Shown here: positions 1-64,000 of the stretch, one piece after another
Layout: each line of letters begins with the position of its first letter
Position numbering within the stretch: the stretch's first letter is position 1
Assembly: GCA_937124615.1 (NCBI GenBank)
Contig: CAKZKR010000097.1
Span: 8,697-72,696, forward strand
Length of the DNA stretch: 64,000 bases
Reading direction: 5' to 3'
Origin: an uncultured bacterium
GTDB taxonomy: Bacteria; Hydrogenedentota; Hydrogenedentia; Hydrogenedentales; Hydrogenedentaceae
Made by a program: the position numbers and the translations under genes
Notes under the pieces: generated by a model
Seen by the model: only the letters and a program-made list of their open reading frames with translations
Told to the model about the DNA's origin: nothing
Database searches by the model: none

Positions 1-1
1 T

Positions 2-1366
2 TTTGGGTATATTGGTTTGGTAGGGCTGGCATGCTTTGTTTTGACCAGTTGGAAAACTAAAGATGAGGAAGACCGCTTTTTAATTAAAGAGTCTCTTGCA
101 TTGGTAGGTTTGGGCTGGATATTAATTACTTTGTTTGGTTCTTTACCTTTTTATTTATCAGGACATTTATCATTGATGAATGCTATTTTTGAGTCGGTGT
201 CAGGGTTTACAACCACAGGTTCGACGGTTGTTAAAGATATAGAATCTTTTCCTAAGACATTACTTTTTTGGAGAGCGTTTACACATTTTATAGGGGGTAT
301 GGGAATTGTTGTTATGTTTCTTGCGGTTCTTCCTTATTTAGGTGCAGGAGGAAGACTGCTTCTAAAATCTGAATCTTTTGTTCCTGATGTTAAGTTTATC
401 AAACCCAGAGTAAAGGAGACCTTAAAACAACTATTACTTGTTTATGTGTCGTTGACTGCTATCCAGTGCGTCCTTTTGATTATTTTTGGAATGAATTTTT
501 TCGATGCAGTATGTCATGCCTTTGCAACATTAGCAAGTGGAGGATTTTCGACCCGGCAAATGAGTATAGGAGCCTATGATAGTTTACCTATAGAGTTAGT
601 GACTATTTTTTTTATGCTTTGTGCAGGAACAAACTTTGGGTTGTTTTTTCTTCTTTATCAGAGGAATTTTCGTGCTTTTTTTCAAAATGTAGAGTGGCGA
701 ACATATGTATGTATATGGTTGTTTTCAGTTATACTTATAACGATATGTGTAATGGGGTATCATGGGACATTCTCTTTAGATACGAGTAACTTTGTGCATT
801 ATTCGTTTGGTAAAGCTCTTCGTAGTGTAGCGTTTACAGTTACTTCGTTAATGACGGATACAGGTTTTACTACAATAGATTACGACTTATGGCCTCATTT
901 TGCGAAGTGGTTGCTTGTTATATTGATGATTATAGGAGGGTCAGCAGGATCTACATCTGGTGGGCTAAAGATAATTCGTGTAATAGTTTTGTTTAAATTT
1001 TTACTGAATAGAATACAATCTATATTCCAGCCGAGGGTAATTAAGGCGATTCATTTAGGTGGACAGGTTATTGATGAAGAAATCCAGAGGGCCGTTTTAA
1101 GTTATTTTGCTTTATATGTATCTGTGTTTATTGTTGGTAGTCTTCTTTTATGCTGGGTTGGTTTACCAATTGTAACTTCGATCTCCTCTGTTGCTTCAGC
1201 ACTTAATGGTTGTGGGCCTGGCCTTGAATATGTTGGAGGATTTGAAGATTTCTCTGCTATTCCCGTTCTCGGTAAAGGAGTTTTGTGTATTTTGATGTTG
1301 ATGGGGCGGTTAGAGATATACGCTGTATTGGTTTTATTTTTCCCTTCTTTTTGGCGGGACAAGTAG
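2..1366 (+). CDS. trkH: TrkH/KtrB-family potassium uptake membrane protein (5' end outside the window)
   Basis: Frame is open from the window edge. Multiple TM segments and pore-loop motifs FESVSGFTTTG, TLASGGFS, TDTGF, GGSAGSTSGGLK, LNGCGPG. Confidence 0.93.
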   Translation, partial: FGYIGLVGLACFVLTSWKTKDEEDRFLIKESLALVGLGWILITLFGSLPFYLSGHLSLMNAIFESVSGFTTTGSTVVKDIESFPKTLLFWRAFTHFIGGMGIVVMFLAVLPYLGAGGRLLLKSESFVPDVKFIKPRVKETLKQLLLVYVSLTAIQCVLLIIFGMNFFDAVCHAFATLASGGFSTRQMSIGAYDSLPIELVTIFFMLCAGTNFGLFFLLYQRNFRAFFQNVEWRTYVCIWLFSVILITICVMGYHGTFSLDTSNFVHYSFGKALRSVAFTVTSLMTDTGFTTIDYDLWPHFAKWLLVILMIIGGSAGSTSGGLKIIRVIVLFKFLLNRIQSIFQPRVIKAIHLGGQVIDEEIQRAVLSYFALYVSVFIVGSLLLCWVGLPIVTSISSVASALNGCGPGLEYVGGFEDFSAIPVLGKGVLCILMLMGRLEIYAVLVLFFPSFWRDK

Positions 1367-1392
1367 TTTACAATCCCAATTTTGTTCCAGAA

Positions 1393-1407
1393 TGACAATT
1401 TTTGTCA
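1393..1407. promoter_or_regulatory. Palindrome TGACAA-N3-TTGTCA, candidate enhancer (UAS) for the pilin promoter
   Basis: Perfect 6-3-6 inverted repeat about 115 bp upstream of a sigma54-like element; function inferred. Confidence 0.45.
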
Positions 1408-1521
1408 CTTTTCTGTGTTGATTTCTTTATGTAAAAATAGTGTTATAGAAAAGTATTGTTGTATATTATTGATAGTAAATAGCTTATAAGAATTATGTTT
1501 ATGTTTTGTTTCTTTATATTT

Positions 1522-1538
1522 TTGGCATGATATTTGAT
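1522..1538 (+). promoter_or_regulatory. Sigma54-like -24/-12 element TTGGCATGATATTTGAT upstream of the pilin gene
   Basis: Matches TGGCAC-N5-TTGC spacing (GG-N10-G), but the -12 C is replaced by A. Pilin genes are often sigma54-dependent. Confidence 0.45.
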
Positions 1539-1638
1539 ATATTTTGAATAACAACAATTTAATTTAATAAAGTGCCTTAGTAACCGGGTATTAAGGTAAA
1601 GTTTAAAAAACTAAAAAGAAACAATAAGGAGATTGTGT

Positions 1639-2070
1639 ATGAAAAACAAAGGTTTTACGCTCATTGAATTGATGATTGTGGTGGCAATCATTGCGATTAT
1701 CGCAGCCATTGCAATTCCCAACCTGCTTCGTTCTAGATTGCAGTCTAATGAGTCTGCAGCCATCAGCAACTTGAAGGCTATTGTTGGTGCAGAGGTTGCC
1801 TATAACTCTGCAAATGGTACCTATACAGGTGATTTTGCGGACCTTACAGGTGCCACACCTCCGTTCTTAGAAGGCAACTGGGCTGGTATTAAGCAAGGTT
1901 ATACATTTACTCTTGCTTCTCCAGGACCCAATAATTTTACCTGCAATGCAGACCCGAGTGAAGTGGGTGTAAGTGGAAATCGTTATTTCTATACCGATGC
2001 CAGTGGTGTAATCCGTTTTAATACAGGCGGTCAGGCTGGCCCTGGTGACCCACCCATCGGAGAACAATAA
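1639..2070 (+). CDS. Type IV pilin, likely the major pilin
   Basis: AAGGAG RBS at 1626-1631 favours ATG 1639. Class III signal MKNKG|FTLIELMIVVAII with E5 and P22. Followed by a strong terminator. Confidence 0.88.
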   Translation: MKNKGFTLIELMIVVAIIAIIAAIAIPNLLRSRLQSNESAAISNLKAIVGAEVAYNSANGTYTGDFADLTGATPPFLEGNWAGIKQGYTFTLASPGPNNFTCNADPSEVGVSGNRYFYTDASGVIRFNTGGQAGPGDPPIGEQ

Positions 2071-2118
2071 TAAGTTTGTCTTTAACCCGCTATTCAGTGG
2101 GTTGTGTTGGTGCTGAGT

Positions 2119-2161
2119 GCACGATGGCGGAACCCGGTGACCGCCATCGTGCTTTTTTTTT
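2119..2161 (+). terminator. Intrinsic terminator after pilin 1
   Basis: Perfect 12-bp stem GCACGATGGCGG/CCGCCATCGTGC, 10-nt loop, T9 tail. A second weaker hairpin lies at 2084-2103. Confidence 0.9.
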
Positions 2162-2186
2162 ACATCAAAACAAAAGGATGTGAACA

Positions 2187-2660
2187 ATGGGCACAACAAA
2201 TCAGGGGATAGTAAAATCTAATGGATTTACTCTTATTGAATTGATGATTGTAGTATCGATAATTTCTGTAATAGCTGCGATTACAATTCCAACCTTAATT
2301 CGTTCGAGGATTCATTCCAATGAGGCATCTACCATTTGGAATTTAAGGGCAATTTGTACTGCACAGGTATCCTATCATTCGGCGAATAATACTTATGGTG
2401 ATTTTAATAGTCTCGTAAATTCATCTCCTAATCCTTCGACACGGTACTTAGATGAGTCATGGAGTGAAGGTTGTGTACGACAGGGATATGTGTATTCTAT
2501 GCCTCAGGTTACAAATGTTCAGTTTGTATGTTATGCAGTTCCCCAAACGATTGGCTATTCAGGAAATAAGTATTTTCGAATAGACCACACGGGAATTATT
2601 CGTTATAGCGAAAGTCAATTACCATCGACCAATGATCCTGTTATTGGAGACCCTCAGTAG
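2187..2660 (+). CDS. Type IV pilin-like protein, paralog of 1639-2070
   Basis: NG|FTLIELMIVVSII. Shares RSR..SNE, SAN.TY.DF, QGY, SGN.YF..D..G.IR and DP.IG with pilin 1. Overlaps the hisS stop by 7 nt. Confidence 0.85.
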   Translation: MGTTNQGIVKSNGFTLIELMIVVSIISVIAAITIPTLIRSRIHSNEASTIWNLRAICTAQVSYHSANNTYGDFNSLVNSSPNPSTRYLDESWSEGCVRQGYVYSMPQVTNVQFVCYAVPQTIGYSGNKYFRIDHTGIIRYSESQLPSTNDPVIGDPQ

Positions 2661-4096
2661 TTTTTATCGAGTAATTTTGTGATGGTTTCGAGCATTTTTT
2701 CTCGGGGAATAGTAACTTGACTAACAGTTCCGGCCTCGCGATATTGATTTCTGTCTTTTATATTTTCACGGGCTTTTTCGCCATAGTGAAGGTCTTTTAT
2801 GCATATTTCACCTCTTTTGAGTTCATCCTCACCTAATATGATGGCTATGGGTATGTTGTAATGGTCTGCATGGGATAGTTGTTCGCCGAGGGTTTCTTTT
2901 GATTTTTTTCCAAGGTAAACGCTCACTCGCAAATGTGCATTGCGTAGTTCTTGTGCTATAGATAGGGCTTCGGTAATAGGAACTTTTCCAATTCGGGTTA
3001 TGATAACATCATATAAGGCTTTTTGTGTATTAAATAATTGCAATTCTTCCATTGCACTAATAAGTCTATCGATGCCGATTGACATTCCTGTGCAAGGGAT
3101 ATTTTTATCTGTAAATCGCGATACTAAACCGTCATATCTCCCTCCTCCCATGACAGAACCAATATGTTGAGCATCTTTCAGTGTCATTTCGAATACAGGA
3201 CCTGAATAATAGTCTAAACCACGGGTTAATGATGGGGAAAAGGAGGCTTCTGTATCTTGTATGTCAAGGGCAGATAGATACTGGTCCAGTTCTTCCATTG
3301 TAGAAATTGACTGTTGTGATTCCAGTTGTTCTGATAAATGTTTTTTAATATTCTGGATAATTTCCTTTCTTGTTTTACCTATAATACTGATGAAATTAAT
3401 GATTTTATCAATGATATTGTCAGGTAAACCAACTCCTTTGATTGGATCACCTGATTCATCGATTCGACCTTCTCCGAGTTCTTTTCTAATATTCTCAATG
3501 CCGACTTTTTGTAATTTATCAATTACACGTAATATGTGTTTTTGTGTATCTATATTTTTTATTCCATTTTGTATTAATAATGCATCGATTAGTTTTCTGT
3601 TATTAATTTGAACCTGGAAGTTTTTGAAACCGAGAATTCGCATAACCTCTACCATAATGGCAATAATTTCGGCATCGGCAGCGGTGTTTGGGGTCCCGGC
3701 GATGTCTATATCCATCTGGAGGAATTCGCGGTATCTACCTATTCCGGGTTTATCGGCACGCCAAACTGAACCGATAGTGTACCTTCGGAAAGGTACCTTT
3801 ATCTTGTCAGGGTATTGTGCAATAACCCGGGCAAAAGGGACTGTATGGTCAAATCGAAGGCAAGAAGGTTCCCCTTCAGGAGTTTCTAAGAAAAAAATTT
3901 CTTTATTAATATTTTCGCCGCCGGGACCGAGCAGGATTTCTTTTATCTCAATTGCAGGAGTCTCGATGAAAGTAAAACCATATTTTTCATAAATGGATAT
4001 AATTTTCCCTATTACTTCCTGTCGAATTTTGCTTTTGGGTGGAAGTTGGTCTTGAAAACCTTTGAGTAAACGAGGTTCAACATTTTTTTTTGTCAT
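2654..4096 (-). CDS. hisS: Histidyl-tRNA synthetase
   Basis: KGFQD, LRFDHTVPFAR, GRYREFLQMDID, RGLDYY, GGGRYDGL and a C-terminal anticodon-binding domain. GGAG RBS before ATG 4096. Confidence 0.95.
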   Translation of the reverse strand: MTKKNVEPRLLKGFQDQLPPKSKIRQEVIGKIISIYEKYGFTFIETPAIEIKEILLGPGGENINKEIFFLETPEGEPSCLRFDHTVPFARVIAQYPDKIKVPFRRYTIGSVWRADKPGIGRYREFLQMDIDIAGTPNTAADAEIIAIMVEVMRILGFKNFQVQINNRKLIDALLIQNGIKNIDTQKHILRVIDKLQKVGIENIRKELGEGRIDESGDPIKGVGLPDNIIDKIINFISIIGKTRKEIIQNIKKHLSEQLESQQSISTMEELDQYLSALDIQDTEASFSPSLTRGLDYYSGPVFEMTLKDAQHIGSVMGGGRYDGLVSRFTDKNIPCTGMSIGIDRLISAMEELQLFNTQKALYDVIITRIGKVPITEALSIAQELRNAHLRVSVYLGKKSKETLGEQLSHADHYNIPIAIILGEDELKRGEICIKDLHYGEKARENIKDRNQYREAGTVSQVTIPREKMLETITKLLDKNY

Positions 4097-4264
4097 TTTT
4101 ATGCTCCAATGAGACTTAGAGAATAGTAAATAAAATAGTAAATAAAGATAATTATGAATTGTCAATATTTTAAATGTTTAATATTGTTTTTTCCAATAAT
4201 GAAACTAAAAAAGATGTGCTGAAGTCTTATATCCAAATTCCTTTTTCTTCTGTTCCCCTTGGGG

Positions 4265-5629
4265 CTAATTCGACTTTGTAGATGTCGTTTTAGCCCCTTT
4301 TGGTTTTGGCAAGATGAATTCTAATGGTGATATCAAGTTTTTCCAGATTTGACTGATTATTTTTTTGTTCTGGAAAGTTTGTCCTTTTTGAATAGCGTTG
4401 TAATGGGAAAAACCATGTCGAAGTATTCCCGTAACTGTTGCAAAATCGGGGTTGTTGACAGGTTGTGGAATATTTGGGAAGATGTAATGGGGTTTTGCGA
4501 TACGAACGGATGAGTTAAATATTTTTTCAATTAGGAGATCCATGTTTTTTAATTTTGCTCCTCCTCCGGAAAGAACAATACCCCGAAGTAGAGATTGGAT
4601 TAATCCTTTTTTTTCAATTTCTTTTTTTAGGGCTGTGATTATTTCTTCTGCACGACAGAAGATCACACCTTCTATTTTACTGATTGGGACATTTTTGCTA
4701 AAGCCATCTAAAACACTCTGAAGGGCGATGGGTTTTGTTTTAAGTTCATTTGAGATTAGAGAGGGAGAAAGAGAAGTATCGTTAACGGGTATGTTTGATT
4801 CAATATATTTATTAATAATTTCTTCAGAGATTCCATAATCACAGATAAGTTTATGGGCTTCGTCAAAGGTAATTTTAAATACAGTTGATACATCTTTTGA
4901 CATAAAGATTGTGCCAAAATCGAAAGTAGATGTATAAATAAGTTTGTGGTCTGAGAATAATATAAGGTTGGTTGTTGTTTTCCCAATATCTATTAGTAAG
5001 GTTCCTAATTCCATTTCTTCGGGGGTTAGTGAGCCCATTGCGGTTGCGATGGGATTGTAAATGAAATGGTAGATAACAGAATAGCCGGGATGTAATTCGT
5101 TTTCTATGCAGGATTTTAAATTTTCAATAATTACCTTAGGAATGATGGTAAAGTGAACACGAATTTTGAGTTGATTTGCTTTCATTCCGAGAGGCTGTTG
5201 GACACCTAAATTATCAATATACCATTCGTATGAATTAACAGAAGTGAGTAAGTCTTTGTCGGATTTTTCAATTTGTTGTTGAGCCTTTTTAAACACATTG
5301 TAAAGATGTTCATCGTTGATTTCTTCATTATTAAGTTCAAGTAGGGCTTCTTTTGTAAGAGTCTCTGCCCGCGGTGTGTTAATACCGACAGCAATTAGTT
5401 TTAGAGGAGTGGAATTGATTTTTTGTTGAGCCATATTAACTGCTTCACGAAGAGTATGTCGTGCTGAATCCATATCTTGTATAAGCCCTTTTGATATGGC
5501 TCCCGCAGAAGGGGCTATTCCGTGACCTATAATGGAAAAGTTGCCACTTTTCGTTTGTTCACCTAAGAGGGCTCGTATACAATTGGAACCGAAGTCAATC
5601 GCAAGAATTTGTGCTGGTTTCTTAAACAA
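4265..5629 (-). CDS. ftsA: Cell division protein FtsA (actin-like ATPase)
   Basis: IDFGS phosphate-1, DIGKTTT phosphate-2, LSGGGAKL adenosine motif, and a C-terminal amphipathic helix IISQIWKNL. Confidence 0.85.
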   Translation of the reverse strand: MFKKPAQILAIDFGSNCIRALLGEQTKSGNFSIIGHGIAPSAGAISKGLIQDMDSARHTLREAVNMAQQKINSTPLKLIAVGINTPRAETLTKEALLELNNEEINDEHLYNVFKKAQQQIEKSDKDLLTSVNSYEWYIDNLGVQQPLGMKANQLKIRVHFTIIPKVIIENLKSCIENELHPGYSVIYHFIYNPIATAMGSLTPEEMELGTLLIDIGKTTTNLILFSDHKLIYTSTFDFGTIFMSKDVSTVFKITFDEAHKLICDYGISEEIINKYIESNIPVNDTSLSPSLISNELKTKPIALQSVLDGFSKNVPISKIEGVIFCRAEEIITALKKEIEKKGLIQSLLRGIVLSGGGAKLKNMDLLIEKIFNSSVRIAKPHYIFPNIPQPVNNPDFATVTGILRHGFSHYNAIQKGQTFQNKKIISQIWKNLISPLEFILPKPKGAKTTSTKSN

Positions 5630-5632
5630 TGC

Positions 5633-7387
5633 TTATGCCTCCCTACTAAAGAGGTCTATTGTGTTTAGGGTATTAGAAATGGAATTGTTTTCAATGGATA
5701 TATTTTCTTCTGAGGTTTGTATTTGTCTTAGTGTTTCTTCTAATCGGCGTACAGTATTTCCTCTTTCTTTAATTTGTTTCTGGAGTTGCTCTAATTGGGT
5801 TTCTTTTTCCATCTTCGTTTTTTCAAGAGAATCCATTCTTTGAAGTAAAGTCATGGCCTGGTTTTCAAAATCTCGAATGGATTCTTTTAGCGAAGAGATG
5901 GTCTGATTGAGTTCTTCAATCATTTTTTCTGTTGTGTGTAGGCTTTCTTTGTATTGGTTTAAATTTGTGTTCTCTTTTTCTTTTTGTTGTTCAAGTTCGA
6001 GAATCTTTTTTTCTATCTCTGTAATTTTATTTTGGGTATTTTCAATATCTTTTTCTAAGGTTTTTTTATTGGTTTCTGTTTTTTGGGTAAGAAATTGTTG
6101 TTCCTTCAATTCTTCTTCTATGGATTTAATTTCATTGTGACATATATTAAGTTGTTCTTGTACCTGACTAATTTCAGAAGTTAAACTTTCGATTTGATAT
6201 TCTGTACTACGAAAGTCAATTTTTACTTTTTCAACCTCTAATTTTGCCATTTCTTTAGCAAGTTCTATGGCTTTTGCTTTGGCTGTTTCGTGAGTTCCGC
6301 TAACAATGGCTTTCAATGTATCTAAAAGGATTTCTTTTACTTCATTCTGGGATATTTTATTTATTTGTTGGATAAGGGAATGAATATCCATATCGACTTT
6401 TTGTTCTGTTGTTATTATATTTGACTCTGTAAATGGTATTGTTTCTTCTGATGATGACTGAATTTTAGTTTCGTCCGGTATTTTATCTGTTGTTTGAAGT
6501 GGAGTGGATATTTCTGTTTCTTCGGACATTTTATAGGGGATGGTATCGATAGTATATGAAGGATTATCACTTTGTATAGCATCGTTAATAGTATTTGTAG
6601 CATCTTCAACTATATTATTGTACTCAACAGTTGTGGGTATTTCGCTATGTGATATTTCGATCGTTTCTTCTACAGATATTGAATTAGTAATGTTCTCGGC
6701 GGAAGGGAGAATATCCTGTGGAGGAGTATTATCGGAGGGGGAATAGGAAATCGAGGTATCTGCTGGCAAGTATAAGTTTTCTGTTTCCGAGACAGGTGTT
6801 CCAATAGGTTCTTCATTGTCATCGACAAGTCGAATTCCTGAATTAGTGAAATCTGTTACAACTTTTTGGTAGGACTTTGTCCATTGTTCAAACATGGGTT
6901 TGTTTGGTTTTCCTCTCATAAAATCAGCAACGACACAGCATAGAAGAGAGTACAGTTCAAGTGCCGGTTCTATTGAAAGATGAGACTTGCCGACCCTGTC
7001 CGATGAATAAATGATGCGTGCTATGTCTAAAAATAATTGTTCTAAATCTTTTCGTTTATTTTGGGAAGCAATTTCAATGCAATTTCCTAATATAGGCAAT
7101 GCAGAGTCTACCCAGTCTCTTGAGTTTGGAAATAGTTTTCCTTCTTCAATAATTTTTCTTAGATTTGTTAAAAAGGGTGATATTTTCTTCCCTAATTCTA
7201 TAATTTCTGTTTCAGTGTTAATTTTTAATCCTGGACTTTCTTCATTCATATCTGTGTTTGTTTGTGACAAAAGAGCCTCCTTTTCTTCTGTTTTTACAGA
7301 ATCATCTGTTGTGGACGAAGAAGTTTTTTTATTGAAAATGGATTTCCCTTGTGTCCAGAAAAGCCTTGAACGATTTCCAATTCGCAC
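5633..7387 (-). CDS. Hypothetical protein: helical N-domain, acidic S/T/P-rich linker, long C-terminal coiled coil
   Basis: 584-aa ORF with a GGAGG RBS. Heptad-rich E/K/Q/L region over roughly the last 230 aa. Confidence 0.8.
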   Translation of the reverse strand: MRIGNRSRLFWTQGKSIFNKKTSSSTTDDSVKTEEKEALLSQTNTDMNEESPGLKINTETEIIELGKKISPFLTNLRKIIEEGKLFPNSRDWVDSALPILGNCIEIASQNKRKDLEQLFLDIARIIYSSDRVGKSHLSIEPALELYSLLCCVVADFMRGKPNKPMFEQWTKSYQKVVTDFTNSGIRLVDDNEEPIGTPVSETENLYLPADTSISYSPSDNTPPQDILPSAENITNSISVEETIEISHSEIPTTVEYNNIVEDATNTINDAIQSDNPSYTIDTIPYKMSEETEISTPLQTTDKIPDETKIQSSSEETIPFTESNIITTEQKVDMDIHSLIQQINKISQNEVKEILLDTLKAIVSGTHETAKAKAIELAKEMAKLEVEKVKIDFRSTEYQIESLTSEISQVQEQLNICHNEIKSIEEELKEQQFLTQKTETNKKTLEKDIENTQNKITEIEKKILELEQQKEKENTNLNQYKESLHTTEKMIEELNQTISSLKESIRDFENQAMTLLQRMDSLEKTKMEKETQLEQLQKQIKERGNTVRRLEETLRQIQTSEENISIENNSISNTLNTIDLFSREA

Positions 7388-7510
7388 GATTTATTCCTCC
7401 AAACAAAGAATCTTGTTTGTCAATACACATTATATAGTATTTATTTAATTTATATAATACTATATATAATATGATAAAAAAAATAGGTAATCAAAAAATA
7501 TTTTTGATTA

Positions 7511-7849
7511 TTATAAATGTTGGAGGATATTTTGTAATTTTTTCTCTGTAATTGTTAAGTGTGAGAAGTGGTTTAATACGGTTCCGTTTTTAATAATGAT
7601 AATTTGAGGCGATTGATGTTCTACTTTGAGTGTTTCTGCAATGTAGTTCGATAAAGGACGGGAGTCTACGACATTAATGAGAAAAGTTTTGTCTTTGTAC
7701 TCTACATGGTTATCGAGAAATGTGTCCGTCTCTTTTTTTGCATTCCATGAGATAGGACAACGATTGCTATGTTTGAGAAAAATTAATAGTTTGTCTTTGT
7801 TATTTTGTAATAAATTATCAAATTCTTCTGTTTTTGTAATTTCTCTCAT
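7511..7849 (-). CDS. ytxJ: YtxJ/BrxC-type monothiol bacilliredoxin (thioredoxin-like fold)
   Basis: KHSNRCPIS motif, VEHQSPQ cis-Pro loop, SH near the C-terminus. Start placed at MREIT. Confidence 0.8.
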   Translation of the reverse strand: MREITKTEEFDNLLQNNKDKLLIFLKHSNRCPISWNAKKETDTFLDNHVEYKDKTFLINVVDSRPLSNYIAETLKVEHQSPQIIIIKNGTVLNHFSHLTITEKKLQNILQHL

Positions 7850-7868
7850 AGGATTTAATATTGTATTG

Positions 7869-9449
7869 TTAAAGTTTTTCTTTACGGGAAAGCAGTTCAA
7901 GTTTCAGACCTATCCATGCAGTTTTTAGCAGGGCTCCTATTCCGCGTTTAAATACACTTTCAAAAACCTGAGAGAATAATTCAAATTTTTTGTGAGAATA
8001 GGGATACCAATAGGCTTCCATGCGGTTCCATTGATGGTCTATCAGTATGCTTTTGATATTAGAGAAAGTGTATAGTCCTTGAGCACCACGGTATCTGCCA
8101 AAACCGCTATCTTTAACTCCACCGAAAGGTAATCCTGAATTGGCTTGTGTTGCGAGGACATTGTTAATGGAGACATTTCCTGTTACGATTTTTCTTGCGA
8201 CCCTTTCGGCTCGTTTTTTATCAGCAGACCAAACACTGGCAGAAAGTCCGTAGGGTGAATCGTTTGCCATTTCGATTACTTCTTCTTCTGTTTTAAATGG
8301 GGTAATGGTAACCACAGGTCCAAACGATTCATGGTATTGTATGCGATAGTCTCTTTCTACATTTGTAATAATGGTAGGTGGAAATGCATGACTTCCTTTT
8401 TGTCTTTCTCCTCCACAAAGGATTCTGGCACCTTTTTGTTTTGCTTCTTCAAGTTGAGATTCGATTTCCTCAATTTGGAAATTAGCTGTCATGCAACCGA
8501 CATCCAACTCTTTTTCATTAGGTGGGTTGGGAGTGTTTGCAAGGGTTCTTAATTTTTTTACTTTCTCGACCATGAGATTTACAAAAGGTTCGAATATTTT
8601 TTCGTGTACGAATATGCGTTCTACGGAGGTGCAGGTCTGTCCACAATTAGTAAAACTACCCCAAATAGCACCGGTAACAGTTCTTTCAAGGTTTACATCT
8701 TCAAACACAATCATGGGGTCTTTTCCGCCTAATTCTAATTCGACAGGGATAAGATGTTCTGCGGATTGTTTCATAATTATTTTTCCGACATCTACACTAC
8801 CGGTAAAGTGAATTTTATCGGGTCTTTTTTCAATCAGTAAATTGGCTGTTTTACGACTGGCATAGGCAATTTGTAGGGCTCCTTTCATGAATCCTGACTC
8901 TTCAATAATTTTTTCGTAAAGACCTTTCAGTGGAGTAATTCGAGAAGGTTTTATAATAACTGCATTTCCTGCAGTAAAAGCACAAACGAAAGGTACAAAT
9001 GATAAATGGAAAGGATAGTTCCATGGAGATATGATAAGAATAACACCTAATGGGTCATATACTATTTTCGATTTTTTCCCCATCAGTAGAATGGGTGTTG
9101 GAATATGTTGGTCTCTTAGGATTTTTTCTGCGTTTTTTTGATAGTAGTCAATCTGGTCGACAGAGGGGAAGACTTCAAGGAGTAATGCATCTGTTATACA
9201 TTTTCCTGTTTCTTTTGTAATGAAATGTGCAATTTCTTCTCGATTTTTGATGATGTATTGCTTAACCTTGTCTAATTCATTGAGCCTTTCACGGACGGAC
9301 ATTGAACTGATAACTTCAAATGCTTTTCGTGCCGTTTTATACATTTCTTCAACATCTTTTTCAGTAATTTCTTGAAATGTATAGAGTAGTTCACCTGTTT
9401 TGGGATTTTGTACTTCAACGATAGGTGGAGTTGTTAAAGTTGCTTCCAT
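7869..9449 (-). CDS. Aldehyde dehydrogenase (resembles the diapolycopene-dialdehyde dehydrogenase-like subfamily)
   Basis: PWNYP, IKPS, FTGS, ELELGGKDP, NCGQTCTS, ESFGP and PFGGVKDSG motifs. Confidence 0.92.
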   Translation of the reverse strand: MEATLTTPPIVEVQNPKTGELLYTFQEITEKDVEEMYKTARKAFEVISSMSVRERLNELDKVKQYIIKNREEIAHFITKETGKCITDALLLEVFPSVDQIDYYQKNAEKILRDQHIPTPILLMGKKSKIVYDPLGVILIISPWNYPFHLSFVPFVCAFTAGNAVIIKPSRITPLKGLYEKIIEESGFMKGALQIAYASRKTANLLIEKRPDKIHFTGSVDVGKIIMKQSAEHLIPVELELGGKDPMIVFEDVNLERTVTGAIWGSFTNCGQTCTSVERIFVHEKIFEPFVNLMVEKVKKLRTLANTPNPPNEKELDVGCMTANFQIEEIESQLEEAKQKGARILCGGERQKGSHAFPPTIITNVERDYRIQYHESFGPVVTITPFKTEEEVIEMANDSPYGLSASVWSADKKRAERVARKIVTGNVSINNVLATQANSGLPFGGVKDSGFGRYRGAQGLYTFSNIKSILIDHQWNRMEAYWYPYSHKKFELFSQVFESVFKRGIGALLKTAWIGLKLELLSRKEKL

Positions 9450-9517
9450 AGTAAGCTCCTTCTTTAAGATTAATTTTTATTTTAGACTTTTTATAATGGG
9501 AAATGTTTCTATATGTT

Positions 9518-10858
9518 TTAGCCTAATTTACCAATATTTGCCCAGACTTTTTGGAAAGCATGGATATATTGTTCTACCAGCTCGGGTTGGTCTGTTGTGA
9601 AGTAAGGTAGAGATATAGCGGTACGGTTTGCTTCTTCACAACCTTTTGGTGTTCCTTCTTTGGGAAGTACCGGCATGTAGTCCCACCATTTGGTTTCACT
9701 GAAAATAGGGTAGGTATGAAGGAGTGTCCATTGATATTCAACAATATCTACACCTTCGGCTTTTAATGCTTTAACAATCGCAGAGCGTGAGGCCCCGGCT
9801 TTTTTCTCATCAATAAACATTAAATTTCGGGAATAATAAACTCTTTCTGAATCGGGACGGACATATTGAGCCGATAAGCCGGGAAGCTGTGTAATGGTGT
9901 CATTTAGTTTTTTCATTTGTGCGACGCCTTTTGTATTTTTTTCTGCTAATGTTTTTAACTGAATATTAGCCAGGATGGCTGCGATGGGATGTATTCTCAA
10001 TTTACTACCGAAAGCAGTTCCCTGATACTTTCTGTAAGGGCTATCTTCAGGAAATGTCTTGGGAAGGTCGTAATTTCCGAAAGTTACGGAGCGTTCATAA
10101 TCTCGGATGTCTTTATACATGGCTATTCCGCCTTCAATAGCAGGTAATGGTTTTGTTGTTTGAAGGCTAAAACCTGCCATACGACCCCATTTGCCAATAT
10201 ATATATCTTTTAGTTTTGCTCCGTGAGCATGACTTGCATCTTCAACGACTTCCAACTCATGTTCTTTTGCGAAATCATTAATTAAGTCCATATCACAGGG
10301 GACACCGTACCAGTGTACAGGTAATATGGCTCGGGTCTTTGGGGAAAGCCGTTTTTTACAATCTTCGACATCGAGGTTCATTGTTTTAGGATTGACATCG
10401 ACAAATACGGGCACATATTTCAGAAAACGCATTGGAACTACAGGGAACCATGTGCTGTAGTCCGGGACGAGGATCTCACTGCCGGGAGGTAAGTCGAGTG
10501 CAAATAGAGTAGAAGTTAATGCGCTTGTTCCATTGCAATGTGCTTTTACAAATGGGCAATCAAAATGTTTTTTCCATGCTTCTTCAAATTCTGCGATAGG
10601 GGAGTAACCTGGGCTTTTAATCAGTTCGGTTACCAGTTGGATTTCTTCTTCTCCATAAATAGGCCATTGTGTTGCATTGGGAGGATGAAGAGTAACTGCT
10701 GGAGTCCCACCGTGTATAGCCAAAGTTTCTTTTTTTAGAGATTCAGATGATGGTTGAGCTACGGATTTTACTTGACTTCCTAAATACACTGCAGAACTGA
10801 TAGTAGCGGTAGTCTTTAAGAATTCTCTTCTTCCTTTATCTTCAAATATAGTATTCAT
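9518..10858 (-). CDS. DegT/DnrJ/EryC1/StrS PLP-dependent aminotransferase with a Tat signal
   Basis: NGTSAL, EDASHAHG, FSLQTTKPLPAIEGG (PLP lysine). N-terminal GRREFLK twin-arginine motif. Confidence 0.88.
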   Translation of the reverse strand: MNTIFEDKGRREFLKTTATISSAVYLGSQVKSVAQPSSESLKKETLAIHGGTPAVTLHPPNATQWPIYGEEEIQLVTELIKSPGYSPIAEFEEAWKKHFDCPFVKAHCNGTSALTSTLFALDLPPGSEILVPDYSTWFPVVPMRFLKYVPVFVDVNPKTMNLDVEDCKKRLSPKTRAILPVHWYGVPCDMDLINDFAKEHELEVVEDASHAHGAKLKDIYIGKWGRMAGFSLQTTKPLPAIEGGIAMYKDIRDYERSVTFGNYDLPKTFPEDSPYRKYQGTAFGSKLRIHPIAAILANIQLKTLAEKNTKGVAQMKKLNDTITQLPGLSAQYVRPDSERVYYSRNLMFIDEKKAGASRSAIVKALKAEGVDIVEYQWTLLHTYPIFSETKWWDYMPVLPKEGTPKGCEEANRTAISLPYFTTDQPELVEQYIHAFQKVWANIGKLG

Positions 10859-10972
10859 TTTATTTTCTCCTGTATATTAAAAATTTAATAGAAGTATCAT
10901 ATTTTATTATGATAAATATATTCAATAAAGTCAATTGAAATTATAAAATAAATAGAAATACAAAAGGACATA

Positions 10973-12130
10973 GTGATGGCAGGAAGAAAAATTGTTTGTG
11001 CGTTAATTATTTTGATGATTTTATTAACGGGCAGTCTTTTAATAGTCTTTATCTGGTCGGTCAATCGTGAAAATAAAGCAAAGATAGATGAAGCATTTGA
11101 TTATGTCCTTAATGTGGTCTATTCTGATGGGTTGCATAATTCCAATTCAGATATGATCTGCTGGAGGGGTAGTTTTTATCTAATCCATGCTAATTCACCG
11201 TTTCATCTGGGTAGTGTGCAGTGCAAGTTGATATTATGGAAATCCGATGATGGAAATCATTGGGAGAAAATAAAGGAATTTAATTCCCCGGGAGAAGATA
11301 TACGCGACCCTAAGTTTGCAGAGATCAATGGGCAATTGTTTTTATATGTACTTGTTAATAGAGATTTGTTTGCGGAACCTTATAGAACTTTATACGCACG
11401 GTCAAGGGATGGGAGGAATTGGACACCATTTGAACCATTGCAAGGTGACGCTGAAGGTTGGCTTTTATGGCGACCCAAAACGAGAAATTATATAGACTGG
11501 TATGTTACGGGCTATTGGAATGAGCATGGAAAGTCCGCTTTATTTTGTTCAAGAAATGGTATTTTTTGGGACCTTGTATCTATAATTCATGAGGGGGATA
11601 GAAATGATGAGACGGATTTTGAGTTTTTGCCGGATGATGCGATAATTTGTACTGCCCGACTGGAATTTTCTGATTCGTGGTTTGGTCATACGCAAGGTAG
11701 CACTTTGATAGCCACAGCCAACCCCCCCTATAAAGAGTGGACCAAAACAAGAACATCTATAACAAGATTGGATGGTCCTTGTTTGTTTGCTTTTGATGGA
11801 AAGGTTTTTGCAACTGGCCGGAGAGATTGTAGTAATAGGGGCCCGTTTTGGTATATAGGAAGCATTTTTAATAGGAAAAGGACCTCGTTATGGCATGTAA
11901 GCCCGGAGGGATTGAGATGGTTAACAGATTTTCCCAGTTCGGGAGATACAGCATATGGAGGAGTAGCTATGAGAGGTGGTAATATTTATATGTGTTATTA
12001 TAGTAATCCTATAACGAAGGATTATCCATGGGTAATTGGTATGTTTGGACAGACAGATATATTTATGATCCGATGCGGAAAAGATGATTTTAAATTATAT
12101 GTTAATAATAAGATAAAAGGTGGTAAATAG
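10973..12130 (+). CDS. Membrane-anchored sialidase-like (Asp-box/BNR) beta-propeller protein
   Basis: N-terminal TM helix. Asp-box repeats SDDGNHW, SRDGRNW, SRNGIFW, plus RDP and GDTAY motifs. Confidence 0.7.
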   Translation: MMAGRKIVCALIILMILLTGSLLIVFIWSVNRENKAKIDEAFDYVLNVVYSDGLHNSNSDMICWRGSFYLIHANSPFHLGSVQCKLILWKSDDGNHWEKIKEFNSPGEDIRDPKFAEINGQLFLYVLVNRDLFAEPYRTLYARSRDGRNWTPFEPLQGDAEGWLLWRPKTRNYIDWYVTGYWNEHGKSALFCSRNGIFWDLVSIIHEGDRNDETDFEFLPDDAIICTARLEFSDSWFGHTQGSTLIATANPPYKEWTKTRTSITRLDGPCLFAFDGKVFATGRRDCSNRGPFWYIGSIFNRKRTSLWHVSPEGLRWLTDFPSSGDTAYGGVAMRGGNIYMCYYSNPITKDYPWVIGMFGQTDIFMIRCGKDDFKLYVNNKIKGGK

Positions 12131-12139
12131 GGCGTTGTA

Positions 12140-13030
12140 TTAAAGAAGACTAACCTTTTTGCGTATGATTTTCTGATGGTATTTATTCAGTTGGATGATT
12201 TCTGTAATACCCTGACTTAATAGTAACTCTCGTGCTTTATCTAATTCATATCCGACCTGCTTAATGTTGTGAGAGTCATCAGCAAAAGTAAAGGGGATTT
12301 TTAATTCTGCTGATTTTTGAATAATGAGTATATCCGGGAAAATTCGATTAATAGGTTTTCTTAAACCACTGGTGTTCAGTTCCATTATACAATTATTCTT
12401 TTTTACTTCTTCTAAAGTTTGTTCAATAATGTTGATTAATTTGGGAGTATATTTGGGGATTTCTTTTTGTTTTAGAAAGCAGGTAATCAGGTCAAAATGA
12501 GCTACAATATCGGGTTTTAGAGATGTAATCATATCTTTTAATGTTTTGTAGTAATCTATCATTAAGTTTTCCAGCCCCTGATGTGCTTCGACAGCCTTTT
12601 TAAATGTTTCGGGTGAGAAATCGGTCATGTATCCGTTGACCCAATGAACAGAGCCAACAATATATTCGATATTTCCTTCTTTGATTAGTTTTTGGCTGAA
12701 AGAAATATATTCATCTGGAGGGACAACTTCAATTTCCAGTCCCTTTAATAATGTAATTTGTGAAGTATATTTTTTTTGAAGTATTTCTAATGTTTTACAG
12801 TATGAATAAAAACTATTTATTAAGTTTTCAGGTGTTTTTTGCTTTTCTATCTCTTCAGGGTAGAGATATTTTTTCTGATTTCGAGGTGCATGTTCTGAGA
12901 AACCATAAACAGGCATGTTTAATTCAATAGCACGATGGATAATCTCTTCTATAGAACTGTCTGCATGGTCGCAGAATTCATTACTATGTCCTCCATGAAC
13001 AGAGAAGAACCATGGTTTTATTTTTTGCAT
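12140..13030 (-). CDS. PHP-family histidinol-phosphatase (HisJ/HisK type)
   Basis: VHGGHS, FSEHAP, GLEIE, VGSVH, AHFDL, ELNTSG and DDSH metal ligands. Confidence 0.85.
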   Translation of the reverse strand: MQKIKPWFFSVHGGHSNEFCDHADSSIEEIIHRAIELNMPVYGFSEHAPRNQKKYLYPEEIEKQKTPENLINSFYSYCKTLEILQKKYTSQITLLKGLEIEVVPPDEYISFSQKLIKEGNIEYIVGSVHWVNGYMTDFSPETFKKAVEAHQGLENLMIDYYKTLKDMITSLKPDIVAHFDLITCFLKQKEIPKYTPKLINIIEQTLEEVKKNNCIMELNTSGLRKPINRIFPDILIIQKSAELKIPFTFADDSHNIKQVGYELDKARELLLSQGITEIIQLNKYHQKIIRKKVSLL

Positions 13031-13135
13031 ATAAAATGTCTCCGTATAGTCCATATAGACTTCTTTAATAAGCTTTATTATGATATGCTAATAACTGGGA
13101 GAATAAAAAATAAATACTTATCAGGAGGAAAAGAA

Positions 13136-13984
13136 ATGAGTTTTTCCTTTTTAGTTTTTGAACTGGTATTTTTAGTGACATTGTTGGCAGAAGAACAACC
13201 GATTCAGCAAGTCTGTGGTTTTAAGTTTACAGAAGGGCCTTTATGGGTGGAAGAATATGGATGGATATTTAGTGATATACCAGCAAATAGGGTATGTAGA
13301 TTTGAAAGGAATGAGGTATTATTGAATCCAAGTGGAAATTCTAATGGCCTGGCTTTGGATAAAAAAGGGAACATTCTTCTTGCGGAACATGGTAATCGAA
13401 GAATTTCGAGATTGTACAGAGATGGCAGAATGGAGGTGGTAGTAGAACAATACGAGAAGAAGCGTTTTAATAGCCCAAATGATTTAGTAGTTCGTTCTGA
13501 TGAAACTATATTTTTTACAGACCCACCGTATGGCTTACCCGGAGGTTTGGAAGGACCTAATGCGGAACTCAATTTTTGTGGTGTTTATGAAGTAACGCCC
13601 AAGGGTGAAGTATTTCTTATAAATAAAAATTTAAAGAAGCCCAATGGAATTACTTTGTCCAAAAAGGAAGATGTATTGTTTGTGGCGGATACAGAGCAAG
13701 ATGCTATTTTTAAGTTTGAGTATAAAGGGAAAGATTATCCAGTAGAAGAAATTAAATTTTGTGAGGTATTGTCACCGGATGGGATAAAGATGGATAAGGA
13801 TGATAATCTTTGGGTTACTTCTTCGGAGGGAGTTGTTGTATTTAATAGTAAAGGGGAGAGGATATATCTAATTAAAGTTCCAAAACACCCGGCTAATTGT
13901 GCTTTTGGGGGGAAGAATGGAGATGAATTTCTTGTAACAGCTCGTGATTGCGTTTATTTATATCGTTTGAAAAAAGAAAAATAG
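13136..13984 (+). CDS. SMP-30/gluconolactonase family protein, probably exported
   Basis: GGAGG RBS before ATG 13136. FTEGPLW, FSDIP, SNGL, NSPND, PNGI, PDGIKMD and NCAFGG motifs. Confidence 0.9.
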   Translation: MSFSFLVFELVFLVTLLAEEQPIQQVCGFKFTEGPLWVEEYGWIFSDIPANRVCRFERNEVLLNPSGNSNGLALDKKGNILLAEHGNRRISRLYRDGRMEVVVEQYEKKRFNSPNDLVVRSDETIFFTDPPYGLPGGLEGPNAELNFCGVYEVTPKGEVFLINKNLKKPNGITLSKKEDVLFVADTEQDAIFKFEYKGKDYPVEEIKFCEVLSPDGIKMDKDDNLWVTSSEGVVVFNSKGERIYLIKVPKHPANCAFGGKNGDEFLVTARDCVYLYRLKKEK

Positions 13985-14116
13985 ATAAGAAAAGGAAAGT
14001 AGAAAAATTGAAACACTGTTTATTGATAATGTTATGATAATAGTCCTTTCTGTTTAATAATAATTGTGATTAAATGAGAATATGTTGTTTTAAAGATAAT
14101 AGAAGGTGTTAAACTT

Positions 14117-15133
14117 ATGATAGATTTGAACAAGATAAAGTCAGCAGAAGTATGGCGTGATAAGAGGGAAGACTTAAAAAAACAATTTTTGCGTTATTTG
14201 GGTGAGGATGTACTTATTTTGAGTGACCCTCTTTATGAAGAGATAGAAGAAGATCGTTCCAATGTTTTTGTGCCTCATACGAAAGTTACTGATGAATCTG
14301 TAGAGGATGAATTGAAAAAGTATAAAATTGAATATTCTGTTCAAGAAGAAGAACGAATCACTGCATGGGTTTTTGTACTGGAACAGACCAAAAAGGAATC
14401 AGTCCCTGCAATTCTTTGTTGTCATGACTATATTCCGCAAGGCAAAGATGAATTTGCAGGTATTGATGGTGACCCTCAATATGCACTTGCTAAGGAACTT
14501 GCATACTCGGGGTATCTTACGATGGTCCCAGATTGTTTATATTTTGGAGAAAGGGCGGAACCGAAACGAACAAGAGGTACAGCAAAATCTCAAGAGATTA
14601 GATCTTCTAAAATTGTATATCAGGGTAAATTGATAATGGATTATTTAGCAGGATTGCGAGTTTTTGGGACATGGTTTACATCGAATATTACGAGTATTGG
14701 TGTGTTGGGAAAAGGATTTGGGGCTTTACAAGCAATACTTTTAACAGCCATAGAGCCGTCTATTCAAGCATGTGTCGCCATAGGCCCTTTGTCCTCATGG
14801 AAAGATAAAAAAGATAAGAATAATTGGTTATTCCATAGTAAACATGATTTAATACCTGGACTTTGTAAAGAAATAGAAACAGGAAAAGAGACCTTTGATA
14901 TAGAGCATATTTTGGCTCTTTGTGCTACAAGTGCAGTTTTGATTATAAATCCTGCTGGTAATATAGATAGTACCGGTAGACAAAAGGCGGGTTTTTCATA
15001 TATTAAATCTGCAGCGAGAATTTATGATTTGTTAGGAATGCCAGAGGCTTTTCAGGTTGTGCAAAGGAAAACAAAATCTTTTAGTAGTTCTTTTCTGCCT
15101 ATTATTGAGGATTGGTTTGCTGATTGGCTTTGA
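14117..15133 (+). CDS. Alpha/beta-hydrolase fold (dienelactone-hydrolase-like) protein lacking the catalytic nucleophile
   Basis: PAILCCH, YALAKELA..GY, PD..YFGER are family-like. The nucleophile elbow reads GKGFG instead of GxSxG. Confidence 0.7.
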   Translation: MIDLNKIKSAEVWRDKREDLKKQFLRYLGEDVLILSDPLYEEIEEDRSNVFVPHTKVTDESVEDELKKYKIEYSVQEEERITAWVFVLEQTKKESVPAILCCHDYIPQGKDEFAGIDGDPQYALAKELAYSGYLTMVPDCLYFGERAEPKRTRGTAKSQEIRSSKIVYQGKLIMDYLAGLRVFGTWFTSNITSIGVLGKGFGALQAILLTAIEPSIQACVAIGPLSSWKDKKDKNNWLFHSKHDLIPGLCKEIETGKETFDIEHILALCATSAVLIINPAGNIDSTGRQKAGFSYIKSAARIYDLLGMPEAFQVVQRKTKSFSSSFLPIIEDWFADWL

Positions 15134-15144
15134 TGGAGTAAATA

Positions 15145-16143
15145 TTGGAACCTATTTTCAGGAATGAATTAATATATAGGGATTGTTTTAATAACATGAT
15201 TGAAAATTATAAAAGTAAAATTGATAAGTTAATTCAGAATATAGAGCGTGTATTTTTAGGTAAAACCCATGCCATAAAACTCTGTGTAGTAGGAATGCTT
15301 TCGAAAGGGCATATTCTAATAGAGGATGTGCCGGGAATGGGAAAGACAACACTTGCACAGGTGTTAGCACGTTCTATGAATTGTGTTTTTCATCGTATTC
15401 AGTTTACAAGTGATATGCTTCCATCAGATATTTTAGGGGTTTCCATATTGAATCCGCGAACAACAGATTTTGAATTTCGACGGGGACCTATTTTTGCCAA
15501 TATAGTGCTTGCAGATGAGATTAATCGAACTCCACCAAAAACACAGAGCGCTTTGCTGGAAGCAATGAGTGAAAATCAGGTATCGGTTGATGGAAGCACT
15601 TATCCCTTACCCCAGCCTTTCATTGTGATTGCGACACAGAATCCTATTGAATATGAGGGGACATATAGTCTTCCTGAATCACAGTTAGATAGGTTTTTAA
15701 TTCGATTGGAGATCGGTTATCCACCAGCAGAGGAGGAACTTATCATTATGAAGAAAAGGGAGGTTGTTAAGGAAATAAGTGAGTTACCGCCAGTGTTAAC
15801 TTCGGAAGATATAATCGAATTGCAGGAGCAGACAAAGAAGATATTTGTCGATGTGTCAATAACGGAATATATATTGCAGATTATTGAGCAGACGAGGAGA
15901 CATGAACAAGTAGAATTGGGGATAAGTCCGAGGGGAACGCAGAGTTTATATGTTGCGACACAGGCTTGGGCACTTATTAATGGAAGAGACTTTGCAACAC
16001 CACAGGATGTTCGAGAAGTTGCAGAGCCTGTTTTGTCTCATCGATTGATTTCAAAATCGAGGTCGTTTAATCTTATGCATATAGCAGAGGAACGAAAGAA
16101 GATTATTCAGGATATTCTTCAGATGGTTCCAATACCCCGTTAA
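15145..16143 (+). CDS. moxR: MoxR family AAA+ ATPase
   Basis: EDVPGMGKT Walker A, RIQFTSDMLPSD, LADEINR Walker B, ATQNPIE and QLDRF. Confidence 0.95.
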   Translation: MEPIFRNELIYRDCFNNMIENYKSKIDKLIQNIERVFLGKTHAIKLCVVGMLSKGHILIEDVPGMGKTTLAQVLARSMNCVFHRIQFTSDMLPSDILGVSILNPRTTDFEFRRGPIFANIVLADEINRTPPKTQSALLEAMSENQVSVDGSTYPLPQPFIVIATQNPIEYEGTYSLPESQLDRFLIRLEIGYPPAEEELIIMKKREVVKEISELPPVLTSEDIIELQEQTKKIFVDVSITEYILQIIEQTRRHEQVELGISPRGTQSLYVATQAWALINGRDFATPQDVREVAEPVLSHRLISKSRSFNLMHIAEERKKIIQDILQMVPIPR

Positions 16144-16145
16144 TT

Positions 16146-17243
16146 ATGATTTCAGGATTTCCCATACGAACAAGAACGATACGAACTTATTGGTGGGGGG
16201 AAGTATTGTTTACAATCCTTTTACTGCTTTCTGCATGGAATAGTGGTAACAATATTTTGTATCTGGCATTTTCTGTGTGTTTTTCTATTGCGGTTTGTGC
16301 AGAGTTTTTTTCACGATGGAATTTTAGACCACCTCGTCTGGAGTTTTTGGTTCCGGAACAAGTTACGAGAGGTAGTGAGGCCACGATATGGATACGGTTA
16401 GAAAATATGAAGAAGCGGACTCCTTTGTTTGGACTTTCCTTAGAAGGTATAATTGAAGATACACGCGGGGTTAGAACAAGGGTATTCTGGAAGAAACTCC
16501 CGATTTTACCGGTAAATCAGTTTATAGAATTTTCATTAGAGCAGGAATTTTCAAGGCGGGGTCGTATATGTATAACAGATGTTATTATTAAGTCTGAGTT
16601 TCCATTAGGAATTGTTGAAAAAGAAACATGGTATCGGGTTGACGCGGAAATACTGGTAGTTCCAAAGACACAGTTTTTAAAGGTGCAATCGTTGGGAAGT
16701 TTTGCGGGAGGAAGTCGTGTTCCTACACGAACCCTAATTTCCGAATCGGGAGATTTCTATTCTATTCGGGAGTATCAACCGGGGGACGATTTAAGGTATG
16801 TTGCATGGAAGATTAGTGCTCGATTGGGTGTATGGTTGGTTCGAGAATGGGCGTTAAGTTTACCCAATCAGTATCTGATTTATTTGGATTTAAGAAGACC
16901 TGTTGGTGAAAATGATGAAGAATTGTTTGAAGAGATGATGGATTTTGTTGCTTCGATGTCATATTCACTTCTAATGAAGCAGTTTCGAGTTGGGATTTGG
17001 ACGGAAGAGGATAAAATTCCACTTGGGCATGGTGTGGGACATTTGAATCTGATATTGAAAAAGTTAGCATTGCTTCAGCCTTCTAAGGATAAAGAAATAG
17101 ATGATAAGTTATGGAATCGATTTGTTCAAGAAGGAAGAAGTTCAAGGTTATTGTTAATATCTGTCAATCCCGAATTATGGGGTAAACTTTTATCGACGGG
17201 TATGAGGGTGGTAAATCCGGATGTTATATCTGCAGGAAGATAG
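16146..17243 (+). CDS. DUF58 domain protein
   Basis: FPLG, IREYQPGDDLRYVAWKISAR, VRE. Lies directly after moxR. Confidence 0.9.
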   Translation: MISGFPIRTRTIRTYWWGEVLFTILLLLSAWNSGNNILYLAFSVCFSIAVCAEFFSRWNFRPPRLEFLVPEQVTRGSEATIWIRLENMKKRTPLFGLSLEGIIEDTRGVRTRVFWKKLPILPVNQFIEFSLEQEFSRRGRICITDVIIKSEFPLGIVEKETWYRVDAEILVVPKTQFLKVQSLGSFAGGSRVPTRTLISESGDFYSIREYQPGDDLRYVAWKISARLGVWLVREWALSLPNQYLIYLDLRRPVGENDEELFEEMMDFVASMSYSLLMKQFRVGIWTEEDKIPLGHGVGHLNLILKKLALLQPSKDKEIDDKLWNRFVQEGRSSRLLLISVNPELWGKLLSTGMRVVNPDVISAGR

Positions 17244-19458
17244 ACATAATTTGATACTAAAAATATCGGTGATGATTGTTGTTCTATCGTCGTATCTGGC
17301 GTTAACAGCAGTTCGATATTACGGTATGGTTATGTTATTTGTTCCTATTCTTCCGCTGGTTTTAAATTTTTTGGTTGAAAGAATAGTTGAACAATATCCT
17401 CGTTATCCCTTCTGGATACAGGTTCCTTTGTGGATTATTAGTATTCTTTTGCCTGTTTTAATTCTGTTGTTAGGTATTTTAGATACTGTACTTCTTTTGA
17501 CGGGTATGATACAGTTGACATTAGTTGCACGACCGAAGGGAATGAAAGAGTATCTGTATATCATTCTTATGAGTTTCTTTCTTCTTTTAGGGGCAGGAGT
17601 TCAGGCTCCGGAGTTTGTTGTAGGTATCTCTTTTATTATATTTGTCTGTTGTATTTTTATATTATTACCTGCGGTCACAATGGTTTATGGCAAAGATAAG
17701 GAAGGGAGGAGTATTTCAGTTCCCTGGATACAATTAAAGAAGATATTTCCAGCATACAGATATTATCTTGTCGTTTTTGTTTTGTTGAATATTCTTGTTG
17801 GATGGTTTTTTATTATTTCTGGATTTATATTTATGCCTCGTATGGAAGCGGGTATTTTTGGTCGGGATATTGGGAATTTATCTCGAACGGGGATATCTAC
17901 CAGTGTTTCGTTAAGGGGTGGACAAACTGTTTCAATATCTTATACGCCTATAATGAGTGTTTTTATACCTACAGCAAGTGAAAAACCCCCCATACAACAA
18001 AATCAACTTTATTGGCGTATTACAAGTTTGCCAACTTATCTGGGAATACAATGGCGTAGGTGGCCTCTTGAGGATTCTTATGAACCTTCGTTTTCTTCTA
18101 TTTCTTTTATTGGAATGTTAAGGGCTCTTCAGCAAGAACAGAATAATAAAAGAGGGAGTAGTATTTTCTTCGAAAGAGAAAGGGATATGCCCTCTGTCCA
18201 AATAGTGCAGGAGATTTATCTGGATAGTATTCCAGAAGATGGGATTCCTGTATTAGACCGTGTTAGGAATTTCAGTGTCCGGGAATCTGGTACTAATGTT
18301 TCTTTGACCTGGGACTCAACGAAGGACTATACAGTGTCTTTTTCCTCGAATAATGTGCGGAGATTGGTGTATAGAGTAGTATCGGACCTTATTCAATGGG
18401 ATGAAGCACGATTGAGAAATGCACCAAGTAATTACAAGGAATTAATGTCTTCGCGCGATTATGATTTGTTAACTCAACATGATTTATCACCCGAAGTTCA
18501 AGCACGAATCCAACGGGTTGTGGAGGGAAAGGAGACTGTTTTTGATAAAGTGATTGCGATAGAGGATTGGTTGTCAGGACCAGAATTTGTATATACCCTT
18601 GATATCCCTCCTTTACCGGGTGAGCATCCTATGAATGCGTTTTTTACACAAATCCGGCGAGGGCATTGTGAGTTGTTTGCAAGTGCGATGGCTCTTGCTG
18701 TTCGAAGTTTGGGTATACCTGCTCGGGTAGTTTCGGGATATGTAGGGGGGGAATGGGACCCACAAAGCCGTTCTTATATTGTGCGAGAGGGAATGGCTCA
18801 TTTGTGGGTGGAGGTGTTGTTTCCTAATTATGGATGGGTGCCTTTTGACCCTTCACCTTTGCCTGATTCCAATTATTTTGTGAGGAATCAAATTATAATG
18901 CAATTAACGCGTTGGATGTTACGAACACGGATGTTTTGGTATCAGCGAATAGTCGGGTTTGACCGTGGATTTCAATTGCCCAGTTTTGGTTTTGAAAGAA
19001 TAGGTTTTATTAAAAGTATAGATGATTTTGTTAATCCAGGAAGGAAAATAGCAGTTCCTTCGGTAGGCAGTTTCGTTATCCTTCTGATATTTTTGGGGAT
19101 GTTATACCTTTTAGGATTGATATGGCAATTGTTATGGAAAACATTTAATTTTTACCGGCTTGAAGTAAGAAAGATATATCTGACGAGGGACCAGCTTGAA
19201 GCAAAAAAAATATTTAAGAAGGTAGAAATGATATTTGCACGGAATAGGTGGAGGATTCAGAATTTAACAGTTGAAGAGATAGAAAAAGAATTACCTTACA
19301 AAGTTCCTTCATTGGCGATGGAAATTCAGACTTTTTTAGAGGAATACAATTTGGTACGGTTTGGTAATAGTCCGTGGAATAAGATAAGGAGACAATATTG
19401 GTGGAAGAAGATTAATGAGTGGAGAAAAAGGAAGTATTGGATTGAGAATAATAAATAG
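17221..19458 (+). CDS. tgpA: DUF3488 plus transglutaminase-like membrane protein (TgpA type)
   Basis: N-terminal TM block. Cys-His-Asp triad in GHCELFASAM, AHLWVEV, WVPFDP. Canonical moxR-DUF58-TGase order. Confidence 0.88.
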   Translation: MLYLQEDRHNLILKISVMIVVLSSYLALTAVRYYGMVMLFVPILPLVLNFLVERIVEQYPRYPFWIQVPLWIISILLPVLILLLGILDTVLLLTGMIQLTLVARPKGMKEYLYIILMSFFLLLGAGVQAPEFVVGISFIIFVCCIFILLPAVTMVYGKDKEGRSISVPWIQLKKIFPAYRYYLVVFVLLNILVGWFFIISGFIFMPRMEAGIFGRDIGNLSRTGISTSVSLRGGQTVSISYTPIMSVFIPTASEKPPIQQNQLYWRITSLPTYLGIQWRRWPLEDSYEPSFSSISFIGMLRALQQEQNNKRGSSIFFERERDMPSVQIVQEIYLDSIPEDGIPVLDRVRNFSVRESGTNVSLTWDSTKDYTVSFSSNNVRRLVYRVVSDLIQWDEARLRNAPSNYKELMSSRDYDLLTQHDLSPEVQARIQRVVEGKETVFDKVIAIEDWLSGPEFVYTLDIPPLPGEHPMNAFFTQIRRGHCELFASAMALAVRSLGIPARVVSGYVGGEWDPQSRSYIVREGMAHLWVEVLFPNYGWVPFDPSPLPDSNYFVRNQIIMQLTRWMLRTRMFWYQRIVGFDRGFQLPSFGFERIGFIKSIDDFVNPGRKIAVPSVGSFVILLIFLGMLYLLGLIWQLLWKTFNFYRLEVRKIYLTRDQLEAKKIFKKVEMIFARNRWRIQNLTVEEIEKELPYKVPSLAMEIQTFLEEYNLVRFGNSPWNKIRRQYWWKKINEWRKRKYWIENNK

Positions 19459-19514
19459 TAGGGTTATTGAATTGGTTGTAGAATCGAAGTGTTAGAATTG
19501 TAAAACTATATTAA

Positions 19515-29297: not shown

Positions 29298-31835
29298 TTA
29301 TTCTGATTCTGAATCTTCTGAATTGTCAGGAGCGTTTTCAAAGAGGTCGCCGGTTTCTTCTTCGTTTTCTTCTGTATAAGAATTTTCAGGCATTTCTTCT
29401 TCCGACTCAGTTTTTTTGATGGCTTTATCCGCAGAGGCAATTTTAGCACCTTCACGAAGGTTCATTAGTTGTACTCCTTTTGTATTTCTGCCAATTACGC
29501 GGATGCTTCGAACCGGAATGCGTAGCATTTTCCCATCAGTTGCAACGACTACGATATCTTCATCATCGCTTACTGTAAGCATTGTGACAACATTTCCATT
29601 TCGTTCTTGTGTTTGAATATTAATAATACCTTTTCCTCCACGGTGTTGGATACGATATTCTTTTACTTCGGTTCGTTTGCCATATCCATTTTCGGTTACA
29701 GTGAGGACGGTAAGGTTATCTTTGGCTACGGAGACACCTACGACATAATCCTCTTTATCAAGACGGATTCCCACAACTCCCTGAGCCGTTCTTCCCATGG
29801 GACGGACATCTTTTTCGGGGAAGCGTATTGCAAGTCCTTTGTGAGTGGCTAAAAGTACATTGTCTATTCCTGATGTAACGAGTACATTGATAAGTTCATC
29901 ACCTTTTTCTAATGTGATTGCTTGAATACCTGTGGAACGAGGCTTACTATAAGAAGTTAAGGGTGTTTTTTTGACTAGACCTTTCTTTGTAACCATAAAG
30001 AGGTATTTGCTTTCATCTTTTAGGTTTTTAATAGATAGGAATGCAGTCACTTTTTCTTTGTCTCCGAGAGCCAGTAAGTTTTTAATATTTCTACCTCTTG
30101 CGGTTCTACCGGCCTCTGGAATTTCGTGAACTTTTCTCCAATATACACGACCTTCGTTGGTGAAGAACATCAGGTATTCATGTGCAGTTGCAGTGAAAAC
30201 ATGTTTAACGAAGTCATCTTCGGGTGTCTCCATCCCCATAACACCCTGTCCGCGTCGCCGTTGTTTTCGCGATGTGGTTTGAGGCATACGTTTTATGTAT
30301 CCCTGATTGGATACCGTTATAATCATGGCTTCGTCTGCAATAAGGTCTTCAATGTCGAAGTCTTCAATGTTTTCCAGAATCTCTGTCTTTCTCTCGTCTC
30401 CATATTTTTCTCGTATTTTTTCTACTTCTTTGCGGACTTCTGCAAGGATATTTTCTCTGCTGGAAAGTATGTGTTTTAATCTTTTGATTTCTTTAAGTAG
30501 GTTGTCGTATTCCTCCTGTAATTCTTTACGCTCTAATCCTGTTAACCTTCGTAATGGCATTGCGAGGATGGCTTTTGCTTGTTCAACGGAGATATCTAAT
30601 TTTTTACATAATTTTGTTTGTGCTTCTTCAGCATTTGCAGATTTTCGAATTAGGTTTATGACCTCATCAATTTGATCGATTGCTTTTAACAGACCCTCTA
30701 GAATATGGGCACGGCGTTCTGCCTGTTCTAAATCAAAACGGGTTCTTCGTTCAACAATTTCGGCACGGTACTGGACATAATGCTGAATCATGTCCTTAAG
30801 ATTTAATACGCGAGGAATATTATTTACTAATGCGAGGAAATGAATCCGTGATGTGTTTTGTAATTGTGTATGTTGGTAAAGTTGATTTAACACGACTTGA
30901 GGATTGACATCACTTTTAAGTTCGATGATTAAACGCATCCCCTCACGGTCGGATTCGTCTCTAAGGTCTGTTATTCCCAAGACTTTATTGTTTTCAACTG
31001 CTCTTGCTATTGATTCGATAACGGTCTGTTTCGTAACCTGGTAGGGTATTTCTTCAACGAGTAAACTTTTCTTTTTTGTTTTTTCTTGAGAAACGACTTT
31101 AATTCTTGCACGAAGTTTGACCTGTCCAGTGCCTGTACGATAAGCCCGACGGATACCTTCTTTACCACAGATAATGGCTCCTGTTGGGAAGTCTGGTCCG
31201 GGGACAATTTCCATAAAATCGTCGAGGGGGGCAGAAGGGTTGTCGATATAGTAAATAATTGCATTGCAGATTTCTGTCAGGTTGTGAGGGGGACAATCTG
31301 TTGCCATACCAACCGCGATACCATAAGAACCATTAACAAGGAGATTTGGGAAACCGGATGGGAGAACAATAGGCTCGTCGAGACGACCGTCGAAATTGGG
31401 TCGCATTTCGACTGTGTTCTTTTCTATATCGGTTAACATTTCTAAAGCGATGGGTGTTAATCGGGCTTCGGTGTAACGGTATGCTGCGGGACTGTCTCCG
31501 TCAATGGAACCGAAGTTTCCTTGCCCATCAACCATAGGATATCGCATGTTCCAATCTTGTGCTAAACGGACAAGTGCATCGTAAACAGCCTGGTCTCCGT
31601 GGGGATGGTATTTACCCAAGCATTCACCGACGATGGTAGCGCATTTTCGGTATGGGCGATTGGGTGTTAGTCCTAATTGATGCATCACATAGAGGATTCG
31701 TCTTTGAACGGGTTTTAATCCGTCACGAATATCGGGTAATGCCCGGCTTACAATTACGCTCATTGAATAGTCAAGAAAAGCGGATTGCATTTCTTGTTCA
31801 ATAGGGACTGGCTTTATGTTTTGATTCACCGCCAT
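29298..31835 (-). CDS. gyrA: DNA gyrase subunit A
   Basis: [30 protein letters not shown] (catalytic Tyr), six-blade CTD and acidic tail. Confidence 0.97.
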
Positions 31836-31873
31836 GTAATTTCTCCTAAGGTGTTTTGTATATCTGTTAGAGA

Positions 31874-34312
31874 TTAAATATCAAGATTTTGCACTTCAAG
31901 GGCATGTTTTTCTATGAAGTGGCGACGGGGTTCTACTTCGTCACCCATTAAAATGGTAAAGATTTCTTCCACAGAACTTTCATCTGCAATTTCTACTTTT
32001 AATAGGGTTCTTTTTTCTGGGTCCATCGTTGTCTCATAGAGTTGTTCTGCATTCATTTCTCCGAGACCTTTGTAGCGTTGGACAACAAGATCCTTTTTTC
32101 CTAATTCCATAAGGAAGTTTCGTAATTCCATCGGAGAGTCTGTTTCAAAAAGTATATTATTGTCTCTATTTTCTTTACTAAAGATCCGGAAAGGTGGAGA
32201 CCCGAGAGCATTTGCAGACTCATGCCAGTGAAGATAGGAAGAAAAGTCGGTGCTTTTTATAAAAGCGATATCGACCTGGTTGGGAAGTCGTGTAATTTTG
32301 CGGGTCGTATCAAGTTCTGTGTTTTCATTATCACTTTTTGGGATGATGGATGTATTTATAATTTCTTTTTCATCACCAAGAAGTTTTTTCCATTCTTTTT
32401 GTGTGATTGATTCCGGGTAGATTATTTTTTCACGAGGTAGTTCTTTTATTTTTTGCAATTCTTCAAGAGTTACGCCATAGATTTTATTTAATCGGTTAAT
32501 GACTTTTTCGAGATTTCGGATAGCTTCAATAGTTTTTATAAGCGTTCGAACCTGTATAAGTTTTTCTTCATTGGTTACTTCTCCATTACTGGATACAACC
32601 CGGACATTTTCCATAACTGTTTCGAGTATAAAGGATTCAAATTCATGTTCGGAATGGGTGTATCTTGATTTTTTGCCTTTCGAAATTCTATAAAGGGGAG
32701 GGAGTGCGATGTACAAATGTCCTTTCCGAATGAGTTCGGATGCATATCGAAAGAAGAAGGTCAATAGCAATGTTCGAATGTGGGAACCGTCAACATCCGC
32801 ATCGGTCATTATGATTACGCGATGGTAACGAAGATTATCGAGTGTAATTTCTTCTTTTGTTATGTCAATACCTAATGCCCTAAGTAAAGAAGCAATTTCT
32901 TTATTTTCAAGGACTTTGTGAAGACGACTTTTTTCAACATTGAGAACTTTTCCTCGCAGGGGAAGGATAGCCTGATATCGACGGTCTCTGCCTTGTTTTG
33001 CTGAACCACCTGCACTATCACCTTCTACGATAAATAACTCGCATAGTTCAGGATTGCGTTCAGAGCAGTCCGCTAATTTTGAGGCTTGTCCCAATGTGTC
33101 CAATGCGGATTTTCTACGAACGCGTTCTTTTGCTTTACGAGATTCTTCTCGTGCTTCTGCTGCTTCTAATACTTTGTCTGAAATTTGATTGGCTACACGA
33201 GGAGTCTGTTCGAAGTATTCTTGTAATGCACTGTAAACGATAGAATTGACAAGTCCTTGAACTTCGCTGTTCCCTAATTTATCTTTGGTTTGCCCTTCAA
33301 ATTGGGGATTTGGATGTCGAATAGAAACAACTGCGGTTAAACCTTCACGAGTATCATCGCCTGCAACAGAGAAATTTTTCTTTTTATTTAAGTTGTTCTT
33401 ATCTATCCAATCTGTAATACTGCGTGTTAAACCGCTACGGAAACCTGTAATGTGGGTTCCACCGCCGGGTGTGTGTATATTATTGGCAAAACTGATGACC
33501 TGTTCATAATAAGTCTTTACATATTGGATAGCTACTTCTACTTGTATATCATCTTTGCTTTTTGAAATAAAAATAGGCTTTGTGTGAATGGGATCCTTTC
33601 CTTTATTGAGATGTTTAACAAATTCTTCTAAACCGCCTTTGTATTGGAGGGTTAGGGGTTGTTCATCAGACCGTTCATCTGTAAATACAATTTTAAGTCC
33701 TGCGTTTAAGAATGCCAATTCTCTGAGACGATTGACTAAAATCTCGGATTGAAAAACGACATCTTCAAAAATATCGGGGTCGGGTAGAAAGGTAACGCGA
33801 GTCCCTGTTCCCTTCGCATTTCCTCTTGTTTCGAGAGGTGTAACAGTCTTTCCTCGTTCAAATGCCATGTAATAAATTTTGCCATCGCGTTTGACTTCAA
33901 CTTCCAGCCATTTGGATAAGGCATTGACGCAAGAGACCCCTACACCATGGAGCCCACCGGAAACTTTGTAAACACTGTGATTGAACTTTCCACCAGCATG
34001 GAGAACGGTTAAAACAACTTCTAATGCAGACTTCCCTCTATGAGTTCCATCTTTCATAGGGTCTACAGGGATCCCTCTTCCATTATCAATGACGGTAACG
34101 CTGTTATCGATGTGAATTGTTACATAAATGGTATCCCCGAATCCCGCCATGACTTCATCAACACTGTTGTCTACGACTTCGTAAACAAGATGATGTAATC
34201 CTCGAATTCCGGTATCACCAATATACATTGCGGGTCTTTTTCGAACTGCTTCCAGTCCTTCAAGAACACCAATTGCGTCGGCAGTATATGCATGAGAACC
34301 ATTTTCAGCCAT
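31874..34312 (-). CDS. gyrB: DNA gyrase subunit B (with long TOPRIM insertion)
   Basis: [62 protein letters not shown]. Confidence 0.97.
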
Positions 34313-34509
34313 GTGCTCCACCTTTCTTTATATAGTAGGAAAAAGTCTTTACTAGGCAAGGAATTAAGTGAGAGTATTATATCAAATTATGGGAGTTGAG
34401 AGCAATAAAAAAAGGAAAGAATTGAGTAAGAGATTGGAGGAAAAAACAAAATTTTGAGATAGTAATAGAATAGTTATAAATAGATATTAGATAGAAGTTT
34501 ATGAAAAAA

Positions 34510-34586
34510 TGGTGGGCGATACTGGACTTGAACCAGTGACCCCTTGCATGTCAAGCAAGTACTCTAACCACCTGAGCTAATCGCCC
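34510..34586 (-). tRNA. tRNA-Val (GAC)
   Basis: GGGCGATTAGCTCAGGTGGTTAGAGTACTTGCTTGACATGCAAGGGGTCACTGGTTCAAGTCCAGTATCGCCCACCA. Anticodon GAC, CCA encoded. Confidence 0.97.
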
Positions 34587-34610
34587 ACTCAATCATGATA
34601 GTAAATACAA

Positions 34611-34639
34611 ATTATATCAATCTATTGTTTTATTGTCAA
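34611..34639 (-). promoter_or_regulatory. Consensus sigma70 promoter for tRNA-Val
   Basis: TTGACA-17-TATAAT with an extended -10 TG. Confidence 0.85.
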
Positions 34640-34663
34640 ATTGTGTATATAAGAAAAAAAGTT

Positions 34664-36031
34664 CTAATTTTTTGTTAAGTCAACAGGTATTGCTTTTACA
34701 TTTTCTTTGTCTACTTGGAAAGGATATTTATTTTCAGGGAGAACTTTCACCTGTGTACAAATGCTGTAAGGGTTTCCGAAAGAGCCGGGAAAACGAACCT
34801 CGATGTAGTATGCAGTCCATCCTGTCTTGGGTTGGGGTAACTTTGTTTTGACTTTTCCTTTACCTTTTAGAGGTGTGCTTACCCATTTAGATTGTCTAAA
34901 ATCACGATTGTTCGAGTCTGCTTTCCATAAGTATGCTGTTCCTTGTGGATTATTTTCCCATTTAACTGTAATTGTATTTCTTTTAGAAATTTCCCATGAA
35001 ACGGAAGGAAACAATTTGTTTTCTTTTATCATTAAGAAAAATTCGGCTAATGTTGCAATCCCTGTAGGTGATGCATCGTGTCCGGTGTTGGCTTGATAAC
35101 ATAAATATTTTGGAGGGGGAAAATCGGGGAAATAAAGATTGGCAGAATCTACGGTCCAATAGGGGTCATTGGTGCCAAGGATAAGTAGTTTGGGTAGGGT
35201 AAGTGAATTTCTATAACTATAAGGGTCCACAATGCTTAGTAGTTGTTCTCCTTTGGTACTGTGCATCCGGTGGGGAATTTTTAGACGGGTGTAGTCTTCA
35301 ATTTCACTGCTGAAAGTTCCATAGCATTCTAGTTGATGGAACATTTGTCGTTTCATATTTAATACATCAATGACGGCGGGTGCGATGGCGACGACACGCG
35401 GGTCTCCTGTTGCGGATGTGAGCCATGTTGTCCAGCCTCTTTTAGAACCACCTGTAAGGACGAATCGGTTGATTTGGTGATTGTCTTTCTCTTTTTGAAC
35501 TAATTGGATAGTATCCATAGCGCGGATAGCACTTTTTACCATAGGGAGTAAGAGGGGCCATTCTTCCCCTTCTCCATTTAAGTATTTATCATAAGTATAG
35601 GCAATAATTTCGTCTTCATTTCTTCCATCGAAAAGAGGTTGATTAGGAACTTGTGAAAGAACAGCGATGACAGAATTGGTTTTTTGGGCTACCATTGTAG
35701 CAATTTTTAATTCTAAAGAATTTAGGTTGGGTTCTTTTTGTCGGTTTGACCCTCCACTAATGATGAGCATCGCTATGTCTGAATCTTTTACTTCAGGCGG
35801 ACACAATAAAACGAGCCAGTGTGTCCAGACAATGTTTTGCCATGTCTGTGATGTGAGTTGGATTATTTTTACTTTGCAACCTTGAAATTCTTTTGTGTCA
35901 ACAAGTTCGTATGAATATGTTGGGTCAGGTTTGCTCACATAACCTTTTAAATCAGCATGGGATGAGGATAATGTTAGAGTAAAGTTTGTAAGCAAGAGAA
36001 GCGAGATAATAAGTATTCTGGCTTTTTTCAT
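34664..36031 (-). CDS. pqaA: PqaA (PhoPQ-activated pathogenicity-related) family exported hydrolase-fold protein
   Basis: LTSQTW, W.HWL, QVPNQP, LPMVKSAIRAMD, GGSKRGWTTW, DPYW. AGGAG RBS before ATG 36031, signal peptide. Confidence 0.82.
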   Translation of the reverse strand: MKKARILIISLLLLTNFTLTLSSSHADLKGYVSKPDPTYSYELVDTKEFQGCKVKIIQLTSQTWQNIVWTHWLVLLCPPEVKDSDIAMLIISGGSNRQKEPNLNSLELKIATMVAQKTNSVIAVLSQVPNQPLFDGRNEDEIIAYTYDKYLNGEGEEWPLLLPMVKSAIRAMDTIQLVQKEKDNHQINRFVLTGGSKRGWTTWLTSATGDPRVVAIAPAVIDVLNMKRQMFHQLECYGTFSSEIEDYTRLKIPHRMHSTKGEQLLSIVDPYSYRNSLTLPKLLILGTNDPYWTVDSANLYFPDFPPPKYLCYQANTGHDASPTGIATLAEFFLMIKENKLFPSVSWEISKRNTITVKWENNPQGTAYLWKADSNNRDFRQSKWVSTPLKGKGKVKTKLPQPKTGWTAYYIEVRFPGSFGNPYSICTQVKVLPENKYPFQVDKENVKAIPVDLTKN

Positions 36032-36094
36032 AAAAAGTCTCCTATTCAAAGGTTTAATTAACTTTGTTAAGTAGGTTTTTATAAAGACAAAAAA

Positions 36095-37243
36095 TTACTT
36101 GAAATGGTTTCTCTTATGGAAGTGTGAAAGGTCTTTAGGAAGGATATTCTCTTTTTTAAATCTGCCCGGAGTGATGCCGTCTTGTTCAATACTTTTCCGA
36201 ATTCGTAAGTAGGATTCGTAACGGACAAGAGGGATGTCGCCTCTTTTTACCGCATCACGAACAGCACAGTTGGGTTCGTGTATATGGGAACAGTCATTAA
36301 AACGGCACATAGCAGAGAACTTTGATATTTCGGGAAAATAATAATCGAGGGAGCGAGGATCTATGTCCCAAAAACCGAGGGAACGAATACCGGGAGTATC
36401 TATTAATTTTCCACCATTAGGAAGACAGTAAAGGTGTGTGTTTGTAGTGGCATGTTTCCCTTTTTCTGTTTTCTGGCTAACTTCAAGTGTTATTGCATCA
36501 ATATCAGGGCAGATGCATTTGAGGAGGGAAGTTTTCCCTACGCCACTATGTCCTGCTAAAACACCGACTTTGTTTTCTAATAGATTTATAATTTCCCCAA
36601 TTCCTTGTTTGGTAACGCAACTGGTTAGAATTATTTTCAATCCAAGGTTTTTATAAATGTTGATTTCTTCTGGGAGTGTTTTATTAAGGTCTATTTTGTT
36701 TAGAACAATTACAGGTTCTACCTTTCCATTTTCAGCAATTATAAGAAATCTGTCTATAAGTCCGGGTTTAAAAGAAGGTTGTTTAACAGAGGCTACAATG
36801 AATAAAATATCGACATTGGCAGAAATAACTTGTTCGGGAGGTCCTTCTCGGTCTACAGAAAGTCGGCTTAATTTTGATTTTCTTGGTGTAATTCCACGAA
36901 TTATAGGTTCTCCACCTTCTTCATAATCAAGAAAAACACGGTCTCCGGGGACAATAAGGCTGGAGTCTTTTTCTCGCAGTCGTTCGTCGATTTTGCACTG
37001 TATTTCTTTTGTGTCAGTTGAACTGTCGAGAATGACGAAAGCCCATTTTTTGCTGTGAGAAACTACAGTTGCGTTGGGTTCAAATATTTCGGGCAATTTT
37101 GTATCGGATAAATTATCTGGCAGATGGACTTCTGCTCGTCTTAGACGAAAAGAATCTTTTGAGAAAGCCTCATCATACCGGCTTTCCCAGTTTTTGATGC
37201 GGGATTGTGATCGTTTGCTTTTTTCTAATTTTTTCTTTTTCAC
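36095..37243 (-). CDS. rsgA: Small ribosomal subunit biogenesis GTPase RsgA
   Basis: Circularly permuted GTPase: NKID, GHSGVGKTS, GKHATT, DTPG. Zinc finger CRFNDCSHIHEPNC. Confidence 0.95.
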   Translation of the reverse strand: MKKKKLEKSKRSQSRIKNWESRYDEAFSKDSFRLRRAEVHLPDNLSDTKLPEIFEPNATVVSHSKKWAFVILDSSTDTKEIQCKIDERLREKDSSLIVPGDRVFLDYEEGGEPIIRGITPRKSKLSRLSVDREGPPEQVISANVDILFIVASVKQPSFKPGLIDRFLIIAENGKVEPVIVLNKIDLNKTLPEEINIYKNLGLKIILTSCVTKQGIGEIINLLENKVGVLAGHSGVGKTSLLKCICPDIDAITLEVSQKTEKGKHATTNTHLYCLPNGGKLIDTPGIRSLGFWDIDPRSLDYYFPEISKFSAMCRFNDCSHIHEPNCAVRDAVKRGDIPLVRYESYLRIRKSIEQDGITPGRFKKENILPKDLSHFHKRNHFK

Positions 37244-37305
37244 GATACTTGTTAATTTAAACAGAAAAACTGTGTAATAATTTGAACCCCCATTATACAG
37301 ATATT

Positions 37306-37851
37306 TTAAGTATTTTTTAAAGATTTACTTTTGTTTATGTTATGTTTTTTTGTTTTATGTTCAGGTTTCGTTGATATATGTGATTTGTTTCCTGTGTATG
37401 AGGGAGTACAGACTGTTTTCATCTTGCAATTAACAAAGGGTAGGAGATTATCATCAGGTAAGGGTTTCTGAATAATTTTATCTAAAGTCCATTTTCGGAG
37501 GGTGGAAGTGAGGACTATACGGACTTCATACATGGCTTTATGAAAAGCACATACGCAGTCAATGTCATCTGTATCTTTACAATAATCTCCTAAAATTTTC
37601 CCTTCGCACGCTTCTACAATTTCAAGAAGAGTGATTTGGTCAGGGGGCATGTTTAAAGTAAATCCTCCGGAAGGTCCTTTATGAGCATTGAGAAGTCGGG
37701 CTTTGGTTAAGAGAGTCATGATTTTGGAAAGGTAGGAAGTAGAAATGTGAATGTGGTTGGTGAGTTCGATATGGGAAATAGGTTTTTTTTTATTTTGGAG
37801 GGCTATATAAGTTATCGCCTGAATTGCTGTAATGGTTGTATTACTAAACAT
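37306..37851 (-). CDS. Rrf2 family transcriptional regulator
   Basis: SYLSKIM..L, GPSGGF.L, ITLLEIVEA.EG and a Cys-rich segment C..C...C.C. Confidence 0.9.
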   Translation of the reverse strand: MFSNTTITAIQAITYIALQNKKKPISHIELTNHIHISTSYLSKIMTLLTKARLLNAHKGPSGGFTLNMPPDQITLLEIVEACEGKILGDYCKDTDDIDCVCAFHKAMYEVRIVLTSTLRKWTLDKIIQKPLPDDNLLPFVNCKMKTVCTPSYTGNKSHISTKPEHKTKKHNINKSKSLKNT

Positions 37852-37877
37852 ATTGCAATCCTGCCGTGTTATATTGC

Positions 37878-37912
37878 GGGAACAGGTATTTGTATACCTG
37901 TTCCCTTTTTTT
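37878..37912 (+). terminator. Plus-strand-oriented intrinsic terminator between two minus-strand genes
   Basis: Perfect 12-bp stem GGGAACAGGTAT/ATACCTGTTCCC with a T7 tail on the plus strand only. Confidence 0.75.
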
Positions 37913-37914
37913 AT

Positions 37915-39225
37915 TTATGATACAATCTGAAGGATTTGTTTTACATCTTCGTGAGCGTTTGTCCCTATAGGCTTTAGGTTATAATTGTCTTGTAAAATTT
38001 TTAAGACATTTGGTGTTATAAATGCAGGGAGGGCCGGTCCCAATCGAATGCCTTTTACGCCTAATGATAGTAAGGTTAATAGAACGGCGACCGCTTTCTG
38101 TTCGAACCAACTAACAACGAGAGTTAGAGGTAAATCATTTACACCACAATTGAAAACTTTTGCCAGAACAAGGGCTACCTGGATGGCACCATAGGAATCA
38201 TTACACTGGCCCATGTCTAATAGACGGGGAATCCCTTCTATCTCTCCATAGTCAAGGTCACGAATACGATATTTCCCACAACCTAAGGTAAGGATGAGAG
38301 ATTCTTTGGGTGTATTTTGTGCAAAGTCGGCAAAATAGTTCCGGCCGGGTTCGGCCCCATCACAACCGCCGATAAGAAATATATGTTTAATTTGGCCTGT
38401 TTTTATTAAATCGATTAATTTATCGGCAACGGAAAGTATATAGGTCCAGTGAAAACCAAGCGTACTTTCTTTTATTTCTGTGGGTTGTAGAGAACCTATT
38501 TCAAGGGCTTTTTTAATGACAGGTGAGAAGTCTCCATCTTTTAAGCGTGGGGCACCTGGGACGCCCGTGCAATGGAGAGTAAAAAGTCGGTCAAGATAGG
38601 TATTATGATTTGCGGGGATAAGGACGCAATTCGTAGTAACTACAATAGGTCCCCCAAATTTTTCGAATTCTTTTCTCTGAAGTTGCCATGCTCCTCCATA
38701 ATGTCCTACTAAATGAGGATATTCTCTTAGTTTAGGATACATGTGGGCTGGTAACATTTCCCCATGTGTGTAAATTTTAATTCCGGTGTCCTTTGTTTGT
38801 TCCAGTAATTGTTTCAGGTCCAATAAATCGTGTCCTGTAATTAAAATTCCGGGTCCTTCTTGAATACCTTCTTTTACCTTTACAGGTGATGGGTTTCCGA
38901 ATGTCTCAACATGAGCATTGTTGAGCAGTTCCATAGTTTTTAAATTCATCCGTCCACATTCAAGAACAAGTTCTAACAGGTGGGCCATGTCAAAGTTAAC
39001 ATTGGTCATGGTTGCAAATAAAGCGCGTTCAATGAATTCTTCTATTTCGGGATCTGTTTTTCCCAAACGACGAGCATGATGTTTGTATGCAGACATTCCC
39101 TTTAACCCATAAAGCAAGGTTTTTTGTAAGGATTCCATATCTGCATCTTTTCCACAAACACCTTTTTGGGTACAACCGGTCCCGTTTAAGGTTTGTTCAC
39201 ATTGGTCGCAAAACATGTTTGTCAT
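37915..39225 (-). CDS. hcp: Hybrid cluster protein (hydroxylamine reductase), short class III-like form
   Basis: MFCDQCEQ..GC...GVCGK, TGHDL, THGEMLPAH, TTNC, GCDG, LGCGK, GQCND, WFEQKA. 436 aa. Confidence 0.95.
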   Translation of the reverse strand: MTNMFCDQCEQTLNGTGCTQKGVCGKDADMESLQKTLLYGLKGMSAYKHHARRLGKTDPEIEEFIERALFATMTNVNFDMAHLLELVLECGRMNLKTMELLNNAHVETFGNPSPVKVKEGIQEGPGILITGHDLLDLKQLLEQTKDTGIKIYTHGEMLPAHMYPKLREYPHLVGHYGGAWQLQRKEFEKFGGPIVVTTNCVLIPANHNTYLDRLFTLHCTGVPGAPRLKDGDFSPVIKKALEIGSLQPTEIKESTLGFHWTYILSVADKLIDLIKTGQIKHIFLIGGCDGAEPGRNYFADFAQNTPKESLILTLGCGKYRIRDLDYGEIEGIPRLLDMGQCNDSYGAIQVALVLAKVFNCGVNDLPLTLVVSWFEQKAVAVLLTLLSLGVKGIRLGPALPAFITPNVLKILQDNYNLKPIGTNAHEDVKQILQIVS

Positions 39226-39266
39226 ATTTTATCTCCTTAGTTATGTTTTAAAAATTAATATATAAC

Positions 39267-39301
39267 AGATATATTATATCTAAAATATATATTAATGTCA
39301 A
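39267..39301 (-). promoter_or_regulatory. Consensus sigma70 promoter of hcp with a 7-1-7 palindrome over the -10 box
   Basis: TTGACA-17-TATAAT on the minus strand (39273-39301). AGATATA-T-TATATCT at 39267-39281. Confidence 0.75.
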
Positions 39302-39405
39302 ATCGAAAACTAATGTGTTTTTTATGGAATATCAGGAGGGTTGGGATTGTTATCAATGACAAATTTAAAAATGATTCAAATCACATATAAGAAAGGGAAA
39401 CAATT

Positions 39406-40122
39406 ATGAGTACTTCAAGAAGAGAATTTTTATTAGCAAGTAGTTCCCTAATTACTGCAAGTTCAATTATTGGTGCACCTGTATTTGCACAGCCGGGCAG
39501 TGGAAATTCTGAACATAAACTTCCAGAATTACCTTATGCGTATGACGCCTTGGAACCTTATATTGATGCGAGGACTATGGAACTGCATCACTCCAAGCAT
39601 CATGCGGCGTATGTTAAAGGCTTGAACACAGCGGAGAAGGCTCTTGAGGAAGCGAGAGCCAAAAATGATTTTACTTTGGTTCAACACTGGTCAAAACAGG
39701 CGGCTTTTCATGGAGGGGGACATTTTTTACATAGTATGTTCTGGAAAATAATGGCACCCCCCAGTAACGGAGGTGGTGGAAAACCTACAGGTGAATTGCT
39801 GGAATTGATTGAAAGGGATTTTAGTTCTTTTGATTCATTTCAGAATCATTTTTCTTCAGCAGCCAATGCAGTAGAAGGAGGGGGATGGGCTTTGTTGCAT
39901 TATCGCCCAGCAGATAGTAAGTTAATTGTTCTCCAGGCAGAAAATCAACATAAGTTATCACCATGGGGCGTATTCCCGGTGTTAGGCATTGATGTATGGG
40001 AACATGCATATTACCTAAAGTATCAGAATAATCGGGGCGAGTATGTTAAAGCATGGTGGAATGTTGTAAATTGGGAACAGGTGGCAAAGAATATAAATGC
40101 TTTAAGAGGAATTGCTTTGTAA
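39406..40122 (+). CDS. sod: Fe/Mn superoxide dismutase with a Tat signal
   Basis: LPELPYAYDALEP, HHSKHH, GGH..H, DVWEHAYY. N-terminal SRREFLL. Confidence 0.93.
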   Translation: MSTSRREFLLASSSLITASSIIGAPVFAQPGSGNSEHKLPELPYAYDALEPYIDARTMELHHSKHHAAYVKGLNTAEKALEEARAKNDFTLVQHWSKQAAFHGGGHFLHSMFWKIMAPPSNGGGGKPTGELLELIERDFSSFDSFQNHFSSAANAVEGGGWALLHYRPADSKLIVLQAENQHKLSPWGVFPVLGIDVWEHAYYLKYQNNRGEYVKAWWNVVNWEQVAKNINALRGIAL

Positions 40123-40154
40123 TTGTAAAAAAATAATATACAAGATAGTAATAA

Positions 40155-40184
40155 GAAAGCCCACTCATTTTTGAGTGGGCTTTC
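40155..40184. terminator. Bidirectional terminator between convergent genes
   Basis: 13-bp stem GAAAGCCCACTCA/TGAGTGGGCTTTC with a 4-nt loop. Confidence 0.85.
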
Positions 40185-40203
40185 ATTTTATATGTTAGTT
40201 TAT

Positions 40204-41541
40204 TTAATAGATTTCTATAGGGTTTGTGTAGACCCAGGGAACCCATTTTTTATTCAGGTATAACTGTGCTTCTACCCGGTATTTTCCATTCTCTGTGGGT
40301 TTCCATTCAAAATCTCTACCCTCATGTTCCTGTATAGCGATACCATGGCGATAAATGATAAATTTACAGGGATAAGGGGAAGCCATTTTTAATGATAAAT
40401 TAGAGGTTAACGGGATTTTTTCTCCACTGACCGCTTTCGTATTTCCATCTTCAGCGAAGAATACAAAACCTGTTGTTTCTGCAAGCATCTCGAAGCCGAC
40501 AAAAACCCGACCTTCTTTTAAGGCTTCCAGAATGGATTGTTCGGATAGTTCATGGGTAAGAACATGTGTAGAGACATAACGAACCATGAGGGGATATGGA
40601 TCTAATTGTAGATGGAACAATGTTTTTCCGGGTTCTAATTTGCCGAAAAGAATACGCAGTAGAAGACGGGTAAAGATGTTTAGTTTATATTCCCCCATTT
40701 TTTTAGGACTGGTGTCTTCCACATATAGAGTCCCCTGTGGTGTAATTTTCCCAATGAAACCTGTGTTTTGGTGACAATCGTTTGCAGAAATTCCTACTAT
40801 TTTCCTGCTTATGTTCATTTCATCCCATCTTTTTATAACATCTGTTAAAGGACTGAAGATACTTCTTAATAATTGTTCATGATATTTGTTAATGTTAAGT
40901 AAAATATCTGGCACAAGCCTATAGATTAAATATTTTTTGTCCAAACTTTTGAAGTTTGTATGTATGTTATAGATTTCCATTCCCACAAGTTCTGGTAATT
41001 GCCATTCCCTTGGTTCTTCTGAGTGAGCGAAGAAAAGGAGGCCTCCTTTTCTCTGAATTTCTTTTGCGAGAGTTTCGGGGTCTTTATTACAGTCGAGAAC
41101 GGTATCTGGAGGTAGTCCCCATGGCATAAAGCCGTAGTTCATTTCATACCCGGGGATAAAAATGACGCCATCGTGTTCTCCTCGCCATTGTTTTGAGTAA
41201 TCTGCTTTTCCTTCATCACAATGGTCGGACATACAAATAAATTGGCGTTTTTCTTGTTTTAATGCCCTCAAGATTTCTTCAAAAGGGACTTGACTATCAT
41301 GGGATAATTCAGAATGGCTATGGCATACACCGGCGTAATCGTTCCACCCATCATCGTAAATAGGTGGTTGGTATTGTTTTCGTAATTCCTCCCATGCCTT
41401 TTGTTCGCGTGGGAATTCGACATAACGATTGTAAATTGCGTGACGGAAAAGAAAGAGAAAAGCGATTAAAATCAAGAGGATTAGGATTGATATACTATAT
41501 AATGTCCATTTTAAGGTTCGTTTTAAGATAGAAGATGTCAT
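40204..41541 (-). CDS. Membrane-anchored PHP-like metallohydrolase (CehA/McbA-like)
   Basis: N-terminal TM helix. CHSHS, SDH, GYE, AH and NDCH metal-binding motifs. Confidence 0.65.
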   Translation of the reverse strand: MTSSILKRTLKWTLYSISILILLILIAFLFLFRHAIYNRYVEFPREQKAWEELRKQYQPPIYDDGWNDYAGVCHSHSELSHDSQVPFEEILRALKQEKRQFICMSDHCDEGKADYSKQWRGEHDGVIFIPGYEMNYGFMPWGLPPDTVLDCNKDPETLAKEIQRKGGLLFFAHSEEPREWQLPELVGMEIYNIHTNFKSLDKKYLIYRLVPDILLNINKYHEQLLRSIFSPLTDVIKRWDEMNISRKIVGISANDCHQNTGFIGKITPQGTLYVEDTSPKKMGEYKLNIFTRLLLRILFGKLEPGKTLFHLQLDPYPLMVRYVSTHVLTHELSEQSILEALKEGRVFVGFEMLAETTGFVFFAEDGNTKAVSGEKIPLTSNLSLKMASPYPCKFIIYRHGIAIQEHEGRDFEWKPTENGKYRVEAQLYLNKKWVPWVYTNPIEIY

Positions 41542-41650
41542 GAAAACTTCCTTTGATTGAAAATTAGATGTTTACGGACGAGATTTGTGAAAATTGCTTA
41601 ATAGTATAACATAGAACGAGAATGGATTTGTCTGTTATAGGAGAAGAAGT

Positions 41651-42103
41651 ATGAAACATAAGGGTCCATATATATATGAATATCCCCGACCTGCTGTAAC
41701 GGTAGATGCAGTTGTTTTTAGAAGAATAGGTGGAGATTGGGAAGTTTTATTGATTAAACGAATGAATGCACCTTTTGAAGGATATTGGGCTTTACCGGGT
41801 GGTTTTATTGACGAAGAGGAAACATTAGAACACGCGGTGGAAAGAGAACTCTTTGAGGAGACTTTATTGAGAGGTGTCAAATTACAGCAATTAAAGGCTT
41901 TTAGTAATCCATATAGGGATCCACGAGGGAGAACAATAGGTGTAGCGTTTGTGGGGATATTGAATGATATAAATGTAGAAGTCCGTGCAAATGATGACGC
42001 AAAGGAAGTACAATGGTTCTCATTAGATAATCTACCTGATTTGGCGTTTGACCATTCAGAGATAATAGATTGTGCAATAGAATGGTTGGAAAAACATATT
42101 TAG
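41651..42103 (+). CDS. NUDIX hydrolase (ADP-ribose pyrophosphatase-like)
   Basis: LPGGF..EEE..E...RELFEET Nudix box, RDPRG, LAFDH. Confidence 0.9.
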   Translation: MKHKGPYIYEYPRPAVTVDAVVFRRIGGDWEVLLIKRMNAPFEGYWALPGGFIDEEETLEHAVERELFEETLLRGVKLQQLKAFSNPYRDPRGRTIGVAFVGILNDINVEVRANDDAKEVQWFSLDNLPDLAFDHSEIIDCAIEWLEKHI

Positions 42104-42131
42104 GTTAGAATTAGTTTTTATAGGAGTTTAT

Positions 42132-43613
42132 ATGCAACATTTTGAATTGGCACCCTGGTTTGAAAGAAGAAATCTAGCTTTGTTGACTGATTTATATCAG
42201 TTGACAATGATGGCAGGGTATTTCAAGGAAGGACGGGGCAATATCCCTGTTACTTTCGATTATTTTTTTCGTAGTTTACCACCCCATTCCGGTTTTGCCA
42301 TCTTTGCAGGTCTGGAATCTTTTCTACTTTATTTAAAAAATTTGCATTTTACAGAGGACGATATTGAATACTTAAAAAGTTTGAAAATTTTTGATGAAGA
42401 TTTTTTGACATTTCTTCGTAATTTTAAAATACATTTAAGAGTGAAGGCAGTTCCGGAAGGTACTTTAATTTTTCCTTTTGAACCGGTAGTGCAGATAGAA
42501 GGACCTCTGTTGGAAGCCCAACTGGTAGAGACTGCATTGCTTAATATTTTGAATTATCAAACGCTGATAGCAAGTAAATCAGCGAGAGTATGTTTATCTG
42601 CGGAACCCGACCCTGTAATCGAATTTGGACTTCGTAGAGCACATGGACCGGATGGAGGAACCAGTGCATCTCGTGCTGCGTATATTGGGGGTTGTGTAGC
42701 TACATCAAATGTGATGGCAGGTAAAATATATGGTATTCCGGTTACAGGGACTCATGCCCATAGTTGGGTGATGAGTTATCAGAGTGAGTTAGAAGCATTC
42801 CGTGCTTTTGCAAGGCTATATCCCAATCGTTGTGTCTTGTTAGTAGATACCTATGACCCGATAAAAAGTGGGATCCCCAATGCGGTCCAAGTGTTCAAAG
42901 AGATGAGGGAACAAGGAATTGATGTAAAGCCAGCGATTCGTATTGATTCGGGTGACCTGGCTCGTATTAGTAAGGTGGCATATCGAATGATGACAGAGGC
43001 CGGTTTTGAAAATCCCATGATAATAGGGTCAAATGATTTGAACGAGGATTTGATTGCAGATTTGAGAAGGCAGGGAGCCAAGATTAATGCGTGGGGAGTA
43101 GGGACACATTTGATAACTTCCTATGATTGTCCTGCCTTGAGTGGCGTTTATAAACTGGTAGCCGTGTATCGGGATGGAGTATGGGAATCGCGAATAAAGA
43201 TTACCGGGAATATAGAGAAGAGTACGGATCCGGGAAGAAAAATTCCCGTTCGATACTATACAGATGATGGGAATCTATTGGGGGATGTTATGTATCTCGA
43301 AGGAGAGGGGTATGTAGAGAATGGTTCTATACAAACCCGTTCACGACTGTTTCCCCATATTCCACAGAAGTTGGAAGGGGCTAGTTTTGCAGAACCTTTA
43401 TTAAAAGAAGTTTTTTGGGAAGGAGAGATTTCAATACCTTTGGAGTCTGTACAGAATATTCGTGAGCGGGTTCGCAAACAGGTATATGCTTTATCAGAAG
43501 AGTATAAACGGCTTCGTAATCCAGAAGTATATCGTGTATTTCTATCGCCTCGTCTGGGAGATTTAAAGAATCAGATATGGCAAAATCCAGAAGCAGGAAT
43601 TGTTTTTCAATAG
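42132..43613 (+). CDS. pncB: Nicotinate phosphoribosyltransferase
   Basis: TDLYQLTM, EFGLRR, GTHAHSW, LVDTYD, RIDSGDL, GVGT, VYKLV. Confidence 0.95.
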   Translation: MQHFELAPWFERRNLALLTDLYQLTMMAGYFKEGRGNIPVTFDYFFRSLPPHSGFAIFAGLESFLLYLKNLHFTEDDIEYLKSLKIFDEDFLTFLRNFKIHLRVKAVPEGTLIFPFEPVVQIEGPLLEAQLVETALLNILNYQTLIASKSARVCLSAEPDPVIEFGLRRAHGPDGGTSASRAAYIGGCVATSNVMAGKIYGIPVTGTHAHSWVMSYQSELEAFRAFARLYPNRCVLLVDTYDPIKSGIPNAVQVFKEMREQGIDVKPAIRIDSGDLARISKVAYRMMTEAGFENPMIIGSNDLNEDLIADLRRQGAKINAWGVGTHLITSYDCPALSGVYKLVAVYRDGVWESRIKITGNIEKSTDPGRKIPVRYYTDDGNLLGDVMYLEGEGYVENGSIQTRSRLFPHIPQKLEGASFAEPLLKEVFWEGEISIPLESVQNIRERVRKQVYALSEEYKRLRNPEVYRVFLSPRLGDLKNQIWQNPEAGIVFQ

Positions 43614-43623
43614 GAGATAAAGA

Positions 43624-45555
43624 ATGAGACTTGTTAAAGTTGGAACATCGGCAGTTTCGGTAAAGGTTGGTGATTTCAAACGAAATACTGAAAATCTTTG
43701 TGAGGTAATTGAAACGGCAAAGAAAGAAAATGTGCATTTGTTAGTAACACCTGAGCTGGCAATAAGCGGTTATAGTTTAGAAGACCGTTTGTTTTGGAGT
43801 GATATAGTAGAACATAGTTGGTCGTCGTTGCTTCGAATTGCGGAGCATACAGAAGGGATAGGGGTATTTGTTGGGCTTCCCGTGCAAAAAGAGTCTTATT
43901 TATTTAATGCGACTGCTTTTGTTTGCGATCGAAAGATACATGGTTTAATATTGAAAAAGTACTTACCGACATATCAGGTCTTTTATGAGGGTAGATATTG
44001 GTCTTCCTGGGAAGGGGGAACTACAGAGGTTCATGGGATACCTGCAGGGGACATTATATTTGAGTTACCTTATGGATTGGTTTCTGCTGAAATTTGTGAG
44101 GATATATGGTCTTCTCATTCTCCCTCGGCAGACCGTGCAATCCATGGGGCGGAAATAATTTGTAATTTAAGCGCTTCTCCGTTTAGCCCGCTTAAGAATC
44201 AATTGCGAAAACAATTGGTATTAACTAATGCTATGCGAATAAAGGTTGTATATATCTATTCGAATTTATTAGGCTGTGATAATAGCCGTCTTATTTTTGA
44301 TGGGGGAGGGATTATTGCCACGCCGGAAGGTTTGGTTGTTAGCGGCCCTATCCTTTCAAACAAACGATGGACACTTACGACAACAGTAGTAAATTTGGAT
44401 GAAGTAACAAGAATACGGAAGGAAAATTCTACATGGAAGGCCGAGGCATTACAATCAGAACGGGGAGAAGTAAAAAAGCGAGTGGTTGTGGAGTTTCCGC
44501 AGTTTAAGCCTGCTTTGTTAAAAGAATGGGTAGATACATTGCCACGAAGTTTTTATATACCCGATAAAAAAATAATAGAAGAAAATCAGATAGAGAATAA
44601 TTATTTTGAACAACTTTTTTCTGCATTATCGTTAGGACTCCGTGATTATTTTGAGAAAGTGGGGTCCTTTGATAAATTTTTGGTAGCGTTATCCGGGGGA
44701 AGGGATAGCGCACTGAGTTTGTTACTTGCAGTAGAGGCAGCAAAAAAATTAAAGGAAGGGAAGTACTCAGATAAATATAAAGAAAGAGTTGCATGTATTT
44801 ATTTACCTCATAAAGACTATAGTAGTTCGGAGACAAGGAAAGCGGCCGAGTTATTGACCAAGGAACTGGATGTGCCATTTCAGGTGGTAAGTATTCATGA
44901 AGAAGCGGAGATTGCATATAAAAAGGCTATTGAGATTGTGGGGGGTAAGGAGAAAGTAAAGGGAATTACACGACAGAATTTACAGGCGCGAGTTCGTGGG
45001 GCGATGATGTTGAATTGGGCTAATAATGTAAATGGGCTTTTATTAGTTACTTCAAATTTGAGTGAATCAGCAGTGGGATATACCACAACAGGTGGTGATA
45101 ATGAAGGAGGTTTTTCTCCGATAGCAAATGTTCCGAAAACAGTTATTTCAGCATTGCTGGAATACCTTGCAGAAACACGGGGAATTCGTGCATTGGATAT
45201 GATATTAAAGATACCACCTACGGCAGAATTAGCACCGAATCAAACAGATGAAGGAGACCTTATGCCATATAAGGTTTTAGATGAACTTATTTATTTGTTT
45301 GCCCGACAGCGACTTTCCCTTGTTGATTGCTGGAAAATTTTATGTTTAAGGTTTCCTGAGTTTTCTCCGAAGCAACTTAAAGTTTGGACAGAGAATTTCG
45401 CAAAGAGATTTGTTGCAAATCAATGGAAACGAGATCAACATCCGGTATCATTAAAGGTTTTAGAACCTGATTTTGACCCGAAAACAGGCTTTCGTTTTCC
45501 TGTAATACAAAGCATCGATGCAGAATTAGAAAGATTAAGAAAAGCAAAGTTTTAG
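43624..45555 (+). CDS. nadE: Glutamine-dependent NAD+ synthetase
   Basis: CN-hydrolase E-K-C triad (TPEL, KKYLP, ICEDIW). SGGRDS, NLQAR and PTAEL in the synthetase domain. Confidence 0.95.
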   Translation: MRLVKVGTSAVSVKVGDFKRNTENLCEVIETAKKENVHLLVTPELAISGYSLEDRLFWSDIVEHSWSSLLRIAEHTEGIGVFVGLPVQKESYLFNATAFVCDRKIHGLILKKYLPTYQVFYEGRYWSSWEGGTTEVHGIPAGDIIFELPYGLVSAEICEDIWSSHSPSADRAIHGAEIICNLSASPFSPLKNQLRKQLVLTNAMRIKVVYIYSNLLGCDNSRLIFDGGGIIATPEGLVVSGPILSNKRWTLTTTVVNLDEVTRIRKENSTWKAEALQSERGEVKKRVVVEFPQFKPALLKEWVDTLPRSFYIPDKKIIEENQIENNYFEQLFSALSLGLRDYFEKVGSFDKFLVALSGGRDSALSLLLAVEAAKKLKEGKYSDKYKERVACIYLPHKDYSSSETRKAAELLTKELDVPFQVVSIHEEAEIAYKKAIEIVGGKEKVKGITRQNLQARVRGAMMLNWANNVNGLLLVTSNLSESAVGYTTTGGDNEGGFSPIANVPKTVISALLEYLAETRGIRALDMILKIPPTAELAPNQTDEGDLMPYKVLDELIYLFARQRLSLVDCWKILCLRFPEFSPKQLKVWTENFAKRFVANQWKRDQHPVSLKVLEPDFDPKTGFRFPVIQSIDAELERLRKAKF

Positions 45556-45556
45556 T

Positions 45557-47540
45557 TTATTTTATCCTTTTAATCTGTCCTTGTGTTATAAAAAGAGGAT
45601 AACCTTTTTTTAATGGGAGATTTAAATATTTGTTTTTACTATTTTCTAACACAATCTCACCCATGAGATTTTGAATTTTGACAGGTAATTCTGTAACGTG
45701 AACCTTCAAACATTTATCTTCTTTGGCTGACCAGAGAGTAAGGGTATTCCCCTGTTGAAAGGCTATGATGTTTTCTCCAAAGTCTGTTCGTATTTGGATA
45801 TTTTTATCTGCTAAATTTCTACAAATATTAGCACATGCTCTTAATGCAGGTTTCTGTGAGAAGTCCTGTCGAATAACTCCGAAATTAGATTCAAAATAAA
45901 AAAGGTCATCCCCATCGTTGCGGAAGTCATACCAACTTATATTCTGTACATCGCCCGAAGCGATAGCAGATAGGTAACATCTTGCAAATAGTAATGCCTG
46001 GTCTCGTTCTGTGGTCACATCTTTCCATAGATGGGTACTCCATCCCATTTCTGTAATCCATACGGGACGGTTTTGGACCTGTTGAGCAGTTTTTTTTAGT
46101 TCACTGATGAATTTTACTTCATCTAAATTTCTTCGGTAAGGATGGATCGTAAGAATATCAAAGGGTGTGTTTGCTTTTAGACAAAAGTCGATGAAATCGT
46201 TATCAATTCCTGAGGTAGAAATGGCCAATACTTTTGCATCTGGATCGGCTCTTTTGATGGCCTCATAACATTTTTTTACTAACTCGGGATATAGTTCTTC
46301 AGGGCCTTGCCAGAAAAAGATATTCGGTTCATTATAAATCTCCCAAAATTTAACTCGGTCTTTAAAATGATTTACAGTAACTTCTGTGAATCGGACGAAA
46401 TCTTCAATCCCTTTCAGGGTATAAGGTTCGGTCCATGAGGTCCAATAACACAATAATCCATATACGCTGATACCATATTTGTTGGCTGTGTTTACAATAA
46501 GGTCGTAGTATTCGAAATTAAATTTTCCGGGTTCTGGTTCAATATGTTCCCAATTAAATTCTTCCCGTGTCCATTTAATTCCGGCTTTGGATGCAAGTTC
46601 GGCAGCTTTTTCTCTATTTTGTTGGTCGGAACCATAGCGATACAAGTATAAACCCATGCCCCATGGAGAATTGGGCTTTAATGTGGAGTCTAATGGGACA
46701 TCAATTTCTTTAGAATAGGTGGAAACTGCAGAAAATGTTTTTCCATCGTTTCTTTTAAAAGTCCAATAAACTTCAATGAAATTTTTATCTTCAGGCATTT
46801 GTATCGGAATTTCTAAATAGACACTTTGTGCCGATGGGGGGATGGTTAATTTTTGGGAAGAAGAACTTAATGTTTTTTGTTCCCAATCTTTTAATTGAAT
46901 GGATAGTTCTCCGGAGACTTCTTTGTTCAGTAAGTTTGTAAAGGAGCAAGAAGAAAAAAGTTTTTCTACAGTGTTTTTATAGGTTTTAGAAACGAGGATA
47001 CACTCCTGATGGGATGGGATATCGGTTTCACAGATAAAGGACTGAATTTGTAATTGCAAAATGTCGCTTGGACATTGAGCCTTTTTTATTTGAAGTTGCC
47101 CGAATCTTAGTGGTGTCCTTACCTTTCCATCATTTTCACCAGAGTGGAATTCCCAGTTTTCCGGAGGGGCATTAAATTCGATAGTTTGTTCTCCGTACTG
47201 CAAGATGCAAACTTTTCTCTGGAAGTATTGGAAATGAGACACCAGTAGGATTTCCAGTTCACTTCCTGCAGAACTTGCCCAGAGTTTTAAAATGAATTTT
47301 TTAGGGGTCCCGTATATAGATAAAGAGGGATGGTTAAAACTAGCGGAAAAACCTTTCGTAAAATCAATCTCCCAAATAGGGTTTTTGAATGCAATTCCGG
47401 CAGATGTATAGATAATAGATAGAAAAAGGTTGAGTCTGTAGATTAATAAACTCGTATTGAATAGTTTGAACAGGTTCCTCTGCTGTACATTTCCACAAAA
47501 GGATTAGTCCTAAAGCGATTACAAGTTTTGTTTTTAACAT
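45557..47540 (-). pseudogene. Secreted clan GH-A glycoside hydrolase (GH39/GH5-like) with an apparent frameshift near the 5' end
   Basis: YNEPN acid/base and ITEMGW nucleophile. The signal-peptide ORF (ATG 47540, GAGG RBS) stops at 47364; the main frame is open from 47503 without a start codon until 47242. Confidence 0.7.
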
Positions 47541-47710
47541 TTTTTATCCTCTACAAAGTTCATGTTTAATCCAAAACATATACTTTTGAATAAACTTATA
47601 ATAACAAAAATTTTTATTATTAAACTATATGAATGTTGGTTGGGTTTTTTTAATTAGAGAAAGTATTAAAAATATTTTGATATGTTTTTAAGAGTTCCTA
47701 CAAGGATGTT

Positions 47711-47738
47711 ATTTTTGTTTTTTACTACTTACAAAAAT
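47711..47738. promoter_or_regulatory. Inverted repeat ATTTTTGT-N12-ACAAAAAT, candidate enhancer
   Basis: Perfect 8-bp arms with a TGT-N12-ACA core, about 80 bp upstream of a sigma54-like element. The AT-rich context lowers its significance. Confidence 0.35.
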
Positions 47739-47817
47739 GAAAGTTAATTGTGTTCTTTCTTTTTTAATTTGTTGTTATAATTCACTGTTTATGATTATAT
47801 TATCGTAAAAATAGATG

Positions 47818-47834
47818 TTGGCATAATTTTTGTT
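47818..47834 (+). promoter_or_regulatory. Sigma54-like element TTGGCATAATTTTTGTT
   Basis: GG-N10-G spacing. Matches the pilin-upstream element at 14 of 17 positions. Confidence 0.35.
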
Positions 47835-47923
47835 TGTTGAATATTAGTTTTTATACAATTTAATAAACGAAAATAGAAAGTTGAAAATATTATATTTTTT
47901 GAATTTTAATTTAAACATATTAT

Positions 47924-47952
47924 TTGAGATTTAAGTAATATTTAAGTATAAT
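47924..47952 (+). promoter_or_regulatory. Sigma70 promoter of the small-peptide operon
   Basis: TTGAGA-17-TATAAT. Confidence 0.75.
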
Positions 47953-48055
47953 TAGTAACAATTGGTGTTTTTACTGGTAACATTAGAGAAAGTATATAAC
48001 TCCGATGGGAGGGGTTATATTATACCTAAACAAATTAACATTAAAGGAGTTAAAA

Positions 48056-48163
48056 ATGATATTAGCAGACATCTTAAACATTATTGTAAGTGTGTTCGTC
48101 AAGTTTTTTGCCGAATGGCTCATTGGTCAGTTGTTATCACTGTTCGGTGCAACAACATCCTAA
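48056..48163 (+). CDS. 35-aa leaderless amphipathic peptide (not in the ORF track)
   Basis: AAAGGAG RBS at 48043-48049. MILADILNIIVSVFVKFFAEWLIGQLLSLFGATTS. Confidence 0.8.
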   Translation: MILADILNIIVSVFVKFFAEWLIGQLLSLFGATTS

Positions 48164-48189
48164 ACCACTAACAGAAGGAGAGTAAAATA

Positions 48190-48312
48190 ATGGATTTCAA
48201 TTTAATCTTAAAAGAGATAATTGTAAAAGTAGTTAATTATCTGGCTGGTTTTGTCAGTAAAGTTATAACAGATTTCTTTTCTGCTTTAACAGGTAAAGAA
48301 CCTGTTGATTAA
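48190..48312 (+). CDS. 40-aa leaderless amphipathic peptide (not in the ORF track)
   Basis: AAGGAG RBS at 48175-48180. MDFNLILKEIIVKVVNYLAGFVSKVITDFFSALTGKEPVD. Confidence 0.8.
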   Translation: MDFNLILKEIIVKVVNYLAGFVSKVITDFFSALTGKEPVD

Positions 48313-48336
48313 TTTTTTTTTTGAAAATCTTATATT

Positions 48337-48373
48337 TGGCACATTGTGTAAATTCCACGATGTGCCATTTTTT
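48337..48373 (+). terminator. Intrinsic terminator closing the peptide operon
   Basis: 12-bp stem TGGCACATTGTG/CACGATGTGCCA (one G-U pair) with a T6 tail. Confidence 0.85.
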
Positions 48374-48387
48374 AAAAGAGATTTTTT

Positions 48388-49512
48388 ATGAAAAGAAGAG
48401 TTTTTCTGCAACGGTTATGTACAGCAATTCCATTGTTTAAAGGAATAGAATCAGTTTCTTCAGGAGAAGCGGGAATTCAAGAGGGAGAAAAGATAAACGA
48501 GCAATCAGATGCAAATAGTACAAAAGAAAATAATATTTGGAGGAGGTTTTTTGGTTTTAATTTGCTAAATTACTTTATGGTTCATGGGAAAAAGCCATTC
48601 GAAGAGGAGGAATTTGCCCTTATTCATCGCTTAGGATTTAATTTTGTACGATTGCCAATGGATTATCGTTGCTGGACCGATGAGAAGTCTCTATATCAGG
48701 TACGAGAAGAAGATTTAAAAGAGATAGATAAAGCCATAGAATTTGGAGAAAAGTATGGTACACATGTTTGTTTGAATTTTCATCGTGCACCCGGGTGGAC
48801 AGTAGCAAAACCGGAGGAACCAATGAATTTATGGGAAGAGGAAGAGGCACAAAAAATTTGTGGTTACCATTGGCAAATATTCACTAAACGATATAAAAAC
48901 GTTTCCCCAACAAAATTGAGTTTTAATTTGTTAAATGAGCCGGGAACTATATCTGCAGAAAAACATAAGACAGTTATAGGTAAGTTATTAGATGCTATTC
49001 GGAGCATAGATGAAAAAAGGACGGTTCATTGTGATGGAAGATTTTGGGGGGCTTTGCCTCCTATTGAACTTTCTGATTTAGGAATTGTTGCTAACTTGCA
49101 TATGTACCAACCTTTTCCAATTACCCATTATAAAGCATCATGGGCTGGCAAATGGGAAAATGTTCCTGTTCCTGATTATCCTTATAAGGAGGGGGAATTT
49201 ATGTGGAATAAAGAAGGTATTCGAGAGAGAATTATAAAACCATGGAAGAACCTTGAAGATAGAGGGGTCCCTGTTTTTGTTGGTGAATTTGGAGCATTTA
49301 ATCAAACTCCTCATAGAGCGGTAATGCTATGGTTGGAGGATACCCTGGATTTGTTTGGAGAGCTGGGATGGGGATGGTCTATGTGGAACTTTATGGGTGC
49401 CTTTGGACCAATTAATTCTGGTAGGAGTGATGTCGTATATGAAGATTGGGAAGGACATAAGATTGACAGGCAAATGTTAAACTTGCTTCAGAGGTTTTCA
49501 AGTAAAAAGTAG
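48388..49512 (+). CDS. GH5 (cellulase family) glycoside hydrolase with a Tat-like signal
   Basis: MKRRVFLQ, GFN, FNFVRLP, NLLNEP acid/base, HMY and VGEFG nucleophile. Confidence 0.9.
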   Translation: MKRRVFLQRLCTAIPLFKGIESVSSGEAGIQEGEKINEQSDANSTKENNIWRRFFGFNLLNYFMVHGKKPFEEEEFALIHRLGFNFVRLPMDYRCWTDEKSLYQVREEDLKEIDKAIEFGEKYGTHVCLNFHRAPGWTVAKPEEPMNLWEEEEAQKICGYHWQIFTKRYKNVSPTKLSFNLLNEPGTISAEKHKTVIGKLLDAIRSIDEKRTVHCDGRFWGALPPIELSDLGIVANLHMYQPFPITHYKASWAGKWENVPVPDYPYKEGEFMWNKEGIRERIIKPWKNLEDRGVPVFVGEFGAFNQTPHRAVMLWLEDTLDLFGELGWGWSMWNFMGAFGPINSGRSDVVYEDWEGHKIDRQMLNLLQRFSSKK

Positions 49513-49570
49513 TTGGTTAAAAATCTATTTATGTAAGTGGGCTATATAACAGGATAGAAAGGAAAGAGAA

Positions 49571-51568
49571 ATGGAGAGATTATTTTTTATGCGAGTATAT
49601 ACCTTTATTCTTCTTATTATCTTTTCTTTTCCAATGTATTCGGAAGATGTTCCCTATTATCTTGATGAAGATTGGGAATCATTAAGTCCCAATTGGACGG
49701 ATGGGGTTATAACATCTATTGTTGCTGATAATAGCGGCAATTTATATTGTGGAGGTTCTTTTACCACGATAAATGGTGTGTCTATAAAACGAGTAGCCCG
49801 ATGGAACGGAACGCAATGGCAGACGATGGGGGGTGGTTTTGATAATGGTGCGGTAGAGAAAATGGCTATAACAACGGTAGGGACGATTTATGCTGTGGGT
49901 TCTTTTACCCGTTCGGGAATGACACAATTGAATCGAGTTGCGAAGTGGAATGGTTCAAGTTGGACTGCTGTGGGCAGTGGCTTTAATGATGTCGTATATA
50001 CAGTAACTGTGAGGAGTGATGGGGTTGTCTTTGTTGGAGGGAAATTTACACAATCGGGTTCAACAGCGATAAATCGGATCGCATATTGGAATGGTTCCCA
50101 ATGGGTAGAACCGTATTCTGGTGTCAGTGGAGGTCTTTCTCCTTATGTTTTATCTCTAACATCAGATTCTGCTGGAAATATTTATGTGGGAGGACAGTTT
50201 CAGTATGCGGGGGCATTTTCTGCCTCTAATATAGCGAAATGGGATGGAACACAATGGTCTTCTCTTGGCAGTGGTACTAATGGACCTGTGTATTCTCTGG
50301 CTGTGGATGAAACAGGAAAGTTGTATGTTGGAGGGAATTTTACCAGGGCGGGAGGAGTTGATGTAAATAATATTGCAATTTGGAATGGTTCATCGTGGAG
50401 TTCTTTGATGGGGGGAGCGAATGGGATAATTTTTTCAATTGTGCCGCAAACGGCACAATCTGTTTTTATAGGAGGTAATTTTTCTTATGTGGGGGGAGGG
50501 GTGAGTTCTAATGGATTAGCATGGTGGTATTCTAATAACTGGCGAAGTGTAACCTCAGGAGTAAGTGGTTCGAATAAAGAAATCAGGGGGTTAATATTAG
50601 ATACGCAAGGGAATCTGTGTGTATGCGGAGATTTTTATATGGCGGGCGGAAATATAAGTTATAAAGTTGCGAGGTTAAAGCGTCCTCCTGTGTTTACCTT
50701 AGTTTATACGGCTGGTATAGGGGGGCGTATCTCTGGAAATTTGATACAGAGTGTGATGCGTGGGAACAATGGAACTGAGGTGATAGCAGTTCCTGATAGC
50801 GGGTATCAGTTTGATCGTTGGTCTGATGGTTTATTGTCGGCGAACAGGGTGGATATAAATGTAACAGAGAATAAGAACATAGTCGCATATTTTATTGTGT
50901 TAAGCGAGGGTTATTTTGAAGGGGAAGGGAGTATGGAGGGAGTCTCAGAGGGAAGTGTAGAAGGAATTTCCGAAGGGGAAGGGTTCGTGGAAGGTATAAT
51001 GGAAGGTATTCCAGAGGGAGTTGAAGAGGGGACGATAGAGGGTGAAGGGAGTGTAGAAGGTATTCCAGAGGGAGTTGAAGAGGGAATAATAGAGGGTGAG
51101 GGAATCATGGAAGGTGTTCTTGAAGGTAATTATGAAGGGACGATAGAAGGTGAAGGGAATATAGAAGGAGAGATGAATTTTAGAGCATGGATAGAGGGGG
51201 ATACATATATTCATAAAGTTGTAGGTGAAACACATACTTTTTCTGTTTCTGTTGAAGGCTCATATGGAGAGGTTTTTTATGAATGGTATTATTGTAAAGA
51301 TTTCTTGTGTTTAAATCCTTTGAGAATTACAAATGTAATTGGTCAGGAGTTGAGTTTGGAGGATTTGTCTATTGAGGATTCGGGCTGGTATTGGTGTCAG
51401 GTGTCGGACTATCGGGATGTGGTAGAGACACAGAAAGTTTATTTGTATGTCTCGTACGGATTAAGTGTAGGTATCGTTCCATTTGTATGTATTGTACTTG
51501 TTGTATCTTTTGTTTTTACACTTCAAAGAAACAAAATGTTTAGTAAATGTGATAAATGCTCTTATTGA
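49571..51568 (+). CDS. Cell-surface protein: beta-propeller repeats, InlB-B-like repeat, EG acidic stalk, Ig-like domain, C-terminal TM anchor
   Basis: Repeated (IA)xWNGxxWxxxGxG.NG.V units, AVPDSGYQFDRWSDG, EG repeats, DSGWYWC.V and a terminal hydrophobic helix with a basic tail. Confidence 0.85.
   Translation: MERLFFMRVYTFILLIIFSFPMYSEDVPYYLDEDWESLSPNWTDGVITSIVADNSGNLYCGGSFTTINGVSIKRVARWNGTQWQTMGGGFDNGAVEKMAITTVGTIYAVGSFTRSGMTQLNRVAKWNGSSWTAVGSGFNDVVYTVTVRSDGVVFVGGKFTQSGSTAINRIAYWNGSQWVEPYSGVSGGLSPYVLSLTSDSAGNIYVGGQFQYAGAFSASNIAKWDGTQWSSLGSGTNGPVYSLAVDETGKLYVGGNFTRAGGVDVNNIAIWNGSSWSSLMGGANGIIFSIVPQTAQSVFIGGNFSYVGGGVSSNGLAWWYSNNWRSVTSGVSGSNKEIRGLILDTQGNLCVCGDFYMAGGNISYKVARLKRPPVFTLVYTAGIGGRISGNLIQSVMRGNNGTEVIAVPDSGYQFDRWSDGLLSANRVDINVTENKNIVAYFIVLSEGYFEGEGSMEGVSEGSVEGISEGEGFVEGIMEGIPEGVEEGTIEGEGSVEGIPEGVEEGIIEGEGIMEGVLEGNYEGTIEGEGNIEGEMNFRAWIEGDTYIHKVVGETHTFSVSVEGSYGEVFYEWYYCKDFLCLNPLRITNVIGQELSLEDLSIEDSGWYWCQVSDYRDVVETQKVYLYVSYGLSVGIVPFVCIVLVVSFVFTLQRNKMFSKCDKCSY
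50906..51172 (+). repeat. Glu-Gly coding repeats, including two near-identical 54-nt units at 51002-51109
   Basis: EGIPEGVEEGTIEGEGSV followed by EGIPEGVEEGIIEGEGIM. Confidence 0.9.
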
Positions 51569-51600
51569 GAGTAACAACAAATATAGATGGAGACTCTTGT

Positions 51601-54003
51601 ATGGGAAGATATTTTCTTTTGAGAGTATGCCTATTGTGTATTTTACTGCTTCTCAGATTGATCGCCAATGCGGAAGTGGATAATTCTTTTTGGGAATTGA
51701 AGGATTTTAAAATTTTCCTTATTGGAGATGAAAAAAATGAAGTATTAAATAGTGCGGTTCGAGTTCTTCTTGAGGAAGTTGAGAAACGAACCCATGTTAC
51801 TTTAGAAAAATCTCAGGGACTTTTTCCCAATTCGGACTGTATATTATTGACGGATATTAATTCTCTAAAGAAATCAGATGTTTTTAAGGAATATTCAGAA
51901 TCTTTTGCAAAAGACAGATTGCATGGGCTTAAACCCGAAGGTTTCGTTATCCTTAGTGAACAAGTTCAAAACGGGAATTTTAGAATTTGGATTATAGGAT
52001 GTGATAAGCGGGGAATTTTATTTGGTGTGGGGAAATTATTACGAATGATGATTTATTCTCCGAATTCACTGAAAATAAAAACTCCTTTGGATATTATAGA
52101 AGTTCCTGTATCCCCTATACGAGGGCATCAATTGGGGTATCGAGCAAAGGCAAATTCTTATGATGCGTGGACTGTGGAACAATATGAACAATATATACGG
52201 GAATTGACATTTTTTGGTGTTAATAGTATTGAGAACATTCCATTTCAAGATGAACGAGAAGCATCTTTAATGCCTGTTTCCCGGAAGGAAATGAACCGTG
52301 CTATAAGTGAAATATGTAAAAGGTATGGGTTGGATTACTGGGTTTGGACACCTGCAGATTTTGATTTGAAAGATAAGGAGAAACGGGAGAATATGCTGAA
52401 AAGGCACGAGGAATTATATAAAGATTGTCCTGCTTTAACGGGGGTATTTTTCCCGGGAGGGGATCCGGGAGATAATTCACCGGAATTGGTTATGCCATTT
52501 TTGGAGGATTTGTCAAAATTATTAATTCCCATACATCCGGATGCGAAGATATGGTTATCATTGCAAGGGTTTTCAACAACACAGGCGAAATTTGTTTTTG
52601 ATTATTTAAAGAATAAAAAACCTGAATGGATGGGAGGGCTTTGTGAAGGTCCTTCCAGTCCTCCTATAGCATATTTGCGACAGAATTTACCAGAGGAATA
52701 CAAACTGCGAATGTATCCGGATATAACACATAATAAACTTTGTCAGTATCCTGTGCCCTGGTGGGATATTGCATTTTCGTCTGTGATTGGGAGGGAAGGA
52801 ATTAATCCACGACCTATTCAGTATGCCTATATTCATAATTGGTTTCAACCTTACTGTAATGGTTTTATTACTTATTCGGATGGTGTTCATGATGATATAA
52901 ATAAAGTGATTTGGAGTGCAATGGGATGGAATCCTGAACAGAAGGTTCGTGATGTATTAATTGAATATTCTAATGTATTTTTTAGTACGGATATTGCGGA
53001 ATTGGCAGCGGAAGGAATTTTAGCGTTGGAAAACAACTGGCGTGGGAGTATTGTAGATAATGGGGCGATTGAAGGGACTTTGAAGTTATGGCAGGAGTTA
53101 GAACAAGAAGCCCCAGAGTTGCGGGACAATTGGAGATGGCAGATGTGTTTGGTTCGTGCTTATTATGATGCTTATATTCGGAGAAAGGTGATTTATGAGC
53201 AAGATCTGGAAGAAGAGGTAAATCAGATATTACGCGATGTAGAAAAAATAGGAACCGAAAAAGCAATACAGGAATCGATGGTTATTTTGAATAGAACAAT
53301 AACAGATCCTATTGGAATAGATTTGAAAGAAAAAATTATAGATTTATATGATGCATTATTTAAAAGTATAGGCTTGCAATCGAGTGTAGAGAAGTATAAA
53401 GCCAGTGGAGGAGAAAGGGGAGCCTCGTTAGATTACATTGATATTCCTTTAAATAACCGCTGGTGGTTAGAAGATCAGTTTAATGAAATACGACAATTAA
53501 ATTCGGAGGGAGAAAAGGTAAATCGATTAAAGGCTATTGGTTTTTGGGAGACTCCTGGATATGGTTCTTTTTATGATGATGTTGGGAATACAGCGAAATC
53601 ACCTCATATAAAAAGGTGTGAGATTCGTTATACAAATCCTGCGGAAGAGGCATGGCAAGAACCTACTTTATGGTGGTTTGATAATGGTAAGAGTAGAAAA
53701 CGAATTTCATGGTTGAGTTCATTAGAACATGGCGAGGCTTTATACCAAGGATTGGAGGCTGGATCTCAATATATACTTCGTATTACAGGTTTTGGAAAAC
53801 CACATATTATAATTGATGAGAGGAAATTAGATAGCCTTGACGAAAAGGGAATAGAATTGGGTGAGTTTAAAGAGTATGTTGTCCCTTTGGATTGTGTTGA
53901 GGATAGAGAAATTACTGTGAAATGGACACTTCCAGTGGACGATTTAAAAAAGAATTGGAGACAGCAATCCCGGATTTGTGAGATGTGGCTACTAAAACAA
54001 TAG
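51601..54003 (+). CDS. Large exported hypothetical protein with a GH20/GH67-like N-terminal domain
   Basis: GGAG RBS before ATG 51601, signal peptide. L.PEGF.I...I.I.G.D.RG.LFGVG.LLR, followed by P...RG.QLGYR. Confidence 0.65.
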   Translation: MGRYFLLRVCLLCILLLLRLIANAEVDNSFWELKDFKIFLIGDEKNEVLNSAVRVLLEEVEKRTHVTLEKSQGLFPNSDCILLTDINSLKKSDVFKEYSESFAKDRLHGLKPEGFVILSEQVQNGNFRIWIIGCDKRGILFGVGKLLRMMIYSPNSLKIKTPLDIIEVPVSPIRGHQLGYRAKANSYDAWTVEQYEQYIRELTFFGVNSIENIPFQDEREASLMPVSRKEMNRAISEICKRYGLDYWVWTPADFDLKDKEKRENMLKRHEELYKDCPALTGVFFPGGDPGDNSPELVMPFLEDLSKLLIPIHPDAKIWLSLQGFSTTQAKFVFDYLKNKKPEWMGGLCEGPSSPPIAYLRQNLPEEYKLRMYPDITHNKLCQYPVPWWDIAFSSVIGREGINPRPIQYAYIHNWFQPYCNGFITYSDGVHDDINKVIWSAMGWNPEQKVRDVLIEYSNVFFSTDIAELAAEGILALENNWRGSIVDNGAIEGTLKLWQELEQEAPELRDNWRWQMCLVRAYYDAYIRRKVIYEQDLEEEVNQILRDVEKIGTEKAIQESMVILNRTITDPIGIDLKEKIIDLYDALFKSIGLQSSVEKYKASGGERGASLDYIDIPLNNRWWLEDQFNEIRQLNSEGEKVNRLKAIGFWETPGYGSFYDDVGNTAKSPHIKRCEIRYTNPAEEAWQEPTLWWFDNGKSRKRISWLSSLEHGEALYQGLEAGSQYILRITGFGKPHIIIDERKLDSLDEKGIELGEFKEYVVPLDCVEDREITVKWTLPVDDLKKNWRQQSRICEMWLLKQ

Positions 54004-54079
54004 AACGAAATTAAGTGTAAGTGGATATATAATTATAGTATTATTACCTTGTTTGATAGTGGAAAAAAGGAAATTGCCT

Positions 54080-54217
54080 ATGTTTGATATGAAAGAAATT
54101 ATTAAGCAGACCGGAAGTGATGGGGACGATTATCTTTATATTACACCCACTACGATTATAATGTGGTTTATCGGTTTATTTTTGGTAATATTTGCAGCTA
54201 TCAATGGTTTTTTTTAG
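54080..54217 (+). CDS. 45-aa small membrane protein (not in the ORF track)
   Basis: AAAGGA RBS 8 nt upstream. MFDMKEIIKQTGSDGDDYLYITPTTIIMWFIGLFLVIFAAINGFF. Confidence 0.6.
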   Translation: MFDMKEIIKQTGSDGDDYLYITPTTIIMWFIGLFLVIFAAINGFF

Positions 54218-54544
54218 TTACTAAGATGCCTATATTTTTCCCCTCGATATGAATCTTTTGTAGAGTTATCTTATTGCTCAGATAGATGAAAAACACAAAA
54301 GGACTTTCCTTTCCTTTCCTTTCTCTAAATTCGATTTGTTTTTTGTAGTTGTGAAAAACAGTTTTTAATCTAACTACTTTAGGATGATGTTTTGTTCCAT
54401 TTTTTGTAGTCGTATTATTAAAAATCCTTAAATTATTTATACAGGGGCTAGATGGTTGGAAATAATTTGTAATGATGTAGTGGTTTAATTGTATTTAAGG
54501 GTAAATTATATAGGTGTTTAATATAAGAAGAAAGGGACAAAGAA

Positions 54545-55855
54545 GTGAAAAGAAGATTGTTGTATGTTGATTGTTTAAGGGGTTTTTTTATTGTTTATAT
54601 TTTATGGCTTCATGCGTTTAATGCGGTTGTGTATAACAACAATCCACAATCGATTGAAAATGCAAATCCATGGATATTTGTTGTTTTTGCTCCATTAGTT
54701 ATTTTAGCTACATGGGCTCCTATTTTTGTCATGTTATCCGGGACGGCCCATGCCTATACAATGCATCAAAATTTATTGAGATATAAAGATGTAAGTCGAA
54801 TAACACCTGAATTAAATAGATTGCTTCTGGGTGGGTTGGTGAATTCTTTTCTTCTTATTTGCTATTCCTTTATCAATATGATTTTTTTTCATCATCGCAT
54901 GCCGTTTAATGGTCGTTTTTATGAGACCTTAATAACGGGGCTTATATGGAAGGGAAATTTCCCTGATTTTTCGATAGATATTCTTTTTTATACAGATGCA
55001 TTGGGCAATATAGGAATAAGTTTGTTTTTCCTTCATATTACTTTGTATTCGCTATGGCAAACGGGCGAATTGTTTGACCGTAGGTACACCTTTCGTGTGT
55101 TGACGGGTATTGCTTTAACATTGTTGTTTATTTCTCCTTCAATACATCGTGCATTGGACGGTATTTTTTATCAGGCAATACAAGAAGAACGATGGGGTTT
55201 GGCATGGCTATTAAAATTTTTATTGGGTTCTTTGCCCAATATGGCCTACGGTTATTTAGGGGCTGTGTTTGGAATAGCACTGTCTGAAAGGATCGAATTG
55301 TCAAAGATACGGAGTTATGGATTTGGACTGGGAATCTCTTTTGTTATATTAGCAGGAGCACTAATTTGGATTTATGGATTAGCGCCTGTGGAATTTGCCC
55401 AATCCCCTCTTCCTTTAAAGATACAGGTACTCGATATGGGTCTGATGCTTCTCCTTGTTGCATATTTGATTGGAGTTATGGAGTATACAACTGTGGATAG
55501 GCGGGAATGGTGGATGAGACATACGACAGTACTCCGTCGGATTAGTATGGTGGCCCTTACAATATTTTTATTGGAAGGGCCTGTGGCGGTCAGTTTAGGT
55601 CGGATTTATATGTGGATAATAGGTTCACCAGCAGAGTTTCCTAAGAATCCCGTGTTCATTATACCTTTTATTTTATTGGTATTGTTATTCTGGTATGGTA
55701 TTGTAAGATTTTGGGAACGGTTGGATTTCAAGTATGGAGCGGAATGGTTGTCTGTGCAGATTGTGGGTTGGGTAAAACGAAAGAAATCTGTGCGGTTAGA
55801 CCCCTCTCATACTTTATACTTGAAAACAGAACTTCAGGGAAGCCAGGAAGAATAA
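54545..55855 (+). CDS. Polytopic membrane protein, DUF1624/HGSNAT-acyltransferase-like
   Basis: N-terminal R...D.LRG......H motif, F..LSG and about 10 TM segments. Confidence 0.6.
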   Translation: MKRRLLYVDCLRGFFIVYILWLHAFNAVVYNNNPQSIENANPWIFVVFAPLVILATWAPIFVMLSGTAHAYTMHQNLLRYKDVSRITPELNRLLLGGLVNSFLLICYSFINMIFFHHRMPFNGRFYETLITGLIWKGNFPDFSIDILFYTDALGNIGISLFFLHITLYSLWQTGELFDRRYTFRVLTGIALTLLFISPSIHRALDGIFYQAIQEERWGLAWLLKFLLGSLPNMAYGYLGAVFGIALSERIELSKIRSYGFGLGISFVILAGALIWIYGLAPVEFAQSPLPLKIQVLDMGLMLLLVAYLIGVMEYTTVDRREWWMRHTTVLRRISMVALTIFLLEGPVAVSLGRIYMWIIGSPAEFPKNPVFIIPFILLVLLFWYGIVRFWERLDFKYGAEWLSVQIVGWVKRKKSVRLDPSHTLYLKTELQGSQEE

Positions 55856-56047
55856 ATGCTGTTGGAAAAGACCGGTTTCTGTTCTATTAAAATTTTGTAG
55901 TTAAATTTTTGTTAGAGGGGATAAAGTAAGTACCTGTGGGTAATGTTATGGTATTTGGGGGATTGTATTAATAAGACAAAGTTCTAATAATTCTGTAAAA
56001 CTTTAATGCGTAAAAAAAGACTGAATTTTGTACTATTTATTTAAATA

Positions 56048-56425
56048 CTATTGTTCTTCGGTGTCTAATTCTTCTTCGATGGGTTCGGTCTCTTCCGTAA
56101 GAATTTCTTCCGGAGGTAGTTCTTCCTCTTCAATAGGTAGTTCTTCATCTTCTAAAATGGGGATATCAGAAACACCGAAATCGTCCATATCTTCATCCTG
56201 AGCATAACCTTCGGGAAATTCAATGTCCCCTTCATCTTCAACAAGTCGTGGTTTTCTTCGTATTTTGGGAGCAGATGTGATCTGGTCACTGCTTATGCCA
56301 ATGCGTTCTAATTGAACATCATGACAATTGGGACATTTAAAGTTAAATTTTTGGGCACCCCATTCTACAAATTTTTTTCCACATTGAGGGCAAATGTATT
56401 TAATTGTTGGCATAGAAGAAAACAC
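56048..56425 (-). CDS. Zinc-ribbon protein with an acidic tail (FYDLN-acid-like architecture)
   Basis: CPQC..F..W......CPNC, basic linker, D/E-rich C-terminus. Start may be ATG 56413. Confidence 0.7.
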   Translation of the reverse strand: MFSSMPTIKYICPQCGKKFVEWGAQKFNFKCPNCHDVQLERIGISSDQITSAPKIRRKPRLVEDEGDIEFPEGYAQDEDMDDFGVSDIPILEDEELPIEEEELPPEEILTEETEPIEEELDTEEQ

Positions 56426-56545
56426 TTTCCTGATTTTTATTTTGTTTTTTTATATATTCCTTTTTTATAAAGTAGCGAAAAGAATATCGCAACTGAAGGG
56501 TCATTTTCAACCTCCGGAAAGCCATTTTTTTGTTTATTTGAAAAT

Positions 56546-56574
56546 TTGAGAAATGGGGAATAAAAGGGTATAAT
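56546..56574 (+). promoter_or_regulatory. Sigma70 promoter of dinB
   Basis: TTGAGA-17-TATAAT. Confidence 0.8.
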
Positions 56575-56602
56575 TATATAGTGAAAAAACATTCACTATA
56601 TA
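56575..56602. promoter_or_regulatory. Operator-like palindrome TATATAGTGAA-N6-TTCACTATATA
   Basis: Perfect 11-bp arms between the -10 box and the AAGGAG RBS of dinB. Confidence 0.7.
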
Positions 56603-56617
56603 GTAAGGAGTATGTGA

Positions 56618-57790
56618 ATGAAATCACGGATATTGCATGTGGATATGGATGCCTTTTTTGCTTCCGTAGAACAGGCGGAGCAGGTGGAATTTCGGGGAAG
56701 ACCTTTAGTCGTTGTGACAAAGGTAAATAGTCCGAGGGGCGTTGTATCTTCCTCTTCTTATGAAGCGAGAGCGTATGGTATTTCTGCTGGGATGCCTGTG
56801 GGAGAGGTCCGGAAGAAATGTCCTCATGTGGTTTTGGTTCCGGGAGATTATGAGAAGTATGTGCATGTTTCAGAACAAGTGGTTCGGCGGCTTGAGGAAT
56901 TTTCCCCGGAAGTGATGGTTGCATCAATTGATGAATCATTCTTAGATATTACAGGCTCTGTTCATCTATTTGGCTCGGAGGATAAACTGGCAATAAAATT
57001 GAAAAATATGTTATGGAAAGAGATGGGACTGCCATGTACGGTTGGGATTGCTTCTACTTATATTGTTTCAAAAATGGCCGTAAAGCAAGCAAAGCCTGAT
57101 GGGTATTTGTCTGTTCCATCCGGAAGAGAATTGGATTTTTTGTCTCCTTTACCTGTTCGGAGTATTCCAGGAGTGGGACCTAAAGCGGAACAAATTTTTA
57201 ATCTTTTGGGGGTATATACAATAGGTCAAATCTGGCAACTTTCTTTGGAGGAATTGGAAAAAATATTCGGACAGAGTTATGGTTTTCATATTTTTCAGTG
57301 GTCAAGGGGTTATGATGTAGAGAGGTTTACTCATACAGATTTACCCCGTGTGATTTCGAGGGAAATTACCTTTGATAAAGATCTGGTTTACTGGAGAGAT
57401 ATTGTTCCACTAGTTGTGAAACTTATGGAAGCATGTACATATGAGTTGAGACAAAAGAAGATGGAAGCCCGAAGAATTGTTTTTAAAGTTCGTTATGCAG
57501 ATTTTATTACAAAAACATTTTCATATTCTTTTCCTCGTCCTACTTTTTTTGATAATAATTTTATTCCCGCTTTATTTAGTTTAGTAGAAAAAGCCAAAGA
57601 ACGAAGATACCAGGTGCGTCTGGTTGGAGTTATGCTTTCGGAATTAACATGGACAGTGAGACAAAGTAGTCTTTTCTATTTATCAAGAGAGGAAAGAATG
57701 AATCGAGTTTTAAGAAGTATCGATGTTTTAAGAAATCGGTATGGTTTTTCATATGTTCATTGGGCATCTGCTTTAGGTGGAGAGAGGTAG
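56618..57790 (+). CDS. dinB: DNA polymerase IV (Y family)
   Basis: HVDMDAFFASVE, SSYEAR.YG, SIDESFLD, KPDG, IPGVG and a little-finger domain. Confidence 0.95.
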   Translation: MKSRILHVDMDAFFASVEQAEQVEFRGRPLVVVTKVNSPRGVVSSSSYEARAYGISAGMPVGEVRKKCPHVVLVPGDYEKYVHVSEQVVRRLEEFSPEVMVASIDESFLDITGSVHLFGSEDKLAIKLKNMLWKEMGLPCTVGIASTYIVSKMAVKQAKPDGYLSVPSGRELDFLSPLPVRSIPGVGPKAEQIFNLLGVYTIGQIWQLSLEELEKIFGQSYGFHIFQWSRGYDVERFTHTDLPRVISREITFDKDLVYWRDIVPLVVKLMEACTYELRQKKMEARRIVFKVRYADFITKTFSYSFPRPTFFDNNFIPALFSLVEKAKERRYQVRLVGVMLSELTWTVRQSSLFYLSREERMNRVLRSIDVLRNRYGFSYVHWASALGGER

Positions 57791-57985
57791 GCAATCATCA
57801 ATTAAAAATTTATTTATATTTGTTTATATTTATAACAATATAAACAACTATTATTTAACTTATAAATATATTTTTATATTTATTTATATAGTTATATATT
57901 TATGTATAAATGTTTCCAAATGCGGAGGCTTTTTGTTTTTTAAATTATTGCAATATAAAGATTTAGAGAATAAAAAAAATGTTTC

Positions 57986-58014
57986 TTGAATTTTGCTTTT
58001 TTACATGCTATATT
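57986..58014 (+). promoter_or_regulatory. Probable sigma70 promoter for the mazG-like gene and dnaA
   Basis: TTGAAT-17-TATATT with an extended -10 TG. Confidence 0.5.
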
Positions 58015-58129
58015 TATCTTTTGTTAAGAATAAATTTTATTGAGAATTTCGGGCTCTGGGGAGCTCCTGTGTTAGTGAATTATATTTGAAAAGGAAGAAG
58101 AAGATTTTTGTAGGAAAGGAAGATTTTTT

Positions 58130-58531
58130 TTGACGAATTTTTATAGTGATACAAAAGATATGAATTCTGTTGCTTTACTGTTGTGTCGTGCTCTAAAGAT
58201 ACAGCAGGAGGCAAGTGATTTTGGGTTTGAATGGAATAATGTTACAGGTATTTTAAATAAGATTCGTGAAGAATTGGAAGAGATTGAGAGAGAGGTATGT
58301 ACTCAGGATGTAGAGAAATTAAAAAAGGAAATAGGTGACTTATATTTGGTTTCATTGCATCTGGCTCAATATCTTAGATTAGACCCTATGGAGTGTCTTT
58401 TTATTTCTTATGAAACATTTCGGAATCGGTGGGAAAAAGTTCAATCTTTGATTACGGTTCTTCCGGAGGGTTCAGAAGAAAGACTGGAGTATTTAGAAGG
58501 ATTGTGGAGCCAGGTGAAACAGGAGGAGTAG
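58130..58531 (+). CDS. Single-domain MazG-like nucleotide pyrophosphohydrolase
   Basis: A..IQ..A...GFEW, KIREELEE, EIGDL, LDP..CL, F..RW. Confidence 0.8.
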   Translation: MTNFYSDTKDMNSVALLLCRALKIQQEASDFGFEWNNVTGILNKIREELEEIEREVCTQDVEKLKKEIGDLYLVSLHLAQYLRLDPMECLFISYETFRNRWEKVQSLITVLPEGSEERLEYLEGLWSQVKQEE

Positions 58532-58616
58532 GTGAACTTTTTTATCATGTAAAAATTTGTTGTGAAGAATAAAAAGTTTAATAGATAAATTAAGAAATTT
58601 TAGAAGGAAAGAAGAT

Positions 58617-60011
58617 ATGTCTTTTCAAACAGAAGAATCTTTATGGATTCGGGTTTTAGACCATCTTGAAGGTATATTAGAACCTCATATTTGTGAGCAT
58701 TGGTTTTCTCATGTTTCGTTTAGTGGATTTGATGGAGAGCGTATTGTTCTTTCTGTCCCTAATGAGTTTTTTCTCTGCTGGTTAAGGGAACGCTATGGGG
58801 CCGTTTTGGACGATGCTGTTCGTCAAGTATTTCAAAAGGAGGTTCCGATTGATTTTTGTATCCGGCCGGAGGAAAATTCAAAAACTGTAGCGGAAAAAGA
58901 TGTTGTAAAATCTGTGAAAGCGTTACCTGTGGAGAAAATTGAAAGAAAAAATAGTTCAATACAAAGTACGGGACAAAATGGATTGCGGTTAAATCCAAAT
59001 TACACTTTTGAAAATTTTGTGGTAGGTCATGGAAATGAGTTTGCGTATGCGGCTGCAAAGGCTGTTTCAGAGAGTCCTGGTAGAAATTACAACCCGCTGT
59101 TTATTTACGGTATGACAGGTCTGGGGAAGACCCACCTGATGCAGGGGATTGGACATCAATTGCTTCGTAGAGATAGTTCTAAAAAGGTAATGTATGTCAC
59201 ATCGGAAGAATTTACAAACGAATTAATTATGAGTATATCTGAGGGTAGTCAGTCAAGGTTTCGGGGCAAATATCGCAAAGTAGATATATTGCTTATTGAT
59301 GATATTCATTTTATTGCTGAAAAAGAAGCCACACAGGTTGAGTTTTTCCATACCTTTAATGAGTTATTCGACCAGCATAAACAGATTGTACTTTCGTCAG
59401 ATAGAAGTCCTAAAGAGATGCGAGGAGTAGAAAGCCGACTGGTATCGCGGTTCGAATGGGGATTGGTAGCCGATATACAACCCCCTGATTTTGAGACGCG
59501 GGTTGCTATCTTAAAAAGTAAGATGATGCAGAAAGGATATGAGTTAGATGATGTTATATTAGAATATATAGCAAAGTCTGTTACTTCCAATGTGCGTCAG
59601 TTGGAAGGGGCTTTAACAGGGGTTATTGCTTTGATGAAACTTCGGGGAAATGGCTCTATAACATTAGAGCAAGCGGAACAGGTTGTTCGGGATATAGAAG
59701 ACCGAAATCAAGTCCCCTGTATTACTCCCGAATCGATATTTCGGGCTGTGGCTGAAGTGTTTGATGTACGTTTAGTTGATTTAAGGGGAAGATGTAGGAA
59801 GAAACAGTATGTATTACCCCGTCAAATAGGGATGTATTTGTGCCGGTTATTAATTCCCAGTCTTTCACTGAGCTATATTGGGGAGTTATTTGGAGGGAAA
59901 GACCATACAACAGTTTTGCATTCCTGTGAGAGAGTAGAACAGGAATTGCAGAAAAAAGGTGAAACTTATCGATTGGTAGAATCGTTATTAAAGAAATTAA
60001 AAGGTGAATAA
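58617..60011 (+). CDS. dnaA: Chromosomal replication initiator DnaA
   Basis: YTFENFVVG, NPLFIYG.TGLGKTHL, LLIDDIHF, RL.SRFEWGL, NVRQLEGAL, PRQIGMYL, GGKDHTTV. Confidence 0.97.
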   Translation: MSFQTEESLWIRVLDHLEGILEPHICEHWFSHVSFSGFDGERIVLSVPNEFFLCWLRERYGAVLDDAVRQVFQKEVPIDFCIRPEENSKTVAEKDVVKSVKALPVEKIERKNSSIQSTGQNGLRLNPNYTFENFVVGHGNEFAYAAAKAVSESPGRNYNPLFIYGMTGLGKTHLMQGIGHQLLRRDSSKKVMYVTSEEFTNELIMSISEGSQSRFRGKYRKVDILLIDDIHFIAEKEATQVEFFHTFNELFDQHKQIVLSSDRSPKEMRGVESRLVSRFEWGLVADIQPPDFETRVAILKSKMMQKGYELDDVILEYIAKSVTSNVRQLEGALTGVIALMKLRGNGSITLEQAEQVVRDIEDRNQVPCITPESIFRAVAEVFDVRLVDLRGRCRKKQYVLPRQIGMYLCRLLIPSLSLSYIGELFGGKDHTTVLHSCERVEQELQKKGETYRLVESLLKKLKGE

Positions 60012-60074
60012 ATTCAGGAAATATCAATATAAAAACTTGAAAAATTGGAATAAAATTAATTATAGAAGTGGTTA

Positions 60075-60103
60075 TTGACTTAATGAGATAAATGTGCTAT
60101 AAT
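60075..60103 (+). promoter_or_regulatory. Sigma70 promoter of def-recR
   Basis: TTGACT-17-TATAAT with an extended -10 TG. Confidence 0.8.
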
Positions 60104-60177
60104 AGGGCAATTTTTTACGGTTTATAAAAGGTCTGTTTTTAAGATAAACAATTATTATTAGATAGAAGGATTTGATG

Positions 60178-60693
60178 ATGGCGATTTTAGATTTAGTTTT
60201 GTATCCGGATGACCCATTAACATCCGTTGCGGAACCTTTTGACCGCATTACATCCGATGTGATGGATTTAGCTCAGGATATGTTTGAGACAATGATAGCC
60301 TATGAAGGAGTCGGTTTAGCTGGACCGCAGGTAGGAATTCCCAAACAAATTATGGTTGTGCACGAGCCAGAAACCAAACCTATGTGTCTCATTAATCCGA
60401 CTCTAATTTTGCAAGGCGAACGCATTGAGGGAGAAGAAGGGTGTTTGAGTTTACCAAAAATTTATGCTGTAGTACCTCGTGCCTCACGGATTAAAGTTAA
60501 AGCATATAGTCCACGGGGGAAAAAATTAGAATTTGAAGCAGAAGATTTTTTAGCCCGGATTATTCAGCATGAATATGACCATTTGCAAGGAATGATTTTC
60601 TTAGATCGTATTGATATTATTACTCGTGAAGAAAAATACCAGGAATGGTTTGAAATTCGAAAGAAACTTTTGTCAGAAGTACAGCAGGGTTAG
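60178..60693 (+). CDS. def: Peptide deformylase
   Basis: GVGLAGPQVG, EGCLS and QHEYDHL motifs. Confidence 0.96.
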   Translation: MAILDLVLYPDDPLTSVAEPFDRITSDVMDLAQDMFETMIAYEGVGLAGPQVGIPKQIMVVHEPETKPMCLINPTLILQGERIEGEEGCLSLPKIYAVVPRASRIKVKAYSPRGKKLEFEAEDFLARIIQHEYDHLQGMIFLDRIDIITREEKYQEWFEIRKKLLSEVQQG

Positions 60694-60735
60694 TAATTTA
60701 TTAAAATAAATAAAGGTTAATGGCTATTTTTTTCA

Positions 60736-61341
60736 ATGCTTTATAATAATGAGTTGTTTGAGACTTTAGTTAATGCATTTCGTAAATTACCCGGGGTGGG
60801 AAAAAAAACGGCCGAAAGGTATGCTCTACATATTTTATCTTCCACTGAAGATGAAGTAAAAGAGTTCGTAGAAACGGTTTCCCAGATGAGAAAAAAAATA
60901 AGGCGTTGTCCGGAGTGTCAAGATTTTAGCGATACAGAACCATGTGCTATATGTGCATCATCGGAGAGAAATGGTGAATTGCTTTGTGTTGTTGAAAAGC
61001 CTTCGGGAGTGATGGCCATTGAGCGTTCAGGGGCCTATCGTGGAAAATACTATGTTTTGAATGGACTGTTAAGTCCGTTGGATGGGATTGGTCCAGAAGA
61101 ATTAGGGTTGTCGCAATTATTTAAGAAGGTAATTTCAAATAAGGTCAAAGAAATTATTATTGCCACAAGTGCGACAAGTGAAGGGGAAGCGACTGCATTA
61201 TATATAGCACATCAATTAAAACCGTTGGGGATAAATGTTACCAGAATTGCTCATGGTGTTCCTATGGGTGCGGGACTTGAATTAACAGATGATTATACTT
61301 TAAGGCAGGCTATGGATGGTCGAAAACCTTTAGATATATGA
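60736..61341 (+). CDS. recR: Recombination mediator RecR
   Basis: LPGVGKKTAER HhH, C4 zinc finger CPEC..CAIC, TOPRIM VVE..EGEATA, RIAHG.P.G. Confidence 0.95.
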   Translation: MLYNNELFETLVNAFRKLPGVGKKTAERYALHILSSTEDEVKEFVETVSQMRKKIRRCPECQDFSDTEPCAICASSERNGELLCVVEKPSGVMAIERSGAYRGKYYVLNGLLSPLDGIGPEELGLSQLFKKVISNKVKEIIIATSATSEGEATALYIAHQLKPLGINVTRIAHGVPMGAGLELTDDYTLRQAMDGRKPLDI

Positions 61342-61446
61342 GAGTATTATTATTTTTAATTATTTTTTGCTAAAAATTACACAGGATATTACTAGAAACG
61401 GAACGAGAAAGCGAGTAGTTATTTTTTTATTAGTGATATAAATAGT

Positions 61447-62445
61447 TTATTTCACAAGAGATGCGAGTTGGGTTCTTAGGAAGTTCTCAAAGTTTTTTAA
61501 ATTCAAATTACCGACTAATGCATTCTGGTTTTTATCCCAGACCAATTTACCTTCTAATATCATTCCAAATTGGCTTTTTAAGTAGTCCTGGATCATTGGA
61601 ATAGCCATTCCTGCGATAAATAACTCCATTTGTGCCTGAGCCTCAGGTTCTGCCTGTATGATTACCTTTGTATCGAGTTCGTCAGGGATTGTCTTTGGGT
61701 CGATAGTAATATTTATTTTGCGAAGTTTTTTTGCAATTTCGTAAATCATTTTTGCAAATTGGTTATTCTTTAATTCGTCTTGCCAATTGGTTTCTTGGGC
61801 ATTTAGAATACATGCGGTCCATACAAGAAAATCCCCGTTTGATAAATCCAGTTGTATTTCACAAAGATGTTTTGATTGTGAATCCAATTTCTTTGTTGTT
61901 TTATTCTCAACTTTCCAATCTTTCAAGACCTGTTCTTCTACACCCTCGGGTATTTTGATAGAACCTGATAAGGATAAATAACCTCGTTGGGGAAATTGCA
62001 GTCCATTTTTGTCCCATTCGATTTGATGGAGTTCTTTCCATGGCTGTGCACTTTGAAGCCATTCATAAGCGATAGGGCCGAGTCGTTTTTCATTGATGGA
62101 CAGGGTAAACGATACTTGATTTTTTGCAAATTCTGTGCGAGCCCAGAATCCCAATTCGTAAGGGAGTGCCATGGGGATGGTGGTTTTAGGAATAGGTATG
62201 GGTGTGTTTTTTTTGAGTTGTTCCCAGGGAAGCACTCGTTCAAGAATAGGTAGTGCGGGGGGAACATGAAGAATTATCTGACAGGTTGCAGAGTTCGGAA
62301 AATTATCTGTTAGGGGGCTATATGGTGCACGAGTTAGACCATAACTTTTAGCAATTTGCCATGTAATAATTCCTACGATGAGTAAAAGCACGGCTATCAA
62401 AATAAGAATAGAAATTAAACATCCTTTTTTAAATTGTGGGCTCAT
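61447..62445 (-). CDS. Hypothetical protein with an N-terminal membrane anchor
   Basis: 332-aa ORF, KKGCLISILILIAVLLLIVGII anchor, no recognised motif. Confidence 0.7.
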   Translation of the reverse strand: MSPQFKKGCLISILILIAVLLLIVGIITWQIAKSYGLTRAPYSPLTDNFPNSATCQIILHVPPALPILERVLPWEQLKKNTPIPIPKTTIPMALPYELGFWARTEFAKNQVSFTLSINEKRLGPIAYEWLQSAQPWKELHQIEWDKNGLQFPQRGYLSLSGSIKIPEGVEEQVLKDWKVENKTTKKLDSQSKHLCEIQLDLSNGDFLVWTACILNAQETNWQDELKNNQFAKMIYEIAKKLRKINITIDPKTIPDELDTKVIIQAEPEAQAQMELFIAGMAIPMIQDYLKSQFGMILEGKLVWDKNQNALVGNLNLKNFENFLRTQLASLVK

Positions 62446-62543
62446 AGATATTTCCCTTTATTTCAAGTATCTAAGTTGAAAATTTAACTCGAAATGAATA
62501 TACATTTTACAGAAGTTATAGATGGCATTCCAACTTCTTTCTT

Positions 62544-63500
62544 TCAGTCAGAGAAATTTCCAAGGGCTCTCTTTAAGCGTGTTTCAAAATCATAAAAGCG
62601 AACATCCCAACGGAGATGTTCTGTATTGGATGTTTCATTAATTTCCAATTGAATAGGTGAAGGAAGTTGCAATTGTATCCATTCTTTTAAGGTAAAAACA
62701 CTTTCTTTTATCTCCGTAGTTTCAGCAAGTGATAGGGGGGTTATAAAAAGACTTCCGCTTATAAGATTATCTTCAACAAGGTTTACATGAAGATATATCC
62801 ATTCTATATTGTTTAATGCACGATACCATGTAGATAGATATGTGTTATTCAAGCGAGGAAAACAACGGACAAGGTTTTCAAGGATGATGATTGCATTTTG
62901 TTCTCGATTTATCCAGAGAAGTTCAAGAAGATATTTGTTTTTTAATAATTTTGGAGGAGAAACAAAGTTATGAATACCTGTTGTTGGCCATGTTTTCTTC
63001 CCATAAACAAAACCCTCATTTATCCACAGGTCTTTTTGCACATTGGAAGATAGAGGACTTCTCCAGTCTATAAAGCAAAACTCATTTAGAAAACGGGAGG
63101 AGTTGAGTTCTTCAATAAAGGCTGTGCTGTTTCTTTTTTCAAGAAGAATAAGTCGAGATTCGAACCCTGTTCCGGGAATATAATCGAAGAGAAGTGAAAA
63201 TTCTCGAGGGAGATTGTGGAACCAATCTAATCGTATGGGGCCGGGTTGAAGGGATGAAAATCGTGGAATTTGTTTTATCCATCGAGTTGCAGTTGGTGCT
63301 AATTTCCGGATGTATTTTTGTGCTTTATAAGGCTGGAGGATAATGTAGCCGGATGTTGAGTCCTGAATATACCGGGGATAGATAACAGCCCTTGAAAATA
63401 AGGGATACAGAAATGTCCAAAATATCCATAAGAGAAGGGGTGATAGGAGAAGAGCAAGTAGTATGTAGGTTTTTTTTATTTTATTTAGAAATGTATTCAT
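62544..63500 (-). CDS. Hypothetical protein with an N-terminal membrane anchor, distant paralog of 61447-62445
   Basis: 318-aa ORF with a shared LP.E...EKR...E.L.S...E...I.W block. ATGA overlap with the upstream gene. Confidence 0.7.
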   Translation of the reverse strand: MNTFLNKIKKTYILLALLLSPLLLWIFWTFLYPLFSRAVIYPRYIQDSTSGYIILQPYKAQKYIRKLAPTATRWIKQIPRFSSLQPGPIRLDWFHNLPREFSLLFDYIPGTGFESRLILLEKRNSTAFIEELNSSRFLNEFCFIDWRSPLSSNVQKDLWINEGFVYGKKTWPTTGIHNFVSPPKLLKNKYLLELLWINREQNAIIILENLVRCFPRLNNTYLSTWYRALNNIEWIYLHVNLVEDNLISGSLFITPLSLAETTEIKESVFTLKEWIQLQLPSPIQLEINETSNTEHLRWDVRFYDFETRLKRALGNFSD

Positions 63501-64000
63501 GATAAAACCTTTTGTGGACTATAATAACATGCTGGATATGTATACAAAGGATGAAAGTTTTGTTTTAGGTAAAGTTTTAATGCAGGATTTCCAAATTGAG
63601 TCCATAGAAAAATGTTTTTAATTCCTCTATGAAACAATACCTGACACCATTTCTGAAGCAAAATTGTAGCGATTCCTTGACGCCGGTAAGAAGGATGGAC
63701 TGCTAAATGAAAGAGTGTTGCGCTTTTATTTCCTGTAAGATTTCCTAGGATGATTCCTACACTCTGCTCTTTTTGTTTGTATTGGAAACCTGTTGGAAAA
63801 GATGTGTTGTTCTGGATATAGATCAGGTTTTGTAAAAACTCATATGCATCATATGAGTCATATATCTCAGGATGGAGATATTTCCATGGGATATGTTCGT
63901 AGGCAGATTGCAAACACGAGATGATGGATGAGAAATTGTTTGAAGACAGAGGATGGATATTCTTATCTTTTATTTTGGTAAGGTGGTCCTTATCTTGCTC
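63497..64000 (-). CDS. GNAT family N-acetyltransferase (5' end outside the window)
   Basis: Frame is open to the window edge. LAVHPSYRRQGIA acetyl-CoA motif A and N.AL.LY.K.NF motif B. Confidence 0.85.
   Translation of the reverse strand, partial: EQDKDHLTKIKDKNIHPLSSNNFSSIISCLQSAYEHIPWKYLHPEIYDSYDAYEFLQNLIYIQNNTSFPTGFQYKQKEQSVGIILGNLTGNKSATLFHLAVHPSYRRQGIATILLQKWCQVLFHRGIKNIFLWTQFGNPALKLYLKQNFHPLYTYPACYYSPQKVLS

Follow-up and report, generated by a model that had tools for sequence, protein, structure and literature searches.

A conserved pair of leaderless small-peptide genes preceding a GH5 glycoside hydrolase gene in Candidatus Hydrogenedens

Layout and expression signals of the locus

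The stretch of DNA analysed here, 64,000 nucleotides in length and referred to as the window, belongs to a metagenome-assembled genome of Candidatus Hydrogenedens (Hydrogenedentota) from a source of the wastewater type. Hydrogenedentota has no cultured members (PMC11406978). The host cell is probably diderm. On the forward strand, a compact unit runs from a promoter through a ~97-nt leader with a hairpin to two small open reading frames (ORFs), P1 (35 aa) and P2 (40 aa), and ends in an intrinsic terminator. It is a single-copy, syntenic part of the origin-proximal core chromosome and not of an accessory island. Its gene neighbours comprise glycoside hydrolases, NAD-salvage genes, and a beta-propeller protein, and export signals are present on all neighbours. 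The entire unit is found again in relatives and is therefore more than a chance arrangement.

The promoter is of the sigma-70 type (TTGAGA-17-TATAAT, 47924–47952, + strand) and agrees with the consensus at 11 of 12 positions. It is the top-scoring match in a 2-kb scan with a cut-off of 9/12, although that scan returned 8 matches of at least 9/12 against 8.1 expected and so displays no enrichment. The weight of the promoter call lies instead in its conserved position, at which relatives match the consensus at 10–12 of 12 positions. In the close clade the end of the -10 element is 103–111 nt from the P1 start codon, and the leader length of ~97 nt assumes a transcription start ~7 nt past the -10. 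Just 5' of the -35 element, an A/T-rich near-palindromic block (ATATTTTTTGAATTTTAATTTAAACATA, 47892–47919, + strand) is conserved in the Hydrogenedens-clade alignment and could serve as an UP element or as a binding site for a regulator.

The leader contains a hairpin at 47994–48020 (+ strand) with the core UAUAACUCC / GGGGUUAUA, which RNAfold models as a stem of 10 bp, one of them U-G, closed by a loop of 7 nt. A preliminary description of the locus had reported a bulged hairpin at this place; the hairpin is there, but the window copy is unbulged, and a 1-nt bulge occurs in a single relative, L002. The hairpin is kept in 10 related leaders and in a variant locus, L036, and is missing from the group formed by L018, L019, and L033. 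In the alignment 93% of cells are paired, with double changes at two pairs, and the covariation stays below significance (56/500 shuffles). The pairing is real, with statistically weak covariation. The leader motif as a whole can be written as a TTGACA-type promoter followed at a distance by AACTCCAATGTGAGGAGTT, and neither the leader nor the terminator matches any Rfam family.

P1, with the sequence MILADILNIIVSVFVKFFAEWLIGQLLSLFGATTS, occupies 48056–48163 including the stop codon (+ strand). Reading of the sequence places its Shine-Dalgarno (SD) element, AAAGGAG, at 48043–48049 (+ strand), and relatives carry (A)AAGGAG 6–8 nt before the ATG. P2, MDFNLILKEIIVKVVNYLAGFVSKVITDFFSALTGKEPVD, follows at 48190–48312 (+ strand) behind an SD read as AAGGAG (48175–48180, + strand), of which AGGAG(G) is kept in all intercistronic spacers. 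These spacers measure 14–50 nt among 17 P1/P2 pairs. Neither of these strong SDs falls within the conserved leader hairpin, and in the minimum-free-energy fold of the window that of P1 sits in the loop of a weak 5-bp stem. An extended, 52-aa form of P1 starting at 48005 was considered and rejected: its ATG sits in the hairpin loop and in L001 is followed by a stop codon, whereas relatives keep the SD-led ATG at 48056. A protein search with the 52-aa form matched one cluster.

Behind P2 lies an intrinsic terminator (48337–48373, + strand) composed of a stem-loop at 48337–48367, with a 12-bp stem and a 7-nt loop, followed by T6. Relatives display compensatory changes in the stem (GGCACA..TGTGCC vs. 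AGCACA..TGTGCT), four of them (L031, L033, L019, L038) have a non-homologous hairpin and T-run at the equivalent position, and in L017 the element is tandemly duplicated. The compensatory changes and the presence of non-homologous hairpins at one site indicate that the terminator is maintained by selection. The promoter, both ribosome binding sites, both ORFs, and the terminator thus all lie where the preliminary description had put them. That account also called the unit invisible to the ORF track. This holds only in part: in public data, gene callers have predicted P2 and sometimes P1, in every case without a name.

The terminator ends 14 nt before the ATG of a gene for a GH5 (cellulase-family) glycoside hydrolase (48388–49512, + strand; Pfam PF00150, E = 1e-25) that begins with a twin-arginine signal, MKRRVFLQRL. 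Across relatives 2–25 nt separate the end of the T-run from the GH5 start, and GH5 is found directly 3' of the peptide pair in every lineage. No promoter-like site reached the 9/12 cut-off on the + strand between 48063 and 48388. As the terminator abuts the GH5 start and leaves no room for a separate promoter, which is the sole ground for this reading, GH5 is probably transcribed by read-through as a partner of the peptide genes. The peptide unit would then probably not stand alone but form the over-expressed front part of a GH5 operon. The linkage could also reflect inherited gene order, since upstream synteny is broken in one locus only, L036, known from a single contig.

Coding evidence, pairing and relatives

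Substitutions between lineages follow the pattern of protein-coding sequence. By codon position they number 61/42/246 in P1 and 131/33/260 in P2, with third positions dominating. In the lineage comparison pN/pS is 0.14 at a pS of 0.73 for P1 and 0.18 at a pS of 0.67 for P2, so that synonymous sites of both ORFs are near saturation (pS ~0.7). These patterns, together with the recurrence in relatives, argue that P1 and P2 are genuine genes that are translated and under purifying selection, as expected of the real and conserved bicistronic small-protein unit that had been proposed for this poorly studied phylum. Lack of conservation would have counted against that proposal, and both ORFs are conserved in related genomes and metagenomes. 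A possible RNA hairpin within the 3' end of P2 (48286–48308) was set aside because its pairing is lost in L001 and L009, which leaves the amino-acid sequence as the constrained level.

P1 orthologues of 33–39 aa occur in every related locus, and P2 forms five protein clusters of 70–100% identity, all of 40 aa. Among 17 distinct P1/P2 pairs the order is P1 then P2 without exception, each ORF having its own SD. LTGKEP is invariant in all 17 lineage variants of P2. In P1 an invariant LFG at residues 29–31 follows a 28-residue helix, and beyond it the variable tail has 2–8 residues. The C-terminal tail is neutral and Ser/Thr-rich or acidic in P1, and in P2 it reads GKEPVD, with a net charge of -1. 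Within the P1 helix, replacement of E20 by G is paired with replacement of G24 by E or D in three lineages, a compensation on the same face. The peptides are conserved on all helix faces, at a level that equals or exceeds that of the neighbouring enzyme; L018 and the window share 73% identity in P2, 66% in P1, and 54% in GH5. Conservation at or above the level of the enzyme fits specific helix packing better than a generic detergent-like action. No covariation between P1 and P2 is demonstrable among so few lineages, and their net charges shift across pairs in parallel and not complementarily.

The layout of promoter, leader, small ORFs, terminator, and structural gene is that of a classical attenuator, and P1 and P2 could in principle be regulatory upstream ORFs whose translation itself, and not whose products, tunes terminator read-through or GH5 translation. 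The terminator abutting GH5 suits such control, as does the fold of the window, in which a stretch 5' of the terminator stem pairs with the GH5 SD region. However, whole-length conservation of two ORFs at a pN/pS of 0.14–0.18 goes far beyond what regulatory leader peptides need, and two strong SDs and an amphipathic design would be useless for attenuation. The P2 stop codon also lies ~24 nt 5' of the terminator stem, beyond the reach of a terminating ribosome. In a comparable arrangement in S. aureus, mutation of lspU is reported to have left translation of the lipase SAL1 unchanged (PMC12607899). Regulation through translation alone is accordingly very improbable.

Relatives of the peptides are confined to this clade. 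A genome scan recovered seven loci and a metagenome scan nine, all at 68–90% identity, and viral contigs, plasmids, and phages yielded no P1/P2 locus. No homologue outside the clade was found in 1.84 billion representative proteins, Pfam, NCBIfam, PHROGs, PDB, plasmids, and phages; sequence searches of Pfam, NCBIfam, PHROGs, and PDB gave nothing significant, and an exhaustive profile search returned only the cluster of the peptide itself. There are no paralogues of P1 or P2 in the 64-kb window. P1 and P2 are hence an orphan family restricted to this clade, in line with the earlier view that the family was undescribed: it has no relatives beyond the clade, no family matches, and no name in any source. 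The IL..IIV.V motif that the earlier description lists as shared does not amount to homology of P1 and P2, which was rejected because BLASTP gives no alignment and hhalign a probability of 24%.

Several known classes of small membrane peptide were also rejected. The twin-arginine signal of GH5 prompted a comparison with TatA/TatB-like or split-TatA proteins, but PF02416 gave no match at E up to 10. The MttA/Hcf106 architecture consists of a short N-terminal membrane helix, an FG hinge, and then a basic amphipathic helix. The geometry of P1 is wrong for this, as its LFG occupies residues 29–31, behind a helix of 28 residues, and is not followed by a basic helix. A light-harvesting-type pair, analogous to the tandem membrane peptides and hairpin of pufBA, does not fit since His ligands are missing and the host is not a phototroph. 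A RiPP precursor is contradicted by conservation of the whole helix, a variable tail of just 2–8 residues, and the absence of modifying enzymes nearby.

One related contig, L036, keeps the promoter, the leader hairpin, and GH5 and carries two unrelated putative small peptides as cargo. Here the GH5 linkage persists despite a changed upstream neighbour. Both peptides are swapped together, as would suit a module in which specificity resides in the pair itself.

Predicted helices and the systems they resemble

AlphaFold2 predicts P1 as a single helix over residues 2–34 (33 residues, pLDDT 90) and P2 as a helix over residues 3–34 with a free tail (pLDDT 84). Over 18 residues, the hydrophobic moment reaches at best 0.45 for P1 and 0.53 for P2; 1–2% of shuffles get as high, and hydrophobic periodicity peaks at 90–95 degrees. 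These calculations bear out the leaderless amphipathic helices of the preliminary description. Its further listing of a net charge of about -1, no Cys, no signal peptide or double-Gly leader, and polar residues at a spacing of 3–4 agrees in full with recomputed values. Both peptides have a net charge of -1 in the window, and the range across all 17 pairs is 0 to -4. The polar stripe comprises D5, N8, S12, K16, E20, and G24 in P1 and K8/E9, K13, D/N16, G20, S23/K24, T27/D28, and S31 in P2, and small residues form a ladder in P2 (A19-S23-T27-S31-G35) and a G24xxxS28 motif in P1. The second residues (I; D or N) predict that the initiator Met is retained.

On an approximate translocon scale P1 scores +3.8 and P2 +7.5 kcal/mol. 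The same approximate scale gives +2.0 for TisB, +7.7 for PSM-beta1, and -2.9 to -0.7 kcal/mol for AcrZ, MgtS, and CydX, which are small membrane proteins; on these values P1 and P2 differ from classical membrane anchors. The flanking positive charges usual in membrane proteins are missing from both peptides, a point against the membrane-active reading given below.

P1 comes closest to TisB, the 29-aa type I toxin of E. coli. Both are single long helices with ~26–28% polar residues and charges on a narrow stripe, their GRAVY values are similar (1.51 for P1, 1.62 for TisB), and both have a small positive approximate insertion energy. P1 also has the size and hydrophobicity used to recognise type I toxins, namely fewer than 60 aa and a putative membrane helix (GRAVY 1.51, 33-residue helix). 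It might therefore be a TisB-kind toxin that dissipates the proton motive force and is checked by P2 or by an unseen RNA, controlling dormancy, lysis, or the release of envelope enzymes. A small hydrophobic peptide right before a glycoside hydrolase resembles the holin-endolysin order, and tandem amphipathic toxin and antidote peptides have a precedent in entericidin A/B. The details fit less well. TisB carries its charges on a narrow helix strip, as does P1, but described type I toxins have cationic residues in the C-terminal part (PMC8309996), whereas the tails of P1 and P2 are neutral or acidic. The antisense RNA or SOS-type control of TisB is not evident here, P1 has an obligatory second peptide, and the two share no homology. 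Synonymous sites are saturated throughout both ORFs, which indicates that no conserved overlapping antisense RNA or promoter constrains them, although an RNA encoded in trans may act, and apart from one 9/12 match within P2 there are no antisense promoter-like sites of at least 9/12. The near-consensus promoter is the opposite of the tight repression of type I toxins, and the strong translation signals lie outside the leader hairpin, the P1 SD being held in the loop of a weak stem. The locus is moreover present in one copy, syntenic and on the core chromosome, and the window contains no paralogue. GH5 is an enzyme of the cellulase family that occurs widely in cellular genomes and is not a muralytic phage enzyme, and PHROG, phage, and viral-contig matches are lacking. 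A module of the toxin-antidote, holin-like, or type I toxin kind is improbable.

Two co-transcribed leaderless helical peptides of ~40 aa that are never found apart also recall two-peptide leaderless bacteriocins such as enterocins L50A/B, MR10, and DD14, whose peptides act together (PMC6131525), and a different cargo in L036 would suit agents that kill competitor bacteria. P1 and P2 share with these systems the leaderless state and the tandem arrangement. However, every leaderless bacteriocin tabulated has a net charge of +2 to +7 and a pI above 10 (PMC6131525), and 17 of 17 pairs here are at 0 to -4. The enterocin peptides are paralogous, +7, and Trp-rich with flanking transport and immunity genes, whereas P1 and P2 are unrelated and anionic or neutral, and the 64-kb window contains no immunity gene and no ABC or other transporter, which extends the earlier remark that no such gene is adjacent. 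No bacteriocin HMM matches, plasmids do not carry the locus, and purifying selection on a strongly conserved core locus is at odds with a variable accessory island. A role in killing competitors is very unlikely. Class IIb two-peptide bacteriocins consist of two unrelated helices side by side that pack via small-xxx-small motifs; these peptides are cationic and made with double-glycine leaders. Entericidins carry a signal peptide and a Cys and are lipoproteins. The side-by-side unrelated helices of the former have a counterpart in P1 and P2, with the P2 ladder and the P1 G24xxxS28 motif, while the double-Gly leader, cationic charge, signal peptide, and Cys of the two groups are all missing from P1 and P2.

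In general description the pair also resembles the PSM-beta peptides of staphylococci. PSM-beta1 and PSM-beta2 are likewise core-genome encoded as tandem genes of ~40–44 aa with no signal peptide, amphipathic alpha-helices, and a net charge of about -1, and their exporter is encoded elsewhere. P2 agrees with PSM-beta1 in hydrophobic moment and approximate insertion energy. This points to an alternative in which P1 and P2 leave the cell without a signal peptide, via an unlinked ABC-type exporter or by riding on a Tat substrate, and act outside as surfactant, matrix, or amyloid. In essence this was the idea of the preliminary description. The strong expression signals, the unit's own terminator, and the export signals on all neighbours suit it, and the cargo swap in L036 recalls the diversity of secreted-peptide loci. 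The missing adjacent exporter is not decisive, since in staphylococci the psm genes are unlinked to pmt. PSMs leave the cell through the dedicated ABC transporters Pmt and AbcA. The PSM exporter PmtCD is also reported to confer immunity on the producer (PMC12623860).

A second precedent comes from S. aureus, where the PSM-like peptides LspU and LspD share an mRNA with SAL1, a secreted lipase; LspU is exported via the PSM exporters and keeps lipases trapped at the surface of the cell (PMC12607899). The likeness to the present locus lies in small amphipathic helices on one transcript with a hydrolase that is secreted, in an SD-led ORF ahead of the enzyme gene, and in genus-wide conservation that annotation has overlooked (PMC12607899). 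Exported P1 and P2 might, for example, hold or organise the secreted GH5 at the cell surface. The differences are substantial. LspU and LspD are 21 aa long and flank the enzyme gene, whereas P1 and P2 (35 + 40 aa) both lie upstream with a terminator between them and the enzyme; there is no homology, the enzyme is a lipase in one case and a Tat-signal GH5 in the other, and trapping was shown for LspU alone.

Against export in general, no PSM-alpha, PSM-beta (Staph_haemo), delta-lysin, or bacteriocin model matched when Pfam and NCBIfam were scanned at E up to 10. With the charges of 0 to -4 and the location outside any accessory island, this leaves unsupported the kinship with PSMs, delta-toxin, and leaderless bacteriocins that had been suggested. 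PSM-beta peptides share no sequence or HMM relationship with P1 and P2, come from a different phylum, are paralogues of each other as P1 and P2 are not, and lack the one long predicted helix of each. P1 exceeds PSM-beta, delta-toxin, and the other compared PSMs in GRAVY, with the exception of PSM-alpha4. The 64-kb window is without an ABC transporter, release from a probably diderm host would cross two membranes, and conservation on all faces together with the invariant LTGKEP tail favours specific packing over detergent-like action. No PSM-like system is known to us from diderm bacteria. Overall, export appears rather unlikely. A bolder version, which we regard as unlikely, is a modular platform of consensus promoter, leader hairpin, and terminator that serves interchangeable leaderless anionic amphipathic pairs, which would be exported to organise or retain secreted enzymes on the diderm surface. 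The route in that case would be an unlinked exporter or hitch-hiking on the Tat-signal GH5. If true, a PSM/LspU-type system would for the first time be documented beyond the Firmicutes, and it would have two components.

A putative two-helix module heading a probable GH5 operon

The explanation we prefer, tentatively and at slightly under an even chance, is a self-contained, membrane-active two-helix module that heads a GH5 operon in Candidatus Hydrogenedens and its relatives. The near-consensus promoter, structured leader, and two strong ribosome binding sites would drive high expression of two unrelated leaderless peptides, each predicted to form one alpha-helix of ~32 residues with a wide hydrophobic face and a narrow polar stripe. 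The helices would enter the lipid bilayer as a pair, packing via their polar and small-residue stripes, and the outcome would be a hetero-oligomeric helical bundle in which P1 is physically TisB-like and P2 PSM-beta-like. The terminator past P2 would pass a fraction of transcripts into the gene for the Tat-exported GH5, so that a single transcription unit may supply the peptides in large excess over the enzyme. The site of action would be the producer's own envelope, alongside the exported GH5 and beta-propeller proteins, which we judge more likely than the membrane of a rival cell. A counterpoint is that a TisB-like helix, produced strongly and constitutively, ought to harm the cell unless it is neutralised by P2 or by an unseen exporter.

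No part of bacterial proteomes is less well charted than the proteins of fewer than 50 residues, and here a locus of this kind was validated by sequence alone. It comprises two orphan peptide genes with the marks of strong purifying selection, complete and conserved expression signals, and a tie to an exported GH5. If the peptides are membrane-active partners of an enzyme cluster, the LspU/PSM idea would reach a distant, probably diderm phylum and an anionic two-helix design would join the known repertoire. If they are instead ordinary small membrane proteins, they would give a well-defined new family to annotation pipelines, which at present miss or mis-start P1.

Expression signals and leader of the operon

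The promoter, leader, two SD-led small ORFs and terminator named in the preliminary description are all present on the plus strand (sequence 47700-48600 and ORF list). The promoter, TTGAGA-17-TATAAT (47924-47952), agrees with consensus at 11/12 positions and is the top match in the region scanned. Matches of at least 9/12 numbered 8 in that scan against 8.1 expected from shuffles; there is no excess, and the promoter call is therefore made on match quality and conservation, the scan itself carrying no weight. Directly 5' of the -35 lies an A/T-rich near-palindrome with a ATTTTAATTTAAA core (47892-47919), which is kept across the Hydrogenedens clade and may act as an UP element or bind a regulator. 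The 5' leader spans ~97 nt. The SD AAAGGAG (48043-48049) precedes the 35-codon ORF of P1 (48056-48163), and AAGGAG (48175-48180) precedes the 40-codon ORF of P2 (48190-48312). Downstream of P2 stands a 12-bp stem-loop (48337-48367) followed by T6.

The hairpin claimed for the leader (47994-48020, plus strand) exists but lacks the bulge ascribed to it, as RNAfold gives an unbulged 10-bp stem, including one U-G pair, with a 7-nt loop. It is found in ten related leaders as UAACUCC, a 7-nt loop and GGAGUUA, 59-70 nt upstream of the P1 ATG in the 9/10 leaders where this distance was measured. Across the alignment 93% of hairpin cells are paired and two pairs have changes on both sides; this covariation is not significant, with 56/500 shuffles scoring as high. 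The group of related loci L018, L019 and L033 has short leaders without the hairpin. The element could serve as a stabiliser or a protein-binding site.

Conservation and physical properties of P1 and P2

Sequence comparison indicates that P1 and P2 are genuine genes, translated, strongly constrained and strictly paired. P2 falls into five protein clusters of 70-100% identity, each exactly 40 aa, and a P1 orthologue of 33-39 aa lies directly 5' on every P2-bearing contig. In all 17 distinct pairs, gathered from genome, metagenome and GH5-guided look-ups, P1 precedes P2 with a spacer of 14-50 nt and AGGAG before each ORF. Nei-Gojobori counts over six lineages gave a pS of 0.73 and pN of 0.10 for P1 (pN/pS 0.14), and 0.67 and 0.12 for P2 (pN/pS 0.18). 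By codon position (1/2/3), P1 shows 61/42/246 differences and P2 131/33/260. Since synonymous sites are almost saturated, it is clearly the amino-acid sequence that selection keeps, which also argues against a conserved overlapping antisense element. Between the window and L018, identity is 66% for P1 and 73% for P2, against 54% for the adjoining glycoside hydrolase, GH5.

In P1, D5, W21 and L29-F30-G31 are invariant and K16 changes only to R, while the short C-terminal tail is variable and rich in Ser/Thr. An acidic residue occupies either position 20 (AEWLxG) or, in the loci L008, L016 and L017, position 24 (AGWLTE/D), one helical turn away on the same face (window 48113-48127; P1 alignment A4). 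The exceptions are L031, with no acidic residue at either position, and L033, with D20 and K24. In P2, F3, L7, K13, Y17, G20, F29-F30 and L33-T34-G35-K36-E37-P38 are invariant, although their codons change synonymously. Such conservation over the whole length makes it very improbable that P1 and P2 are purely regulatory upstream ORFs.

AlphaFold2 models each peptide as a single unbroken helix, residues 2-34 in P1 (pLDDT 90) and 3-34 in P2 (pLDDT 84), where the GKEPVD tail is free. The helices are amphipathic, with top 18-residue hydrophobic moments of 0.45 and 0.53, equalled or exceeded by only 1-2% of shuffles and similar to those of PSM-beta (0.46-0.48) and TisB (0.50). The periodicity maximum at 90-95 degrees corresponds to an i, i+4 stripe. 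Insertion energies were taken over the best 19-residue window, using an approximate version of the translocon scale of Hessa et al. 2005. On this scale P1 (+3.8 kcal/mol) is TisB-like (+2.0) and P2 (+7.5) is PSM-beta-like (PSM-beta1, +7.7). AcrZ, MgtS and CydX, all genuine small membrane proteins, score -2.9 to -0.7 kcal/mol, hence neither peptide is a classical single-pass anchor. Net charge is 0 to -4 across all pairs, none being positive, and no relationship between P1 and P2 is detectable.

Gene neighbourhood and linkage to GH5

The operon is linked to GH5 (48388..49512, plus strand). The order in the window and most relatives is NaPRT and NadE, a Sec-signal GH on the minus strand, P1 and P2, the twin-arginine GH5 (N-terminus MKRRVFLQRL, motif KRRVFLQ) and usually a beta-propeller/InlB-repeat protein with a signal peptide. 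The promoter position and terminator are conserved. In the window the T-run stops 14 nt short of the GH5 ATG; in other loci this gap is 2-25 nt. Relatives keep a terminator at the same spot, some by compensatory changes (GGCACA..TGTGCC vs AGCACA..TGTGCT), and L031, L033, L019 and L038 carry hairpins of unrelated sequence there. In Ca. Hydrogenedens sp. KM4344-31 (L017:6140-6248) the P2 terminator is tandemly doubled between P2 and GH5, as two 43-nt copies 98% identical and 66 nt apart. From 48063 to 48388 there is no promoter-like site, and transcription of GH5 presumably depends on read-through. P1 and P2, next to the promoter, would then be over-expressed relative to the rest of the unit.

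Within 48388-54003, which begins with GH5, the next two proteins (665 and 815 aa) carry signal peptides of Sec type, as does the upstream GH. The peptide genes therefore stand at the head of a set of genes for exported proteins. Neither the 815-aa protein nor a 436-aa protein has a Pfam domain. The upstream GH is split (45557-47540, minus strand). A 58-aa ORF (47364-47540) holds the signal peptide and first conserved residues, and a 561-aa ORF in another frame (45557-47242) continues it; in relatives the gene is a single ORF of 659-665 aa. The split is identical in three independent assemblies (L010-L012) and so is probably a true frameshift or pseudogene, not an assembly error.

One contig appears to carry a different peptide pair on the same platform. 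L036 (1388-1950; Logan SRR27730033) has a perfect TTGACA-17-TATAAT, the leader hairpin described above, a hairpin resembling a terminator, a GH5 60% identical to that of the window and the propeller gene, but on the upstream side it is flanked by an acyl-CoA dehydrogenase. Two small ORFs, each with an SD, encode products of 42 and 59 aa, anionic and lacking Cys or a leader, which score ~0-2 bits against the P1/P2 profiles. Lineages equally distant by GH5 (54-58%) retain recognisable P1 and P2, which suggests that both peptides were jointly replaced in L036.

The window is core, origin-proximal chromosome, with dnaA, gyrA, gyrB, a recF-like gene, recR and def (peptide deformylase) at 27890-36049 and 58617-61341, a setting of high gene dosage. 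A toxin-antidote pair or type I toxin is improbable in this core-genome setting, given also the unconstrained synonymous sites, the acidic tails and strong SDs that lie clear of the conserved leader hairpin. Two adjoining small proteins at 1633-2660 bear prepilin-type N-terminal methylation motifs (type IV pilin/pseudopilin-like), and in L001 and L013 a T2SS-F/PilC gene is found close to the locus; together these hint that the organism has a pilus or a type II secretion apparatus.

Distribution and possible function

P1 and P2 are a new orphan family, their proteins nameless in every source. An exhaustive HMMER search of 1.84 billion representative proteins with the P2 profile returned only its own cluster, nothing significant was found in Pfam, NCBIfam, PHROGs or PDB sequences, and plasmid, phage and viral-contig searches gave no match. 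The window's P2 is identical to a gene on MAG contig DAIPKU010000001.1 (GCA_036769585.1). Related loci bear the titles Candidatus Hydrogenedens terephthalaticus, Ca. Hydrogenedens sp. and Hydrogenedentota bacterium. The family is limited to Ca. Hydrogenedens and its near kin, most of them from digesters and sludge, and no member of the phylum has been cultured (PMC11406978). Two MAGs labelled 'uncultured Nitrospirales bacterium' hold a fully syntenic Hydrogenedens-type locus of NadE, GH, P1, P2 and GH5 (L019, CAZZMK010000116.1; L020, CAZJTZ010000024.1); here contigs have probably been mis-binned, or else the MAGs carry a wrong label.

The operon works in the manner of leaderless amphipathic peptide systems already described, yet is a member of none. 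The PSM resemblance proposed earlier does not amount to membership, failing on sequence; a leaderless bacteriocin has the wrong charge and gene neighbourhood and is a most unlikely identity. Type I toxin membership fails on C-terminal charge; as for an antisense RNA, the scan gave one 9/12 promoter-like match in that orientation, inside P2. The main rival is a modern form of the PSM idea, in which the peptides are exported in the manner of PSM-beta or LspU. It has a real precedent in S. aureus, where LspU and LspD share one transcript with the secreted lipase SAL1 and LspU leaves via the PSM transporters (PMC12607899). The entire 64 kb contains no ABC transporter or immunity-like gene, and we consider export rather unlikely here. 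Our tentative preference is for a membrane-active module of two helices, complete in itself and placed at the head of a GH5 operon, which would more likely act in the envelope of the producing cell. P1 and P2 would be highly expressed, and their helices would partition into the membrane and form a hetero-oligomer. The distribution of the family is narrow; its genes are solidly real, and their coupling to GH5 and the apparently swapped cargo are intriguing.
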